From assembly GCA_022703375.1 (NCBI GenBank), contig JAKLDS010000003.1:7171-71170 (forward strand): DNA of 64,000 nucleotides, in the 5' to 3' direction. A program made the position numbers and the translations under genes. Source of the DNA: Deltaproteobacteria bacterium. GTDB taxonomy: Bacteria; Desulfobacterota; Syntrophia; Syntrophales; Smithellaceae. The notes under the pieces were generated by a model. That model was not told the origin of the DNA. It did no database searches and saw only the letters and a program-made list of their open reading frames with translations. Numbering within the stretch: the first letter of the stretch is position 1; each line of letters starts with the position of its first letter. Below are positions 1 through 64,000 of this stretch, piece by piece.

Positions 1-2113
1 TGCCGGCTTGGGTAAAAAAGATTATCTCCGGATTACCCCCCTCTCAATGAACAATTCTGCCGTCGTCAATCCGGCGGCAAAAAAGCTGCTGGCTGTTATC
101 GAACAGCATCCGCAGGGTATTAATCTGACAAGCTTAAAAAAAATATGCGGCAGCAGAAGCATTGCTAAATTGTTGTCTGACTTGTCCAAAGCCGGTTTAA
201 TCTCGCTGGAAGAAAAGGAAAAGAATCAACTGGGTGTGCGGCGGGAGAAAACAATTTGTCTGGCGGAACCTGAGGTAAAAGATGTCAGGTTGACAGCCAG
301 GCAGGAAAATATTGTGGAGATTTTAAGAAAAACGGGGCTGATAACGATAAATGAGTTACGCAAATTTACCGACTTCTCCGATTCTGTTTTAAAGAGGCTG
401 GAGGAAAAACGGATTATTGTCATATCCCGGCAGGAGAAAATCCGCAGGATAAATCCCGCCGAACCGCTGGGCGATAATCCAAAGGGCATAATTTTAAATG
501 ACGGACAGGAAAACGCCCTTAATAATATTTTAGCATGCCTCGCTGACCGCCGCTTCGCGCCGGTTCTGTTGCACGGCGTAACGGGCAGCGGCAAAACGGA
601 AGTGTATTTAAAGGCAATAGCCGAGGCCATCAGGAATGGCGGCCAGGCGCTTTATCTTGTTCCGGAAATTGCTCTGACGCCGCAGCTGATTTCCCGCGTT
701 CAGGGGCGTTTTGCCGCCGGGCAGATTGCCGTCCTCCACAGCGGCATTGCTGAAGCCGTCCGGTATGATCAGTGGCGGCAAATCAAACGCGGTCTGATTA
801 AAGTGGTTATCGGCGCGAGATCCGCTCTTTTTGCGTCCTTGCCTGATTTGCGGTTGATTATTGTGGATGAAGAACATGATTCTTCTTACAAGCAGGATGA
901 ACGTTTATGTTACAATGCCCGCGATCTTGCGGTATTGCGGGCAAAACAGACAGGTGCCACGGTGATTTTAGGTTCGGCTACTCCGGGAATCATCTCTTAT
1001 TTCAACGCGCAAAAGAAAAAATATCGTTACCTGCATTTGCCGCAGCGGGTCGGCGAAAAACCGTTGCCTGCCATTGAAATTGTGGATATGAAAACGTTGA
1101 AGGAAGAAAACGGCAAAGTGCCCCTGCTTTCCTGCTCTTTGCTTTCCGGTATCGGGACGGCTATTGCCCAAAAAGAACAGGTGCTGCTTTTTCTCAACAA
1201 ACGTGGTTTCGATACTTTTCTGGTATGCGGAAATTGCGGCTATCAATTTAAGTGCCCCAATTGCGATGTTTCTCTGAAACACCACGCGGCGACCGGCGTC
1301 ATTAAATGCCACTATTGCGACTATACGATTAAGGCACTGCCGCTGTGTCCCTCCTGCCGGAGTTCCCGCATCTTTAGCTACGGCGCCGGAACGCAGAAAC
1401 TGGAAGCGGAAATAAAGCGGTTATTTCCGGCAGCCCGGGTGCGCCGGATGGATTCGGATACTACGTCAGGCAAGGGTGCGCAGGAAAAAATATTGCGGGA
1501 ACTATGGCAGCGGGAAATTGATATTCTTGTGGGCACGCAGATGATAACCAAGGGACACGATTTTCCCTTTATCACGCTCGTCGGAGTTGTGGCTGCGGAT
1601 ACGGTTTTAAATATGCCTGATTTCCGCGCTGCGGAACGGGCTTTTCAACAGTTGACACAGGTTGCCGGTCGCGGCGGCCGTGGTGATTCTCCGGGCAGAG
1701 TCATTATCCAGACCTTCAATCCGCAGCATTATGCCCTGAAGCATGTGCAAAAAAATGATTATCAGTCTTTTTACGAAGAGGAAATTTCTTACCGGAAAGA
1801 ACTTAAATATCCGCCGTCTGGCCGGATTATTAATCTGCGTTTATCTGCAACGAATAAGGATAAGCTGCTGGCGCAATCGGAAAAGCTGGGCAAAACGGCG
1901 AGAAAACTGGCCGCGCGACAGGGCAATGTTGTTGAAATAATCGGCCCCGCGCAGGCGCCCCTTGCCAAAATCAAAGGACGCTGGCGTCGGCAGATGCTGC
2001 TCAAAAGCGAAAGCATCAATGCTTTGCATCAATTGGCGCGGGAGCTGATTGCCTCAATGGAAAAGGGACCAGTGAAACTTACCGTTGATGTTGATGCGGA
2101 AAATTTCATGTAG
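1..2113 (+). CDS. priA: Primosomal protein N' / replication-restart helicase PriA. The 5' end is cut by the window edge.
   Basis: ORF 8..2113 stays open in frame to the window edge. Walker A GVTGSGKTEVY, DEEHD box, CxxC zinc-finger pairs (CGNCG..CPNCD, CHYCD..CPSC). The N-terminal 3'-DNA-binding domain is missing, consistent with truncation. Confidence 0.9.
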   Translation, partial: AGLGKKDYLRITPLSMNNSAVVNPAAKKLLAVIEQHPQGINLTSLKKICGSRSIAKLLSDLSKAGLISLEEKEKNQLGVRREKTICLAEPEVKDVRLTARQENIVEILRKTGLITINELRKFTDFSDSVLKRLEEKRIIVISRQEKIRRINPAEPLGDNPKGIILNDGQENALNNILACLADRRFAPVLLHGVTGSGKTEVYLKAIAEAIRNGGQALYLVPEIALTPQLISRVQGRFAAGQIAVLHSGIAEAVRYDQWRQIKRGLIKVVIGARSALFASLPDLRLIIVDEEHDSSYKQDERLCYNARDLAVLRAKQTGATVILGSATPGIISYFNAQKKKYRYLHLPQRVGEKPLPAIEIVDMKTLKEENGKVPLLSCSLLSGIGTAIAQKEQVLLFLNKRGFDTFLVCGNCGYQFKCPNCDVSLKHHAATGVIKCHYCDYTIKALPLCPSCRSSRIFSYGAGTQKLEAEIKRLFPAARVRRMDSDTTSGKGAQEKILRELWQREIDILVGTQMITKGHDFPFITLVGVVAADTVLNMPDFRAAERAFQQLTQVAGRGGRGDSPGRVIIQTFNPQHYALKHVQKNDYQSFYEEEISYRKELKYPPSGRIINLRLSATNKDKLLAQSEKLGKTARKLAARQGNVVEIIGPAQAPLAKIKGRWRRQMLLKSESINALHQLARELIASMEKGPVKLTVDVDAENFM

Positions 2114-2152
2114 ATCAGGATGATGGTAAATACCACCAGCTGTTCCCTCACC

Positions 2153-4117
2153 TTATTTTTTCGCCGGCTGATGTGTAATGGCGGCTCGCGGTTTCCGGGC
2201 CGGTCCGGCGGCAGCCTTCTCCTGATAAAAACTCCCCGGCTCTGTTTCCCGGCGTGTACTGACAGCATGTGCATTTATGCCGCCTATTTGCTCCACCAGT
2301 TCGGCAACCACTCTCTTCATTTTATCCGCTTGTATTTTTAATGATTCGGTGGCGGAGGCTGATTGCTGTGCCGTGGCCGCATTCTGCTGAGTGACTCTGT
2401 CAATCTGGGCGACAGCCAGAGTCACTTGTCCTATTCCCTGGGCCTGTTCGTTGGAGGCCGCGGCAATTTCGTCAACTATCGTCGTGACTTTCGATGCTAT
2501 CTGAGCATTTTTTGCAAAAGCTTCCTGGGTATTTTTGGTAAATTCATCGCTGTTTTTCACTGATTCAATTGTGCTTTCGATAAGTGTACTGGTTTCGCGG
2601 GCCGCTTCGGCCGCACGAATGGCCAGATTACGAACTTCATCAGCCACCACAGCAAAGCCGGCACCGGCTTCACCGGCCCGCGCCGCCTCGACGGCGGCAT
2701 TCAAGGCCAGCAGATTGGTTTGAAAAGCAATCTCGTCTATTGTCCTGATAATCTTGCCGGTTTTTTCACTGGAAGCGGCCATTTCATTGATGGCTGTTAC
2801 CATGGCGTCCATTTGTTCCTTCACATCAACAACTATTTTGCCGAAATTGGCCATCATATCTTTCGCTTCATTGGCGCGGTTGGCATTCTGTTTGGTCATG
2901 GCGGACATGCTTTCCAGAGAGGAAGAAGTCTCCTCAATAGAGGCGGCCTGTTCCAATGATCCTTCCGCCAGCGATTGTCCCGAAGAGGACAGCTCGGCCG
3001 AAGCATGGGCAACCTGCTGGGCGCTGTCATCCAGACCGGCCGCAAAATTGCCGATGGAATTAGCTATTGTTTTGCTCATAAAAGCAGCAATAACCCAGGC
3101 GATGACAAGGCTGCCGATTAAAACAAAGAGTAAGAGAATAATCATTTGCATGGTATTGGCGTTGGCGATTGCTTTGGAATGAAGAGCGACAATGGCCCCG
3201 GCCAGTTTGCCCTTATGAAAAATCGGTAAAACTCCCTGAAAGAATCCTTCCCCATAGCTGGTTTCAGTTAAATAAACGTGCTGCTTGGCGAGATTCCACT
3301 CTCCTGTCGGAGGTTTGATTTTTTTCGTATCCAGTTTTTTGTAGTCTTTAAGTTCTCCCACGCTGAAACGCCCGTCATCAACAAAGACATTGATGGCCAC
3401 GCCGGTCAGCCTTACCATGTCGCTGACAAATAAGCTGTCCAGACGATAAATGGCTCTGACAAAGCCATACTGTTTTTCCTCGAATTTGCCCTCGATATTC
3501 TGCTGTTTATTGATAATGGGAATATTGGCAACCACGCATAAAAATCCGTCCAGGACTTGAAATTCATAATCGGATTTACCGGGAATGGCCCCCGCTTTTA
3601 AAGGCATCTTTACATCACCGGGAAGTTTATCCGTTTTTATCCAGGACTGCCAGAGATCGGCTTTCTGATTCTCCTGTTCGGCGATTATCTGATAAGCGGC
3701 ATCCGGAAACCCGAAACAATATCCCAGATGAGTCGTTTTGCCGCGGGAAATAAAGGAAAGCAAATCTCCCTGCATGTCATAGATGCTTCCCCTCCACAGC
3801 ATTTTATTATTGTATAATTTAGTGGCGATTGCTCTGTAAGAGTCACGCGCAACGGTATCGTCTTTATCTTTTTTATAGTCTTTAATAAAATCAATGTGCG
3901 AATACATGCCGACATTCATTTCATTAACCGACGCCAGCAGCCTCTGCTGACGGTTTTCCAGTTCTCCCCGCAGAATATTAATTGTTTTCTCTATTACTTT
4001 ATTGGAAGCATCGCGATTTTGTTTATTAATTAAAAAAGACACTACTAATGTGGACACCAGCATAACAACAACGACGACGGCCATGGTCATAACAATGATT
4101 TTATTCTTCAGATTCAT
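2153..4117 (-). CDS. Methyl-accepting chemotaxis protein (TM, periplasmic sensor, TM, signalling domain)
   Basis: N-terminal TM helix, a sensor region of about 300 aa and a second TM helix. Canonical MCP tip [37 protein letters not shown]. Confidence 0.9.
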
Positions 4118-4311
4118 TTCTTATACTCACCTCATCATGATTTATTTTGTTCTGAGACTTCAAAAAAATCACAAAGCATTCTTCATGCTCTATTATCAAC
4201 ATTTCAGATAAAAAAACAAATTAATTATACTAATTATAAATATTATGCGGGGCAGTAATAATCCGTCGTTAGTAAATAATTATAATTACATTAATTTTAT
4301 TTCCGGAGAAA

Positions 4312-4959
4312 TTATTTTATTTTGCTGATATCGGCTTCTTTGCCGATGACGACCAGGACTTCTCCGTCTTTGACAATAAAGTCCGCCGGCGGCACCATAT
4401 GGACGTTATCGGAAAGAACATCCCGCACGGCAATGACCTCGATATGATACCTGGCGCGCATCCCGATATCGCGGATTGTCTTGCCCAGAAAGCTCGTCGG
4501 CGGCGCAATTTCCGAGATGATGTAATTTTCGGAAAGCGGAATATAATCCATGACATTTGGTGAAATCAGGCTTTTGGCGACTTTTCTGGCGACATCCATT
4601 TCCGGAATGATGACATCTGTTGCCCCGACTTTCTCCAGAATCAGCTTATGTTCTTCATTCGGCGCCTTGACAATAATATTTTTTATTTTCATCTGTTTTA
4701 AATGCAGCGTAATTAGCGTGCTCGCAGCCAGATCTTCGCCGAAGGAGATAATACAAATATCATCCTGCTGAATACCGATTTCCTCCATAACATCCTTATC
4801 CGTGCCGTCGGCCAGAATTGCTTTTGAGGAGTAGTCTTTTATCCGCTGGATGGCGTCTTTATTCTTATCAATCGCAATAATCTCAAAGCCGTTTTCAAAC
4901 AGCGTCCGGGCGATATGATGGCCGAAAATTCCCAATCCGATGACAACAGCCCTTTTCAT
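4312..4959 (-). CDS. trkA: Potassium uptake protein TrkA/KtrA (RCK NAD-binding subunit)
   Basis: Rossmann motif VIGLGIFGHHIA, TrkA-N plus TrkA-C layout, AGGAGG RBS, sits next to trkH. Confidence 0.85.
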   Translation of the reverse strand: MKRAVVIGLGIFGHHIARTLFENGFEIIAIDKNKDAIQRIKDYSSKAILADGTDKDVMEEIGIQQDDICIISFGEDLAASTLITLHLKQMKIKNIIVKAPNEEHKLILEKVGATDVIIPEMDVARKVAKSLISPNVMDYIPLSENYIISEIAPPTSFLGKTIRDIGMRARYHIEVIAVRDVLSDNVHMVPPADFIVKDGEVLVVIGKEADISKIK

Positions 4960-4995
4960 AATTTCCTCCTGATGTTTTTAAAACCAAATTATAGA

Positions 4996-5118
4996 CAACC
5001 TTGCAAAATGCTCCAGAGACAAGGCGCGCAAAGCCCGAGAAGTGAGGCGTACTTTTGGCGTACGCCGCAACGAATAGGGGTGAAGCGCAACGCAGTATCT
5101 GGGCTTTTTCCAAGGTTG
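4996..5118. other. Nested-stem structured element filling the trkH-trkA spacer
   Basis: Outer 8-bp inverted repeat CAACCTTG (4996..5003) / CAAGGTTG (5111..5118). Inner pairs GCCCGAGA/TCTGGGC and GGCGTAC/GTACGCC. Starts directly after the trkH stop codon. Confidence 0.5.
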
Positions 5119-6492
5119 CTAACCGACCATGATTGTTTCCTCAGCATACGTCAACCCCTTCTTCCTTGATGAGTACCAGGCAAATGCCAGGGTCAGCGGC
5201 CCGACGCGGCCGGCAAACATCATAAATATAATTGCATATTTCTGAACATCACTGAGGCTTGATGTAACCCCCATGGAAAGTCCCACTGTGCCGAAAGCGG
5301 AAACTGTCTCAAATAAATACTGAACAAAATTTTGCCGGCTGGCCATTGACGAAGGATCTCTGCCGCCAAAAAGCAGGAGGATGGAAGTTACAAGACAAAT
5401 AAAAAAGGCGGCGGTAAAAATGATATAAATAGTCTTTTCCGTTGTTTCCGCGGGAATAGTGCGATTTGCTATATTGACGTTTTCGTTGCCCCTGATGCGA
5501 TTGTAAATGATAAGTAAGAGCAGAGCGAAGCTTGTTGTTTTGATGCCGCCGCCGGTGGAGCCCGGTGATGCTCCGATAAACATCAGCATCATGATAACCA
5601 GAATGGTGGAGTTAGTCAAAGCACCGATATCAACAGTGTTGAATCCCGTGGTGCGTGCCGTGACGGATTGAAAAAACGACGACAGAAGGGATGTCTTAAA
5701 GTCAGCACCCTTCAGAACATTATTTATTTCCGTAAAATAAAACGAAGCAGCGCCGGTCAGTATCAGGAAAATTGTTGTAAACAAAACAATTCGCGTATGA
5801 ATGGATAGTTTTTTTTGCCGGCCGCGCCATCTGTCCAGCACTTCATGGATTACAATGAAACCGATGCCGCCCAGAACAATCAGCCCGATGACTATAATAT
5901 TGACGGCGATATCGCTCTGGTAAGAGGCCAGACTGGTGGAGAAAAGAGAGAAGCCGGCATTGTTAAAAGCTGAAATGGCATGGAATAAGGCATTATAAAA
6001 AGCCCGACCCGCCGGGAAATCAATAATAAACCGGCAAAACAGCAATAGCGTCCCGACGGCTTCAATGATCAGGGAATAACGGACGACCCTCAGAAGAATT
6101 GAATAAAAATCGCGCCGGGGCGTGTGCAGAAAAGTAGACTGGGCGAGTTCACGGCCTTTGAAGGAAACTCCTCTACCCATTAAAGCAAACAGGATAATGG
6201 AAAAGGTAATGATTCCCAGGCCACCGGCCTGAAAAAGTCCCATGATGATAAGTTGTCCGGCCAGCGTCAGTTCCGTTCCGATATCAACAGGACTCAGTCC
6301 GGTTATACAGACCGACGAAGTCGCAAGAAAAAGCGCGTCAACAAAGTGTAAATCAAATTTATCCGAGGAAAACGGCATCCATAAAAGCAGCGTACCCACG
6401 GCAATAAAGACGGCAAAACTCAGCACAAATATTCTTGCCGGCGTCAGGTGGCGGGAAAAAAAAGTTATTAAGATTAAATAAAGCTTCTTCAT
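5119..6492 (-). CDS. trkH: Potassium transporter TrkH/KtrB family membrane subunit
   Basis: Polytopic membrane protein of 457 aa with repeated pore-loop-like GLS/GFN/GGG segments typical of the TrkH/KtrB family. Adjacent to trkA. Confidence 0.85.
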   Translation of the reverse strand: MKKLYLILITFFSRHLTPARIFVLSFAVFIAVGTLLLWMPFSSDKFDLHFVDALFLATSSVCITGLSPVDIGTELTLAGQLIIMGLFQAGGLGIITFSIILFALMGRGVSFKGRELAQSTFLHTPRRDFYSILLRVVRYSLIIEAVGTLLLFCRFIIDFPAGRAFYNALFHAISAFNNAGFSLFSTSLASYQSDIAVNIIVIGLIVLGGIGFIVIHEVLDRWRGRQKKLSIHTRIVLFTTIFLILTGAASFYFTEINNVLKGADFKTSLLSSFFQSVTARTTGFNTVDIGALTNSTILVIMMLMFIGASPGSTGGGIKTTSFALLLLIIYNRIRGNENVNIANRTIPAETTEKTIYIIFTAAFFICLVTSILLLFGGRDPSSMASRQNFVQYLFETVSAFGTVGLSMGVTSSLSDVQKYAIIFMMFAGRVGPLTLAFAWYSSRKKGLTYAEETIMVG

Positions 6493-6524
6493 AAGAGGCT
6501 CCGTCCCGCAGCTTCAATTGAGCT

Positions 6525-7016
6525 TCAGGAAGGCTTTTCCTGCTTGCGGCTGATAATCATTTCCCAGATCATTAATGCCGCGCCGATGGAAATTGCTGAA
6601 TCCGCCACATTGAAAGCCGGCCAGTGCCAGGCGCCGGCATAAACATCCAGAAAATCAATAACGGAGCCGAAACGCAGCCGGTCAATGACATTGCCGACGG
6701 CGCCGGCGAAAATTAAAGACAGCGATGTCACAATCAGCAGGCTTTCCGGTTTGCTTTTGACCAGATAATAAATAATCAGGACTACAGCCAGCGCGGTGAC
6801 TGAGAAGAAGAAAACCGAGCGGAATGCCGCCGGGGCATCGGCCAGGAAACTGAAAGCCGCGCCGGGGTTCATGACATAAACAAGATTGAAAAAACCGTTA
6901 ATTACACTGCGTGATTCATGCAGGGTAAAATTTGCCATAATTGCCGCTTTGGTTATTTGATCAAGCGCGATAATTACCGCTGCGCCTGTCAGGAATACTA
7001 TGATATTTCGCTTCAC
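6525..7016 (-). CDS. lspA: Lipoprotein signal peptidase (signal peptidase II)
   Basis: 163-aa four-TM protein with the conserved motifs NPGAAFS, GNVIDR and FNVAD. Classical ileS-lspA arrangement. Confidence 0.9.
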   Translation of the reverse strand: MKRNIIVFLTGAAVIIALDQITKAAIMANFTLHESRSVINGFFNLVYVMNPGAAFSFLADAPAAFRSVFFFSVTALAVVLIIYYLVKSKPESLLIVTSLSLIFAGAVGNVIDRLRFGSVIDFLDVYAGAWHWPAFNVADSAISIGAALMIWEMIISRKQEKPS

Positions 7017-7037
7017 GTTAATCTCCGGAAAATAATT

Positions 7038-9827
7038 CTACAGGTTCGTCACACAACGGCCGCAAACAGTAGGATGAGCTTTATCGGTTCCCACCGATTC
7101 CGAATAAATCCAGCAGCGTTCGCATTTGACGCCTCTGGCTTTTTCCACGCCGACCGTCAGGCCCTTGATTTCCTCGCTGCGGTAGGGATTAACAATATCA
7201 AGCTCCGCAACCAGCTGCAATTGCGAAACAATCAACAGTGCCCGCAGATCTTCGCTGTGGTTTTGCAAAAATTCCCGCATTTTTTCCGGCGGCGCGAGCG
7301 AGACCCGGGCATCGAGCGAATGGCCGATGACCTTATCTTTTCTGGCCTGTTCAATCGCCTTGGCGATTTCCGCCTTGGCTTCCAGCATCGTCTTCCAGCG
7401 TTCTCCTAATTCCGCGTTAAAATATTGAGCATTTTCTTGCGGAAACTGCGCCATATGCACACTGGCCTCCTTATCCGCCCAGACCGGCAGGGCAGCCCAG
7501 ACTTCTTCAGAAGTGAAGCTCAGAATCGGCGCCAGCAGGCTTGTCATTGCTTTTAAAATTATGAACATGGCGCTCTGACCGGAGCGGCGCTCCCGGGAAT
7601 CAGCCTTGTTGGTATAAAGCCGGTCTTTTAAAATATCCAGATACTGCGCGCTTAAATCCACCGAGCAGTAAGTGTAAAGCGTATAGAAAACCACATGGAA
7701 CTGATGCTTCTCATAAGCTTCGGTGACGCGTCTGATTACTTCCTGCAGGCGGTGCAGCGCCCATTTGTCCATTTCTTCCATTTGCCCATAGGCGACCATC
7801 TGAGAGTTGATATCGAAATCGTAAAGATTGCCCAGGATGAAGCGGCTGGTATTACGAATCCGGCGGTAGGCTTCCACCAGACGTTTGAGAATCTCGTCGG
7901 AAATGCGGATGTCGTCGGTGTAATCTTCCGCCGCCACCCACAGGCGCAGAATTTCCGCGCCGTATTTGTCAATTACTTCCTGCGGTTCGATAGTGTTGCC
8001 GACGGACTTGGACATTTTCTTGCCGGCGCCATCCACGACAAACCCGTGCGTCAGCACGCTCAAATAAGGCGCGCGGTTTCTCGTGCCGACCGATTCCAAA
8101 AGCGAGGAATGGAACCAGCCGCGGTGCTGATCCGAACCTTCCAGATACATATCGGCAGGCGATTTCAGGTAAGGACGGTTTTCCAGCACTGCCGCGTGGC
8201 TCACTCCCGAATCAAACCACACATCCAGAATATTCACTTCTTTGGTGAATTCGGTATTTTTACAATGCGGACAGACCGTCCCTTGCGGCATTAAATCCTT
8301 AGCCTCTTTTTCAAACCAGATATCGGCGCCGCTTTGTTTCACCAGCCCCACCAGATAATCCAGGATTTCTTTGTTCAGAACTTCATTCTTGCACCTGGCG
8401 CAGTAAAATACGGTAATGGGAACACCCCACAGGCGCTGGCGCGAGATGCACCAGTCCGGGCGGTTTTCCACCATGCCATAGATGCGGTCATGTCCCCAGG
8501 AAGGAATCCACTGAACCTGATTGATGCAGGCGAGCGCCTTTTTGCGCAAATCATTTTTCTCCATGGAAATGAACCACTGTTCCGTCGAGCGGAAAATAAT
8601 CGGTTTCTTACAGCGCCAGCAATGCGGATACGAATGCTGCATCGGCACATGGCCCATCAGAGCGCCGACTTCCTCCAATTTTTTAATAACATTTTCATTG
8701 GCGTCGAAAACAAACTGTCCGGCAAAATGCTCGACATCTGCAGTGAACCGTCCGGCGTCATCAACCGGCGCGTAATTATCAAGGCCGTATTCGAGGCCGA
8801 TTTCATAGTCTTCCTGGCCGTGGCCGGGAGCGATATGCACTGCTCCGGTGCCGGCTTCCAGCGTGACAAAGGGCGCCAGAATCATGATGCTTTCGCGCTT
8901 AATCAGAGGATGAACGCATTTCTGCCCTTCCAGAACTTCTCCCTTGAATTCGGCGATAATTTCATATTTGTTATTGCGGAAACCGAAAGCATCCAGACAA
9001 TAATCAAGCATATCTTTGGCGAGAATCAAAACTTCGTCATCAATCCTGACGCCGACGTAAATAAAATCATTTTTATAAGCAATCGCCAGGTTGGCGGGAA
9101 TTGTCCAGGGCGTGGTAGTCCAGATGACGGCGCTGACTTTCTGTCCCTGAAACTGCGGCACTACCCTGGCGATATCGGAAATGACGGCGAATTTCACATA
9201 AATGGAAGGCGTATGATGGTCGGCATATTCGACTTCCGCTTCGGCCAACGCCGTCTTGCAGGTGGCGCACCAGTAAACGGGTTTCTTGCCCTTGTAAACG
9301 CTGCCGTTGAGATAGAGCTTCCCGAATTCGGCGACTGTCGCCGCCTCGTAAGGGTATGCCATCGTTAAATAAGGATTCCCCCACTCGCCGAAAACGCCTA
9401 ACCGTTTGAACTGGTTGCGCTGAATATCCACATGTCTTTCGGCGTAAACGCGGCAGGTGCGGCGCTTGTCGGCCTGCGACATGGTTTTTTTCCTGTCGCC
9501 CAGTTCTTTATCCACCTGATGTTCGATAGGCAGGCCGTGGCAATCCCAGCCGGGCACGTAAACCCCGTCAAAGCCGGTCATATTTTTAGCCTTAATCACC
9601 AGATCTTTGAGGATTTTATTGAGCGCCGTGCCTAAATGAATGCTGCCGTTGGCATAGGGGGGGCCGTCGTGCAGGATATAAGGCTTGCGGCCTTTGGAAT
9701 TTTTTCTGATTTTTTCATAAATATCCATTTCTTCCCACTTTTTGAGCATTTCCGGCTCGCGCTGCGCCAGATTGGCTTTCATCGGGAAATCGGTTTGGGG
9801 AAGATTCAAAGTGCTTTTGTAATCCAT
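7038..9827 (-). CDS. ileS: Isoleucine--tRNA ligase
   Basis: 929 aa. HIGH-type motif [16 protein letters not shown] motif, C-terminal zinc finger CERCW..CGRC. Confidence 0.95.
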
Positions 9828-10015
9828 TTGCTGCTCCTAATATTTAAGTTAGCGAAATTCCGCATTTTTATTATGTGGCAGTGCACTATCACATAACCTC
9901 CTGTCTTTCAAGCATAACCGCAGCCGGAGAAAATCATTTTTTAGGGCATTGCCTTTTCGCAAAGCTTTGTTATATTAACGCATATTCGCAATAATAATTA
10001 AGGTTGGAGGTAAAA

Positions 10016-10906
10016 ATGAAGAGAGTATTGTTGTTTTTGGCGACTAATATTGCCGTTATCGTTGTTTTGAGTATCATTCTGAGCCTGTTGGGCGTGGATC
10101 GCATTCTGGACGAAAGCGGTACCGGCCTGAATATGTATAATCTGCTTATCTTCGCCTCCGTTTTCGGTTTCGGCGGCGCTTTTATTTCACTGGCGATGTC
10201 CAAATGGATGGCCAAAAGAATGACGGGTGCGGAAGTTATCGAAAATCCCCGCAGTGCCACGGAAATATGGCTGGTCGAAACAGTCCGCAAGCAGGCCAAG
10301 ATGGCCGGCATCGGCATGCCGGAAGTTGCCGTTTTCGATTCTCCCTCGCCCAATGCTTTTGCCACCGGCATGAGCCGAGATAAAGCCCTGGTCGCAGTAA
10401 GCACCGGCCTTTTGCAGAATATGGATAAAGGCGAAATAGAAGCCGTGCTCGGCCATGAAGTAAGCCATGTTGCCAACGGCGATATGATAACCCTGACCTT
10501 GATTCAGGGCGTTGTAAATACCTTCGTCATCGTCCTGTCGCGTGTTGTCGGCCATTTCGTTGACCGGGTCATCCTTAAAAATGAAAGAGGGCACGGCATT
10601 GGTTTTTTTCTGACGACAATCGTCGCGCAGATAGTCTTCGGTATTCTGGCGAGCATTATTGTTTTGTGGTTCAGCCGTCAAAGGGAATACCGCGCCGATG
10701 CCGGCGGCGCTAAACTGGCGGGAAGAGAAAATATGATTGAAGCGCTGGAACAACTGAAAAAAGGCGTTACAGTGCCCCTGCCGGAGCAAATGTCCGCTTT
10801 CGGCATCAGCGGCAAAACTTCCACAAACGGCTTGAAGATTTTATTCATGAGCCATCCGCCGCTGGAAGACCGCATTGCCGCGCTGCGGAATATGACAACA
10901 GTCTGA
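10016..10906 (+). CDS. htpX: Zinc metalloprotease HtpX (M48 family)
   Basis: HEVSH zinc motif and TM helices. ATG at 10016 lies 5 nt after GGAGG. The TTG at 10004 in the ORF track overlaps that RBS. Confidence 0.9.
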
Positions 10907-10960
10907 TTCTGCCGCGAATAGAGAAATTATAAAAACCGGCGCCGCTTCTTTAACTAACAC

Positions 10961-10995
10961 CCCCTTCAGCAAGTAATTGTTGAAGGGGTTTTTTT
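10961..10995 (+). terminator. Rho-independent terminator after htpX, possibly bidirectional with the convergent MFS gene
   Basis: Stem CCCCTTCA / TGAAGGGG with a 12-nt loop, followed by a run of 7 T. Confidence 0.75.
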
Positions 10996-11003
10996 GAGGA
11001 AAG

Positions 11004-12275
11004 CTAGGAGGGGCTTTTAAGTTGAATGTGCCCGGCGTCTTTCGGCGAGCGTCGGCGTAAATAGACAACAGCTCCAGCAATGCAGCAGAGCCCTCCTGTC
11101 AGTAAAGTCGCCTCCATGCCAATCAGCCCTGCCAGAAATCCCATCAGCAGGCTGCCGATGGCACTCATGCCGATAACAGCAACGGCAAAAAAGCCGATAA
11201 CGCGTCCGCGTTTGTTATCATCGGCCGTCGTTTGCAGCACCGTATTGCTTGCCGCCACCTGCATCATCATCGCCAGCCCGATTGCAAATAACAGCAGGTA
11301 GGGCAATAAGGAAAAATGAAAGACGGACAGACCGATAAGACCGGCGCCGAAAACACCGGCGGCCAGCGGAATTAATGTTTTTAAAATGCCGATACTGCTG
11401 CGGGATGCCAGATAAATCGCTCCCGTCACCGCGCCTGCTCCCACCGCTGACATTAAAAACCCCAGCGTATGCGGGCCGCCCTGAAGAATATCTTTGGCGT
11501 AAGCGGGCAGCAGAACCATAAAGGATGTTCCCATCATGCTGGTGAGCGAAAGTAAAATAAGTATCCGTTTGATTATTTTGTGGCGGAAGGAATAAGAGAG
11601 CCCCTCTTTCAATTCACGAATGATATTAAAATCGGCAATTTCACACCGGACGAAGGCTATGTCCATCATCAAGAGGGCGGCTATCGGCGCGGCATAGCTT
11701 ACGCCGTTGACTAAAAAACAAATCCCCTCGCCCGTGAGCGCGATTAAGATGCCGGCGACGGAGGGTCCGATAAAACGTGTGCCGTTGAACATGGCGGAAT
11801 TGAGCGCAATGGCATTGAGTAAATCTTCGCGTTTGTCAATCAATTGAATTATGTAGGATTGCCGGGCCGGGATTTCCACCGCGTTGACAATGCCGGCAAA
11901 CAGGCTCAGTGCGATAATATGCCAGACGGCAATATTTTCCGTCAGGACTAAAGCCGCAAGCAGCAGCGCCTGCAGCATGAATAAAATTTGCATCAGCAGT
12001 AAAATCCGGCGCTTGTTAAATCTGTCGGAGATAACTCCGGCAAAGGGCGAGATTAAAAAAATGGGCATCTGGCTTAAAAAACCGACAATGCCCAGCAGGA
12101 AGGCCGACTGAGTCATCTGGTAAACAAGCCAGCCCAGCGCGACCTGCTGCATCCAAGTGCCGGTCAGAGACACTATCTGCCCCAGGTAAAAAAGACGGAA
12201 GTTGCGGTATTTTAAAGCCCGGAAGACGATTTTCCATCCCTGCGGCCAACCGGTAATTGTTTCTCTGACATTCAC
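11004..12275 (-). CDS. MFS transporter (EntS/MFS_3-like, 12 TM)
   Basis: 423-aa polytopic protein with an MFS-like N-terminus (FRALKYRNFRLFYLGQIVSLTGTWMQ). Substrate unknown. Confidence 0.75.
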   Translation of the reverse strand: MNVRETITGWPQGWKIVFRALKYRNFRLFYLGQIVSLTGTWMQQVALGWLVYQMTQSAFLLGIVGFLSQMPIFLISPFAGVISDRFNKRRILLLMQILFMLQALLLAALVLTENIAVWHIIALSLFAGIVNAVEIPARQSYIIQLIDKREDLLNAIALNSAMFNGTRFIGPSVAGILIALTGEGICFLVNGVSYAAPIAALLMMDIAFVRCEIADFNIIRELKEGLSYSFRHKIIKRILILLSLTSMMGTSFMVLLPAYAKDILQGGPHTLGFLMSAVGAGAVTGAIYLASRSSIGILKTLIPLAAGVFGAGLIGLSVFHFSLLPYLLLFAIGLAMMMQVAASNTVLQTTADDNKRGRVIGFFAVAVIGMSAIGSLLMGFLAGLIGMEATLLTGGLCCIAGAVVYLRRRSPKDAGHIQLKSPS

Positions 12276-12336
12276 CTGAATATTTCCTTAATGAGACTCG
12301 AATTCCGCAAGCGTAGCACACAACCTAATAACCTAA

Positions 12337-12353
12337 AGGTCACGCGAGGTCAC
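12337..12353. promoter_or_regulatory. Direct repeat AGGTCAC-N3-AGGTCAC (10-bp phasing), candidate regulator binding site
   Basis: Two exact heptamers at 12337..12343 and 12347..12353. They lie inside the 9-bp inverted repeat CGAATTCCG (12299..12307) / CGGAATTCG (12358..12366), in the divergent spacer between the MFS gene and the repeat-protein gene. Confidence 0.3.
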
Positions 12354-12728
12354 AAGTCGGAATTCGTTAGTCGAATTAATGAAACTCAAATTCCAATATC
12401 AAAGATAATTGGAATTTGTAAGTTGAATTATCCTGCCGCAGGCAGGGTATCCCCGAGGCGAAGCCGAGTGGGATTTTGGGTCTAATTCCCCGCCCCTTGG
12501 GGCGAGATTTCCTTTGGATACCCAGCTGCTTGCGGCGGGGTAGTTCATTTTGTTTATGTTTAATATCTTAACGTAATAACTGCAAGGCCATTTATAATCT
12601 AATTTTTTGTGGAAAATTGCAAATTAAGGAGTAAAATAAATCTCATCTGGGGAGCAGTGAAAAGCCATGAAGGCAAAACGTTCAGCTTTTCCGGCTGCAG
12701 ATTACTGTCTGAAAATCAGGAGAATAAT

Positions 12729-15700
12729 ATGGCAACTATAAGAAAATCATCCCGGGTTGTTTTTATTGCCTTTATTTTTATTTTCAGTATTTCGGCAGCG
12801 GTATGCACAGCGGCGCCGTTGAAGCAGGATGCAGAAAATGCCCTGAAAAAAGGACTGGCGGCGATTGAACAGAAAGAATGGCCGCTGGCCATCCGTTATC
12901 TGGAGGAAGCGCGAAAAATTGAGCCCAACGATCCGGAAATTATTTTCAATCTGGGGCTCGCGGAATCTAAAATCTCGGGCCATGAAATGCGCGCCATAGC
13001 TTTCTCTAAAATGTATCTGGCGGCTGATTCCAACGCCGCCCATGCCGGTGTTGCCAAAGAGCAGATTGTCAACATGGAAGTAAAAATTGAAGTCATGATG
13101 AATAAAACTCTGTCGCAGGCGCAGTCAATGGTTCCGCAGTTTTCCGGCGACTATGAAAAGTGGAGCGCCATCTCCAAAATTGGCGTGGCTCAGGCGAAAT
13201 CCGGCGACTTAAGCGGCGCCAAACAGACAGCCCTGCAATTGCCCGGCAAGGCTGATTCGCAAATCGCCTATATCGCCAAAGCGGTTGCCGAAGCGGGCGA
13301 TATTACGCTGGGCAAGGAAATTCTCGGGCGAATTGAAGGCGCTGTCTGGAGATCACATGTCTATCAGGAAATTGCCGTCCTGCAGGCCAATGCCGGAGAC
13401 ATTGCCGGCGCTCAGTACACATTGAGTTATGCCACATACCCCGGCTACAAGCATAATGGTCTTATCGCCATTGCCAGAGCGCAGGCCAAAGCGGGCAAAG
13501 ACAGGGAGGCAAAGCAGACATTAATTTCGGCGATTGATTCCATCACGGCTAATACACAGAGTTACGATAAGGCCCATTGCTCCGAGTACCACTCCGTCGG
13601 CAAAGCGCAAAATGAAATCGGCGATTTTGAAGGAGCGCTGCAAACCGCCAATATGATTAATCAGGCGGATAAGAGCATCTTTGATTACAAGGCCAACCTT
13701 ATTACCGACATCGGACAAGCTGTGCTGAAGAGTTTCGAGGAAAAATTCAAGGCGGGCGATATCAAGGCGGCGACGAAACTGGCCATCAGAAATCCGCACC
13801 GCTATTCGAAATATTCCGCCATGCTGAAGCTGAAACATTTTGATATCTGCGCTGACCTGATTGACCTGTATGATAATTCCTATCGATGGAAATTTGAGCT
13901 TTACGGCAGGCTGATTACGGCCATGCTTGAGGATAAAAAACCCGATATGGCCAAAGAAATCGCCGTCAAAGCGAAAGAGAGCCTCAATCAGATGGACCCC
14001 TACACGATAACCGTTTTTATCGAGGCATTGCTGAAGCTCAACGATCTCGACGGCGTCCGTCGTGCCATTCCGCGCATTCCCAAAGATTCCTGGAGCAAAA
14101 ACTCCATCATGGTCAGCTATGCCAAAGCGCTGGCCAACGCGGGCGATATCGGGGCAGCCAGACAGGCCGCCGCGGAAATGAAGGACGGTTATGAAAAAAA
14201 CGGTATTCTGGAAAACATCGTCGCCTACCAGTTGAAAAATTCGGATTTGCCGGGAGCGGCGGAAACCGCAAAGATGATTTCCGATGAATATTACAAGTCC
14301 GGCGCGCTCAATAAAATAATTGATAAATATCTGGCTGACAATAATTACAACGCAGCGATGCGCACCATCAATTTGCTGCCCAATGAAGCAAAAAAGGGCG
14401 CGGCGTTGAAAACCATTGCCGGAAATCATGCCAAGGACGGTAATTTTGAAGAAGCGCTGCGGATAGCGGAGCTCATCAAAGATACCGCTGCCTTAAGTGA
14501 CGCCTATAAAGATATTGCTTATCAGCAAATGCAGGCCGGCGATTTTAAGGGCGCCCGGAAATCCTCCGAGTTGATTCCCAAAACGGACAAAAAAATTGAA
14601 TCCTATATAAATATTATCAGTTATCTTTACAGCAGCGGCTATCGCAAAGCAATCCATGATAATATCGCCACTATCCGTTCCCTGATAGAAAGCATGAGCG
14701 ATTCGCGCGAGCAGGCGCAATTTTACGGCAAGCTCGTCTATTATATTTATTATTATTCAGATACAACAGCCGATAATCAAAAATTAATGGAGCTGGCCGC
14801 GGAAAAGGCGGCAGCCGTCGCCGACGCGCAGAAAAGATCGGAATTGTATACCGGTTATGACGGCCTTTACGAAAATTACCGGAGAACAGGAAATTATACT
14901 GCTGCCCGCGAAGCGTTCTGGTCGGCCCTCGATGCCGCCAGCCTGATAAAAAGCGGCAGCTGGGAGAAAAAATACCGGTACAGTTCGCTGTCATCCTTGC
15001 AAGTGACGGCCGGAGATTTCCTGGGAGCCCGGCGAACAGCCGATGCGATGGAAGATAATGATTACCGGGAAGGCGCGCTGGCCGCGATAGCCAAGGCAAA
15101 GGTCGGTTACGGCGATTTCCGGCAGGCGGAGGAAGCAATGAACGAAATATCCTCAGCCAATAAAAAAGATGAGATTCGCCTCGAAATATTGAAAAAGCAG
15201 GCGGAAGGCGGGAAAATCGCCGACGCCAACAAAACTCTCGCGCTGATTGTCAATAAGAGCACTAAAGATAGCGCCGGCGAACATATTGCTATTGCTTATC
15301 TCAAGGCCGGCAATAAGGAAGCGGCCAAAGCCATCCTCGCGAAACTGCCGGGAGATCCCGGCTATAAAATCTTTGAAGAAATGACCAAAGCCGGTGAAAT
15401 GGCCTGGGCATATCAGGCCTTTGCCAATTTGAAAAGCGATTCATGGAAGCAATATTTTTTGAAGTACATCACGCAGGCGGAAGCAAAGAGAGGCAACATC
15501 ATTGCCGCTAAAAAGGCGGCGGAACAAATCACCGACAAATGGCATCAGACCGAAGCCTATGAAGCTGTCGCGGAGGCGGGCGATGTCAGGTGGGCGCTGG
15601 GAAAAGCCGGCGAAATTAAAGACGGTTATTACCGGGTTGCGGCCAAATCACGCATAGCCAAAATGTTATTCAAAAAAGGCAATGCTGCCAGAGCGAAGGA

Positions 15701-16778
15701 AATAGCCAATGAACTGAGAAAAATGAAAATGACCACGAGCAATCGCCTTTATTACGTTGTCAATTTACTATCGGAAATGGGTGAAACAGCAGCGGCCAGA
15801 GAACAACTCCTTCTTATCCATCCGCAGGATGACGAATTTGAATCCTGGGCGGCCTATACAATGGCCGGCTATGTGCCGGAAAATTTAAAAAAACAGGCCA
15901 TAGAAAAAATCAACGATAACTTCTGGAAATCAAAAATTCTCCACAGCCGCGCATTATACCCGCCCAAGGATAAAAAAGATAAAGAAGCGCAAATGAGAGA
16001 ATTCGCCGCAGCTATTCCGGATTTGCATCAGAGAAATCTGGTTTATCTGGAACTGGCGCGCAGGGATGCCAGGGAAGGCAACTTCAATGCGGCTCTTGAT
16101 TGGGCAGGAATGCTTGCCGACAATAATTTTAAACTGCTGGCCATTAGTGAAATAACTTACCACTCCGTCAACAGAGGCGGCCTGCATATGGTTATTCCAA
16201 AACTGAATGCGCTGCCGGACTCCCTGGGGAAAGCTTATATTATAATAGATGCGGCCAATGCGCTGGCGCAGCAGGGAAAGCCGCAGGAGGCCACAACGCT
16301 TCTGAACGTCGGCGTTTCGCTGGTTAACGCTGAGCCTGATAAATACTGGAAAGCCCGGGCGCTGATGGAAATAAGCAGAATTGCGGCGGTGGCCCGCGAT
16401 GAGAAAACTGCCGCCGACACAAAAAGCCTGGCGGAGCAGACCGCCGGCCGCCTCAAAGAAAAAGAAAAGCAGTCATGGCTGGACTTTATTGCCCAATCAG
16501 GCGCCCGGATTCAGCAGATTGCCACAGGAAAGCCGGCGGTAAAAGGGGACATCGCTCAGCAAAATAAAGACAGAGAGGCCATTAACAAAAAGCTTGAGAA
16601 ATGGAGATATCTTTTGAATTATGAACTTGCGAAGCCGATGTTTCTGGACATACAGAGTCATCTCCAGGCGGTGAACGCTAAAACAAAGCCGTGGGATGTG
16701 TTCAGCGGCTTGATTGAAATTGTGGAAACGAACGCGGAAACACTCAAAAAGATGAAAGCGCTGGAAGCGGAAAAATAG
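12729..16778 (+). CDS. Giant exported helical-repeat protein (TPR/PPR-like degenerate 31-35 aa repeats), function unknown
   Basis: ATG at 12729 lies 6 nt after AGGAG. Signal peptide MATIRKSSRVVFIAFIFIFSISAAVCTAAP. About 20 copies of a motif like IAxAQAKAGDxxGAxxTAxxI (KSGDLSGAKQTA, NAGDIAGAQYTL, NAGDIGAARQAA, QAGDFKGARKSS, TAGDFLGARRTA, GYGDFRQAEEAM and others). Confidence 0.8.
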   Translation: MATIRKSSRVVFIAFIFIFSISAAVCTAAPLKQDAENALKKGLAAIEQKEWPLAIRYLEEARKIEPNDPEIIFNLGLAESKISGHEMRAIAFSKMYLAADSNAAHAGVAKEQIVNMEVKIEVMMNKTLSQAQSMVPQFSGDYEKWSAISKIGVAQAKSGDLSGAKQTALQLPGKADSQIAYIAKAVAEAGDITLGKEILGRIEGAVWRSHVYQEIAVLQANAGDIAGAQYTLSYATYPGYKHNGLIAIARAQAKAGKDREAKQTLISAIDSITANTQSYDKAHCSEYHSVGKAQNEIGDFEGALQTANMINQADKSIFDYKANLITDIGQAVLKSFEEKFKAGDIKAATKLAIRNPHRYSKYSAMLKLKHFDICADLIDLYDNSYRWKFELYGRLITAMLEDKKPDMAKEIAVKAKESLNQMDPYTITVFIEALLKLNDLDGVRRAIPRIPKDSWSKNSIMVSYAKALANAGDIGAARQAAAEMKDGYEKNGILENIVAYQLKNSDLPGAAETAKMISDEYYKSGALNKIIDKYLADNNYNAAMRTINLLPNEAKKGAALKTIAGNHAKDGNFEEALRIAELIKDTAALSDAYKDIAYQQMQAGDFKGARKSSELIPKTDKKIESYINIISYLYSSGYRKAIHDNIATIRSLIESMSDSREQAQFYGKLVYYIYYYSDTTADNQKLMELAAEKAAAVADAQKRSELYTGYDGLYENYRRTGNYTAAREAFWSALDAASLIKSGSWEKKYRYSSLSSLQVTAGDFLGARRTADAMEDNDYREGALAAIAKAKVGYGDFRQAEEAMNEISSANKKDEIRLEILKKQAEGGKIADANKTLALIVNKSTKDSAGEHIAIAYLKAGNKEAAKAILAKLPGDPGYKIFEEMTKAGEMAWAYQAFANLKSDSWKQYFLKYITQAEAKRGNIIAAKKAAEQITDKWHQTEAYEAVAEAGDVRWALGKAGEIKDGYYRVAAKSRIAKMLFKKGNAARAKEIANELRKMKMTTSNRLYYVVNLLSEMGETAAAREQLLLIHPQDDEFESWAAYTMAGYVPENLKKQAIEKINDNFWKSKILHSRALYPPKDKKDKEAQMREFAAAIPDLHQRNLVYLELARRDAREGNFNAALDWAGMLADNNFKLLAISEITYHSVNRGGLHMVIPKLNALPDSLGKAYIIIDAANALAQQGKPQEATTLLNVGVSLVNAEPDKYWKARALMEISRIAAVARDEKTAADTKSLAEQTAGRLKEKEKQSWLDFIAQSGARIQQIATGKPAVKGDIAQQNKDREAINKKLEKWRYLLNYELAKPMFLDIQSHLQAVNAKTKPWDVFSGLIEIVETNAETLKKMKALEAEK

Positions 16779-16784
16779 GACGAA

Positions 16785-18008
16785 ATGCACAAACCGGAAT
16801 TACTGATTCCCGCCGGCAATCTGGAAAAATTGCGCACGGCTTTGCTTTATGGAGCCGACGCTGTCTATATCGGAGCCGCCGGTTTGAGTCTGCGCGGCGC
16901 ATCCGCCGAAATGACGATTGACGATATCGCTGACGGTGTTGCCGAGGCGCACCGCCGCAGTGTCCGCGTTTATGCCGCCCTCAATACCTTTGCCCGCGAT
17001 GCCGATTTGCAATATGCCGCGGCAATCGTTCCCGATCTGGCGGCTGCCGGAATTGACGCGGCCATTGTCAGTGATCCGGGAATGCTGCGGCTGATTCGTG
17101 GACTCGCCCCCAATCTTGAACTTCATTTAAGCACCCAGGCGAACACGATGAACGTTGAAGCTGTCCGTTTCTGGCGGGAGCAGGGAGTGCAAAGGATTAT
17201 TCTGGCGCGGGAGTTGTCGTTACGGGAAGTGCGGCAGCTTGCCGCTGCCGTGCCCGAAGTGGAGTTGGAAATGTTTGTCCACGGCGCAATGTGTGTTTCC
17301 TATTCGGGGCGCTGTTATCTATCGGCCTCGCTTAATCGCCGGAGCGCCAATCAGGGAGATTGTTCCCAACCCTGCCGCTGGGAATACCGGCTTTACGAAA
17401 AAACGCGCCCTGCCGACCCGCTCATTCTGGAGGAAGATGAAAAATTCAGCTATTTATTGAGTTCAAAGGATTTATGTCTGATGGAACACCTGCCGGAGAT
17501 TGTGGCAACGGGAGTTGCCGCCCTGAAAATAGAAGGGCGAATGAAATCGTCATATTATGTGGCGGTGGTGACAAGAGCATATCGGCAGGCACTAGATGCG
17601 CTGGCGCAAAATCCGGAGAACTATTACTGCGCGACAGGCTGGCTTAAGGAACTGCAAAGCGTTTCCCATCGCGGCTATACGACGGGATTTGCCTTCTGCG
17701 AAGAAAAAATAAATGAAACCAGCCCCGCTGTTAAATATATCCAGAGCCATGAACCGGCGGGAATCGTCCTGGAATATGACGCCCGGCAAAAACAAGTTTT
17801 AATTGAAGCCCGTAATCATCTGCAGGCGGACGAAGAAGTGGAGCTGCTCCTGCCCGGCGAAGATATCGTAATGGATACCGCAATACTGAGCGCCCGGAGC
17901 GGTGAACACATCAAAGAAGTTCACAGCGGCAATTTATTTTACCTGCCGTTGGACAAGGATGTCCCGCCAGGCGCTCTGCTGCGGAAAAAAGGAATACCAC
18001 CATTATAG
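16785..18008 (+). CDS. Peptidase U32 family protein (collagenase-like; the family also includes RNA hydroxylases TrhP/RlhA)
   Basis: N-terminus KPELLIPAGNLEKLRTALLYGADAVYIG and a Cys-rich centre, typical of U32. Starts 6 nt after the repeat-protein stop. Confidence 0.85.
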   Translation: MHKPELLIPAGNLEKLRTALLYGADAVYIGAAGLSLRGASAEMTIDDIADGVAEAHRRSVRVYAALNTFARDADLQYAAAIVPDLAAAGIDAAIVSDPGMLRLIRGLAPNLELHLSTQANTMNVEAVRFWREQGVQRIILARELSLREVRQLAAAVPEVELEMFVHGAMCVSYSGRCYLSASLNRRSANQGDCSQPCRWEYRLYEKTRPADPLILEEDEKFSYLLSSKDLCLMEHLPEIVATGVAALKIEGRMKSSYYVAVVTRAYRQALDALAQNPENYYCATGWLKELQSVSHRGYTTGFAFCEEKINETSPAVKYIQSHEPAGIVLEYDARQKQVLIEARNHLQADEEVELLLPGEDIVMDTAILSARSGEHIKEVHSGNLFYLPLDKDVPPGALLRKKGIPPL

Positions 18009-18089
18009 ATAGAATGTTTACTTTTGGAAAAAACAGGCATATGTTATATGATGTTACCGGAATATCAGTCGGTATAAAGGACGAATTTT

Positions 18090-18476
18090 ATGAATGCAGA
18101 GATTAAAATATTGATAGTTGATGATTTTGCCTCTGTCCGGAAAATCATCAAGAATCAGCTCCGGCAGTTTGGCTTTTTGAATATTGCAGAAGCGGCAGAC
18201 GGCATAGCCGCATTGAATATAATAAAATCAGGAGAAATTGATTTAATTATTTCCGACTGGAATATGCCCAATATGTCGGGTCTGGAGCTGTTGAAGGCAG
18301 TAAGGTCTGATGAGACTTTCGGTAAAATTCCTTTTCTCATGCTTACGGTGGAATCGTCCCGGAAAAATATTCAGGAAGCTATCAAAGGTGGGGTGAGCAA
18401 TTATATCGCCAAGCCGTTTTCGCCGGAGACACTAAATGAAAAAATCACACAAATAATGGAAAAACAAGGTTTGTAG
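18090..18476 (+). CDS. cheY: CheY-like single-domain response regulator
   Basis: DD pair (LIVDDF), phospho-acceptor context ISDWNMPNMSG and conserved Lys in YIAKPF, all close to E. coli CheY. No cheA/cheW gene is nearby. Confidence 0.8.
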   Translation: MNAEIKILIVDDFASVRKIIKNQLRQFGFLNIAEAADGIAALNIIKSGEIDLIISDWNMPNMSGLELLKAVRSDETFGKIPFLMLTVESSRKNIQEAIKGGVSNYIAKPFSPETLNEKITQIMEKQGL

Positions 18477-18581
18477 CCGGCGAATCAGCAAGTACGTGAT
18501 GAAGGAATTGCTATTGCAGGGCAACGGCATCGTTGCTTTTGCCGGATGTAGCGGCAGACGGATAAGAAAGGTTTCAGCGGA

Positions 18582-20870
18582 ATGAATGGCAATCGGGAAA
18601 AAATTAAAACGTGGCATGAATATCTGGAAAGGATTATTTTCCCCCACTGGATATTCGATTCCGCTAATGTGGAAATCAGGCGGCGGGCGGTTATGGGCTT
18701 TTACAGCGCCGTTCTTGCCATCGTTATTCTTCTCGTTTTTGCCGTTGTCGCTGTTCTGCAAAATCGCTATGTTAATGCTCTTGTGGATTTTGGAATTGTG
18801 GCCGGCTTTATCTGTATCATGGTCTATTTCCGCCGGACAAAAATACCGGATACCGGTGTTTTCGATGCGGCCTTAACAATTATCGGTTTTTTTTCCATTT
18901 ATCTGTGCTTTTCCGGAGAGGCCGACAATTCATCTTTCCTCTGGATTTACACGTTTCCGCTGGCCGCCATGTTTCTGCTGGGATTGCGCCGGGGGACAAT
19001 TGCCACAGCGCTGTTCCTGCTGACGGTGTTAATCATTCTGCTGCTGGACGATTACATTCCCTATGTTGTCCATTTCCCCCTGAATCTGAAGCTGCGTCTG
19101 GTGCCTTCTCTTTTTGCAGTGGCGGCTCTTTCCTGCCTGTTCGAACAGAGCAGGCAAGTGGCCAGCCAGAAAATGAATCTGGCTTTAAGCGAGTTGGAAA
19201 AATCGAAAGAGATGATAGAGGAGCAGGTCCGCGAGCGCACCAGCCAGTTATTTGAGGCCAATGAGAAGCTTTTGCGGGAGATTGCCGAGCGTAAACAGGT
19301 GGTGGAAGCGTTGAAAAAAAGCGAAGAGCGTCTGCGCTTTGCTTTGGAAGGCGCCAACGATGGCCTGTGGGATGTGAATATGAGGACCAATGACGTTTTC
19401 ATCAGCCCCCGCGGCTGCGAGATACTGGGTTATCGTCCTGATGAAATGAAGGAACTGGCAAAAGCATGGAGCGATTTGGTGAACCCGGAGGATTTGCCGC
19501 GGACGATTGAACGCCTCAATGCCTATCTGGACGGGCATGTTCCTGTTTTTGAAGTTGAGCAGCGCTTGCGGCTGAAATCCGGTGATTGGAAATGGGTGCT
19601 ATCCCGGGGAAAAGTGGTGGAAAAGGACGAAAAAGGGTTACCCGTGAGGATGACAGGCACGCACACAGACATCTCCAAGAGAAAACAGGCGGAAGAAGAT
19701 AAAAACAAACTGGAAGAGCGTCTGCAGCGTTCCGAAAAGATGGAAACAATGGGTAAATTGGCCGGCGGCGTTGCGCACGACCTGAATAATGTTCTGGGTG
19801 TTCTGGTCGGCTACTCCGAATTGATGCTGCTGGAAATCCCGGAAGGCCATTCCCTGCGGCGGCATGTTGCCAATATCATGAATTCGGGCGAAAGGGCGGC
19901 GGCAATTATTAAGGATTTGCTGGCTTTGGCGCGCCGCGGCGTGGCTGTGGCGGAAGTTATCAATTTAAATAATGTTATTGAAAATTATTTGAATACCCCG
20001 GAATTTGAGGCCCTGAAGGCGCGCTATCCCCGGGTGAATTACCGGATAAATCTGGAAAGAAATTTATTGAATATCAAAGGATCTCCCGTGCACATCGGCA
20101 ATGCGATAATGAATCTGATTGTCAATGCTACGGAGGCCATAACTGAGCAGGGTGAGGTGAAAATAGTAACGGACAATCGCCATCTCGATAAACCTGTTTA
20201 TGCTTATGAAGAAATGGCGGCAGGTGATTATGCCGTTTTAACAGTTCGGGATAACGGTAAGGGTATTGCACAAAAAGATAGCGGAAAAATATTCGAGCCT
20301 TTTTACACAAAAAAGAATATGGGCAGAAGCGGAACAGGCTTGGGTCTGGCGGTTGTCTGGGGCACGGTCAAAGACCATCATGGTTATATAGACATCCAGA
20401 GCGAGGAAAACAAAGGAAGCTCTCTTTCACTGTATTTTCCGGTTACCAGAGCGCAAATAACGACGGAACGCCAGCATATCCCTGCGGAAATCTACCAGGG
20501 CAGGGGGGAAGCTCTGCTGATTGTTGATGATGTGAAAGAGCAAAGGGAACTTGCGGCGGCAATTCTCAACGGACTTGGTTATCATGCTGAAGTGGCTGCG
20601 AGCGGCGAGGAAGCTCTGGAGTATTTAAAACAGAACAAGGCCGACCTGCTGGTGCTGGACATGATCATGGATCCGGGCATTGACGGCCTTACGACATATG
20701 AAGGAGCGCTGAAAATAAATCCCCGGCAGAAAGCGATTATTGTCAGCGGCTTTTCGGAGACGGAAAGAGTCAGAAAGGCGCAGGAACTGGGCGCCGGTGA
20801 ATATGTCCTGAAACCTTATATTCGTGAACATCTCGGGCTGGCCGTCCGCCGGGAGCTGGATAGGAAATAA
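18582..20870 (+). CDS. Hybrid sensor histidine kinase (multi-TM N-terminus, coiled coil, PAS, HisKA, HATPase, C-terminal receiver)
   Basis: About 6 TM helices, a PAS region (LRFALEGANDGLWDVN), H-box GGVAHDLNNVL, G-boxes DNGKGI / GTGLGLA, and a receiver domain (LIVDD..VLDMIMDPGIDG..LKPY). Confidence 0.9.
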   Translation: MNGNREKIKTWHEYLERIIFPHWIFDSANVEIRRRAVMGFYSAVLAIVILLVFAVVAVLQNRYVNALVDFGIVAGFICIMVYFRRTKIPDTGVFDAALTIIGFFSIYLCFSGEADNSSFLWIYTFPLAAMFLLGLRRGTIATALFLLTVLIILLLDDYIPYVVHFPLNLKLRLVPSLFAVAALSCLFEQSRQVASQKMNLALSELEKSKEMIEEQVRERTSQLFEANEKLLREIAERKQVVEALKKSEERLRFALEGANDGLWDVNMRTNDVFISPRGCEILGYRPDEMKELAKAWSDLVNPEDLPRTIERLNAYLDGHVPVFEVEQRLRLKSGDWKWVLSRGKVVEKDEKGLPVRMTGTHTDISKRKQAEEDKNKLEERLQRSEKMETMGKLAGGVAHDLNNVLGVLVGYSELMLLEIPEGHSLRRHVANIMNSGERAAAIIKDLLALARRGVAVAEVINLNNVIENYLNTPEFEALKARYPRVNYRINLERNLLNIKGSPVHIGNAIMNLIVNATEAITEQGEVKIVTDNRHLDKPVYAYEEMAAGDYAVLTVRDNGKGIAQKDSGKIFEPFYTKKNMGRSGTGLGLAVVWGTVKDHHGYIDIQSEENKGSSLSLYFPVTRAQITTERQHIPAEIYQGRGEALLIVDDVKEQRELAAAILNGLGYHAEVAASGEEALEYLKQNKADLLVLDMIMDPGIDGLTTYEGALKINPRQKAIIVSGFSETERVRKAQELGAGEYVLKPYIREHLGLAVRRELDRK

Positions 20871-20904
20871 GTTTCGACTCCGCAGGAAAAGACGGACGAT
20901 TTTT

Positions 20905-21411
20905 TTAAACAGGCTGAGCAAAGATACTCCGGAGGAAGTCTTCCCGCAGGGCTTGATTCAGCAAATTTGTTTCTTCGGCAACCGGCAGCAAGGGAAAATG
21001 TTCCCGGAAGATACGCGCGAAAATGCCGGCGCCGGTCTCTTGAAACATTTCATCGGCATCATAAACCTTGACCTGCTCCAGGCCGCAGGAGGGAGAACTG
21101 CTTTTAAATATAAAACCCCGCAGGTTTTCTTTTTTTAAACTTATCACACGACCGGCCGCCCATGCCTCCATTTTTTCCGTCCAATCAATTTTTGTGTGAA
21201 TAGTGAAGACGCGCGGTCTTTGCGGATTGCCCGTCAGACGGATTTTTTCGCGCGGAATGCCCAATCCCAATTCCGCCTCCGGACAGACCGGCACAAATTC
21301 TACCAATTTTCCCAATTCCTCACGCAAATATAAATTCAAGGCATTGCCGCCGTCATAACGGACATTAATGCCCAGAAGACACGCGCTGATTCCGATACGG
21401 GCTTTCGTCAT
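20905..21411 (-). CDS. DUF523 family protein (YbbK/TudS-like 2-thiouracil desulfidase family)
   Basis: N-terminus IGISACLLGINVRYDGG is typical of DUF523. Its start overlaps the HlyD-family stop by 4 nt. Confidence 0.65.
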   Translation of the reverse strand: MTKARIGISACLLGINVRYDGGNALNLYLREELGKLVEFVPVCPEAELGLGIPREKIRLTGNPQRPRVFTIHTKIDWTEKMEAWAAGRVISLKKENLRGFIFKSSSPSCGLEQVKVYDADEMFQETGAGIFARIFREHFPLLPVAEETNLLNQALREDFLRSIFAQPV

Positions 21412-22610
21412 TTCTTCACTTTTATCTTTCCCCCGTCTTTGACCGTATCATCGGGATGGACGATGACCTTTTCCCCTTCCTGCAAACCGGTAATTATTTC
21501 CGCAGCCAGACCGTTTCTCTGCCCGACTTCGACAATCCGGAGCGCGGCCCTGCCGCTCTGTGCGACAAATACCGCCCAGTCATTGCCGGAACGGAAAAGA
21601 GCGTTAGTGGGAATCTGTAAAACATTTTTGCCTTCCCAGATAATGAAATGCGCTTCCAGGCGGAAACCGTCGCCCAGCAAGCGCCACATTTCGGCGGGCG
21701 AAGTAATATCGGCAATTATCAAAACCCTTTGTTCCTCCACTCCCAGGCTCGATATTTTCGTAAAGCCCGAAGGCTCGACAACGCGGACAACGCCGCTTAA
21801 ATCACCGGCGCCGCCCCAGCGTCGGAAAAGCACCGGCGTGCCTTTCCTGATTTTTACGGCATCGGTGGATAAGACATCAACGCGCACCTCCAGGTTCCGG
21901 ATATCGCCGATTTCCAGCAGTGGTTCGCCGACATTCACCGCGCCTTCGCTTTCTCTGTAAACGCGGAAAACACTGCCGCCGCTGGGCGCCTTGATATTGA
22001 TGATTGCTCCGCCGGGTGCGGTATTGCCCGGCGCATAATTTTTCAGCGCCGTTTCTGCCCGTGCCACATCGGCTGCGGCGGCTTTTCCGGCGGCGGCCGC
22101 CGATTGCCGCATTGCCTGAGCCTTGGTATTTTCCGCCGATATCTGATCAAACTGATCTTTGGCAATATAGCCTTTGGCAAAAAGACTTTTCATTCTCTCC
22201 CATCTTTTTGCGGTATAATCGGCGTCGGCGATAGCCGCTTTTTCGCGGTCTTGAGCCGCTGTCAGCGCCGCCTGTGCGGCAATCACGGTATTTTCCGCCG
22301 CCGCGCGGCTGCGCGGATCGAGCCCCGGTGAACGCAATGGTTCGAGAGCGATTAACTGCCCGCCTTTTTTCACCTCATCACCGGCTTTAACGCTGATGCG
22401 CCTCATGTAGCCGGCGACCGGCACCGTTACGATATAGCGTTCCTTCAATCTGGTTTTACCCTCTTCTTCTATTGCCACCTGCAGGTCGGCATGTCGCACA
22501 GAGGCGATATCAACTTCCGCCGCCCGGGGCAGAAAGCCGTAAATTACCGCTCCCAAAACCAGCGCCAGCACGGCAAACATCAGTATTTTTCTGCGTAACG
22601 CCACATTCAT
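21408..22610 (-). CDS. HlyD/MacA-family periplasmic adaptor subunit of an efflux transporter
   Basis: N-terminal TM anchor, lipoyl-like and coiled-coil segments, beta-barrel C-terminus. Operon context with the ABC components. Confidence 0.85.
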   Translation of the reverse strand: MNVALRRKILMFAVLALVLGAVIYGFLPRAAEVDIASVRHADLQVAIEEEGKTRLKERYIVTVPVAGYMRRISVKAGDEVKKGGQLIALEPLRSPGLDPRSRAAAENTVIAAQAALTAAQDREKAAIADADYTAKRWERMKSLFAKGYIAKDQFDQISAENTKAQAMRQSAAAAGKAAAADVARAETALKNYAPGNTAPGGAIINIKAPSGGSVFRVYRESEGAVNVGEPLLEIGDIRNLEVRVDVLSTDAVKIRKGTPVLFRRWGGAGDLSGVVRVVEPSGFTKISSLGVEEQRVLIIADITSPAEMWRLLGDGFRLEAHFIIWEGKNVLQIPTNALFRSGNDWAVFVAQSGRAALRIVEVGQRNGLAAEIITGLQEGEKVIVHPDDTVKDGGKIKVKK

Positions 22611-22614
22611 AAAA

Positions 22615-24978
22615 TCACTCCCTCGTTTTTAATACTTCGACCAAATCCAGATGATCAAGTTTGTTGCGCACAATCAATCCGGAAATCGTTGCCGAAATCA
22701 GGACAACAGACGCCGCCAGCGAATATGTTGTGTCCGTAATCACCATCGGGACCCGAAACAGCTCAGATTGCAGCGCCACGGCAATATAATTGCAAAGCGC
22801 CTTCCCGATGAAAAATCCCAGCGGTATCGCCAAAAGCGCAATTATCGCCAGTTCGCCCAGCAGGATATAGGATATTTCGCCGCGTGTATAGCCCAGCACC
22901 CGCAGACTTCCCAGCTCGCGGCTGCGCTCCGCGAGCGCAATGCGGGCATTATTATAAACAACGCCGATGGCAATGGAGCAGGCCATAATCGTCGCAATAA
23001 AGGTGAAAAACAATATGCCGCGCGCCTGCACTTCATAGAAATTGCGGATTTCATTGCGCCGCACGATGGTTCCGGCAACCGCCGGCATATCAACGAATTT
23101 GCGGTATAAATCGTCATGAACAAGCGAATCGGCTGTCAAATAGACACCGGATATTGCATCTCCCTCTTTCATCAGGCGATTAAGCGCCTTCAAATCCATA
23201 TAGGCCATTACACCCAGATACATTTTCACCAGCCCGGCCACGGGAACATCCCGAATTGTTTTGGCTCCCTCCAATGTTTCGACAGTAATCTTATCGCCGG
23301 TTTTAATTCCCAGCATGTTTGCCAGATAATCATTGATGACAATGCCTTCCCGCGGTAGTCTGACTTCGCGCAGATTAGTATCCAGCAGCGGGTGGAGTTG
23401 ACTGCCCTCTTCAACGCCGTTAATCACCGTTTTATAATTTTTCCGGCCGTGCCTTAGTCTTACCGGTACGGTTCTGAATGTTTCCGCCTGGCGAACGCCG
23501 TCTAACGATTTAAGCCCATACACAGCTTTATAGGATGTCGGATTGTTGAAGGCGACCGCCATGTCTTCTTTCTGTGAGCGAACGAATTGAATGTTGACCA
23601 TAAAGTTCACGGAGTCCTCGAAAAAACCGCTGGAAATCATTGTCGCGCAGGCGACCGCAATGCCGAGGATGGAAAGAAAAGTCCGGATAGGTTTTCTTTC
23701 CATATTACGCATGATAATGCGCGACGGCTGGGAAAGCAGACGTCCGACGCCGATTTTCTCCAGAATGGTAATTTGATATTTGGCGGGCGGTTCGGGACGC
23801 ATTGTTTCCGCCGGCTGTTCCCTGACCGATTTCCAGAGTGAATGCAGCGTGCCGCCCAGGGCCGAGGCAATGCTGATAATTATGACCGATACAATTACCC
23901 AGGGCTGCACAATATAATTAAGCGCAGGAAAGCGATAAACCTCCATATAAATTCCGCCCAGTATGTTTCCCAGCCAGATGCCGGCGGCAATCCCCAGAAT
24001 CATGCCGGCGGTCATCACCAGAATAATCAGCTTGATGTAATGGCTGCCGATGGTGAAGTTGTCGTAACCGAAGGCTTTGAGGGCGGCAATCTGCTCGCGC
24101 TGCGTATTGATTGTCCGGCTCATCACGACGTTGAGCAGAAAAGCGGCGACAAAAATAAAGATGCCGGGAAATATCTTCGAGCTGGTGCGCAACATATTAA
24201 ATTCTTCGTCGAGCAGCCGGTGCGACAACTGCTGACTGCGGGGATAAGCGCCGAAGCCGCCGTAACGGTCAACAATGTTATCCAATTGCCGCAGAATGTC
24301 ATTTTCGTTGAAGCCGTGATACAGAGTCAAAACGACATTATTAAAAGCTCCTTCCATGTTATAGGCGCGGCTCAGCGCCTTGCGGCTCATCCAGAGAATG
24401 CCATAGCGTTTGAAATCCGGGCTCATGGCAAAGGGGCGCATTATCAGGACATACTCCGGGGAAAGCGCCACTCCCGTCACTGTCAGCTTTTTCCACTTGC
24501 CGTTAATCACGGCGGCAAACTGGTCTCCGATATTCATCTGATGCGCCTGAGCAAAATTTTCATTGACGACGACTTCGTTGTCCTTGGTTGGATCAGCAAG
24601 ACGTCCCCTTCTGATATAAAGTTTATTAATCAGCGGATTGCCGTCATCGGGAATGGAAAGAATATGAGCAGTCACCGGTTCGTTAAATCCGGCTATGTCC
24701 AGCTTAACTCCGGCCATAACCCTTGTTTCCACATGCTTCACACCGGGAATATCCTTTATTTTTTCTTTGATATTTTCCGGCGCCCGCTTCAGATGAATGA
24801 ACACATCGGCAAAATTGTAATCCCGGTAAAAGCGGCTGCGGGTGCTTTCCAGCGAGTGCATTGTGGTGATGAACATGATATAGGTCGCCGCCCCGCTGAT
24901 GACCACCAGCGTGATGGCGAATACCTGCCCTTTCATGCGCCACAAATCCCGCCAAATTTTTCTGTCCAGTGCCTTCAT
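22615..24978 (-). CDS. ABC transporter permease with two FtsX/MacB-type domains
   Basis: Roughly 790 aa with duplicated 4-TM FtsX modules and large periplasmic loops. The family-typical N-terminus MKALDRKIWRDLWRMKGQ starts at 24978, 4 nt after the ATPase stop. The ORF track extends to 25020. Confidence 0.85.
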   Translation of the reverse strand: MKALDRKIWRDLWRMKGQVFAITLVVISGAATYIMFITTMHSLESTRSRFYRDYNFADVFIHLKRAPENIKEKIKDIPGVKHVETRVMAGVKLDIAGFNEPVTAHILSIPDDGNPLINKLYIRRGRLADPTKDNEVVVNENFAQAHQMNIGDQFAAVINGKWKKLTVTGVALSPEYVLIMRPFAMSPDFKRYGILWMSRKALSRAYNMEGAFNNVVLTLYHGFNENDILRQLDNIVDRYGGFGAYPRSQQLSHRLLDEEFNMLRTSSKIFPGIFIFVAAFLLNVVMSRTINTQREQIAALKAFGYDNFTIGSHYIKLIILVMTAGMILGIAAGIWLGNILGGIYMEVYRFPALNYIVQPWVIVSVIIISIASALGGTLHSLWKSVREQPAETMRPEPPAKYQITILEKIGVGRLLSQPSRIIMRNMERKPIRTFLSILGIAVACATMISSGFFEDSVNFMVNIQFVRSQKEDMAVAFNNPTSYKAVYGLKSLDGVRQAETFRTVPVRLRHGRKNYKTVINGVEEGSQLHPLLDTNLREVRLPREGIVINDYLANMLGIKTGDKITVETLEGAKTIRDVPVAGLVKMYLGVMAYMDLKALNRLMKEGDAISGVYLTADSLVHDDLYRKFVDMPAVAGTIVRRNEIRNFYEVQARGILFFTFIATIMACSIAIGVVYNNARIALAERSRELGSLRVLGYTRGEISYILLGELAIIALLAIPLGFFIGKALCNYIAVALQSELFRVPMVITDTTYSLAASVVLISATISGLIVRNKLDHLDLVEVLKTRE

Positions 24979-24982
24979 GGTT

Positions 24983-25705
24983 TCACCACTGTATCTCACG
25001 CGGGGATTTTCTTTGAGCATTGGAGGTGACTTCGGAAATCCGGCCGTTGCTTAAATGAATCACCCGATCGGCCATGGCGGCAATGTCCACATTATGCGTA
25101 ATGATTGCCGTTGCCGTTCCCAATTGTGTATTGACGCGCTCGAGCGCCTCTAACACCACCATGCCCGTCTGCGAATCGAGCGCGCCGGTGGGCTCGTCGC
25201 AAAGCAAAACCTGGGGATTTTTCGAGATGGCGCGCGCGATGGCTACTCTCTGCTGTTCACCGCCGGAGAGCTGGGAGGGAAAATGATCCAGCCTTTCGGT
25301 CAGGCCGACCAGCGCGAGGGCTTCTTCCGGCTTCATCGGAGCGCGGGCGATTTCCGTTACCACCGCCACATTCTCCCTGGCGGTGAGACTGGGAATCAGA
25401 TTATAGAATTGAAATACAAAACCCACATGATAGCGGCGATAATCGGTTAAATCTTTTTCCGTGGCGCGCGTCAACTCCCGGCCGCGATAGGCCACATAAC
25501 CGCTGGTCGCCGTATCGAGGCCGCCCAGAATGTTTAACAGGGTGGACTTGCCGCTGCCCGACGGACCCAGGAGCACAATCAGCTCGCCTTCCATCAGCTC
25601 CAGCGATGCCCCGCGCAGGGCGTGAACATCCACCTCCCCCATATGATAGGTTTTGGTGAGATTTTCCACATGAAAAACTATCTTGCCGTTGCCAGTATCA
25701 TTCAT
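24983..25705 (-). CDS. ABC transporter ATP-binding protein (MacB/LolD-like)
   Basis: Walker [10 protein letters not shown], signature LSGGEQQR, Walker [12 protein letters not shown]. Confidence 0.95.
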
Positions 25706-26313
25706 TTCCGCGGCGCTCCCCGTTGCAGCAGAAAACGGATAAATTCTTTCGTTACTTTTTTAATATCAATTTTTTCCTTATCAATCATGTAATGGGCAAT
25801 GACGCCGTCAAAAGAAGATACGAGATAGCAGGCCAGGGCTTGAGAGTCGGTATCCCTATCCCACCGCCCCCTGTTTTTGCCGGCATCAATCATGTTGCTC
25901 ACCAGCGCGGTCAGATCATGATGCATTTTTTTTATTACGCCGACGAAATCCTGATACTTGTGGGAATGCACGTTAATCAGCCACAACTCCGTATATACGA
26001 TGAATATATTTTCCACATCCTCATTAACATGCATTGCTTCTTCGATCAGCGCGGCCATTTTATCGAGCGGATCGTCAATGCGCAAAAGCGCCGCCCCGAA
26101 GGAACGCTCCATTTCATAAAAAAGCTCATTGGAAACAACCAGCAGAATTTCTTCTTTGGTACGGAAATAATGATAGATGGTTCCTTTGCCTACTCCGGCG
26201 GCATTGGCGATATCCTGAATCGTTGTTGCCTGAAATCCCTTTTTCGCTAAAAGAGCAATCGCCTTTCTGGCTATTTCCGAGCGCATTTTTTCGTGATTGA
26301 CTATTTTCGGCAC
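25702..26313 (-). CDS. TetR/AcrR family transcriptional regulator (start uncertain)
   Basis: HTH region [37 protein letters not shown] prefer the GTG at 26313 because it follows GGAGA by 7 nt. The longest ORF starts at a TTG at 26382 with no RBS. The stop overlaps the ABC ATPase start. Confidence 0.8.
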
Positions 26314-26380
26314 TTTTATGTCTCCGGTGTATTTCGACTGAGCAGTCGAAATTATCTCATCATTTAACAATATATTTGTC

Positions 26381-26442
26381 AACTACTTATTATTCGTAGA
26401 TATATTATTATTTATTATAGACCGACAGTTCTATAAGTAGTT
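26381..26442. promoter_or_regulatory. 10-bp inverted repeat, candidate TetR operator in the divergent promoter region
   Basis: AACTACTTAT (26381..26390) and ATAAGTAGTT (26433..26442) in an AT-rich spacer between the TetR operon and the hydrolase gene. Confidence 0.3.
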
Positions 26443-26570
26443 AAAACTATTTAACATTGACTTTTATTCCTTAGGCAACTAAAAATATTGACTATGGCTG
26501 AACGAAAGATATTACAGCTCAAATCTGATAAATTCAGGATATTAAGTGACAAATTATCAGGGAGGCGACG

Positions 26571-27344
26571 ATGCCCTTTGTTCAACTGAAGAATAAAACA
26601 AAAATTCATTACATTGCCGCAGGGAAGGGCAGGGGAAAAATAATTTTTGTCCACGGCAATCTGGCCAACACCATCTGGTGGGAAGAAACGCTGGATAAAC
26701 TGCAACCCCAGTATCAGGGCTATGCCCTGGATTTGCCCGGCAGCGGCCAGTCGCCGGAAACAGGCGAACGCCACACCATGGAATATCTGGCTGCAGTGGT
26801 CAATGATTTTGCGGAAAAACTGGGCATAAAGGAGTTTTACCTGGTCGGCCACTCGATGGGCGGCGGCATTGCGCAGCTTCTGACATTGAATCATCCGGAA
26901 AAAGTCCGGAAGCTGGTTTTGCTCGATGCCATGGCGGCAGACGGTTTCCACACAATTTACAATCTGGGACTCGACCGGATGAGAAGGGCAATGGTGGATA
27001 AAGAATTTCTGGCAGCGGCGCTCCGGGTCATCGCACCCAACTGCAAGAATGAAAAGCTCCTGGCAAGAATTACTGAAGCCGCGGCACAGGCTTCCGAACA
27101 GGTCTTTCTGGAACAGCCGGTGACCATGCATGAAGCCAACTGGCTGAGCCGCCTGCAGGAAATAAATTGTCCCACGCTTTTTCTCCACGGCGAGGAGGAT
27201 AACTTCGTGCCGCAAGACGGCAGCGAACGGACTGCCCGGTCAATTAACGGCTGTATTTTTAAATATTTAAGAAATTGCGGCCATTCTCCCATGCTGGAAG
27301 TATTTGACGAATATTTTCAAGAGGTGTTCGGTTTTCTCGGATAA
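26571..27344 (+). CDS. Alpha/beta hydrolase fold protein
   Basis: Oxyanion-hole HGN motif (IIFVHGNLAN) and nucleophile elbow GHSMGG. RBS GGGAGG. Confidence 0.85.
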   Translation: MPFVQLKNKTKIHYIAAGKGRGKIIFVHGNLANTIWWEETLDKLQPQYQGYALDLPGSGQSPETGERHTMEYLAAVVNDFAEKLGIKEFYLVGHSMGGGIAQLLTLNHPEKVRKLVLLDAMAADGFHTIYNLGLDRMRRAMVDKEFLAAALRVIAPNCKNEKLLARITEAAAQASEQVFLEQPVTMHEANWLSRLQEINCPTLFLHGEEDNFVPQDGSERTARSINGCIFKYLRNCGHSPMLEVFDEYFQEVFGFLG

Positions 27345-27401
27345 TTTAATGATAATGATACCGATTGTTACCCGGAGCGAATTGCGCAAGAAGGAGGAGC
27401 T

Positions 27402-27782
27402 ATGAAAATTGACGAATATTTTGCCAGCAGAAAAGGTATTGGTGTTTTGTCCACTGCCGATGCCGGCGGCAAGGTGAATGCGGCTGTTTACGGCCGTCCG
27501 CACTTTATGGATGGTGATACAATTGCCTTCATTGCCGCGGATCGCCTGACCCATGCCAATCTGCAGACCAATCCATCGGCCGTGTATCTTTTCCAAGAGG
27601 AGGGTTCTCATAGCGGAAAAAGGCTTTATCTGACAAAGACCGGCGAAGAAAAGGATTCACCGCTTATTGACGAAATACGCCGGAGAAAGTCTGAAGGGGC
27701 GGCCGGCAGAGAAAAAAAAGAATCCCGGTTTCTCATTTATTTTAAAATAGACAGAATATTGCCGCTCATTGGCGAAGGTTGA
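27402..27782 (+). CDS. Pyridoxamine 5'-phosphate oxidase-like FMN-binding split-barrel protein
   Basis: 126 aa. The pattern GVLSTADAGGKVNAAVYG...IAFIAADRLTHANL resembles the PNPOx-like family. RBS GGAGG. Confidence 0.6.
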   Translation: MKIDEYFASRKGIGVLSTADAGGKVNAAVYGRPHFMDGDTIAFIAADRLTHANLQTNPSAVYLFQEEGSHSGKRLYLTKTGEEKDSPLIDEIRRRKSEGAAGREKKESRFLIYFKIDRILPLIGEG

Positions 27783-29124
27783 GAATGATTTGAAAAACGG
27801 CATCCGTAATCGGGCGGCGGAAATAGTGCGCACTCTTAAGCAAAATGGTTTCACCGCCTATTTCGTCGGCGGTTGTGTGCGTGATTTTATCCGCGGTGTT
27901 GAACCGGACGACTATGATATTGCCACCTCGGCTCATCCTGAACAGATACAGGAATTATTCCCCCGCACTGTTGCCGTAGGCGCCAAGTTCGGCGTAGTCG
28001 CTGTTATTGTTGATGGTCATCCTTTCGAAATTGCAACTTTTCGCAGTGACGATGATTATCGCGACGGGCGCCGGCCCTCTGGCGTTCGTTTTGCCGGCGC
28101 CGCAGAAGATGTCGCCCGCCGGGATTTTACCGTCAACGGCCTCCTGATGAATCCAGAGACGTCGGAAATCACCGACTATGTCGCCGGCTGTGCCGATATT
28201 GAAAAAAAAATAATCCGGACAATCGGCAATCCCTACACCCGCTTTAAGGAAGACTATTTACGAATGCTGCGGGCCGTGCGCTTGTCGGCCAATCTGGATT
28301 TTACTCTGGAGGCGCAGACTAAAGAAGCAATAATTACCAACGCCGCCATGATTGGCAAAATCAGCGCCGAACGTCTGCAGCAGGAACTCAATAAAACTCT
28401 GACACGCGGACATGCCCGCCGCGGCATGGAATTACTTTCGGAAACGGGATTGCTGCGGGAAATTTTGCCGGAAGTGGCGGCGCTTGGCGGCATTGAGCAG
28501 CCGCCGCTTTACCATCCCGAAGGAGATGTCTGGCGGCATACTTTAATCATGTTGGAATTACTGCCGCGGGAAGGACATCTCGCCGGCAACGGCGCTTTGG
28601 CCTGGGCGGCTCTTCTGCACGATGCCGGCAAGGTTCTGACGCGCACGGAGGATGAAAAAGGAGTCCATTTTTACGGCCATGTCCGGGCGGGAGAGGAAAT
28701 AGCCGCGAAAATTATGCAGCGACTGCGATTCTCCAACAATGATCGTGAAACCGTGATTGCCCTCATCCATTATCACATGGTTTTTATGAATGTGCAAAAG
28801 ATGCGTCCCGGCCGCCTGAAAAGATTTTTACGTATGCCTGATTTTAATCTGCATCTGGAGTTGCATCGCCTGGATTGTCTGGCCAGCCACGGCCTGCTTG
28901 ACAACTATGATTTCTGCGTCGGGCAACTGCGATATCTGGATGAAGAAGACCTGCATCCGACGCGTCTGCTCACCGGCCATGATTTAATCGCAATGGGATT
29001 TGCCGAGGGAAAGATAATCGGCAAAATTATCGCCGCTCTGGAAGAAGAGCAACTCGAAGGAAGAATCGGGACGAAGGAAGAAGCCATCCGGTTTGTCCGC
29101 GGGATTCAGGATAATCAGTCTTAA
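27769..29124 (+). CDS. cca: CCA-adding tRNA nucleotidyltransferase with HD domain
   Basis: Head-domain motifs YFVGGCVRD and DYDIAT, ATFRSD..Y, and HD region LLHDAGK. The TTG start overlaps the upstream gene by 14 nt, so the start is uncertain. Confidence 0.85.
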   Translation: MAKVENDLKNGIRNRAAEIVRTLKQNGFTAYFVGGCVRDFIRGVEPDDYDIATSAHPEQIQELFPRTVAVGAKFGVVAVIVDGHPFEIATFRSDDDYRDGRRPSGVRFAGAAEDVARRDFTVNGLLMNPETSEITDYVAGCADIEKKIIRTIGNPYTRFKEDYLRMLRAVRLSANLDFTLEAQTKEAIITNAAMIGKISAERLQQELNKTLTRGHARRGMELLSETGLLREILPEVAALGGIEQPPLYHPEGDVWRHTLIMLELLPREGHLAGNGALAWAALLHDAGKVLTRTEDEKGVHFYGHVRAGEEIAAKIMQRLRFSNNDRETVIALIHYHMVFMNVQKMRPGRLKRFLRMPDFNLHLELHRLDCLASHGLLDNYDFCVGQLRYLDEEDLHPTRLLTGHDLIAMGFAEGKIIGKIIAALEEEQLEGRIGTKEEAIRFVRGIQDNQS

Positions 29125-29227
29125 TAAGTTCGTCAGATATCGGTGTCCACAGTTTTTCTCTCAGGCCATTCGCTGAAATGTAATCTCTGATTTATTTATC
29201 CTCAGCGCGCCGGATTGAAGGGGAAGC

Positions 29228-29257
29228 GAAGCCCCGTCCTCGGGAGAACGGGGCTTC
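29228..29257. terminator. GC-rich hairpin between convergent cca and the receiver-gene transcription unit
   Basis: 10-bp stem GAAGCCCCGT / ACGGGGCTTC. A second hairpin AGGGCGC/GCGCCCT follows. There is no clear T-run on either strand. Confidence 0.45.
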
Positions 29258-29299
29258 TAAAGGGCGCAAGTGGGGGGGACCCGGAAAGCGCCCTCTGTG

Positions 29300-29506
29300 T
29301 CAAGTCTGGACAGGCGCAGTATTGCTCCTCAACTGAAAAGGAAGGAGGGAACCGGAGCGTTTGTCTGCAATGCCTGTGAACATGACACGGATATCGTAAA
29401 AAACAATGTTTGCCTCCGGAAGAAGAAATGATGCGGCCCTGCTCTCCGGTAATGTTTTTTCCGAAAACACCTGACAGTGTTTGTCTTCAATCATTTTACC
29501 TGACAT
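29300..29506 (-). CDS. Hypothetical 68-aa protein, translationally coupled to the upstream receiver gene
   Basis: ATG at 29506 follows GGAAAGGAAGAAGAA and overlaps the last 11 nt of the receiver gene. A second in-frame ATG lies 1 nt after that stop. I recognise no family. Without this ORF the spacer would be 370 nt of non-coding sequence. Confidence 0.35.
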   Translation of the reverse strand: MSGKMIEDKHCQVFSEKTLPESRAASFLLPEANIVFYDIRVMFTGIADKRSGSLLPFQLRSNTAPVQT

Positions 29507-29954
29507 TTCTTCTTCCTTTCCCGTCTGCCATTGAGTTTTTTTTTGTATCTTCAAAGCAATCGTCGTTCCGGTGAACCGGCAAGGCTTGATAATGAAGAGC
29601 GCGGTCAATTTCGGCGGTCAGTCTCTCCAGCGTAAAGGGCTTTTCCAGAAAGCAATCGCAATCATGATTAAGCGCACTGTCCAGAGTGCTCTTTTGGATA
29701 TAACCGCTCATCATAATGACAGGGAAATTGCCGAAGCGCTGGCGAATGGCTTGCAGAAATTGCAGGCCGTTTATTCCCCGCATCCAGTAGTCAGTCAGCA
29801 CGAGATCAATTTCACTGCTCTGGGAATGGAGGATGTTCAGGCCTTCTTCCGCAGAAGTTGCTTCCCGGACTTCATAGCCACGGCTCCTTAAACCGCGGCG
29901 CAGAGTTTCGAGCTGATCAATCTCATCATCAACTATTAATATATTCACAGGCAA
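29496..29954 (-). CDS. Stand-alone receiver-domain response regulator
   Basis: ILIVDDE, phospho-acceptor LVLTDYWMRGINGL, and conserved Lys in FLEKPF. No output domain. TTG start after AAGGGGAA. Confidence 0.85.
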   Translation of the reverse strand: MPVNILIVDDEIDQLETLRRGLRSRGYEVREATSAEEGLNILHSQSSEIDLVLTDYWMRGINGLQFLQAIRQRFGNFPVIMMSGYIQKSTLDSALNHDCDCFLEKPFTLERLTAEIDRALHYQALPVHRNDDCFEDTKKNSMADGKGRRNVR

Positions 29955-29992
29955 TGTTCCCCTTGTTGGTTTATGCGCTTTATCAGATTTAC

Positions 29993-30008
29993 TGCAGCGA
30001 CCATGCCA
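29993..30008 (-). promoter_or_regulatory. Sigma-54 (-24/-12) promoter upstream of the receiver-only gene
   Basis: The minus strand reads TGGCATGGTCGCTGCA, against the consensus TGGCAC-N5-TTGCA. GG and GC are correctly spaced. It lies 38 nt upstream of the TTG start, and an NtrC-type activator is encoded 2 kb upstream. Confidence 0.65.
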
Positions 30009-30257
30009 CAGGTGCTGATTTTGGTGGGAAACCTAAATATGTAAAATAAATCGGTAGGATACGGATAATCAGTTTTGAGTGTTGCAGGGCCGGGTTCAGG
30101 GATGATGGTGTGCCATTATGGAATGCTGAAAAAAGATAATTTCGTGAAAACAGCAGTTTAACTCAGCCGTTCTTTTTTGGCATGGTCCTAATCAGGATGG
30201 CGCGAAACCGGCGTGTCATCTGCAGACGGTTTTTCCCGGTCCATTGCCGGTTTTTTT

Positions 30258-31982
30258 CTATTTTTCCACCAGCGACTTTGCCAACTTTGCTGCATGCATC
30301 AGTTTGTTGATATCCTCTACCAGGAGATTGTTTTTTCTGATTTCCAGCAAATTGGTCCGGCCGGCGTTGATCAACGCTTTTTCCACCTTATTAAGGGGAA
30401 GTCCCAAGTCTTCAGAAATTCGCGCCGCAATTTTGGCGAAGGAAATCTCAAACCTCTTTCTGGCGCCGGGCTGAGTCTTTAAAATAAGGCACAGTTGCTG
30501 CAGAACATAAGGAGAGCAGTCAGTCGTCAGATGGGGATGAACATAGATATTGGCTGTTTGCAGACGGCGGGTAATTGTGGTGATCATCTTTTCCATATAA
30601 GGAGGCAGCTTTTTTAAGTTCTGCTCCAGGTGCAGTTTGGTCAGTACTGCGACTTCCGTATCTTCCAGCGCTGTTACGCTGGCGGAGCGCGGTTCATCAG
30701 TTATCAGCGCCATCTCTCCGACAATATCGCCTTCTTCCAGGGTGCTCAACACAATCCTGGCGTCGCCGGTGTTCCGGAAAACCTGTACCCGGCCTTTCAG
30801 AATCAGATAACCTTCTTCTGCGGTTTCTCCCTCCCGCATGAGAAATTCGCCCTGGGTAAACTGTTTCTTTTCCTGCCTTGACCATTTCCCCGCGATTACG
30901 TCATCCACATCGGAAATTAATTCCAGGACGCTTTGATAACGATCTTCCTTTTTCAGCTCCATTGCTTTCATGATTATCCGGCAGAGCTCTTCGGGCAGCT
31001 GTCTTGCGGGATTACGTTTTTGCGGCGGCGGGATATCCCTTTTTTCCGCTTTGGCGAGAACCTCTTCCACGGTTTTGCCTTTATAAGGCGCCTCCAGCGT
31101 GAACATGTGATGCAGCGTCGCTCCCAGGAGGAATATATCGGTCTTTTTGTCGAGAAGACTGCTGTCCCCCGTTACCTGTTCGGGAGACATATAAGCCGGA
31201 GAACCCTGAATAACCTTTTTTGCACCGGCCACTGCGGTTATGCTGCGAAACAAATCCTGATCGGGCGCCGGTATTTCCTTTTCCGGATCGCCGATGAACC
31301 GCGCCAGGCCCCAATCCATCACCAGCACCTCGCCGAACTGGCCGACAATTACATTATGCGGTTTGATATCCTGATGAATAATGTTTTTAGAATGCGCAAA
31401 TGCTATGGCATCACAGATTCTCCGGAAGATGTTGAGCAGATAGAACATGTTATATTTTTCTACATATTCCGGCGTGCCATTTTTAATTTCCGTCAGAATG
31501 GAATTGAGCGGCCGGCCGTCGGCAAGTTTCATGGTAAAATAGAGGCCGAGATCATTGGAAAGTCCCAACTCGTGCAGAGGGATGATATTCGGGTGCTCCA
31601 GCAGACCGGTTATTTTGGCTTCCCTGATGAATTCGGTAAGAGCGGTTTTGTCACTTTTCAAATTAGGCAGGACGACTTTCATGGCGGTCGTGCGCTGCAA
31701 ATCCTGATCCGTAACTTTCAGAATTGCCCCCATGCCGCCCGCAACAAGTTTTCTCTGCAATTTGTATTTGCTGCTGTTTTCTCTGCGAGTCGCATCGTCG
31801 TAAAGTTCACGCTCCAGCGGGGTGATTCCCGTGAGAGGAAAATCGAATTGCGGCAATTCCTTTTCCTGATCGAAACGGCGGGTCTGGCCATAGCTATCGT
31901 CGTTGGAATCGGCTTTGAGCTTAACGCCTTCCTCGGAGATGATAACTGTCTTTTCGCAGTTGATGGTTTTTTCTTCGCTCAT
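30258..31982 (-). CDS. Ser/Thr protein kinase fused to a cyclic-nucleotide-binding domain and a CRP-like C-terminal winged HTH
   Basis: Kinase motifs: GGMGAILKV, AMKVV, HQDIKPHNV (non-RD), MDWGLA, SPAYMSPEQ. cNMP domain: FLMREGETAEEGYLILKGRVQVF..GDIVGEMALI..PRSASV. The C-terminal segment ISFAKIAARISEDLGLPLNKVEKALINAGRTNLL resembles the CRP HTH. Confidence 0.85.
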   Translation of the reverse strand: MSEEKTINCEKTVIISEEGVKLKADSNDDSYGQTRRFDQEKELPQFDFPLTGITPLERELYDDATRRENSSKYKLQRKLVAGGMGAILKVTDQDLQRTTAMKVVLPNLKSDKTALTEFIREAKITGLLEHPNIIPLHELGLSNDLGLYFTMKLADGRPLNSILTEIKNGTPEYVEKYNMFYLLNIFRRICDAIAFAHSKNIIHQDIKPHNVIVGQFGEVLVMDWGLARFIGDPEKEIPAPDQDLFRSITAVAGAKKVIQGSPAYMSPEQVTGDSSLLDKKTDIFLLGATLHHMFTLEAPYKGKTVEEVLAKAEKRDIPPPQKRNPARQLPEELCRIIMKAMELKKEDRYQSVLELISDVDDVIAGKWSRQEKKQFTQGEFLMREGETAEEGYLILKGRVQVFRNTGDARIVLSTLEEGDIVGEMALITDEPRSASVTALEDTEVAVLTKLHLEQNLKKLPPYMEKMITTITRRLQTANIYVHPHLTTDCSPYVLQQLCLILKTQPGARKRFEISFAKIAARISEDLGLPLNKVEKALINAGRTNLLEIRKNNLLVEDINKLMHAAKLAKSLVEK

Positions 31983-32034
31983 ATATTCTGTATTTTTCGC
32001 AATTTTATCGCTGCCGGATTATGTGCTGTCCGGT

Positions 32035-33405
32035 TCAATCAACGTTATAAGAAGCAAGTTTGCGGCGCAGGGTGTTGAGTCCCAAACCCAAAAGCCGGGC
32101 TGCCTGCATTTTATTTTGTCCCGTCTCTTTGTAAACATTCAGAATATATTCTTTTTCCACATCGGCAAGATTTTTCCCTGCGGGACTGCTGGCTACTACG
32201 GAAGCCGCAATATCTTTTTTTCGTGTTCTCATTTCGGCAGGCAGACATTGCGGAGTAACCCTGTCGCCATGCGCCAGATTGGCCGCTGATTGGATAATAG
32301 ACTTGAGCTCGCGGATATTACCCGGATAGTTGTAGGCCATGAGTGAGCTCAGGGCTTCTTCGTCAACGTACTTGATGCCCTGAGGAAATTTCAACTCTCC
32401 CAGAAAGCAATCGATTAACAGCGGAATATCCTCCGCGTGCTCGCGCAGCGGGGGAATATGCAGCCAGGCGCCTTTAAGCCTGTAATAGAGATCTTTGCGG
32501 AACGACCCTCTGGCCATCAGCCTGTCCACATCGGCGTTGGTGGCGGCGATAAAACGGATATCAACCCGGCTGGCCGCGCTCTGTCCGAGTTTCAGAAACT
32601 CGCCTTCCTGCAGAACTCTCAGCAGTTTGCCCTGAAAATCAGCCGGCAAATCGCCGATTTCATCGAGAAATAGAGTTCCCTTGTCGGTGTGTTCCAGATA
32701 ACCCGCCCTTTCTTTTTCCGCGCCGGTGAAAGCGCCGCGGGTATGTCCGAAAAACTCGGCGTCAAAAAGATTGCCGGAGATGGAAGCCATGTTGATGGAA
32801 GTAAAGTTAAAGCGGGAGCGCGCTGAGCTCAAATGAATCGCCCGCGCGAGCAGTTCCTTGCCCGTTCCGCTTTCTCCGGTAATCAGAATCGGAACATCGC
32901 TGCCCGCGTGCAGTTCCGCTTCTTTCATAACGCGGAGCATTTTTCCGGAGCGGGTGATTATCGGTCCGAAGGCTTCTTTGTTTTGAATTGCGGGAAGTAC
33001 TCTGGTTTTTCCCACCGCGATAATTTCCAGCAGTCTCTTGCGTTCCAGTGCCCTTTTTACGGCGCCCAGCAGGTCGTCGCGCGAAATAGGCTTGGTCAGA
33101 TAGTCATAAGCGCCCTTTTTCAGGCAGGTGACCGCCACCCGCGCTTCGTTGACGGCGGTAATCATGATACATTCGGTTTCCGGACTTTTGCTTTTGATAT
33201 GTTCGAGCAGGGCTATGCCGTTCATATCCGGCATGGTTACATCAATCAGGGCGAGGTCATATGAGTTGCCTTCGTCAATCAGGGCGGCGGCGTGCAGGGA
33301 ATTACTCTCCAGCGTCAGGTTTTTCAGGCCGGCGCTGACCAGACCGCGTTTGATGCTTTCCAGAAAGTCCGGCTCATCGTCAATAGCAATAATGGAATCG
33401 TTCAT
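32035..33405 (-). CDS. Sigma-54-dependent response regulator (NtrC family: receiver, AAA+, Fis-type HTH)
   Basis: Receiver IAIDDE..LIDVTMPDMNG, Walker A GESGTGKE, GAFTGA loop, C-terminal HTH QNKMQAARLLGLGLNTLRRKL. Confidence 0.95.
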   Translation of the reverse strand: MNDSIIAIDDEPDFLESIKRGLVSAGLKNLTLESNSLHAAALIDEGNSYDLALIDVTMPDMNGIALLEHIKSKSPETECIMITAVNEARVAVTCLKKGAYDYLTKPISRDDLLGAVKRALERKRLLEIIAVGKTRVLPAIQNKEAFGPIITRSGKMLRVMKEAELHAGSDVPILITGESGTGKELLARAIHLSSARSRFNFTSINMASISGNLFDAEFFGHTRGAFTGAEKERAGYLEHTDKGTLFLDEIGDLPADFQGKLLRVLQEGEFLKLGQSAASRVDIRFIAATNADVDRLMARGSFRKDLYYRLKGAWLHIPPLREHAEDIPLLIDCFLGELKFPQGIKYVDEEALSSLMAYNYPGNIRELKSIIQSAANLAHGDRVTPQCLPAEMRTRKKDIAASVVASSPAGKNLADVEKEYILNVYKETGQNKMQAARLLGLGLNTLRRKLASYNVD

Positions 33406-33415
33406 GGTTTCTTCC

Positions 33416-36136
33416 TTATGGTTTGTCAGAGGGGGAAGATATTGTATCCGCCAGAATTATTCTGGCTTTGGTTCCCTCGCCCGACACGCTTTCTATTTCA
33501 ATGCGTCCGCCCAGGCTCTCCATGATGTTTTTCGATATATAGAGGCCGAGGCCTGTTCCCATGCCGTATGGTTTGGTGGTAAAAAAAGGATCGAAGATAT
33601 TGGTTTTCGTTGTTTCGTCCATACCGCAGCCGTTGTCTTCGATTTCGATGATTATCTTTTCCTGCCAGTCGGGAGTTGCTTTTGCCCGGATGCTGAGCGC
33701 CGATTCACGTTTATCCATTGCCTGCGTGGAATTGATTACCAGGTTGATCAGCACCTGTTCCAGCCCGTTGGCATCGGTGTAAATATCCGGCATTCCTTCT
33801 TCCAAATCCAGAGAGAACTTCCGGACTGTCTTATTGATTTGAATCTGGCAGATGGAAACTGCTTTTTCAATCAATTCTTTCGGATTTACCCAGCGCTGCT
33901 CGTTAATTTCCTTTTTGCGGGAAAATTCGCGCAGCTTGGAAACTGTGGAGTTGATTCTTTCGGCGCCGTGGTGAATATTATTCAACAACTTGAAAATATC
34001 TTCACGGAATTCATTGTAGGTCATTCCGAAAAGCTCATAATCCCTGTGCTGAAGCGCATAGTCATCAACAATCGGCATAATCTCTTTTAAATAATCAGTC
34101 AGGATGGGAATATTGAAAATAATAAAGTTGTTCGGATTATTGATCTCATGAGCTATGCCGGAAATCAGCATTCCCAGTGAAGCCAGCTTTTCGCCCTGCA
34201 CAAGCTGTCTTTCCGCAAGTTTCGCCTTGGTCAGATCGCTGATGCGGATAATCGCTTCCCCGCCACTGATGTTTTTGAGGGCTACGGGATAAATAAATAA
34301 TTTTTCGAATTTCGGAAATGGCGGGAGCCTCTGGAATTCCAGGGAAGAAGCCTCCTTCCTGGTTGTGGAGACAATGATTTTTTGCAGGGCTTCTTCGTCA
34401 TAATTAGCCCGGACAAAGGCTTCACGGCAGGAAGTTCCGATCATTGCCTGATAACTTGCTCCGCCGAAATATTTCAGGGCAGCTTCATTAATCATCAGGA
34501 TAATGAAGCTATCGCTGACCATAATCAGCGGATCGGAAATGCCGTCAAATACCGCCCGCAACATATTTCTGCTTTTTTGCACGGCCTGTTCAATCTTTTC
34601 TCTTTCCATTATTTCTTCGATCAAAACATTGTTGACGGCAGTCAGTTCCTGAGTGCGATCGGCGATGCGGTCTTCCAGCGAGGCGTGGATTGTCCGGACT
34701 TCTTCCAGAGCTTTCTTGTAGACGGTAATGTCACGGGCAACGATTACCGCGCCTACTAACTTTCTGTTATCATCATATAAAGGATTGGCAAAGGCATCCA
34801 GCCAGACATAACGGCCGGCGGAGTGATGGGCGCGGCATTCAAACCGGATGGGAGAACCCTGCATGACGTGTTTGCGCAGCAGGAGCAAAACGTTTTTCAG
34901 GTCATGATCGTAAATGATATCAAAAACCGATTTGCCGATCAGCTTTTCCGCCGGATGTCCCAGGACGTTTTTATGAGAAGGGCTTACGTACTGATAGGTG
35001 CCGTTTAAATCTATCTGAATCACCATATCGAGCATATTGTCCGTTATCCGGCGGTTGAATTTGGCAACATCGCCGATTTCCTGCTGCTTCTGTTCCATCT
35101 TCGCCAGGAGCGTATTGATATTTCCGCTCATTGACGCCAGCTCATCTTTACCCTTATATTCAATACGGTTGTTCGCCATGCCGCTCGCTATGATGGATTT
35201 TATCTGTGTCTGTATTTTTTCTACGCCGGAAAGAAAGAATCCGGCAAGAAAGAAATAGCAGAAGGAAGCCAGCAGGATGAAAGCAATAATAATTGCGAAA
35301 GAAATCTGCAGCAGTGTCGTTTCAGCTCTTTGTTTATGTGTCCGGAGAGATGATATCTCCAGCAGGAAACCCGGTTTACCGGAAATATCTTTAATGAGGC
35401 TGTAGGCGGCCAGATTACTGTCATTAACCGCAGTGATGTAAACAGGGCTGCCGGCATTCAGGGTATTAAGAATATTTTGCCGGCCGGCCGGTAATTTACT
35501 CCCCGCCAGAGGATGGAGTGAAAATTTATCATATCCGTTACCAGGCGTCTGGAAAAGGAGAGAAAGATCGAGCAGGCGTCCCAGGATTATTTTCCCGCTA
35601 ATCCTGTCCGGATTGGTTCTGGCTGTAACGGGAGAAGATGCGAAAATAAATATTTTGTTCTCAACCTGCCATAAGCCCTGATGCCGGATCGGGAAATTAT
35701 CAGCAGACAAAAACATTGTCTGCCAATCGGGAGATGCCGTGAGAAATTTTAAAAGAGATGATTTGCTTTCGCCTTTGTTATCGAAGCCGGTTGAGAAAAT
35801 AATTTTTCCGGGGCCGACGGCAAACAAAACAATATTAATCCGGCTGCGTTCCAGCAATTCTTCTGTAAATCTGATTTTTAAATAGCCGGCGGCACGTTTT
35901 TTCGGCAGAACCGTGCGGATTTCCGCATCGGCAGCGTACTGTTTCGCTATATCAGCCAGCGCCGCTGTTTCACTTGCCAGCAATGTTGATGCTGATTTTA
36001 CGCTGAGGCGCGCTGATTGAGCATCGCTTAAGTCAGCATCACTGCTTATCAGGGATGAGCAAATGTATATCAGGCAGATTGTAAGGACGACACCGGTCAG
36101 GCTGATTGACAACAACGCTTTTTTCCTGAGAGTCAT
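33416..36136 (-). CDS. Sensor histidine kinase (TM, large extracytoplasmic domain, TM, HAMP, two PAS, HisKA, HATPase)
   Basis: H-box ISGIAHEINNPNNFI, N-box LINLVINS, G-boxes DNGCGM / GTGLGL, and two PAS segments. ATG at 36136 lies 6 nt after AAGGAG. The ORF-track start at 36166 has no RBS. Confidence 0.9.
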   Translation of the reverse strand: MTLRKKALLSISLTGVVLTICLIYICSSLISSDADLSDAQSARLSVKSASTLLASETAALADIAKQYAADAEIRTVLPKKRAAGYLKIRFTEELLERSRINIVLFAVGPGKIIFSTGFDNKGESKSSLLKFLTASPDWQTMFLSADNFPIRHQGLWQVENKIFIFASSPVTARTNPDRISGKIILGRLLDLSLLFQTPGNGYDKFSLHPLAGSKLPAGRQNILNTLNAGSPVYITAVNDSNLAAYSLIKDISGKPGFLLEISSLRTHKQRAETTLLQISFAIIIAFILLASFCYFFLAGFFLSGVEKIQTQIKSIIASGMANNRIEYKGKDELASMSGNINTLLAKMEQKQQEIGDVAKFNRRITDNMLDMVIQIDLNGTYQYVSPSHKNVLGHPAEKLIGKSVFDIIYDHDLKNVLLLLRKHVMQGSPIRFECRAHHSAGRYVWLDAFANPLYDDNRKLVGAVIVARDITVYKKALEEVRTIHASLEDRIADRTQELTAVNNVLIEEIMEREKIEQAVQKSRNMLRAVFDGISDPLIMVSDSFIILMINEAALKYFGGASYQAMIGTSCREAFVRANYDEEALQKIIVSTTRKEASSLEFQRLPPFPKFEKLFIYPVALKNISGGEAIIRISDLTKAKLAERQLVQGEKLASLGMLISGIAHEINNPNNFIIFNIPILTDYLKEIMPIVDDYALQHRDYELFGMTYNEFREDIFKLLNNIHHGAERINSTVSKLREFSRKKEINEQRWVNPKELIEKAVSICQIQINKTVRKFSLDLEEGMPDIYTDANGLEQVLINLVINSTQAMDKRESALSIRAKATPDWQEKIIIEIEDNGCGMDETTKTNIFDPFFTTKPYGMGTGLGLYISKNIMESLGGRIEIESVSGEGTKARIILADTISSPSDKP

Positions 36137-36359
36137 AACTGTCTCCTTCCGCAAACGGAAAAACATTAATGGAGAAAATGAATCAGTATTACTTTTTTAT
36201 CATACATTTTATTCTAAAACATTTCACGGTAATGTTGCAATGTAATTATTGTAGAATCTTTGCATTCTGGTAAAACCACCGCAAGTATTTACTGGCGGGA
36301 AGCAGGCCAATTATGTTATATAAAATATGACAGAGCAGGAGAAAAGCAGGGAAAGGCAG

Positions 36360-37121
36360 ATGAAAAGAAACCAGCAAAAAATTCTTATCCTGATTTTATC
36401 AGTTCTGTTTGTTCTGTCTTGTTCATCCCCCCCTTCACGAATTAAAGATTCCTCATTTCCCGCCAGGAAGCGACTGGAGTTGATGGGGTATACTATTCAG
36501 GCGGGAGCTTTTGCTAAAGCGGAGAACGCCGCGCGCTTGACGGAAACATTGAAGAAGAGAGATATCCCGGCGACATACTTTGCAGCGGCAGACGGTCTGT
36601 TTAAAGTTCGCTTCGGCAATTTTTCCGACAGGGAAGAAGCGAGGCGCAAAGCGCAGCAACTGAAGGACGATGCGGTAATTGAGGATTTCTATATAGTCAG
36701 GCCGGAAGATTACGTGTCAGCCAGGCAACAGCAATACGGCGCTGATTATGTGAGAGAAGCGCTGGTCAAATCAGCGCGGGATTTCATCGGAGTTCCATAT
36801 TTATGGGGAGGAGCTTCCGCCGAAACCGGTTTTGACTGCAGCGGTCTGACAATGACGGTCTATCAGCTCAACGGTTTTAATCTGCCGCGGCACTCGGCGC
36901 GGCAATTCGATGAAGGTATCGTAGTGGAGAAGACGCGCCTGCAGAAAGGAGATCTGGTTTTCTTTGCCATCAACGGCCGCAGCAAGATTTCACATGTCGG
37001 TATCTACATTGGCGAAAACCGTTTTGTTCACGCACCGTCACGCGGAAAAAAAATCCGGATTGATTCTCTCAACTCCGTTTATTATGCAAAACGTTTCGCC
37101 GGCGGAAGGACTTATCTGTAA
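36360..37121 (+). CDS. SPOR-domain / NlpC-P60 (C40) cell-wall peptidase lipoprotein
   Basis: Lipobox VLSC after MKRNQQKILILILSVLF. SPOR-like segment GYTIQAGAFAKAENAARL..FKVRFGNFSDREEARR. NlpC/P60 catalytic FDCSGL and a downstream His. Confidence 0.8.
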   Translation: MKRNQQKILILILSVLFVLSCSSPPSRIKDSSFPARKRLELMGYTIQAGAFAKAENAARLTETLKKRDIPATYFAAADGLFKVRFGNFSDREEARRKAQQLKDDAVIEDFYIVRPEDYVSARQQQYGADYVREALVKSARDFIGVPYLWGGASAETGFDCSGLTMTVYQLNGFNLPRHSARQFDEGIVVEKTRLQKGDLVFFAINGRSKISHVGIYIGENRFVHAPSRGKKIRIDSLNSVYYAKRFAGGRTYL

Positions 37122-37181
37122 AAATAAATTGCTTTCTGAAAATTATCGGCAAAAAAATTTTAAAAAATATTCAGCTTTTTG

Positions 37182-37210
37182 TTGACCTGCGTAAAAAAAT
37201 AAAGTAAAAT
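37182..37210 (+). promoter_or_regulatory. Sigma-70 promoter of the histone-like gene
   Basis: TTGACC (37182..37187), a 17-nt spacer, then TAAAAT (37205..37210). An A/T-rich UP-like tract lies upstream. Confidence 0.6.
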
Positions 37211-37276
37211 TACAAATAACAAAGCATTTAAAGCTTTGAGAAAAAATGCCAATTGATTTAAAGGAGGCTTTGTCCA

Positions 37277-37468
37277 ATGACAGCAACAGCAAAAAAAGTA
37301 GTCAAGAAGGCTGCACCGAAAAAAGCAGCGAAAAAAGTGGTCAAGAAGGCAGCAAAGAAAGTAGTCAAGAAGGCCGCTCCGAAAAAGGCAGCAAAGAAAG
37401 TAGTCAAGAAGGCTGCCCCGAAGAAAGCAGCAAAGAAAGTAGTGAAGAAGGCTGCAGCAAAGAAATAA
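37277..37468 (+). CDS. Histone H1-like lysine/alanine-repeat nucleoid-associated protein
   Basis: 63 aa, MTATAKKVVKKAAPKKAAKKVVKKAAKKVVKKAAPKKAA..., with AAGGAGG 9 nt upstream. Own promoter and terminator. The DNA is an imperfect tandem repeat. Confidence 0.75.
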   Translation: MTATAKKVVKKAAPKKAAKKVVKKAAKKVVKKAAPKKAAKKVVKKAAPKKAAKKVVKKAAAKK

Positions 37469-37497
37469 GAAACACGTTTTTGTTGTTGAATATTGTT

Positions 37498-37540
37498 AAA
37501 CGCATCCGTTTGCGGAGAGGTTGCCGCGGCGGATGCGTTT
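37498..37540 (+). terminator. Hairpin terminator after the histone-like gene
   Basis: 11-bp stem AAACGCATCCG / CGGATGCGTTT with a 21-nt loop. The stem ends in TTT. Confidence 0.55.
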
Positions 37541-37796
37541 ATAGTGAACAGCCTGAGCTTTTTCATTGTTCAGGAAGAACTAGTCTGTTGTTTGAATCCG
37601 TACTGGCTTTAGAATAAATCAGGAATTACTCTCTTTCATAAAAACGATGATCCTGATGTCAGGCCTTTATGAAATGCGTAATAATAAAAATCGCCGGCAA
37701 TAAAAAACTTTTTGGCCGGTATCTGAACTTCTTCTTTTTGTTTCAACTCTGCATGGTTATATCAACGATTCTTCCGGCGGGAAAAGAGGTCCTGTT

Positions 37797-39407
37797 ATGA
37801 GAAGGTGGAACGGCTGGGGTGATTCTACTGTTTCATACTTGCCGGCTCCCGGTGCAGTCAGTTTTATTGCCGAAAAAATAGGAGCAGGAAATCCTCCCCG
37901 TGATATTCATTACCCGGATGCCGTAAAACTGGTTCCTCCCTCCCGTGCTTCATTCCATAAGCAGATTTCCACAGAAGCTTCCGGGCGGCTGTGCCATGCC
38001 CGCGGCCAGAGCCTGCCGGACTGGATAGCAATGCGCTCCGGTCAGATCAATATATTTCCTGATGGTGTTGCGTACCCCTCGACAGATGAGGATATCCGTC
38101 AGCTGCTTGATTGGGCGGACAGGACGAAAGCATTTCTTATTCCCTACGGCGGAGGCACCAGTGTTGCCGGCCATGTCAATCCGCTTGCCGGCACGTGGCC
38201 TGTCATCACAGTGGATATGAGCCGGATGAACGGCCTGAAACATTTTGATGAAACCAGCAATCTGGCGACTTTTGGCGCGGGAATCGCTGGCCCTGATCTG
38301 GAAGCTCATTTGCGCGCGCACGATTGTACGCTGGGGCATTTTCCCCAGTCGTTTGAATTATCCACTCTGGGCGGCTGGATTGTTACCCGTTCCTGCGGAC
38401 AACAATCTCTGGGTTACGGACGTATCGAAAAATTATTTGCCGGAGGGAGACTGGAGTCACCTGCCGGTTCTCTTGTTCTGCCCGCCTTTCCGGCATCGGC
38501 GGCGGGTCCGGATTTGCGCGAAGTCATTATGGGATCGGAAGGAAGAATGGGAATATTAACGGAAGCCACGGTCAGAGCGACTCAGCTGCCGGAAAAGGAA
38601 GAATATTTTGCAGTATTTCTGCGCGACTTTGAAACCGGATGCCAGGCGGCGCGTGAAATGATACAGGCCAGATTGCCGCTCTGCCTGCTGCGCCTCAGTT
38701 GTGCCAATGAAACCACGACAACTCTGGTACTGGCAGGTCATCAAAAGATCATCGAAGTTCTGGAAAAATATTTTTCCCTGCGCGGGCTGAGTTGCGAAAA
38801 ATGCATGCTGCTCATTGGAGTCAGCGGATATGAAGGAATTGTGCGCGCTGCGCGCCGTGAGGCATTGGAGATTGCCGATAATTATAAGGCTGTTTATGTG
38901 GGGAAAACATTCGGACGGGAATGGCATAAGAATCGTTTTCGCACGCCGTATCTGCGCAACGCTTTCTGGGAAATGGGTTATGCCATAGACACGCTGGAGA
39001 CGGCCGCCGATTGGGAAAAGATTCCCGATTTGCTTGAAGATATGGAATCCGCGTTAAATCATGGCCTGGATGACATCGGGGAAAAAGTGCATGTCTTTAC
39101 CCATTTGTCGCAGCTTTATGCCAGCGGTAGCAGTATTTATACGACTTATATTTTCCGCCTGCACGAAAATCCGGCGGAGAACCTGCGCCGCTGGCAGGTT
39201 CTCAAAACGGCAGTCAGTGAAGTGATAACCTCTCATCAGGCTACAATCAGTCACCAGCACGGGATAGGAACGGACCACCTGCCTTATCTCGCGCAGGAAA
39301 AAGGGAAACTGGGGATGAAGGTTATTGCGGATATCTGCCGCCGCCTTGATCCGCAGCAAATAATGAATCCGGGAAAACTGATTTCCTTATCCGGGTGCGC
39401 TGATTAA
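37797..39407 (+). CDS. FAD-linked oxidase of the alkyl-dihydroxyacetonephosphate synthase (AGPS) family
   Basis: N-terminal RWNGWGD motif characteristic of AGPS-type proteins. FAD_binding_4-like core (IPYGGGTSVAGH) and an FAD-oxidase C-terminal region. Confidence 0.75.
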   Translation: MRRWNGWGDSTVSYLPAPGAVSFIAEKIGAGNPPRDIHYPDAVKLVPPSRASFHKQISTEASGRLCHARGQSLPDWIAMRSGQINIFPDGVAYPSTDEDIRQLLDWADRTKAFLIPYGGGTSVAGHVNPLAGTWPVITVDMSRMNGLKHFDETSNLATFGAGIAGPDLEAHLRAHDCTLGHFPQSFELSTLGGWIVTRSCGQQSLGYGRIEKLFAGGRLESPAGSLVLPAFPASAAGPDLREVIMGSEGRMGILTEATVRATQLPEKEEYFAVFLRDFETGCQAAREMIQARLPLCLLRLSCANETTTTLVLAGHQKIIEVLEKYFSLRGLSCEKCMLLIGVSGYEGIVRAARREALEIADNYKAVYVGKTFGREWHKNRFRTPYLRNAFWEMGYAIDTLETAADWEKIPDLLEDMESALNHGLDDIGEKVHVFTHLSQLYASGSSIYTTYIFRLHENPAENLRRWQVLKTAVSEVITSHQATISHQHGIGTDHLPYLAQEKGKLGMKVIADICRRLDPQQIMNPGKLISLSGCAD

Positions 39408-39433
39408 AAAATAAAATTAACGGCGGTAGGCTC

Positions 39434-41122
39434 ATGTGGCAGGGAGACTGGCGGGATAAAATCTGGAATGACCTCGATCGAAGCTGGGACATCATTATAG
39501 TAGGAGGCGGTATAACGGGCGCGGGTATTTTGCGGGAAGCAACGCGCCTGGGGTTGCAGGCTCTGCTGATTGAACAGCGTGATTTTGCCTGGGGAACATC
39601 CAGCCGTTCCTCCAAACTGGTGCACGGCGGCCTGCGGTATCTGAAAGAAGGAAAAATAGGCATGACCCGCGCTGCCGTCCGGGAAAGAGAAAGGCTGGTG
39701 CAGGAAGGACCGGGCCTGATTGATCCGCTGGGCTTTCTGCTGGCGACTTACGAGGGAGATCATCCGGGACGTCTGGCCTATGAAGCGGGTCTTTGCGTTT
39801 ACGATCTGCTGGCGCTGCAGTGGAGCCACACCCATTACAGCGCTGACGATTTCCGGATGCTGGCCCCTCATATTTCTCAGTCGGGGTTGTGCGGCGGTTT
39901 CCGCTATGGCGATGCGCAAACCGATGATGCCCGCCTCGTTCTGCGTGTTATCCGCGAAGCCGTCGCCGATGGCGGTGTCGCGATTAATTATGTCACTGCC
40001 GGAGAATTTATTAATTCGCCAAAACAGGCGGACAGAAAATTAAAGGCAGGCGCAGTTGCGCCGCGCCGCCTGCGCATTCGGGATAATTTGACTGACAGGA
40101 CAGAACAGATTAAGGCCAGGGTCATCATCAATGCCACCGGCGCCTGGGCTGATCGGATGCGTGCCCAGGCAGGTTTTGGCGCGCGCATCCGGCCGCTGCG
40201 CGGCAGCCATCTTATTTTTCCCGGCTGGCGTTTCCCGGTGGCACAGGCAATTTGTATTTTGCATCCGCTGGATCACCGCCCTGTTTTCATTTTTCCCTGG
40301 GAAGGCATTACGCTGGTGGGAACAACCGATGTCGATCATGGCAGGTCTCTCGAGGAAGAGCCGGCCATCAGTCCGGAAGAAGTCGCCTATCTGATGGCGG
40401 CCATTGAAGCGGAATTTCCGGCGCTGCACATGACTCTTGATGACGTGATATCATCATTTTCCGGTGTTCGTCCCGTAATCGGGACAGGCAAAGATGATCC
40501 CTCCAAAGAAGCGCGCGATCATGCCGTTTGGGAAGAAGGCGGTCTGCTTACCGTGACCGGGGGGAAGCTAACGACTTTTCGCCTGATTGCCCGCGATGCC
40601 CTTAAAGCGGTTGCCCGTTTCCTGCCGGAAATGCCGGTGCCGGATAAAAATATCAGCGTTTTGAATAAAGTGGATTTGTCTCTGCGGATCAATCTTCACG
40701 GTAAAAAAACAGAACTGCCGGAAAGATTGCGCCGCCGGCTCTTGGGACGATACGGTGCCGATGCGCAGCGGCTTTTAGACTTTGCCCAACCCGGAGAAAC
40801 GGAAGCAATACCAGGGAGCCTGGCTGTCTGGGCGGAATTGCGCTTTGCCGCTCGGGAAGAAGGTGTTATTCATCTGGATGATTTGCTGCTTCGCAGAGTG
40901 AGGTTGGGGTTGCTTCTTCCGCACGGCGGCCGGGATATTTTGCCGCGGGTGCGCGCTATCTGCACAGAGGAGTTGGGCTGGAGTGATACCCGCTGGCAGC
41001 AGGAAGAAAAAGAATACTTGTCTTTATGGCATAACTGTTACAGCCTGCCGCAGCGTTCCGCTATTCCGGACTGGCATAAGCTGTTAGACGAGTCCGCTGA
41101 AAAAGAAGGGAAGAAGAATTGA
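39434..41122 (+). CDS. glpD: FAD-dependent glycerol-3-phosphate (or polyol-phosphate) dehydrogenase, GlpD/EryB family
   Basis: Dinucleotide fold IIIVGGGITGAGI and the family signature SSRSSKLVHGGLRYL. The C-terminal helical domain is present. Confidence 0.8.
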   Translation: MWQGDWRDKIWNDLDRSWDIIIVGGGITGAGILREATRLGLQALLIEQRDFAWGTSSRSSKLVHGGLRYLKEGKIGMTRAAVRERERLVQEGPGLIDPLGFLLATYEGDHPGRLAYEAGLCVYDLLALQWSHTHYSADDFRMLAPHISQSGLCGGFRYGDAQTDDARLVLRVIREAVADGGVAINYVTAGEFINSPKQADRKLKAGAVAPRRLRIRDNLTDRTEQIKARVIINATGAWADRMRAQAGFGARIRPLRGSHLIFPGWRFPVAQAICILHPLDHRPVFIFPWEGITLVGTTDVDHGRSLEEEPAISPEEVAYLMAAIEAEFPALHMTLDDVISSFSGVRPVIGTGKDDPSKEARDHAVWEEGGLLTVTGGKLTTFRLIARDALKAVARFLPEMPVPDKNISVLNKVDLSLRINLHGKKTELPERLRRRLLGRYGADAQRLLDFAQPGETEAIPGSLAVWAELRFAAREEGVIHLDDLLLRRVRLGLLLPHGGRDILPRVRAICTEELGWSDTRWQQEEKEYLSLWHNCYSLPQRSAIPDWHKLLDESAEKEGKKN

Positions 41123-41125
41123 ATC

Positions 41126-42694
41126 ATGGATAAAGAATATATTTTAAGCATAGATAACGGAACTCAATCAGTGCGTGCGCTGATTTTTGACCGGCAGGGC
41201 AATCTGGTTTGCAAAACACGTGTTGTCCTGGAGGCTTATTATTCCAGAGAGCCGGGCTGGGCGGAGCAGGATCCTGCTTACTACTGGAAATCATTATGCC
41301 AGGCCTGCCGGCAGATCTGGAGTGAACATCCGGAGCTGAAGGAAGCAATCGCCGGTGTTACAATAACGACACAGCGCGCAACAATGATCAACGTGGATAA
41401 AAACGGCAAGCCGCTGAGACCGGCTATTGTGTGGCTGGATCAACGGCGCACCGGGGGCCTGAAGCAGGTTGGTTTCTTATGGGGTATGGCTTTTAAAATA
41501 TCCGGTATGGCCGAAACGATAGCTTATCTGCAAGCGGAAGCCGAGTCGAACTGGATAAAGCAGAATCAGCCGGAAATCTGGAGTAAAACATACAAGTATC
41601 TTTTTCTCTCCGGTTATCTGACTTATTGTCTGACTGGCCGGTTTGTTGATTCCGTGGGCTGCCAGGTTGGTTATATCCCTTTTGATTATAAGAAGAAACG
41701 CTGGGCGGCTTCCTGGAACTGGAAATGGGCTCTGACACAGATTGAACCTGAAATGCTGCCTCAGTTGATTGCACCGGCGGACATTATGGGACAGGTGACC
41801 CCTCAGGCGGCGCAGGAAACAGGCATCCCGGAAGGTCTGCCGGTAATTGCGGCGGCGGCGGACAAAGCCTGCGAGGTAATCGGAGCCGGTTGTCTCAAAC
41901 CGCATATCGGTTGCCTGAGTTACGGCACGACAGCCACGATTAATACAACGCAATACAAATACGTGGAAGCGATTCCTCTGATACCTCCTTATCCATCGGC
42001 CGTGCCTGACGCCTATGCGCTGGAAATTCAAATATACCGCGGCTACTGGATGGTAAGCTGGTTTAAGGAACAATTCGCCTATCTGGAAAAGCAAATTGCC
42101 TCTGAGCGCGGTGTGGAAACGGAAACGATAATCGAAGAGCTGCTTTATAAAGTTCCGCCGGGTTCGATGGGGTTGGTGCTGCAGCCATACTGGTCGCCGG
42201 GAATCAAGGTGCCCGGTCCGGAGGCCAAAGGCGCGGTCATCGGTTTTGGCGATGTGCATAACCGCGCTCATCTTTACCGGGCGATTCTGGAAGGTTTGGC
42301 GTACGCACTGCGTGAAGGCAAGGAGCGTGAGGAAAAAAGGAGTGGTGTGGAAATCACCGAACTTCGTGTTTCCGGCGGGGGCTCGCAAAGCAATGCGGCA
42401 ATGCAGATTACCGCCGATATTTTCGGTTTGCCCACAGCACGCCCCCATATTTACGAAACATCGGGGCTGGGAGCAGCCATTGACGCGGCGGTCGGATTAA
42501 AGCTGCACCCGGATTTTCAAACTGCAGTTAAAGAAATGACGCGGATCGGGCGTATTTTTGAACCGCATTTGCCGACACATTATATTTACGACGAGCTCTA
42601 CCGGCATGTTTACAAACAAATGTATGAACGATTAAAGCCGCTCTATGAAGCAATTCGCGAAATAACCGGTTATCCGAACCGCGCCGGTGAATAG
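41126..42694 (+). CDS. FGGY-family carbohydrate/polyol kinase
   Basis: N-terminus [17 protein letters not shown] and the C-terminal FGGY motif [10 protein letters not shown]. Starts 4 nt after the glpD-like stop. Confidence 0.85.
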
Positions 42695-42900
42695 CCGGAC
42701 AGGCAACAGAATAAAACCGGCGGGCTGTCATTATCCTGACGGGCGTCATATTTTATCCGCCATTATTATTTTTCCCGATTTTTTTCTCCGTTGACAGATG
42801 ATAATGAATAATTATTTTAAAGTTAAGGAACAAGCTAATCTGCTGCACAAAGACTCGTTTTGTTTTTTCACTTCACGTTGCTGTTAACGGCAAAAGTAAT

Positions 42901-42916
42901 TGGCACATTTATTGTA
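42901..42916 (+). promoter_or_regulatory. Sigma-54-like promoter upstream of the tip-only MCP-like gene
   Basis: TGGCAC-ATTTA-TTGTA. The -24 element is perfect. The -12 element has T in place of the conserved C. It lies 62 nt upstream of the ATG. Confidence 0.4.
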
Positions 42917-42978
42917 CATAATCATATCCGGTTATTCGTTTTTGACATTTTCCGAGTTTAAAAAAAGGAGGTGGCGTT

Positions 42979-43332
42979 ATGGTACAATTAAATTTGTCGG
43001 CTGACCGTCAGCAGAAAAGTAATATTGTCGTTAACGCCTTTGCAATTTTGAGTAAAGTTAACAATACAATGAATAACATGGCGCAGACGATGAGTGTGGC
43101 AACCGACCAGAAGGCGGAAAGCGCCGTCGCAATTGACAGGATGGCTGATCTGGCCTTTGAAAGCAGCGTCCTTGCGCTGAGAGCTTCATTAAATGAAGCC
43201 GAAGCTAACGAAATCGGTACAGGAGAAGTATTGCTTCTTGCTAAAAAAGTAAATGATATTGCCATGAAAGCTGCCGACACCACCAGAATGCTGCATGGCG
43301 TTGCTGATGCCTGCCGTCAGGCAAGGCGTTAA
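42979..43332 (+). CDS. Small soluble protein resembling only the hairpin tip of an MCP signalling domain
   Basis: AGGAGGTG RBS. 117 aa with no TM helix. LAFESSVLALRASLNEAEANEIGTGEVLLLAKKVNDIAMKAADTTR aligns by eye with the window's own MCP segment [45 protein letters not shown]. Confidence 0.7.
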   Translation: MVQLNLSADRQQKSNIVVNAFAILSKVNNTMNNMAQTMSVATDQKAESAVAIDRMADLAFESSVLALRASLNEAEANEIGTGEVLLLAKKVNDIAMKAADTTRMLHGVADACRQARR

Positions 43333-43482
43333 TATTTCGAGACATGGAATAAAAAACCTGAGAAATCAAAGGTGGTGATGCCGCTTCGCTTTCCCCGATT
43401 GATAAAGGCTGGAAAAGAATGCGGGCAAAAGGAAACGAAACGGCGTGAACAAAATTTTCCCCACAGACAAAACGGCAGCTGA

Positions 43483-43528
43483 GGAAAGGAAGCGGTCAAA
43501 CAATTAAACCGCTTCCTTTCCTTTTTTT
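43483..43528 (+). terminator. Strong rho-independent terminator
   Basis: 14-bp stem GGAAAGGAAGCGGT / ACCGCTTCCTTTCC with an 11-nt loop, followed by 7 T. Confidence 0.85.
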
Positions 43529-43660
43529 AGTGAGGCTCCAATTTCAAAAGCGCAGCGTATGGAAATTGACTGGACAAACTATCCCGCAAAGCGGGATTCG
43601 ATATAACCTGAATGAACAAGGTTTGGTATACCCGAATCATTCTCTGCAAAAGCACCCGGA

Positions 43661-44518
43661 TTATTTACGGTGCGAATCGCCCACGCCGATAAACGGCACA
43701 GCTCCGGCGCCGGTAACCTGCGGCATGATGCCATTCCATTTTTCGATAGCTCTGAGGTTTGCTTCAATTTTTCTCAGCTCAATAAGATCAGGCGAAATGT
43801 TGGCTCTCTGCAGTCGCAAGGATTCGGCTTCCGCGCGTGCCGCCGTAATCTTCTGTTCCGCCTCGATTTTTATTCTCTCCAGGTCTCTTTTAGCCTTCAG
43901 AGCCAGCTGCTCGGCTGTTTGTTTCGCCTCAATGGCCTCCATAAATACCTTGGAGAAACTGAAATTAACGATGGAAAAAGCGTCAACTGCTATGTTGGAT
44001 GAACGAAGTCTGTCCGCCAGCGAAGTTCTCATTGCTTCACTGACCAGAGGCCTCTTGGTAATAAGCTCCTCTGCCGTATATTTCGCCGTCACGGCTTTTA
44101 CCACTTCATGGATGGCCGGCTCGATGATGCGTTCACGGTAGTAGACGCCGATGGATTGATAGACGACATTGGCGCGGTCGGGAATGACATGGTAGTTCAG
44201 TACCACTTCGGAAGTTACATCCTGCAAATCAGAAGATGCGGCGGCGGCTTTGCTGGTGGCTTTATGGACCTTGACATCCATTATCATTATTTTTTGCATG
44301 ATGGGCACCCGGAAGTGCAGGCCTTCGTCAAGCACCTTGTCCTGCACGGCGCCGAAATTCAAAACAACTCCTCTTTCCCCGGCTCCAATCTGCACCCAGG
44401 GGCGGAAAAAAATCATTATCAGCAGAATCGCACCGATAATTACCCATGTTTTCATAGATCCCTTTTTCATAACGTTCTGCATGCTTTCTTTGGCCCGGTA
44501 AACATCTCTTTCATCCAT
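43661..44518 (-). CDS. Prohibitin/SPFH (band 7) family membrane protein
   Basis: N-terminal TM helix. SPFH core GERGVVLNFGAVQDKVLDEGLHFRVP and a C-terminal coiled coil. Confidence 0.85.
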   Translation of the reverse strand: MDERDVYRAKESMQNVMKKGSMKTWVIIGAILLIMIFFRPWVQIGAGERGVVLNFGAVQDKVLDEGLHFRVPIMQKIMIMDVKVHKATSKAAAASSDLQDVTSEVVLNYHVIPDRANVVYQSIGVYYRERIIEPAIHEVVKAVTAKYTAEELITKRPLVSEAMRTSLADRLRSSNIAVDAFSIVNFSFSKVFMEAIEAKQTAEQLALKAKRDLERIKIEAEQKITAARAEAESLRLQRANISPDLIELRKIEANLRAIEKWNGIMPQVTGAGAVPFIGVGDSHRK

Positions 44519-44563
44519 TAGTGTAACTCCTTTGCTTTTTTATATGGTAAAGTTATTTATGTC

Positions 44564-45472
44564 TTATTTGGACTGCCTGACCACAGTCATCGCCGTCGCA
44601 ATCAGCGAAGAGATGTCGCCGAAATTAGCCGGAAGAATGAGAGTGTTTCCCTGTTTGGCCAGATGACCGAACTGCTCCACCAGTTTTTCCGCCACCCGCA
44701 GCTGGACTGCTTCCATACCGCCCGGCGATTGTACGGCGGAAGCGACGGACTTCAGGCCGTCAGCCGTGGCGTTAGCGACGGCGCGAATGGCTTCCGCCTG
44801 TCCGGTTGCTTCATTAATCTGCCTTTGCCGGGTGGCCTCCGACTCCAGAACCACCTTCTGCTTTTGCCCCTCGGCAACATTGACCGCTGACTGCTTTTCA
44901 CCTTCCGATTGAAGAATTATTGCCCGCTTTTCCCGTTCCGCCTGCATCTGCTTTTCCATGGCCTTTAAAACGGTATCGGGCGGCACAATGTTTTTAATCT
45001 CATAACGCAGAATTTTAACACCCCATGTCCGGGAGGCGTCATTGATGGCGCTGACAATGGCGGAATTGATGGCTGTTCTTTCCTCAAAGGTTTTGTCCAG
45101 ATCAATCTTGCCCACCTCGCTCCTCATTGTTGTCTGCGCCAGCTGGGTTATGGAAAAAAGGTAATTGCTGATGCCGTAGGAAGCCATTTGCGGATCGAAG
45201 ACCTGAATAAAAATAACTCCGTCCACACCGACCTGGACATTGTCGCGCGTGATACAGATCTGCTCCGGTATATCGAGGGCCTGTTCCTTGAGTGTATGTT
45301 TATAGGCGACGCGGTCAACGAAAGGGATAATGTAACTAATTCCGGCATGCAGTACGCTGTAAAATTTGCCCAGCCGTTCTATGACATAGGCGCTTTGCTG
45401 AGGCACAATACGAACTCCCTTGATGATAAAGAAAACGGCAAATACGGCCAGAACAATCAAAAAAATATTCAT
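44564..45472 (-). CDS. Stomatin-like SPFH (band 7) protein (QmcA/YbbK type)
   Basis: TM helix followed by IVPQQSAYVIERLGKF. ATG at 45472 lies 5 nt after GGAGG. The ORF track extends to 45526. Partner of the upstream NfeD gene. Confidence 0.85.
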   Translation of the reverse strand: MNIFLIVLAVFAVFFIIKGVRIVPQQSAYVIERLGKFYSVLHAGISYIIPFVDRVAYKHTLKEQALDIPEQICITRDNVQVGVDGVIFIQVFDPQMASYGISNYLFSITQLAQTTMRSEVGKIDLDKTFEERTAINSAIVSAINDASRTWGVKILRYEIKNIVPPDTVLKAMEKQMQAEREKRAIILQSEGEKQSAVNVAEGQKQKVVLESEATRQRQINEATGQAEAIRAVANATADGLKSVASAVQSPGGMEAVQLRVAEKLVEQFGHLAKQGNTLILPANFGDISSLIATAMTVVRQSK

Positions 45473-45488
45473 ATCTTCCTCCCTCTTT

Positions 45489-45932
45489 CTATAAAACAGG
45501 TTTAACCTTGATCCTGATTCCTTCAATGGCGATTATTTCCACCGTTTCTCCCGCGTTGATGGTTGCGTTCTCATCGCAAAAGGCAATCCATTCCGAACCG
45601 CGATAATCAACAGCTCCTTCCTTGCCTGCGGAAATAGCCCTGACTACTTTTATCTTTTGCCCCGCGTATTCAGGCGGCATATCATGGCTGCCGGCAAAAA
45701 GACGGCGGGCCGTTTTACGAAAGAGCGACATCAGAACAACCGAGGAAACGGCAAAGACAATCAACTGGCTGTCCAGCCCCATGGTCAGGCCAAGCCCCGT
45801 CGTCACAGCGACGATTATCGCTCCCAGTCCGATAAAACAAAGGATGAAAGACGCCGTGGCCAGTTCCAGTATCAGAAGGACAATGCCGATGGCGCCCCAG
45901 ATTAATGCCGCCGAATAGGATATGGTAAACAT
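45489..45932 (-). CDS. NfeD-family membrane protein
   Basis: Three N-terminal TM helices and a C-terminal OB-like beta domain (VDYRGSEWIAF..GETVEIIAIEG). Canonical nfeD-stomatin pairing. Confidence 0.8.
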   Translation of the reverse strand: MFTISYSAALIWGAIGIVLLILELATASFILCFIGLGAIIVAVTTGLGLTMGLDSQLIVFAVSSVVLMSLFRKTARRLFAGSHDMPPEYAGQKIKVVRAISAGKEGAVDYRGSEWIAFCDENATINAGETVEIIAIEGIRIKVKPVL

Positions 45933-45953
45933 AAAAGCCCCCCTGTCCGAATA

Positions 45954-47129
45954 TCACATTCTCCCGATTTCCTGACCGTAAAGAAAACACTTTGTTATGC
46001 TTTCTTCGTCGGGATTCCAGAAACACTTTATTCCGTCATTGATCAATTCCCAGCCGGCTTCGGTAATCAATTTATTCATGTTGCCGACCGACTCGCCACT
46101 CCAGCCGTAGCAACCGAAGGCGGCGGCTTTCTTGTTTACGAATTGCAAACCCTTTAATTCCTCGAAAATCCCGGCCAGCGCCGTCGCTATGCCCTTGTTG
46201 ATTGTGGGAGAACCGAACAGGACAATCCGGGATTTGAAAATTTCCGTCATGATGTCGTTTTTATCGATTTTGGCGGCATTATACAGTTTGACATTGGCAG
46301 CGGCATTGACATCTTTAATCCCTTTGGCGATTGTCTCGGCCATTCTTCTGGTGCCTTCCCACATGGTATCGTAAACCAGCGTTATCTGATTTTCCTGATA
46401 GGCATTAGCCCACTGCAGATATTTTTCGACGATCTGGGTGGGATTTTGCCGCCAGATAACGCCGTGGCTGGTGGCGATAATGTCAATCGGCAGTTGCAGC
46501 GCCAGCACTTCCTTAATCTTGGCATCCACCAGTTTGCTGAATGGCGTCAGGATATTGGCATAATATTTAATACATTCACTGAATAGTTCGTCCTGTTTGA
46601 CAAGATCATTGAACATGTATTCGCTGGCGTAGTGCTGGCCAAACGCGTCATTGCTGAACAATATATTGTCGCCCGTCAGATAACAGGCCATGCTGTCCGG
46701 CCAGTGCAGCATTCTCATTTCCACAAATATCAGTTCTTTGCCGTTACCGAGCGATATCTTGTCGCCTGTTTTCACGGGTTTGAAATTCCAGTTCTGATGA
46801 TAATGACCCCGGAGCGATTTCAGGGCGTTTTGCGTGCAGTAGATGGGGGTGTCGGGAATAAACCGCATCAACTCCGGCAGAGCGCCGCTGTGGTCTATCT
46901 CCGCGTGATTGGCTACGACATAATCAATTTTTTTGAGGTCAATTTCCTTCTGCAGATTGGCAACAAACTCCCCTGCGAAAGGCAGCCAGACAGTATCTAT
47001 TAAAACGTTTTTTTCTTCCCTTAAAACGTTTTTTTCTTCCCTGATGAGGTAGGAATTATAAGTCGTTCCGCGGTTGATGGAATATTCGTCACCGTGAAAT
47101 TTTTTCAGTTCCCAGTCAATTTTACCCAA
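45954..47129 (-). CDS. Flavodiiron protein (FprA/ROO type: MBL-like diiron domain plus flavodoxin domain). Start codon unresolved.
   Basis: Diiron motif HAEIDH and a flavodoxin-like C-terminus (VLFGSPT, GCYGWSGE). The TTG at 47129 cuts off the conserved in-frame upstream peptide IIKINIKNNVYW (to 47165), which has no ATG/GTG/TTG. Confidence 0.85.
   Translation of the reverse strand: MGKIDWELKKFHGDEYSINRGTTYNSYLIREEKNVLREEKNVLIDTVWLPFAGEFVANLQKEIDLKKIDYVVANHAEIDHSGALPELMRFIPDTPIYCTQNALKSLRGHYHQNWNFKPVKTGDKISLGNGKELIFVEMRMLHWPDSMACYLTGDNILFSNDAFGQHYASEYMFNDLVKQDELFSECIKYYANILTPFSKLVDAKIKEVLALQLPIDIIATSHGVIWRQNPTQIVEKYLQWANAYQENQITLVYDTMWEGTRRMAETIAKGIKDVNAAANVKLYNAAKIDKNDIMTEIFKSRIVLFGSPTINKGIATALAGIFEELKGLQFVNKKAAAFGCYGWSGESVGNMNKLITEAGWELINDGIKCFWNPDEESITKCFLYGQEIGRM
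47000..47041. repeat. Perfect 21-bp tandem duplication inside the flavodiiron gene
   Basis: TTAAAACGTTTTTTTCTTCCC occurs twice back to back (47000..47020 and 47021..47041). It is in frame and gives REEKNVL-REEKNVL. Confidence 0.95.
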
Positions 47130-47180
47130 CCAATAAACATTGTTTTTAATGTTAATTTTTATGATACTGTCCCCCGTTTT

Positions 47181-47711
47181 TTATTTTAAATATTTCTTTT
47201 CCAGGCGATTGAGCAGCCTGTGCAGTTTCTCGTGAGTTCCTTTTCCCATCACCTTCTCTTCAAATTCTTCAAAGAGAGCCGCTAATTCCTGCTGTTTTAC
47301 CTCTGGTATTTTCCGGTCTGCCAGGGGAAACAGTATCTTGTTTTCTTTTTCGATATGCCGGCGCAATAAATCAATGTAATTTCCTGCGGCAGAGCATAAT
47401 TCATCTTTTTTAATTGAATTGTCAAGTAATGCGGCATTCATTTGGGAGAGATATTTTCTTCCCTCGGCATGTTCAAGCAGCAGTTGTCCGATATGTCCGG
47501 TTTCTTTCGGAATGCCCGCCATTTCCATAGCGGGGAACAATAAACCTTCTTCTTTCCCGTGGTGGCATTTGTCGGCAAATAATTGAAAAAAACCGGCCAG
47601 GTCAATAAAATCCCGGGTGCTTATGTCGGTTTTGAGCATCATCTCCAGAATATTCAGGCCGTGCAAAATGCCATTATGCTCATTTATTAAATCTTCACTG
47701 GCATGATTCAT
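47181..47711 (-). CDS. Hemerythrin-like (HHE cation-binding) domain protein
   Basis: His/Glu ligand pattern: EHNGILHGL, CHHGKEEGLLFP, LLEHAEG, RRHIEKENKILFP. Confidence 0.8.
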   Translation of the reverse strand: MNHASEDLINEHNGILHGLNILEMMLKTDISTRDFIDLAGFFQLFADKCHHGKEEGLLFPAMEMAGIPKETGHIGQLLLEHAEGRKYLSQMNAALLDNSIKKDELCSAAGNYIDLLRRHIEKENKILFPLADRKIPEVKQQELAALFEEFEEKVMGKGTHEKLHRLLNRLEKKYLK

Positions 47712-48150
47712 TTTTTTCTTCCCTGGCCGATTGTGTGAAATCTATTTCCAGATCATCAACCTCCATCTGTTCGGGCAGCTCTCTTCTTTTTTCCGCGACA
47801 TCTTTTTCCGCCAGAAACCAGTCTCTGCTCAGTCCGTTTGTCAGAGCCACCGACAGCAGCCATTCTTCTTCCCGGGGATGCACAACATTATCGGTTAGAG
47901 AAAAGGACAGGCCGTCTTTGATGAATTTCATGGCCAGGATGGCTGATGAAAAGCGCGGCGGCACATCCTCAATGAATTTATTATCCATAATTTCCCGGAT
48001 GGCGCGGTTGCAGAAGGCTTTCTCGAAACCCAGCGATTTGCCGATGCGTTTCATCAGCTGCGCTTCCATGTTTGATATTTTGTGATCCTTGCGAATCAGC
48101 AAAAGCAAACCTTTGAAATAAAGGCTGGCGTCCAAAACGGCAATATTCAT
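47695..48150 (-). CDS. Hypothetical protein, possibly a TerB-like two-repeat helical domain
   Basis: 151 aa with an acidic C-terminal tail. The pattern is weakly TerB/DjlA-N-like, and this is a low-confidence family call. The start overlaps the NUDIX stop by 4 nt. The stop region overlaps the hemerythrin start by 17 nt. Confidence 0.55.
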   Translation of the reverse strand: MNIAVLDASLYFKGLLLLIRKDHKISNMEAQLMKRIGKSLGFEKAFCNRAIREIMDNKFIEDVPPRFSSAILAMKFIKDGLSFSLTDNVVHPREEEWLLSVALTNGLSRDWFLAEKDVAEKRRELPEQMEVDDLEIDFTQSAREEKNESCQ

Positions 48151-49151
48151 AAGTCTCCTTCTTCGTAGCCGCGGGTCATGTAAAATGTTGCCAGATCAAA
48201 AAAAATCGTCATGCGTCTTTGCAATTCAAAAGTTACATACAGGTCAATGCTTTTATGCCATTCGCCCTGACTTAAGGCGATATCCCAAATGTGCCGCCGC
48301 AGCAGACTCAGCGCTGAGAGCGAAGCGCTGATTTTAAAGCCTTCCCGGCGCCTGTCTTTTCCCAGCTTTAAATAAAATATTTTCAGGCGATTAACTTCGT
48401 AAAGTCCGCCCAGCCAGAGAATAATCTGCGAAACCATTCTGTCGCAAAGGATATAAATTTTTTTGCGGTCATAATTATGGTATTGGCTGGTGGAAGGATT
48501 GGCAATCACTTCCTCTACCCACCGGTCATTAATTTTTTCCCTGCTTTTGATGATGACGTTAACCAGACGCTGCGTCAAGTCATTTTTTGCCTCCTCAGGC
48601 TTTTGCGAAGCCTGATTGCTCTGCTTAATGGAATCAACAACAGCCCAGTAATCTTTTTTGCTGTTGATATAAGCATCAATGGCGAATTTGTTGGGACGAA
48701 AAGCCAGCCGGGGTATTTTATCAGTGGGGAAAAAGCGGGCCTGTGCGCAATCATCGCCGGCGGTGAGGTCTCCGCCGATCTGTTCCACAACAAAAGTCAG
48801 AAAAAGCAAATCGCCGTAAAAACGGCTGTTGTACGAATGGACATCGAGCAGCCGCAGAACCCTTCCCCTGATGCCTGTTTCCTCCTCCAGTTCGCGCAGC
48901 GCCGCGTCTTCGATGCTTTCCCCGGCTTCGGCAAAGCCGGTCGGCAGGCACCATAAACCGCGCGACGGCCGGCGTCCGCGTTTTACCAGCAGAATATTGC
49001 GGAAAGAATCGAGAATTGATGATACCACCGGCAGCGGGTTTTCATAAAAGAAGCAATGGCAGTCAGGGCAATAGTCGCGCAGGACATTATCTTCCTCTTT
49101 TTTTACAATGCCCGCTCCGCAGTAAAGGCAATGCTGTCGTTTTTTTTTCAT
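48147..49151 (-). CDS. NUDIX hydrolase with an N-terminal NudC-type zinc ribbon and a C-terminal helical domain of about 160 aa (RsbR-N/sensor-globin-like?)
   Basis: CLYCG..CPDCHC zinc ribbon. Nudix box GLWCLPTGFAEAGESIEDAALRELEEETG. The C-terminal segment INDRWVEEVIANP...LLRRHIWDIAL has no catalytic motif that I recognise. Confidence 0.8.
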   Translation of the reverse strand: MKKKRQHCLYCGAGIVKKEEDNVLRDYCPDCHCFFYENPLPVVSSILDSFRNILLVKRGRRPSRGLWCLPTGFAEAGESIEDAALRELEEETGIRGRVLRLLDVHSYNSRFYGDLLFLTFVVEQIGGDLTAGDDCAQARFFPTDKIPRLAFRPNKFAIDAYINSKKDYWAVVDSIKQSNQASQKPEEAKNDLTQRLVNVIIKSREKINDRWVEEVIANPSTSQYHNYDRKKIYILCDRMVSQIILWLGGLYEVNRLKIFYLKLGKDRRREGFKISASLSALSLLRRHIWDIALSQGEWHKSIDLYVTFELQRRMTIFFDLATFYMTRGYEEGDL

Positions 49152-50008
49152 TTTCTTTTCTCCGGCGGCAAAGAATCAAAGCAGACAAAAATCCTGTCGT
49201 TCTTGCACATTGTGACGAAACTATTTTCATCGGCCGCCTTGTAAAGTTCATCCATTAATTCGTCAATGAGCAGCGCCGCAACGGCCTTTGTTCCCATCAG
49301 AAAGAAAGGGCTTTTAAAATGGAAATATTCGGCAAAAAAATTAATATCAGCCGGGCGGAAATAAAGAGAATTATTAAAATCAACCGTCATTATCCGGGAA
49401 AAAAACGGATTGAGCAAATTCCGTCCGTTTTCACCGGAAAACTGCCTGACGATATTTTCCACCGGCAGCGGTTTCTGTTCATCATGCAACCCGTTTTGCC
49501 GCATAACCAGCTTTGTAATACGGACGAGTTCCTGCATGTTGTCCTCGCAATGCGTTATGGCGATAAAAATGCCGTCTTTTGTAAGCAGGCGCACGATGTC
49601 GGGAATCATTTGCGGGAAAAAATATAAAGCATAGCTGCAGATGATTAAGTCAAAGGAATCCCGGGGGTAATCCTTGATCTGATTGATGCCGGAAGAGGAA
49701 AATTCTCCGGCGTAGCCGGCTTTATGGCAGGCATCAATAAAGAAGGATTCATACTGCGGAACAATGTCGAGCCCCGTTATTTTTGCCCCTTCATGTAGCT
49801 TGCCCTGGAGGGCTTCGGTAAATGAACCGAATGCGCAGCCCAATTCCAGCACGTTTCGGCAGTTGGATAAATCGGCTTGCGCCAGCGCAATATGGCGAAT
49901 ATCATTTTTATTCGTGGAGAATTGCCGGATTAATTGTTCAATCAGGCGGTGCATTTCCACTTTCTTGAACACCTGCAGAATCTTTTTTTTGTCCACGGAT
50001 TCCGGCAT
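49148..50008 (-). CDS. Class I SAM-dependent methyltransferase
   Basis: Motif I VLELGCAFGSFT, with acidic residues GLDIV and DLIICSY downstream. ATG at 50008 follows GAGGGGAG. The ORF track starts at a TTG at 50026. The stop overlaps the NUDIX start by 4 nt. Confidence 0.8.
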   Translation of the reverse strand: MPESVDKKKILQVFKKVEMHRLIEQLIRQFSTNKNDIRHIALAQADLSNCRNVLELGCAFGSFTEALQGKLHEGAKITGLDIVPQYESFFIDACHKAGYAGEFSSSGINQIKDYPRDSFDLIICSYALYFFPQMIPDIVRLLTKDGIFIAITHCEDNMQELVRITKLVMRQNGLHDEQKPLPVENIVRQFSGENGRNLLNPFFSRIMTVDFNNSLYFRPADINFFAEYFHFKSPFFLMGTKAVAALLIDELMDELYKAADENSFVTMCKNDRIFVCFDSLPPEKRK

Positions 50009-50036
50009 AAGCAAAACTCCCCTCAATGCGTGTGCT

Positions 50037-50477
50037 TCATTCCTCTAAGGCCATAATCTTGGCGACTCTTCTTTCGTGCCTGCCTTTCTCAAAGACGGTA
50101 TTCATGAATTTGTCAATCATGTCTGTCACCGGCGTACAATATTTGACTCTGCCGCCCAGGGCGATGAAGTTGGCGTTATTATGCGCCCTGGCCATTTCCG
50201 CGGTAAAGAGGTCATACACCTGCGCGCAGCGGATTCCTGTTATTTTATTGGCAGCCATTGCGATGCCGATGCCTGTTCCGCAAAACAGAATGCCGAAATC
50301 GTAACCGCCTTTTTTGAATTCTTCCGCTGCCCGCGCCGCGATATCAGGGTAATCAACCGCATCTGCGGAATTTACGCCCAGATCATTGACGGTGCAGTTT
50401 TTTGTTTTTAAGAAGGCGCTGACCTCGTTTTTCAGGTCAACCGCGCCGTGATCGGAGGCGATGACGATTTTTTTCAT
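50037..50477 (-). CDS. rpiB: Ribose-5-phosphate isomerase B (RpiB/LacAB family)
   Basis: KIVIASDHGAVDLK and CGTGIGIAMAANK motifs. 146 aa. Confidence 0.9.
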   Translation of the reverse strand: MKKIVIASDHGAVDLKNEVSAFLKTKNCTVNDLGVNSADAVDYPDIAARAAEEFKKGGYDFGILFCGTGIGIAMAANKITGIRCAQVYDLFTAEMARAHNNANFIALGGRVKYCTPVTDMIDKFMNTVFEKGRHERRVAKIMALEE

Positions 50478-50584
50478 GGCGTTTCTCCGGAATATGGTTT
50501 TTATGTGTCTGATTTTTACAGTTTTTGCAAATAAGTCAACAAAAAATCTTTGCCAAGATTAACTATTTCCTATAAACATTAACC

Positions 50585-51472
50585 ATGCAGAAGGAAATTG
50601 ATGAATATCTCAGTTACCTGTTGATTGAGAGGGGCGTCGCCCAAAATACGCTCGAATCATATCGCCTTGATTTGCATCGTTTTATTTCATATTTTGCCGA
50701 AAAAGGCAAAACGGACCCGGGTAAGGTACTTGCCCAGGATATTATCGAATATCTGGTATGGCTGAAAGATAAGGGTCTTGCTGCTACATCCATGAACCGC
50801 GTGCTGGCCGCGCTGCGGGGATTTTATAAATATTTACTGAGGGAAAAAGCGATTGCTGAGACGCCACTGGCTCATATCGAGCTGGCCAAGGTGTGGATGA
50901 GGCTGCCCGATACGCTGAGCAAGGAAGAAATGAATCTGATTCTGGCGCAGCCCGGAAGGGAAACTGTTCAGGCCAGGCGCGACAGCGCCATGCTGGAGCT
51001 TTTGTATGCCACGGGCATTCGTGTTTCGGAATTGATAAATCTGAAAATGAGCAGTATCAATTGGCAGGTCGGTTTTTTGCTTGTCATGGGGAAGGGCGGC
51101 AAAGAGAGAATTGTACCCATCGGTAAAACAGCATATGATTGCGTGAAACAGTATATTGATGAAGCCCGGCCGCAACTGTTGCAAAAGAATAACAGTGATA
51201 ATTTGTTTTTGAATCGTTTCGGCAATAAATTTACCAGGCAGGGATTCTGGAAAATAGTTGTCCGTTATGCTAAAAAGGCGTTATTGCAGAAAAAAGTGCA
51301 TCCCCACACTTTCCGCCATTCTTTCGCGTCTCATCTGCTGGAAGGCGGCGCGGATTTGCGTTCCGTGCAGATTATGCTGGGGCATGCCGATATTTCCACG
51401 ACGCAGATTTACACGCATATTACGCGGGAGAGGCTAAGGGAAATACATCGCCGGTTCCATCCGCGCGGTTGA
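50585..51472 (+). CDS. xerD: Tyrosine site-specific recombinase XerD
   Basis: Close match by eye to E. coli XerD: AMLELLYATGIRVSEL, HPHTFRHSFASHLLEGGADLRSVQIMLGHADISTTQIYTH, and a C-terminal HPRG. Confidence 0.85.
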   Translation: MQKEIDEYLSYLLIERGVAQNTLESYRLDLHRFISYFAEKGKTDPGKVLAQDIIEYLVWLKDKGLAATSMNRVLAALRGFYKYLLREKAIAETPLAHIELAKVWMRLPDTLSKEEMNLILAQPGRETVQARRDSAMLELLYATGIRVSELINLKMSSINWQVGFLLVMGKGGKERIVPIGKTAYDCVKQYIDEARPQLLQKNNSDNLFLNRFGNKFTRQGFWKIVVRYAKKALLQKKVHPHTFRHSFASHLLEGGADLRSVQIMLGHADISTTQIYTHITRERLREIHRRFHPRG

Positions 51473-51534
51473 CGGGATGTCAGACACGGGGCAAGGGTAT
51501 CTTTACAGTGATTGCGGGAAATAAAAATAAAATC

Positions 51535-53475
51535 ATGGCGGCGGCAATTATTACGGCCGTAATTATCATCTTCATTGTCGCCCTGTTTCTCTTTATGCCG
51601 CGGGCTTCCGGTTCGCTGGCTTTCGGGATGACGCGAATTAAAAATGCTTTTTCTTATTATATTTTGAATGCCCGGCCGCATTTTTACTACCTGGAAATGG
51701 AAAAAAACGGCAAAGAACTGCGGTTATCTTCCGCCGCCGCGCTGGAGGTTACTTACCGTGATGAATTTGTCGTGCGCTCCGTTGTCAGTGACGACTGGCG
51801 GGAAAGATACACGGCGGTGAATGTCGAAGGCTACGCCAGCGGAAAGAATCATCTTAACGTGCCTCTCAAAGGAATTGTTCTGGTCAACAGGGTAATGGAG
51901 ACCGGCACGCAAAGCCGGGATGCCGGAATTGCCGCTGATTATTATATTCAGATTTATCACCGCGGCGAAAAACTGGCGCGCGTGCCTCTGCGTGTCGTCA
52001 TTACGCCGCAGGACTGGCTGCGCCTGGCGAAAGATTCGACTAATGTCCGGGTGCAGATTCAGTTTCTGAAAAAAGCGCTGGAACTGAACAAAGAAGATAC
52101 CAGTGTGCGAAAAATTCTCGCCGGTATCTATTTTAAGCTGGACAGGCTGGACGAGGCCATTTTTTATTATAAGGAAAGCCTGAAACTGAAGCCGGATGAT
52201 GTTTTTGCGTTAAATGAACTGGCCAGGTGCTATCTGAAAAAAAAGCAGTATGACGAGGCTATTGCGGTGGCGCGCTCGGTTCTTTCCATCAACCCGCGGG
52301 AAGCGCAGGCTCATGCCAATCTGGGTTTCGGCCTGGGCGAAAAAGGGCAATGGGCTCCGGCTGCCGCAAGCTACCGCCAGGCGGTTGATCTGGAGCCGGA
52401 TAACCATGTGATGCGTTTTAAGCTGGGTGAAGCCTACGAAAGATTGAACAAATATGCCGCGGCGATTGCGGAATACAAATATATTGTGGAAAAAGACAAA
52501 AACTTTGATGCTGCGTTAATGGCCCTGGCGGATGTCAGCTTAAAAACCAGAAAGTACGACGAGGCGATTACCTGGTACAGGGAAATTATTAGAAGAAAGC
52601 CGAAACTGGCGGCGGCATATGCCAACCTAGCCCTGGCTTATGCAGGCAAGGGGCAGGGCAGAGAAGAAATCGAAAATCTGCAAAAGGCCGCCCGGTTAAG
52701 CCCCGATCAGCCAGTTATCCGTTTTAATCTGGGTACGGCTTATGAAAAAAGAAAAATGTACGGGGAAGCCGCTGCCGAATATGAGCAGGCTCTGAAGATT
52801 AAACCTGATGACGCCGACACGCTGGAACGACTGGCTGATCTGTCCGGCAAAAATAAAAATTACGAACAGGCGATTAAATATTATGAAAAGCTGGCGAAAA
52901 TGTATCCGAGGAAAGCAGCTGTTTTTTCTCAGCTCGGTTTTGCCTACGGTGAACTGAAAAACTACGCCGCCTCCGCGCAGAATTACGAAAAGGCCATTAA
53001 AAACGGCGCGAAAAGTTCCGCTCTGCATTATAATCTTGCGTATACTTACGGCAAACTGGGGCGGGAAAAGGAAGCGATTGCCCAATACGAAAAAACCAAT
53101 CCTCTGACCAAAGAAGTCATGGCGATTATCGCTTCCTATTACTTAAAAGAAAAGAAGTACAGTACCGCCATCTCCTATTATAAAAAGCTGCAGGCACTGG
53201 AACCGAAAAAGGCTTCATCTTATGGCAGCCTGGGTTACGCTTATGCCGCTTCCGGCAACTGGGACAAAGCTATCGAAAATTACCTGGCCGCTTTAAAAAT
53301 TGAACGTGAAGACGATGAGCTTTACGCCAATCTGGGAGAAGCCTATGAAAAAAAGGGCTTGTACCAGGAAGCGCTTAAAGCTTACACTCATGCCTACGAG
53401 ATTAATCCGGAATCGCCGCGGGCGGTCAGAAGAATACCGCGCCTGAAAATATTAATGCTGCAGAAGAAAAAATAG
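51535..53475 (+). CDS. Membrane-anchored TPR-repeat protein with an unassigned N-terminal domain of about 150 aa
   Basis: TM helix AAAIITAVIIIFIVALFLF followed by about 13 canonical 34-aa TPRs (A..Y..AL.L.P....A...LG). The start is uncertain: TTG 51469, GTG 51508 or ATG 51535. Confidence 0.8.
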   Translation: MAAAIITAVIIIFIVALFLFMPRASGSLAFGMTRIKNAFSYYILNARPHFYYLEMEKNGKELRLSSAAALEVTYRDEFVVRSVVSDDWRERYTAVNVEGYASGKNHLNVPLKGIVLVNRVMETGTQSRDAGIAADYYIQIYHRGEKLARVPLRVVITPQDWLRLAKDSTNVRVQIQFLKKALELNKEDTSVRKILAGIYFKLDRLDEAIFYYKESLKLKPDDVFALNELARCYLKKKQYDEAIAVARSVLSINPREAQAHANLGFGLGEKGQWAPAAASYRQAVDLEPDNHVMRFKLGEAYERLNKYAAAIAEYKYIVEKDKNFDAALMALADVSLKTRKYDEAITWYREIIRRKPKLAAAYANLALAYAGKGQGREEIENLQKAARLSPDQPVIRFNLGTAYEKRKMYGEAAAEYEQALKIKPDDADTLERLADLSGKNKNYEQAIKYYEKLAKMYPRKAAVFSQLGFAYGELKNYAASAQNYEKAIKNGAKSSALHYNLAYTYGKLGREKEAIAQYEKTNPLTKEVMAIIASYYLKEKKYSTAISYYKKLQALEPKKASSYGSLGYAYAASGNWDKAIENYLAALKIEREDDELYANLGEAYEKKGLYQEALKAYTHAYEINPESPRAVRRIPRLKILMLQKKK

Positions 53476-53497
53476 AAATAAAGGAGTTATCCGGGAA

Positions 53498-54319
53498 ATG
53501 AAAGAAGTCAAAATTGGCGGTATAACAGTCGGTGGTTCAACCGGTTTTGTTTTGATAGCGGGGCCGTGTGTCATTGAAAATGAAACAGCTACCCTGGAAA
53601 CGGCGCAATACCTGAAAGAGCTGACGGCAAAGCTGGCCATCCCCTTTATCTTTAAAGCATCCTATGACAAAGCCAACCGCACGTCGTTGAAATCCTATCG
53701 CGGCCCCGGCTTCCGGGAAGGCCTCTCCATCCTGAAAACGGTTAAAGAGAAGCTTGGTGTGCCGCTGCTTTCCGATGTCCACAGATTTGAAGAAATTGAG
53801 GCGGCGGCGGGCGTGCTGGATGTGTTGCAGGTGCCGGCCTTTCTCTGCCGCCAGACTGATTTTATCATGGAAGTGGCGGGCCGCGCGAAAGTTATCAATA
53901 TTAAGAAAGGGCAGTTTCTGGCTCCGTGGGATGTTGCCAATATCATCGCCAAGGCGGAAGCCGCCGGTAATAAAAATATCATGATTACCGAAAGAGGAAC
54001 TTCCTTCGGCTATAATAATCTTGTCTTTGATGTCCGTTCTCTGCCGATAATGCGGGATATGGGTTATCCGGTGATTTTTGATGCGACACATGCCGTACAA
54101 CTGCCGGGGGGCGCGGGCGAAGTGTCAGGAGGACAGCGGGACATGGTGACTTATCTGGCGCGAGCGGCAGTGGCCGCCGCGGCAGACGGCATCTTTCTGG
54201 AAGTTCATTGCGATCCGGAAAAAGCGCTGTGCGACGGCGCTAATTCGCTTTACCTGTCGTCACTCGAGGGACTGCTTACGACTTTGAAAAAAATAGATGC
54301 ACTGGTGAAAGAGAAATAA
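53498..54319 (+). CDS. kdsA: 3-deoxy-8-phosphooctulonate (Kdo-8-P) synthase
   Basis: 273 aa with FKASYDKANRTS, VLQVPAFLCRQTD and IFDATHAVQ motifs. Confidence 0.95.
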   Translation: MKEVKIGGITVGGSTGFVLIAGPCVIENETATLETAQYLKELTAKLAIPFIFKASYDKANRTSLKSYRGPGFREGLSILKTVKEKLGVPLLSDVHRFEEIEAAAGVLDVLQVPAFLCRQTDFIMEVAGRAKVINIKKGQFLAPWDVANIIAKAEAAGNKNIMITERGTSFGYNNLVFDVRSLPIMRDMGYPVIFDATHAVQLPGGAGEVSGGQRDMVTYLARAAVAAAADGIFLEVHCDPEKALCDGANSLYLSSLEGLLTTLKKIDALVKEK

Positions 54320-54456
54320 TTATCCGGCGCCGGGGAAAATTGCGTAACAACAGATAATAATTTTCTGATATTGCGTGGTGATAAGCAATATTATAATATT
54401 AACGGCAAAAATTATGATAAAAGCAGCATTAATCAGGCAAAAAAAGGGAGAAGTGT

Positions 54457-55197
54457 ATGAAAAAAACAATTTTTTCCATCATGTGTTGCCTGCTTTTCTG
54501 GACGGGGTTGACGATGGCTGCTGAAAATAATTTCGCAATCGACAAAATCAAGACAACAAAGGGTGATCTGACAATATCATTTATCGGTCATGCGACTTTA
54601 ATGATGCATTTTGACGGCAAGGTCATCTATATAGATCCGGTTTCCCGATATGCCGATTATACAAAAATGCCGAAAGCTGATTTGATTCTTATTACTCATG
54701 AGCATACAGATCATTTCGACCTCAAAACGATAGACATCATCAAAACGGAGAAAACCACGGCAGTTGTTACAGAAATAGTCGCCCGGCAGCTGAAAGGCGG
54801 AATTATCCTGAAAAACGGCGAGGAGAAGATAGTCGGCGGGTTGAAAATCGAAGCCGTGCCCGCCTATAATATTGTTCATATGCGCAGCCCCGGCGTTCCC
54901 TTCCACGGCAAAGGCACTGGCAACGGCTATATTATTACCTTTGGCGACAAGCGTCTGTACATTGCGGGGGACACGGAAAATACTCCGGAAATGAAGAACC
55001 TCCGTAATATTGATATCGCCTTTCTGCCGATGAATGTACCCTATACGATGACTCCGGAGATGGTTGCCGATGCAGCCAAAGCCTTCCGGCCGGGAATTCT
55101 TTACCCGTATCATTACGGCAATACGGACACACAGAAACTCATTGACCTCATTAAAAATGAGAAAAATATCGAAGTGCGCATCCGCAAAATGATGTAA
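54457..55197 (+). CDS. Exported MBL-fold metallo-hydrolase
   Basis: Signal peptide MKKTIFSIMCCLLFWTGLTMA and the HxHxDH motif THEHTDHFD. Confidence 0.8.
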   Translation: MKKTIFSIMCCLLFWTGLTMAAENNFAIDKIKTTKGDLTISFIGHATLMMHFDGKVIYIDPVSRYADYTKMPKADLILITHEHTDHFDLKTIDIIKTEKTTAVVTEIVARQLKGGIILKNGEEKIVGGLKIEAVPAYNIVHMRSPGVPFHGKGTGNGYIITFGDKRLYIAGDTENTPEMKNLRNIDIAFLPMNVPYTMTPEMVADAAKAFRPGILYPYHYGNTDTQKLIDLIKNEKNIEVRIRKMM

Positions 55198-55214
55198 TAT
55201 TTTTTATATAGGTA

Positions 55215-55243
55215 TTGACAGACCGGCCGAACTTCTTTATATT
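55215..55243 (+). promoter_or_regulatory. Sigma-70 promoter upstream of phaC
   Basis: TTGACA (55215..55220), a 17-nt spacer, then TATATT (55238..55243). About 240 nt upstream of the phaC ATG. Confidence 0.6.
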
Positions 55244-55483
55244 TTAACCGGCATAGCGGGAATTCTTCTCTATTGCCCTTGGGAAGGGGGTCTCTATGAA
55301 AAGACGAATTTATTTTCGTCTGCACGGCCTTTCATTTCAGTTTCTTTCAGGTTTCTTTTATAATCTTTCAGTTGAAAATCTGCATATCAAATTCAGAGTG
55401 TTTATCATGCCCTGCCGGCAGGGAGGGGCCGGGCAGTTGCATGTTTATAATTTTAAATGATTTATTAATGCGAGGAGGGGGAA

Positions 55484-57358
55484 ATGAAAGAGCAAAAAGA
55501 ATTAAAGAAAGCGGAGGATATTGCTGAAACAAACGATGCGGAATTTATCAACCGTCATGTAGAGCTGCAATTGCAGGCCCTGCAGAAAATAATTCAGCTG
55601 TTCGCGATTATTACCAATTCCGACAAGCCTTTGGCTATTCCGGATCCCAAACTGGTGTGGAAATCAATTTTACCGCTTTTCAATCCGGCCTTATTGAATC
55701 CTAACAGAATAGTGGAAATGTCCAATGATCTGATGGTGAAATTAGCCGCCGTTTCTTCCCGGATATTAGACCACCATTTACTCCAGCAGGAAATGCTGGA
55801 AAAAACAGTCAAAAAAGATAAGCGATTCCAGAGCGAATTGTGGACTAAGGAAATGTATTCCGATTTCATTTCCGATACCTATCTGATGCTGAGTGATTGG
55901 TTGACCGAATACAGCAAATCCATACCATTAGATGACGACAAGGGGAAAAAACGATTGATCTTCTTTACCCGGCAGGTTATCAGCGCCCTGTCGCCGGCTA
56001 ATTTCCTGATTACCAATCCCGAAGCAGTAAAAGAAGGTGTGGAGACCAGAGGCCTTTCATTACTCAAGGGGATGAACAGCCTGCTGGATGATTTAATCGC
56101 CGGGGAAGGCCGCCTTCAGCTGAAGCTGACGGATATGACGAAATTTGAACACGGCAAAAATGTGGCGCTGACGGAGGGCAGCGTTGTCTATCAGAATGAT
56201 CTGATGCAGTTGATTCAATACAAGGCAACCACCGCTGAAGTTTATGATACGCCCCTGCTTTTTATACCGGCCTGGATAAACAAATACTACATTTTTGATT
56301 TAACGCCGCGCAATTCCTTCATTCAGTGGGCGGTCAACAAGGGCCATACCGTGTTTTGCATATCATGGGTAAATCCGACCAAAGAACTGGAAAATAAGAA
56401 TTTCGCCGATTACGTAACGGAAGGACCGCTGGCGGCAATCGAAGTCATTCAAAATATCACCGGCGCGAAAAAAGTTAATATTATCGGTTATTGCATCGGC
56501 GGCACGCTGCTGGCCAGCACACTTGCCTATGCGGCGGCGAAAAAGGACGACCGCATCCAAAGCGCCACAACTCTGGCTTCTTTGACTGATTTCAGCGAAC
56601 CCGGCGATATCGGAGCTTTCCTGGAAGAAGACCAGATTCAGCAAATAGAAAAATACATGGAAGAAAAAGGGTATCTGGAAGGATTTTCGATGGCCACGAT
56701 GTTCAATATGCTGAGGGAAAACGATCTCATCTGGTCCAATGTAAAAAATCAATATCTGCTGGGGCGCGACCCCATGCCGTTTGATTTGCTTTTCTGGAAC
56801 TCCGATGCGACCAATATGCCCCGCGCCATGCAGAGCTTTTACCTCCAGAATATGTATCTGAAAAACAAGCTCAAAGATGTGGGCGGCATAACGATCAACG
56901 GGGTTCCCCTGAACCTGCGCGATATCAAAGTGCCCTATTATATCGTCGCCACAATTGATGATCATATTGCCCTTTGGACATCTGTATTCAAGACGGCCCA
57001 ATTATTGACGGCGCCGACGAGATTCGTTTTGGGCGGCTCCGGGCATATCGCCGGAGTCATAAATCCGGAGGCGGCCAACAAATATTGCTATTGGACGAAT
57101 CCCCAGATTCCCAAGAGCGCCAAAGAATGGCTGGAAAACGCGCAGCAGATCATGGGTTCCTGGTGGAAAGACTGGGCCGTGTGGGCCGATAAATTAAACG
57201 GCGGGAAAAAGGTGCCGGCCAGAAAAGTCGGCAACAAGAAATACGAACCTCTGGAGCCCGCTCCCGGTTCGTACGTAAAAGTCAGCTGGAAAGATAAAAA
57301 ACCGGCGGCGAAGACCCGGCCGAAGGCGGCCCGGCAATCGGCAGCGAAGAAAAAGTAA
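55484..57358 (+). CDS. phaC: Class I poly(3-hydroxyalkanoate) synthase
   Basis: 624 aa. Lipase-box-like GYCIGGT with the catalytic Cys, and the PhaC N-terminal domain. Unusual Lys/Ala-rich C-terminal tail KKPAAKTRPKAARQSAAKKK. Confidence 0.9.
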   Translation: MKEQKELKKAEDIAETNDAEFINRHVELQLQALQKIIQLFAIITNSDKPLAIPDPKLVWKSILPLFNPALLNPNRIVEMSNDLMVKLAAVSSRILDHHLLQQEMLEKTVKKDKRFQSELWTKEMYSDFISDTYLMLSDWLTEYSKSIPLDDDKGKKRLIFFTRQVISALSPANFLITNPEAVKEGVETRGLSLLKGMNSLLDDLIAGEGRLQLKLTDMTKFEHGKNVALTEGSVVYQNDLMQLIQYKATTAEVYDTPLLFIPAWINKYYIFDLTPRNSFIQWAVNKGHTVFCISWVNPTKELENKNFADYVTEGPLAAIEVIQNITGAKKVNIIGYCIGGTLLASTLAYAAAKKDDRIQSATTLASLTDFSEPGDIGAFLEEDQIQQIEKYMEEKGYLEGFSMATMFNMLRENDLIWSNVKNQYLLGRDPMPFDLLFWNSDATNMPRAMQSFYLQNMYLKNKLKDVGGITINGVPLNLRDIKVPYYIVATIDDHIALWTSVFKTAQLLTAPTRFVLGGSGHIAGVINPEAANKYCYWTNPQIPKSAKEWLENAQQIMGSWWKDWAVWADKLNGGKKVPARKVGNKKYEPLEPAPGSYVKVSWKDKKPAAKTRPKAARQSAAKKK

Positions 57359-57362
57359 TATC

Positions 57363-58064
57363 ATGCTCAGTGTTAAGCAATTTCGCTATGGCGCCGACAA
57401 TTTTTCCTATATCCTTTATGGCAGAAAGCAGGCGGCGGCAATTGACGGCGGAGCGGGGAAGGAAATTATTGATTTTCTCAACCGGCAAGGCCTGACGCTT
57501 TCCCTCGTGACCAACACGCATAGGCATTCTGATCATACACAGGGCAATGCCTATTTGCTTACGGCAACGCAGGCACAGTTTCTGGATTATCCGAATCTCG
57601 CTGACAATAAGGAAATCTCTCTGGACGGAGAAAAGATTTTAATTTACCGCACTCCCGGGCATACGGACGATTCCGTTTGTTTTCATGCAGGTCCTGCGCT
57701 GATTTCCGGCGATACATTATTCAACGGCACAATCGGTAATTGCTTTTCCGGCAGCCTGAAAAATTTTTATTTATCCATCAGGCGGCTGATGGCCTTGCCT
57801 GACGAAACAATTATTTATGCCGGACATGATTATGTGGCGGCATCTCTGGCTTTTGCCCGCTTTCTGGAACCGGCCAACAGGAATATTGACCGCTTCGGCA
57901 ATTCGTATGATCCGGCTCATGTCTTCTCGACAATGGCTGATGAACGCCTGATTAATCCTTATCTGAGATTCAACGAGGAGCCTATTTTAAATGTTCTGAA
58001 AAAAAGAGGATTGCCCTGCGCCAGCGAATGGGAACGCTGGGAATCACTGATGTCCATTGAATAG
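57363..58064 (+). CDS. MBL-fold hydrolase, hydroxyacylglutathione hydrolase (GloB)-like
   Basis: THRHSDHTQGN (HxHxDH) and downstream TPGHT and GHDY motifs. Starts 5 nt after the phaC stop. Confidence 0.8.
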   Translation: MLSVKQFRYGADNFSYILYGRKQAAAIDGGAGKEIIDFLNRQGLTLSLVTNTHRHSDHTQGNAYLLTATQAQFLDYPNLADNKEISLDGEKILIYRTPGHTDDSVCFHAGPALISGDTLFNGTIGNCFSGSLKNFYLSIRRLMALPDETIIYAGHDYVAASLAFARFLEPANRNIDRFGNSYDPAHVFSTMADERLINPYLRFNEEPILNVLKKRGLPCASEWERWESLMSIE

Positions 58065-58135
58065 CAGCAATCATAATCAGAAAGAAAGTTGAACCGGCCT
58101 TATTTGCGGAGAGCTTTGCCAGAGCCTCTTTTCCC

Positions 58136-58205
58136 GTCATTCCGGTGAAAACCGGAATCCAGGAAATGCTTGATAATGCTGGATACCGGCCTGCGCCGGT
58201 ATGAC
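58136..58205. repeat. REP-type compound palindrome of the family that produces spurious 'AGMT' / 'RNDG' ORFs
   Basis: GTCAT-[ATTCCGGT GAAA ACCGGAAT]-CCAG...CTGG-[ATACCGG cctgcg CCGGTAT]-GAC. The shadow ORFs translate to IPVFTGMTGKE and LDSGFHRNDGK. Confidence 0.7.
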
Positions 58206-58374
58206 AAAATTGGTGGTTTATGCGGTTGTGCAAAGCACTCTTGCCGATGGCGCGGTAACGTGCGGTTTAACCGGCAGCGAAAAATACTTGCCAGGCCGGT
58301 AAGAAAATTATAAACCACTGCCCGGGAAAGCAGGCTGAATAAAAAATACGGACTTTACAGACAAGGGAATACCA

Positions 58375-58914
58375 ATGAAAAAAAGCGTTAAGGAAAAGCT
58401 GAGCAGAGTCAAAATGCTGATAATGGATGTGGACGGCGTGCTGACCGACGGCCGCATTATCATGGATGACGCAGGCCGCGAAACGAAAAATTTTGATGTT
58501 CGCGACGGCCACGGCATCAAAGTAGTGCAGCGTTACGGGATAAAAGTGGTGCTGCTTACCGGCCGCCGGTCGGAAGTTGTCAAACGGCGGGCGCGGGATC
58601 TTGATATTAAGCAGGTATATCAAAAAGTATTCAACAAAAAAGAAATACTGGCGGAAATATTAAGAAAAAACAAATTACAGGCAGCGGAAGTCGCTTTTAT
58701 CGGCGACGACATTATTGATATTCCGGTGCTCCGGGCGGTAGGTTTTGCGGCGGCGGTCGGGGATGCGCTGGATGTTGTGAAAAAGGCGGTTGATTATGTG
58801 ACAAAGCACGGCGGCGGACGCGGCGCGGTGCGGGAGGTCTGTGAAATGATTTTGCAGGCGCAGGGCAAGTGGCCGGAAATCGCCGTCCGGTATGAATTTG
58901 ATGATTTGGGTTGA
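58375..58914 (+). CDS. kdsC: Kdo-8-phosphate phosphatase (HAD superfamily)
   Basis: LIMDVDGVLTDGRI, DGHGIK and IGDDIIDIPVL motifs. 179 aa. Confidence 0.9.
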   Translation: MKKSVKEKLSRVKMLIMDVDGVLTDGRIIMDDAGRETKNFDVRDGHGIKVVQRYGIKVVLLTGRRSEVVKRRARDLDIKQVYQKVFNKKEILAEILRKNKLQAAEVAFIGDDIIDIPVLRAVGFAAAVGDALDVVKKAVDYVTKHGGGRGAVREVCEMILQAQGKWPEIAVRYEFDDLG

Positions 58915-59032
58915 CATCTGATGCGCAGACTGTTGAACCGATGTTTTTAAATTTGTAAAAATTGAAGAGAAAATAAACGTGAATAAAATATTGCACCCAG
59001 TATTCCGGCAATTAAACGTATTAATTGTTTTT

Positions 59033-59212
59033 ACGACGAAGGGCATAACAGAGCCGGAAACATTTTGGAATAAATTTAAGGCTTGCTTCAGGCGATTCCA
59101 AAACTCGTCCGCCCCGGGGCGGACTCAAACAAATGGAATCGCTGATCTTCCGCTTCGCCTTTATTTATTTGCCAAAATATTACCTGATTGGCTCTGTTAT
59201 GCCATCCGTCGT
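59033..59212. repeat. Long imperfect palindrome of about 180 bp (MITE-like element or structured RNA)
   Basis: Terminal 23-nt inverted repeats with a perfect 14-bp core, GGCATAACAGAGCC (59042..59055) / GGCTCTGTTATGCC (59190..59203). Nested pairs GCGATTCCA/TGGAATCGC, and a central GTCCGCCCC/GGGGCGGAC. Confidence 0.7.
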
Positions 59213-59248
59213 TTATCAATTTTTGATAAGCTTATTCGTTTTAATTAT

Positions 59249-59800
59249 TTGATTGCCCGAAAAATAATTATAACGCTGACTGTTTTTCTGGCCTTAACAG
59301 TTTTGTCATCCTGCCGGGATTCAGCTACTGCTGATTTTCCCCGGGTATTTCCGATAGACAGTTATACCAGGACCCAATGTCCGGATAAAAAAACCGGTTA
59401 TTTGGTGGAATTCGTCATGGACAAAGATTCGGCGGCGCCGGTGCGTTATCATTCGGGCATCTGGTGCCCGGATAACGGCGATAAAAGCAGCTGGAATTTT
59501 ATCGGTTACGATGAAAAAAAGCTGAAGGTTGATGAAGGAAAATATTTCCAGGGCAAGATGCACGGTTTGTGGACAAGCTGGCATAAAAACGGAGTGAAGG
59601 CTGCGGAAAACTATTACGACAGAGGTAATCCGAAAGGCAAATTCATCAACTGGCATGATAACGGCGCCGTGGCTTTGACAGGCGAGTACTACGCGGGAGG
59701 GAAGCCCGAGGGGAAGTGGGTTTATACCGACAACAAAGGGCGGATAGAAAAGGTAGTCAACTGGAATAAGGGTGAATTGATGAGCCTGCAAAAGCAATGA
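59249..59800 (+). CDS. MORN-variant repeat (YwqK-like) lipoprotein
   Basis: Lipobox LSSC after IARKIIITLTVFLALTV. Repeats GKMHGLWTSWHKNG, GNPKGKFINWHDNG and GKPEGKWVYTDNKG. The TTG start at 59249 is inferred. The ORF-track start at 58979 runs through the palindromic element. Confidence 0.7.
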   Translation: MIARKIIITLTVFLALTVLSSCRDSATADFPRVFPIDSYTRTQCPDKKTGYLVEFVMDKDSAAPVRYHSGIWCPDNGDKSSWNFIGYDEKKLKVDEGKYFQGKMHGLWTSWHKNGVKAAENYYDRGNPKGKFINWHDNGAVALTGEYYAGGKPEGKWVYTDNKGRIEKVVNWNKGELMSLQKQ

Positions 59801-59849
59801 TGTTGATGAAAACAATTATTGTAGGCGGGGCAGGGAAACCGGCGTAATT

Positions 59850-60170
59850 ATGAATTCATGGATTTATCTTTTTGTGGCGGGTGTGTTGGAAATAGGCTGG
59901 CCGCTGGGTTTTAAGCTTTCCCAGACCACGCCGCACCGCATTGGGTTCATTGTTCTCGCAGTTGTCTGCATGGCCTTGAGCGGCTTGTTCCTGTGGCTGG
60001 CGCAGCGCGCCATTCCCATCGGCACCGCCTATGCCGTCTGGACGGGTATCGGCGCGGCAGGAACTTATCTTATCGGTCTGGCGCTGTTTAATGATCCCTT
60101 CAGCATGCTGCGTATTCTGTCATTTTTATTGATTGTGACGGGAGTAATCGGATTGAAATTATCCGGTTGA
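59850..60170 (+). CDS. sugE: SMR-family small multidrug/guanidinium exporter (SugE/Gdx type)
   Basis: 106 aa, four TM helices, conserved membrane Glu in VLEIGWPLGFK. Confidence 0.85.
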   Translation: MNSWIYLFVAGVLEIGWPLGFKLSQTTPHRIGFIVLAVVCMALSGLFLWLAQRAIPIGTAYAVWTGIGAAGTYLIGLALFNDPFSMLRILSFLLIVTGVIGLKLSG

Positions 60171-60210
60171 AAAATTATCCTTTCCTGAATATAACAGCGC
60201 CGAAGAAAAA

Positions 60211-60996
60211 TTATTTCTGCTGCTCTAAAAATTCCATTACGACATCGTTAAACTTCTGCGGATATTCAATTGTCAGGCCGTGCCTCGCGCCTTTGACAAC
60301 CGCCAGTCTTGCCTGCGGCATCAATTTTACATAAGCTTCCTTGGCCGCAACGGGAGTATTGTCAAATTCGGATGATATGACCAGCGCCGGGCATTTGATG
60401 TTTCCCAGCCTTTCGGCGACGCTCCAGTTCATAACGGAAAGAAAAGCGCTGTAATAAGCGGCCGGATCATTGGCCATAAAACGCGACACGAATATTTTTC
60501 TTTGTTCCTTCATCTGCGCTTCGGGCAGAATTGTCTGGGCAATTATTTCTGCCTTTTTGGCAAAGGGCATTATTTTAAAAATTATCCGGCGTTTCATCAA
60601 TTCCAGGCGTATCCGGAAATTTTTAGCAATCGTACTGGCCAGACAATTAGTAATAATCGCGCTTTGGATAAGTTGCGGCTCATCCACCGCCAGCTGCAGA
60701 ACAATCATTCCGCCCAGGGAAATCCCGCCGATATGAGCATTCCTGATGTCCAGCGCCTGGAGCAGCGCCGCAGTATCTGCGGAAAAAAGTTTTATCGTAT
60801 AGGGACCGGCTGGTTTATCGGTTCGGCCATGGCCGCGCAGATCATAGGTAATTACCTGATAATTGCGGGGAAAAAACTCCACCTGATATTCCCAGTCCAG
60901 AGTGCAGGAACCGAGACCGTGGACAAATACCAGCGGCTCGCCGCTTCCCGTAATTTCATAATAGGTGTTGATGCCGTTGATTTTGATGTGGGGCAT
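60211..60996 (-). CDS. Alpha/beta hydrolase fold protein
   Basis: MPHIKINGINTYYEITGSGEPLVFVHGLGS, and the nucleophile elbow GISLGG. ATG at 60996 is preferred. The 85-aa N-terminal extension in the ORF track has no hydrolase homology. Confidence 0.8.
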   Translation of the reverse strand: MPHIKINGINTYYEITGSGEPLVFVHGLGSCTLDWEYQVEFFPRNYQVITYDLRGHGRTDKPAGPYTIKLFSADTAALLQALDIRNAHIGGISLGGMIVLQLAVDEPQLIQSAIITNCLASTIAKNFRIRLELMKRRIIFKIMPFAKKAEIIAQTILPEAQMKEQRKIFVSRFMANDPAAYYSAFLSVMNWSVAERLGNIKCPALVISSEFDNTPVAAKEAYVKLMPQARLAVVKGARHGLTIEYPQKFNDVVMEFLEQQK

Positions 60997-61177
60997 AAAG
61001 AGGACCTTCTGATTTTCTTCAGTACTATCGGCTGAAATGACTGTCAAGAAAATTATGTTTCTCCCGGGGAAAAAGCGGATTTTCATCCTCCGTAAATAAG
61101 TGCGGCAAGAAAAAATTTTCGCATATTTAAAAAAAATATGTATAATCAGGCGCAACGGGCAGGGAGAGGTTGAAGCT

Positions 61178-61951
61178 ATGAGACATCTTTGCGGTTTAAT
61201 ACTGATACTATTGACAGTTACTTTGTCGGGTGGCTGCTTGCAGCAGCTCAATCGGGATTCTCTTTATCAGAGCTCGACGCTCGGTGCGCTTTCCGAAGGC
61301 ATCTACGATGGAGAGACGACAATAGGGGAGCTGAAAAAATATGGCGATACGGGAATCGGAACATTCAATGCTCTCGATGGCGAAATGATTGCATGTGAAG
61401 GCAGATTTTATCAGGTGAAATATGATGGCAGCGTTGTCGAAGTTGATGACGGCGCCAAGACGCCCTTTGCCCTGATCAAGCGTTTTCAGCCCGACCGGAC
61501 ATTATCCGGCGGCTCATTGAATTACAGCGGTTTAATCAGCTACCTCGACGCCAATCTGCTCACGGGTAATATATTTTACGCTGTTAAAATAACGGGGAAT
61601 TTCAGTTATGTCAAAACAAGGAGCGTCCAGAGGCAAAAACCTCCTTATCCGCGTCTGATTGACGCGGTCAAAAACCAGTCAATATTTGAATTTAAAAACG
61701 TTAGGGGTACGATTGTCGGGTTTCGTTTTCCCGATTATGCAGCGGGAATTAATATGCCGGGCTATCATCTTCACTTTATCTCCAGCGATAGAAAAAGCGG
61801 CGGACATCTGCTGGATTGCGCAATGAAAAATGCGTCAATTGAGCTGGATTATTCTCACGATATTTATCTGATTGTTCCGGAAAGCGGATTGTTTTATAAA
61901 ATGAAGCCGCAGAAGGACGGCAAAAAAGAGCTGGAGCAGATAGAAAAGTAG
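61178..61951 (+). CDS. alsD: Alpha-acetolactate decarboxylase with a lipoprotein signal peptide
   Basis: LYQSSTLGALSEGIYDGETTIGEL..GIGTFNALDGEMI and GYHLHFIS motifs. ATG at 61178 follows AGGGAGAGG. Lipobox LSGC. Confidence 0.85.
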   Translation: MRHLCGLILILLTVTLSGGCLQQLNRDSLYQSSTLGALSEGIYDGETTIGELKKYGDTGIGTFNALDGEMIACEGRFYQVKYDGSVVEVDDGAKTPFALIKRFQPDRTLSGGSLNYSGLISYLDANLLTGNIFYAVKITGNFSYVKTRSVQRQKPPYPRLIDAVKNQSIFEFKNVRGTIVGFRFPDYAAGINMPGYHLHFISSDRKSGGHLLDCAMKNASIELDYSHDIYLIVPESGLFYKMKPQKDGKKELEQIEK

Positions 61952-61979
61952 GCAACTGAGAGAACGGGGAGATGCGGTT

Positions 61980-62939
61980 TTGCAGAAAATAGGTTTGGCG
62001 CTGGGCAGCGGTTCCGCCAGAGGTTTTGCCCACATCGGCGTTATTAATAGCATCCGGGATGCGGGTATCCGCATCGATGTGGTTTGCGGTTCATCCATCG
62101 GTGCTCTGGTCGGGGGAGCGCTGGCCGGTAATTTCCTCACCGGACTTGAAGAAATGGCGCGTCAGCTGACCTGGCCGGACATCATCAAGTTCATGGATTT
62201 TCTTTTTCCGCGTTCTGGTTTCATTGAAGGAGACCGCATAACCAATTACTTCCGGGAACAATTTACTGATGCGAAAATTGAAAATTTGCCGCTTCCTTTT
62301 GCGGCGGTGGCCACAGATATTATGAATGGCAAGGAAATATGGCTGCAAAAGGGATCGCTCATGGACGCCATTCGCGCCAGCTTTTCGATGCCGGGGATAT
62401 TCACTCCCTGCAAAAACGGCGAGCAATGGCTGGTAGACGGCGGTCTCGTCAATCCCGTGCCGGTGTCGCTGTGCCGGGCGATGGGAGCTGATATTGTTGT
62501 TGCTGTCAACTTGAACTCGGATATCATCGGATTGCCGCGGTACATCAACCGTAAGAACAGGGAAAACGGCAACGGCAAAACAGCGAAAAATTCCGGCAAA
62601 ATATCGCAATTCATCAACAGCCGGTTAATTCCCGCTTTAAAACGGACGGAAGAAAAAATGACGGAGGAGGAAATATCCATTTTCGATGTTATTGCCGCTT
62701 CCGTTAATATCATGCAGGATAGAATGACCAAACAGCGGCTGGCCGGAGATCCGCCGGATTTGCTCATTACTCCCCGCCTTGCCGATATCGGCCTTCTGGA
62801 ATTTAATCGCGCAGCGGAAGCGATTGAAGAGGGACGGGTCGCCATGTCCTATATGGTGCCGCTGTTGAAAGAAATGGCGGAGGAGAAAAGAGAGAAAAAA
62901 TATTTGCGGAAAAACATACAAGAAGGAGAAAAAATATGA
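61980..62939 (+). CDS. Patatin-like phospholipase (RssA-like)
   Basis: Oxyanion GSGSARG, nucleophile GSSIG and catalytic DGG motifs. TTG start after GGGGAG. Confidence 0.85.
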   Translation: MQKIGLALGSGSARGFAHIGVINSIRDAGIRIDVVCGSSIGALVGGALAGNFLTGLEEMARQLTWPDIIKFMDFLFPRSGFIEGDRITNYFREQFTDAKIENLPLPFAAVATDIMNGKEIWLQKGSLMDAIRASFSMPGIFTPCKNGEQWLVDGGLVNPVPVSLCRAMGADIVVAVNLNSDIIGLPRYINRKNRENGNGKTAKNSGKISQFINSRLIPALKRTEEKMTEEEISIFDVIAASVNIMQDRMTKQRLAGDPPDLLITPRLADIGLLEFNRAAEAIEEGRVAMSYMVPLLKEMAEEKREKKYLRKNIQEGEKI

Positions 62940-63634
62940 AAATAACTGCAATGAGCGAAAGAAAGAATATTTTAATCGGCGCGGTGGCGCTGTTCCTATT
63001 GCTGCTTGGCAGCGGCTGCGCCAATGTAAAACTTTACAGCGTTGATATGCGTTATGGCGCTGAAAAAGTGACGGTTCCTGACTATTTACGCATTGCTGAT
63101 AAGGTTTTGGGGGAACAGATTGTTATTGCTGAATTTCTGGACAGCCGGAAGGTGGATGACACCAAAGTCATCGGACGGGTTATAGAAAAAGACGGCTCGA
63201 ATGTTCTTATCCTGCCTAAGTTCACCATGCCTGCCAAAGCCGTTGCACAGGGGATAAGAAATTATTTGAGCAAGGCGGGATACAAAATTCCCAATCGTTT
63301 GTCCGTCTGGGATTTAAAGGAAGAAACCATGCCGCAGGAAACAGCCAAACTTCTTATCGGCGGCAGCATCGAAGAGATGGAATTGACTTGCCGCAAAGGA
63401 TTTCCTTCCGACACCTACAAGGCCAGAGTCAAGCTGTCCGTTATATTTGCCGATCTCGCTTCCCGTAAAATTCTCTATAAAAGCACGGTGGAAAGCAGCG
63501 CCGCCCTGGAGCATGTTTCCTTTTCCGAAAAGCGCATGGAAGAGCAGATTAATAATGTTCTGGCGGAAGCCGTGGAGAAGCTTTTTGAAGACAAGGAAGT
63601 AGCGCAAAATATTAAAGACGTGACGGCAAAGTAA
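62936..63634 (+). CDS. Hypothetical lipoprotein
   Basis: Lipobox LGSGC after a hydrophobic h-region. The start overlaps the patatin stop by 4 nt. I recognise no family. Confidence 0.65.
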   Translation: MKITAMSERKNILIGAVALFLLLLGSGCANVKLYSVDMRYGAEKVTVPDYLRIADKVLGEQIVIAEFLDSRKVDDTKVIGRVIEKDGSNVLILPKFTMPAKAVAQGIRNYLSKAGYKIPNRLSVWDLKEETMPQETAKLLIGGSIEEMELTCRKGFPSDTYKARVKLSVIFADLASRKILYKSTVESSAALEHVSFSEKRMEEQINNVLAEAVEKLFEDKEVAQNIKDVTAK

Positions 63635-63703
63635 TTGCCGGTATTCATTAAAAACGCGCTTCCGTTAATTGCGCGGTCTTTGGACAATGGCTCCGGCGTT
63701 TAT

Positions 63704-64000
63704 CTATTCATTCGGCTTCATAATTACCTTGATGGATTGGGAGCCGTCCGCCACTAGTTGAAATCCTCTGGCGATATCGTTTAGCGGAAGCCGGTGGGTA
63801 ATCAGATCAGCGACGACGATAGTTCCTGATTCGATGAGCTTCATTGCTTCTGCAATATCCGGCGGGCCACAGTAATAGGAAGTGCGGACGGTAATTTCCT
63901 TCATCCAGAAATCGTTGACGGGTACAACAACTTCTTTGTCCGGTGCGGGGACGGCAAACAGAACAATGACGCCGCCTTTATCCACGCTTGGCCATGCTTG
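63704..64000 (-). CDS. Zinc-type (MDR) alcohol/polyol dehydrogenase, C-terminal part. The gene continues beyond the right edge.
   Basis: The reading frame is open to the window end. The C-terminal pattern ITHRLPLNDIARGFQLVADGSQSIKVIMKP is typical of the MDR family. Confidence 0.7.
   Translation of the reverse strand, partial: QAWPSVDKGGVIVLFAVPAPDKEVVVPVNDFWMKEITVRTSYYCGPPDIAEAMKLIESGTIVVADLITHRLPLNDIARGFQLVADGSQSIKVIMKPNE

Follow-up and report, generated by a model that had tools for sequence, protein, structure and literature searches.

The recognised heptad classes of MCP signalling domains span 24H to 64H, and the smallest of them, 24H, has about 168 residues (PMC6943060). Receptor residues within 4 Å of CheA-P5 are F373, Q374, I377, L378, L380, N381, A383, V384, E385 and R388, and those within the same distance of CheW are Q374, I377, L380, N381, V384, E385, A387, R388 and R404 (PMC13098124, Table 1). 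Phenylalanine 396 stacks across the C/C' dimer interface of the receptor (PMC6681711). Thermotoga maritima Tm14 (PDB entries 3G67 and 3G6B, 213 residues) is cytoplasmic, sensor-less and made up only of MCP-type helices, which form a complete, symmetric hairpin dimer whose tip is canonical. The receptor tip fragments present in CheA/CheW complexes (PDB entries 3UR1 and 4JPB, 85–90 residues) are soluble and bind both CheW and CheA-P5, which makes them a precedent for the docking of an isolated tip; they are laboratory truncations with a native tip and form dimeric four-helix bundles. Searches of the literature found no natural MCP derivative described as consisting of the tip only or of three helices.

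The protein analysed here, of 117 amino acids, is encoded by a small gene located at 42979..43332 on the plus strand (stop codon included) of the window, which is the whole 64-kb stretch of DNA that was analysed. The gene was defined by its open reading frame, by matches to MCPsignal and Tsr, by its omega values and by AF2 models. With the MCP signalling domain (Tsr residues 322–419, PDB entry 1QU7) the protein shares homology over the N-helix, U-turn and C-helix, an Ala/Leu core, an E-x-G motif and a hydrophobic stripe. It differs from an MCP in its size and lacks a sensor, a TM segment, a HAMP domain and methylation helices; its arms are unequal, and the fold predicted for it is a monomeric bundle of three helices. 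Replacements affect F396, N381, Q374 and R404 (and R388 in the clade of the window protein), one residue is inserted, and the Pfam score is below the gathering cutoff. Like Tm14, it is cytoplasmic, sensor-less and composed only of MCP-type helices, but it has about half the length of Tm14, and the similarity between the two is weak (E = 0.4–0.6, with a Foldseek TM score of only 0.36). The tip fragments of 3UR1 and 4JPB are similar to it in size and solubility; here, in contrast, the gene is natural, the surface of its product is remodelled and a fold-back helix is predicted in addition. Three-helix adaptor domains (BAG, GAT, syntaxin Habc and designed proteins) resemble it in predicted topology and in size (Foldseek TM scores of 0.55–0.65), without sequence kinship or a significant E-value, so that what they share is no more than a simple fold.

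Kinship with the receptor tip

The Pfam profile MCPsignal (PF00015) matches residues 25–108 with an E-value of 6e-4 and a score of 20.1 bits, below the gathering cutoff of 34.6 bits, so that the profile check suggested in the earlier note yields a match by E-value and falls short by score. In a phmmer search of the PDB, residues 9–107 align with residues 322–419 of Tsr (1QU7, E = 8e-5), and the NCBIfam MCP equivalogs give a weak match, at Tsr-like positions 322–419. When the family profile is run against 1.84 billion proteins, MCPs are matched from E ~1e-6 upward, and all matches beyond three family clusters are full-length MCPs or MCP fragments, matched at the tip. Given the Tsr match and these family-profile matches, the homology to the MCP tip first seen by eye is real, despite the missed Pfam cutoff. 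The MCP segment used in that comparison by eye belongs to the resident MCP (654 amino acids, 2156–4117, minus strand; the genome thus has at least one full-length MCP), and a pairwise BLASTP alignment of the two proteins is not significant when taken alone (E = 0.16). The alignment with MCPs extends from Tsr residue 322, below methylation helix 1, to about residue 428, before methylation helix 2, so that the protein has no adaptation sites and the methylation helices are indeed absent. The family is descended from the stretch of an MCP that begins just below methylation helix 1, passes through the U-turn and takes in about 35 residues of the return helix.

The five family members were aligned with the 58 nearest MCPs; Tsr numbers are obtained by adding 313 to window-protein positions up to 84 and 312 after the insertion. 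Residues A59, F60, L65, A66, L67, A69, A76, E78, G80, A88, A95, A98 and A99 are kept in all five members and belong mostly to the Ala/Leu core and the turn. The near-invariant tip motif of MCPs (...E-A-A-R-A-G-E-x-G-x-G-F-A-V-V-A-x-E-V-R) is not intact. Nine residues that are invariant in all 58 MCPs are replaced. Four of the replacements are the same in all five members: Q374 by E61, T375 by S62, A386 by E73 and E402 by K90. A383 is replaced by S70, N381 by Arg, Lys or Ser at position 68, G390 by Asn, Ser or Arg at position 77 and R404 by Asn, His or Ser at position 92, while F396 has become Glu, Arg or Lys at position 83, a charged residue in every member. R388 is replaced by Glu, Glu and Ala in the clade of the window protein and is still arginine in the two distant members. 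Family-fixed replacements (E61, S62, S70, E73, L87, K90, I94 and K97) are found at nearly all surface positions that are invariant in MCPs, and in all five members one residue, at position 85, is inserted directly after the turn. The substitutions R to E, G to N and F to E and the extra residue, which had been read from the single sequence, are all seen in the alignment.

The N-helix carries a hydrophobic stripe of F60, V/L64, L67 and L/V71, equivalent to F373, I377, L380 and V384 of Tsr. None of the five members has a replacement at F60, L67 or the neighbouring L65, and the changes at positions 64 and 71 are conservative. In receptors, the N-helix stripe docks with CheW and CheA-P5 and also makes trimer contacts. 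Among the residues in contact with CheA-P5 and CheW, the hydrophobic ones are thus kept or conservatively replaced and the polar ones are changed, with the exception of R388 in the two distant members. Retention of the stripe and turn across members that are only 41% identical implies constraint on that face of the protein. The family is clearly derived from MCPs and probably remodelled in structure, lacking several of the features that define the MCP family.

Predicted fold and candidate function

The U-turn is formed by residues E78-I79-G80-T81 and is preceded by about 79 residues and followed by about 37, instead of the roughly 55 residues per arm estimated before. For the window protein, AF2 (run as a monomer with the five-sequence alignment) predicts helices at residues 8–41, 47–79 and 82–116, with a pLDDT of 89.3 and a pTM of 0.80. 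In this model, three helices of about 34 residues each are connected by a loop (residues 42–46) and by the U-turn (residues 80–81). The most distant member, also modelled as a monomer, is predicted to have the same topology, with helices at residues 4–43, 48–79 and 82–120 (pLDDT 84.3, pTM 0.72). Within the family, no stretch varies more than the break at residues 42–46, where one member has a glycine; the MCP equivalents of S45, T48 and K50, conserved at 93–95%, are not kept in the family. The long amino-terminal arm is thus predicted to break at residues 42–46 and to fold back, giving a self-contained antiparallel three-helix bundle and not a dimeric four-helix tip. As modelled, the protein seems to be a stand-alone three-helix bundle, at variance with the two-arm antiparallel hairpin of the earlier note. 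A Foldseek search of the PDB found no specific structural relative: its matches were antiparallel bundles of three helices of a generic kind (designed proteins, BAG, GAT, syntaxin Habc and Smac), the best E-value was 0.067, and MCP structures scored poorly.

In the mechanism we propose, the protein would be unable to signal. It would act as a monovalent, non-signalling binder whose single docking stripe, similar to that of a receptor, fits a groove of the CheW or P5 type or binds receptor tips. Its own promoter is probably conditional, and on expression the protein would cap or titrate chemosensory complexes or change their tuning. In a heptad projection, the stripe is at b and f positions and would remain exposed if the first helix takes the place of the C' partner helix beside the N-helix. 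Judging from the residues retained, the protein may bind or cap chemosensory partners in a monovalent manner, and we tentatively prefer this reading. A fuller version appears rather unlikely: the family would consist of single-chain pseudo-tips, in which the fold-back helix stands in for the second subunit of the receptor dimer and one docking stripe is shown on a monomeric three-helix scaffold. Such a protein, endogenous and expressed under certain conditions, would cap arrays in syntrophic Desulfobacterota or compete for their components, and so re-tune or dismantle them. With the stripe kept, the protein may still be the decoy or adaptor first imagined; that idea is weakened by the replacement of Q374, N381, R388 and R404, by the charged residue at the F396 position and by the lack of che linkage. 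Genes for CheA, CheW or flagella were found neither in the 64-kb window nor around the other family members (loci L001, L084 and L086), and the neighbours of the small gene differ among its three contexts (the window, L084 and L086).

Almost as likely as the binder or cap is an unrelated function, in which an MCP fragment provided the raw material for a scaffold that now has another partner or role, away from chemosensory arrays. The family-fixed residues at nearly all MCP-invariant surface positions would agree with such a change of role, as would the three contexts without linked che genes, the generic three-helix fold, which resembles that of the BAG, GAT and syntaxin Habc adaptor domains, and the occurrence of the family in few lineages only. 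Against it, the stripe used for CheW, P5 and trimer contacts and the E-x-G motif are kept in five of five members at an overall identity of 41%, although burial of the stripe in a new core could also explain its retention.

Improbable, by comparison with the capping role, is a homodimer in which two antiparallel hairpins of the canonical kind build a miniature four-helix tip, i.e. a tip-only mini-receptor that inserts into arrays and represents a new ultra-short class. Homology is indeed found on both sides of the U-turn, and AF2 was run on monomers only, so that a dimeric extended state cannot appear in the models. However, the symmetric hairpin of a recognised heptad class is not found: one arm, with about 79 residues, is more than twice as long as the other, with about 37, and both AF2 targets fold back at the variable loop into three helices. 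The charged residue at the F396 position in all five members and the loss of the trimer residue N381 point, together with the unequal arms and the predicted fold-back, away from a miniature canonical receptor tip, and the one-residue insertion shifts the register of the C-helix. At 117 residues, the protein would also be well below the roughly 168 residues of class 24H; classes 24H to 64H are all much longer, as the earlier note had supposed (PMC6943060).

The locus and its expression signals

Upstream, the small gene is separated from an FGGY-family kinase gene (41126–42694) by a spacer of 284 nt (42695–42978, GC 0.37) that starts after the stop codon of the kinase gene. Downstream, two SPFH/Band-7 genes and an NfeD gene are located on the minus strand, convergent with it. 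The Shine-Dalgarno sequence AGGAGGTG (42968..42975, plus strand) was read directly, 3 nt before the ATG. A Rho-independent terminator (43481..43530, plus strand, with stem to tail at about 43481–43524) has a 16-bp stem, an 11-nt loop and a U7 tail, with a folding energy of -26.6 kcal/mol, and is kept in the orthologues. The highest Kyte-Doolittle mean over 19 residues is 1.13, and the protein has no TM segment. The reading frame, ribosome-binding site, AT-rich spacer, strong terminator and soluble product described beforehand are thus all present, and a stand-alone soluble MCP-tip derivative with its own expression signals is supported. The small gene and its spacer have a GC content of 0.36–0.46, compared with 0.50–0.58 in the flanking metabolic genes.

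Two candidate promoters lie in the spacer. The sequence TGGCACATTTATTGTA at 42901..42916 (plus strand), with 62 nt between it and the ATG, contains the sigma-54-like -24/-12 motif TGGCAC-N5-TTGTA and is a putative promoter or operator. The sigma-54 consensus has GG at -24 and GC at -12 with a 10-nt gap (TGGCAC-N5-TTGCW); here, the GG and the spacing fit, and the -12 element is GT (TTGT) and not GC (TTGC). A sigma-70-like promoter candidate, TTGACA-16-TATTTT, is found 110 nt upstream of this motif (42791..42818, plus strand) and agrees with the consensus at 10 of 12 positions. Most of the spacer is 58–66% identical among the three close orthologues, near the level of neutral divergence (pS ~0.37–0.44), and the spacer segments flanking the sigma-54-like block are 58–68% identical. 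Three blocks stand out: 42896–42916, around the sigma-54-like motif, is identical to the two orthologues at 21 of 21 and 19 of 21 positions, the block at 42791–42860 with the sigma-70-like candidate is 81–87% identical, and the ribosome-binding block at 42965–42981 is 94% identical. The conserved promoter islands, ribosome-binding site and terminator, all recognised by their sequence, indicate that expression is probably regulated and independent.

Transcription from an RpoN promoter at 42901–42916, controlled by an EBP, is doubtful. The GG-N10-G spacing, the orientation and the distance of 62 nt from the ATG are appropriate, and the island is conserved well above its flanks (about 60%). An NtrC-type EBP gene is located at 32038–33405, 9.5 kb from the small gene, so the organism uses sigma-54-dependent regulation. 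On the other side are the TTGT at -12 and the frequency of the motif: it has a single match in the 64-kb window where 0.46 would be expected (2.3 with one mismatch), and the motif pointed out in the earlier note, while present at the right distance, is by itself not beyond chance. At the distant loci, the GG is missing from L084 and the TTGC from L086. A resemblance between TTGGCACATTTATTGT of the window and GTCGCATATTTATTGT of L084 was considered as a shared cis-element and rejected as being at chance level (211 of 500 shuffles reach it). No upstream repeat that could serve as an EBP site was found, and the conserved sigma-70-like candidate is an alternative promoter. The EBP response regulator adjoins a CHASE4/PAS histidine kinase (both within 32038–36166, minus strand).

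Beyond the stop codon, the DNA is 39–46% identical to that of the orthologues at first and 75–77% identical in a stem-loop region (43369..43460, plus strand). An RNAalifold consensus predicts this conserved stem-loop, at about 43369–43460, followed by the terminator, with two compensatory pairs in three sequences, and folding of the single sequence of the 3' region gives a z-score of -2.46. A search of 42600–43700 against Rfam gave only sub-threshold noise over the terminator hairpin. The basic 34-aa ORF proposed for this region exists (43378–43482), its start being in the 5' arm of the stem-loop. As a conserved coding sequence it was rejected: its frame is 34 amino acids long in the window and 25 and 11 in the orthologues, and only MPLRF is common to them. 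The region 43369–43530 looks like a structured 3' UTR and might perhaps be a stabiliser or a 3'-UTR-derived sRNA.

Other features were observed around the gene. O2/NO detoxification genes occur 2.6–5 kb from it in two contexts, as FprA and hemerythrin in the window (45957–47711, minus strand) and as an FprA-like gene, rubredoxin and rubrerythrin in L084 (5085–7146, plus strand). With an identity of only 38% between the two FprA proteins, this neighbourhood may be a coincidence; the genes are also differently arranged, and a link with FprA or oxygen-stress genes was considered and rejected. The FprA-type flavodiiron protein of the window (45957–47129, minus strand) contains, at codons ~29–42, a perfect tandem duplication of seven residues (REEKNVL REEKNVL); the L084 homologue has no such repeat. 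The window also encodes a Ser/Thr protein kinase fused to a cyclic-nucleotide-binding domain (30261–31982, minus strand), which is unusual for a bacterial Hanks-type kinase, and a 1389-aa ORF (12609–16775, plus strand) with a weak amino-terminal TPR match and otherwise no Pfam annotation. In L086, a 65-aa ORF (355–568, plus strand) for which Pfam gives no credible match is located directly upstream of the gene for the distant member P0004 and shares the ribosome-binding context AGGAGGTGGC with the small gene of the window. The PADLOC defence models returned nothing meaningful.

Coding status, distribution and meaning

Two orthologues of 127 amino acids, 79–81% identical to the window protein, are present in metagenome assemblies, on contigs that keep the order of DAO-type dehydrogenase, FGGY kinase, small ORF and an opposing gene. 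Searched exhaustively with HMMER, a set of 1.84 billion representative proteins yielded two more, distant members, P0003 (122 amino acids, E = 9e-24) and P0004 (137 amino acids, E = 8e-22). Both are 41–42% identical to the window protein and collinear with it from end to end, and their genes, each with a good Shine-Dalgarno sequence of its own, are found in unrelated genomic contexts. With the syntenic pair and the two distant members in hand, the absence of orthologues that the earlier note had allowed for did not occur. By the Nei-Gojobori method, omega of the small gene is 0.19–0.25, below 1 in three pairwise comparisons, with an excess of synonymous changes (Fisher p of 1e-6 to 2e-8). Its dS of 0.50–0.58 matches that of its neighbours (adjacent FGGY gene 0.52, DAO gene 0.67) and is somewhat low in the carboxy-terminal half (0.31–0.39). 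From these substitution patterns, the small gene is protein-coding and under purifying selection; it is a genuine, monocistronic gene of a Smithellaceae-like (Syntrophales) genome.

A decaying MCP pseudogene fragment or a spurious ORF, with conservation stemming from a non-coding or antisense function, might account for the Pfam score under the threshold, the rarity of the gene, its GC of 0.40–0.46 (below that of the flanks) and the low dS of the carboxy-terminal half, but is essentially excluded by the synteny, by omega values significantly below 1, by the distant members, by a frame that is intact with its own ribosome-binding site in five sequences down to 41% identity and by the fate of the 91-aa antisense ORF (43008–43283), which was rejected because stop codons interrupt its frame in the orthologues; Rfam gives no match either.

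The family is very small. Including the window copy, it comprises five sequences of 117–137 amino acids among 5.8 billion clustered proteins, in which a profile search finds the same four clusters only. Scans with the family patterns revealed no relative in 185,579 GTDB species genomes, nor in JGI metagenome contigs and IMG/VR viral contigs. The FGGY neighbour has its counterparts, at 79–85% identity, in Smithella, Smithellaceae and 'Deltaproteobacteria' MAGs, which places the window in a Syntrophales-like member of the Desulfobacterota; in the closest Smithellaceae reference genomes, the small gene is missing and unrelated genes are found downstream of FGGY. The sole tblastn match there (L009, E = 1.7) was rejected, as it lies inside a dTDP-glucose dehydratase gene. 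Absence from the closest reference genomes and the low GC content are compatible with lineage-specific acquisition or insertion.

With five members known among billions of proteins, and not one from a reference genome, the family is so rare that its general biological importance is limited. If binding to CheW, CheA-P5 or receptor tips is true, the protein would be a naturally encoded modulator of arrays made from a receptor fragment, similar to a microProtein and of a kind not described for chemotaxis, and it would provide a compact tool for probing the interfaces of the core complex. If it does not bind them, the family would illustrate how a dimeric four-helix hairpin may be recycled into a monomeric three-helix domain.
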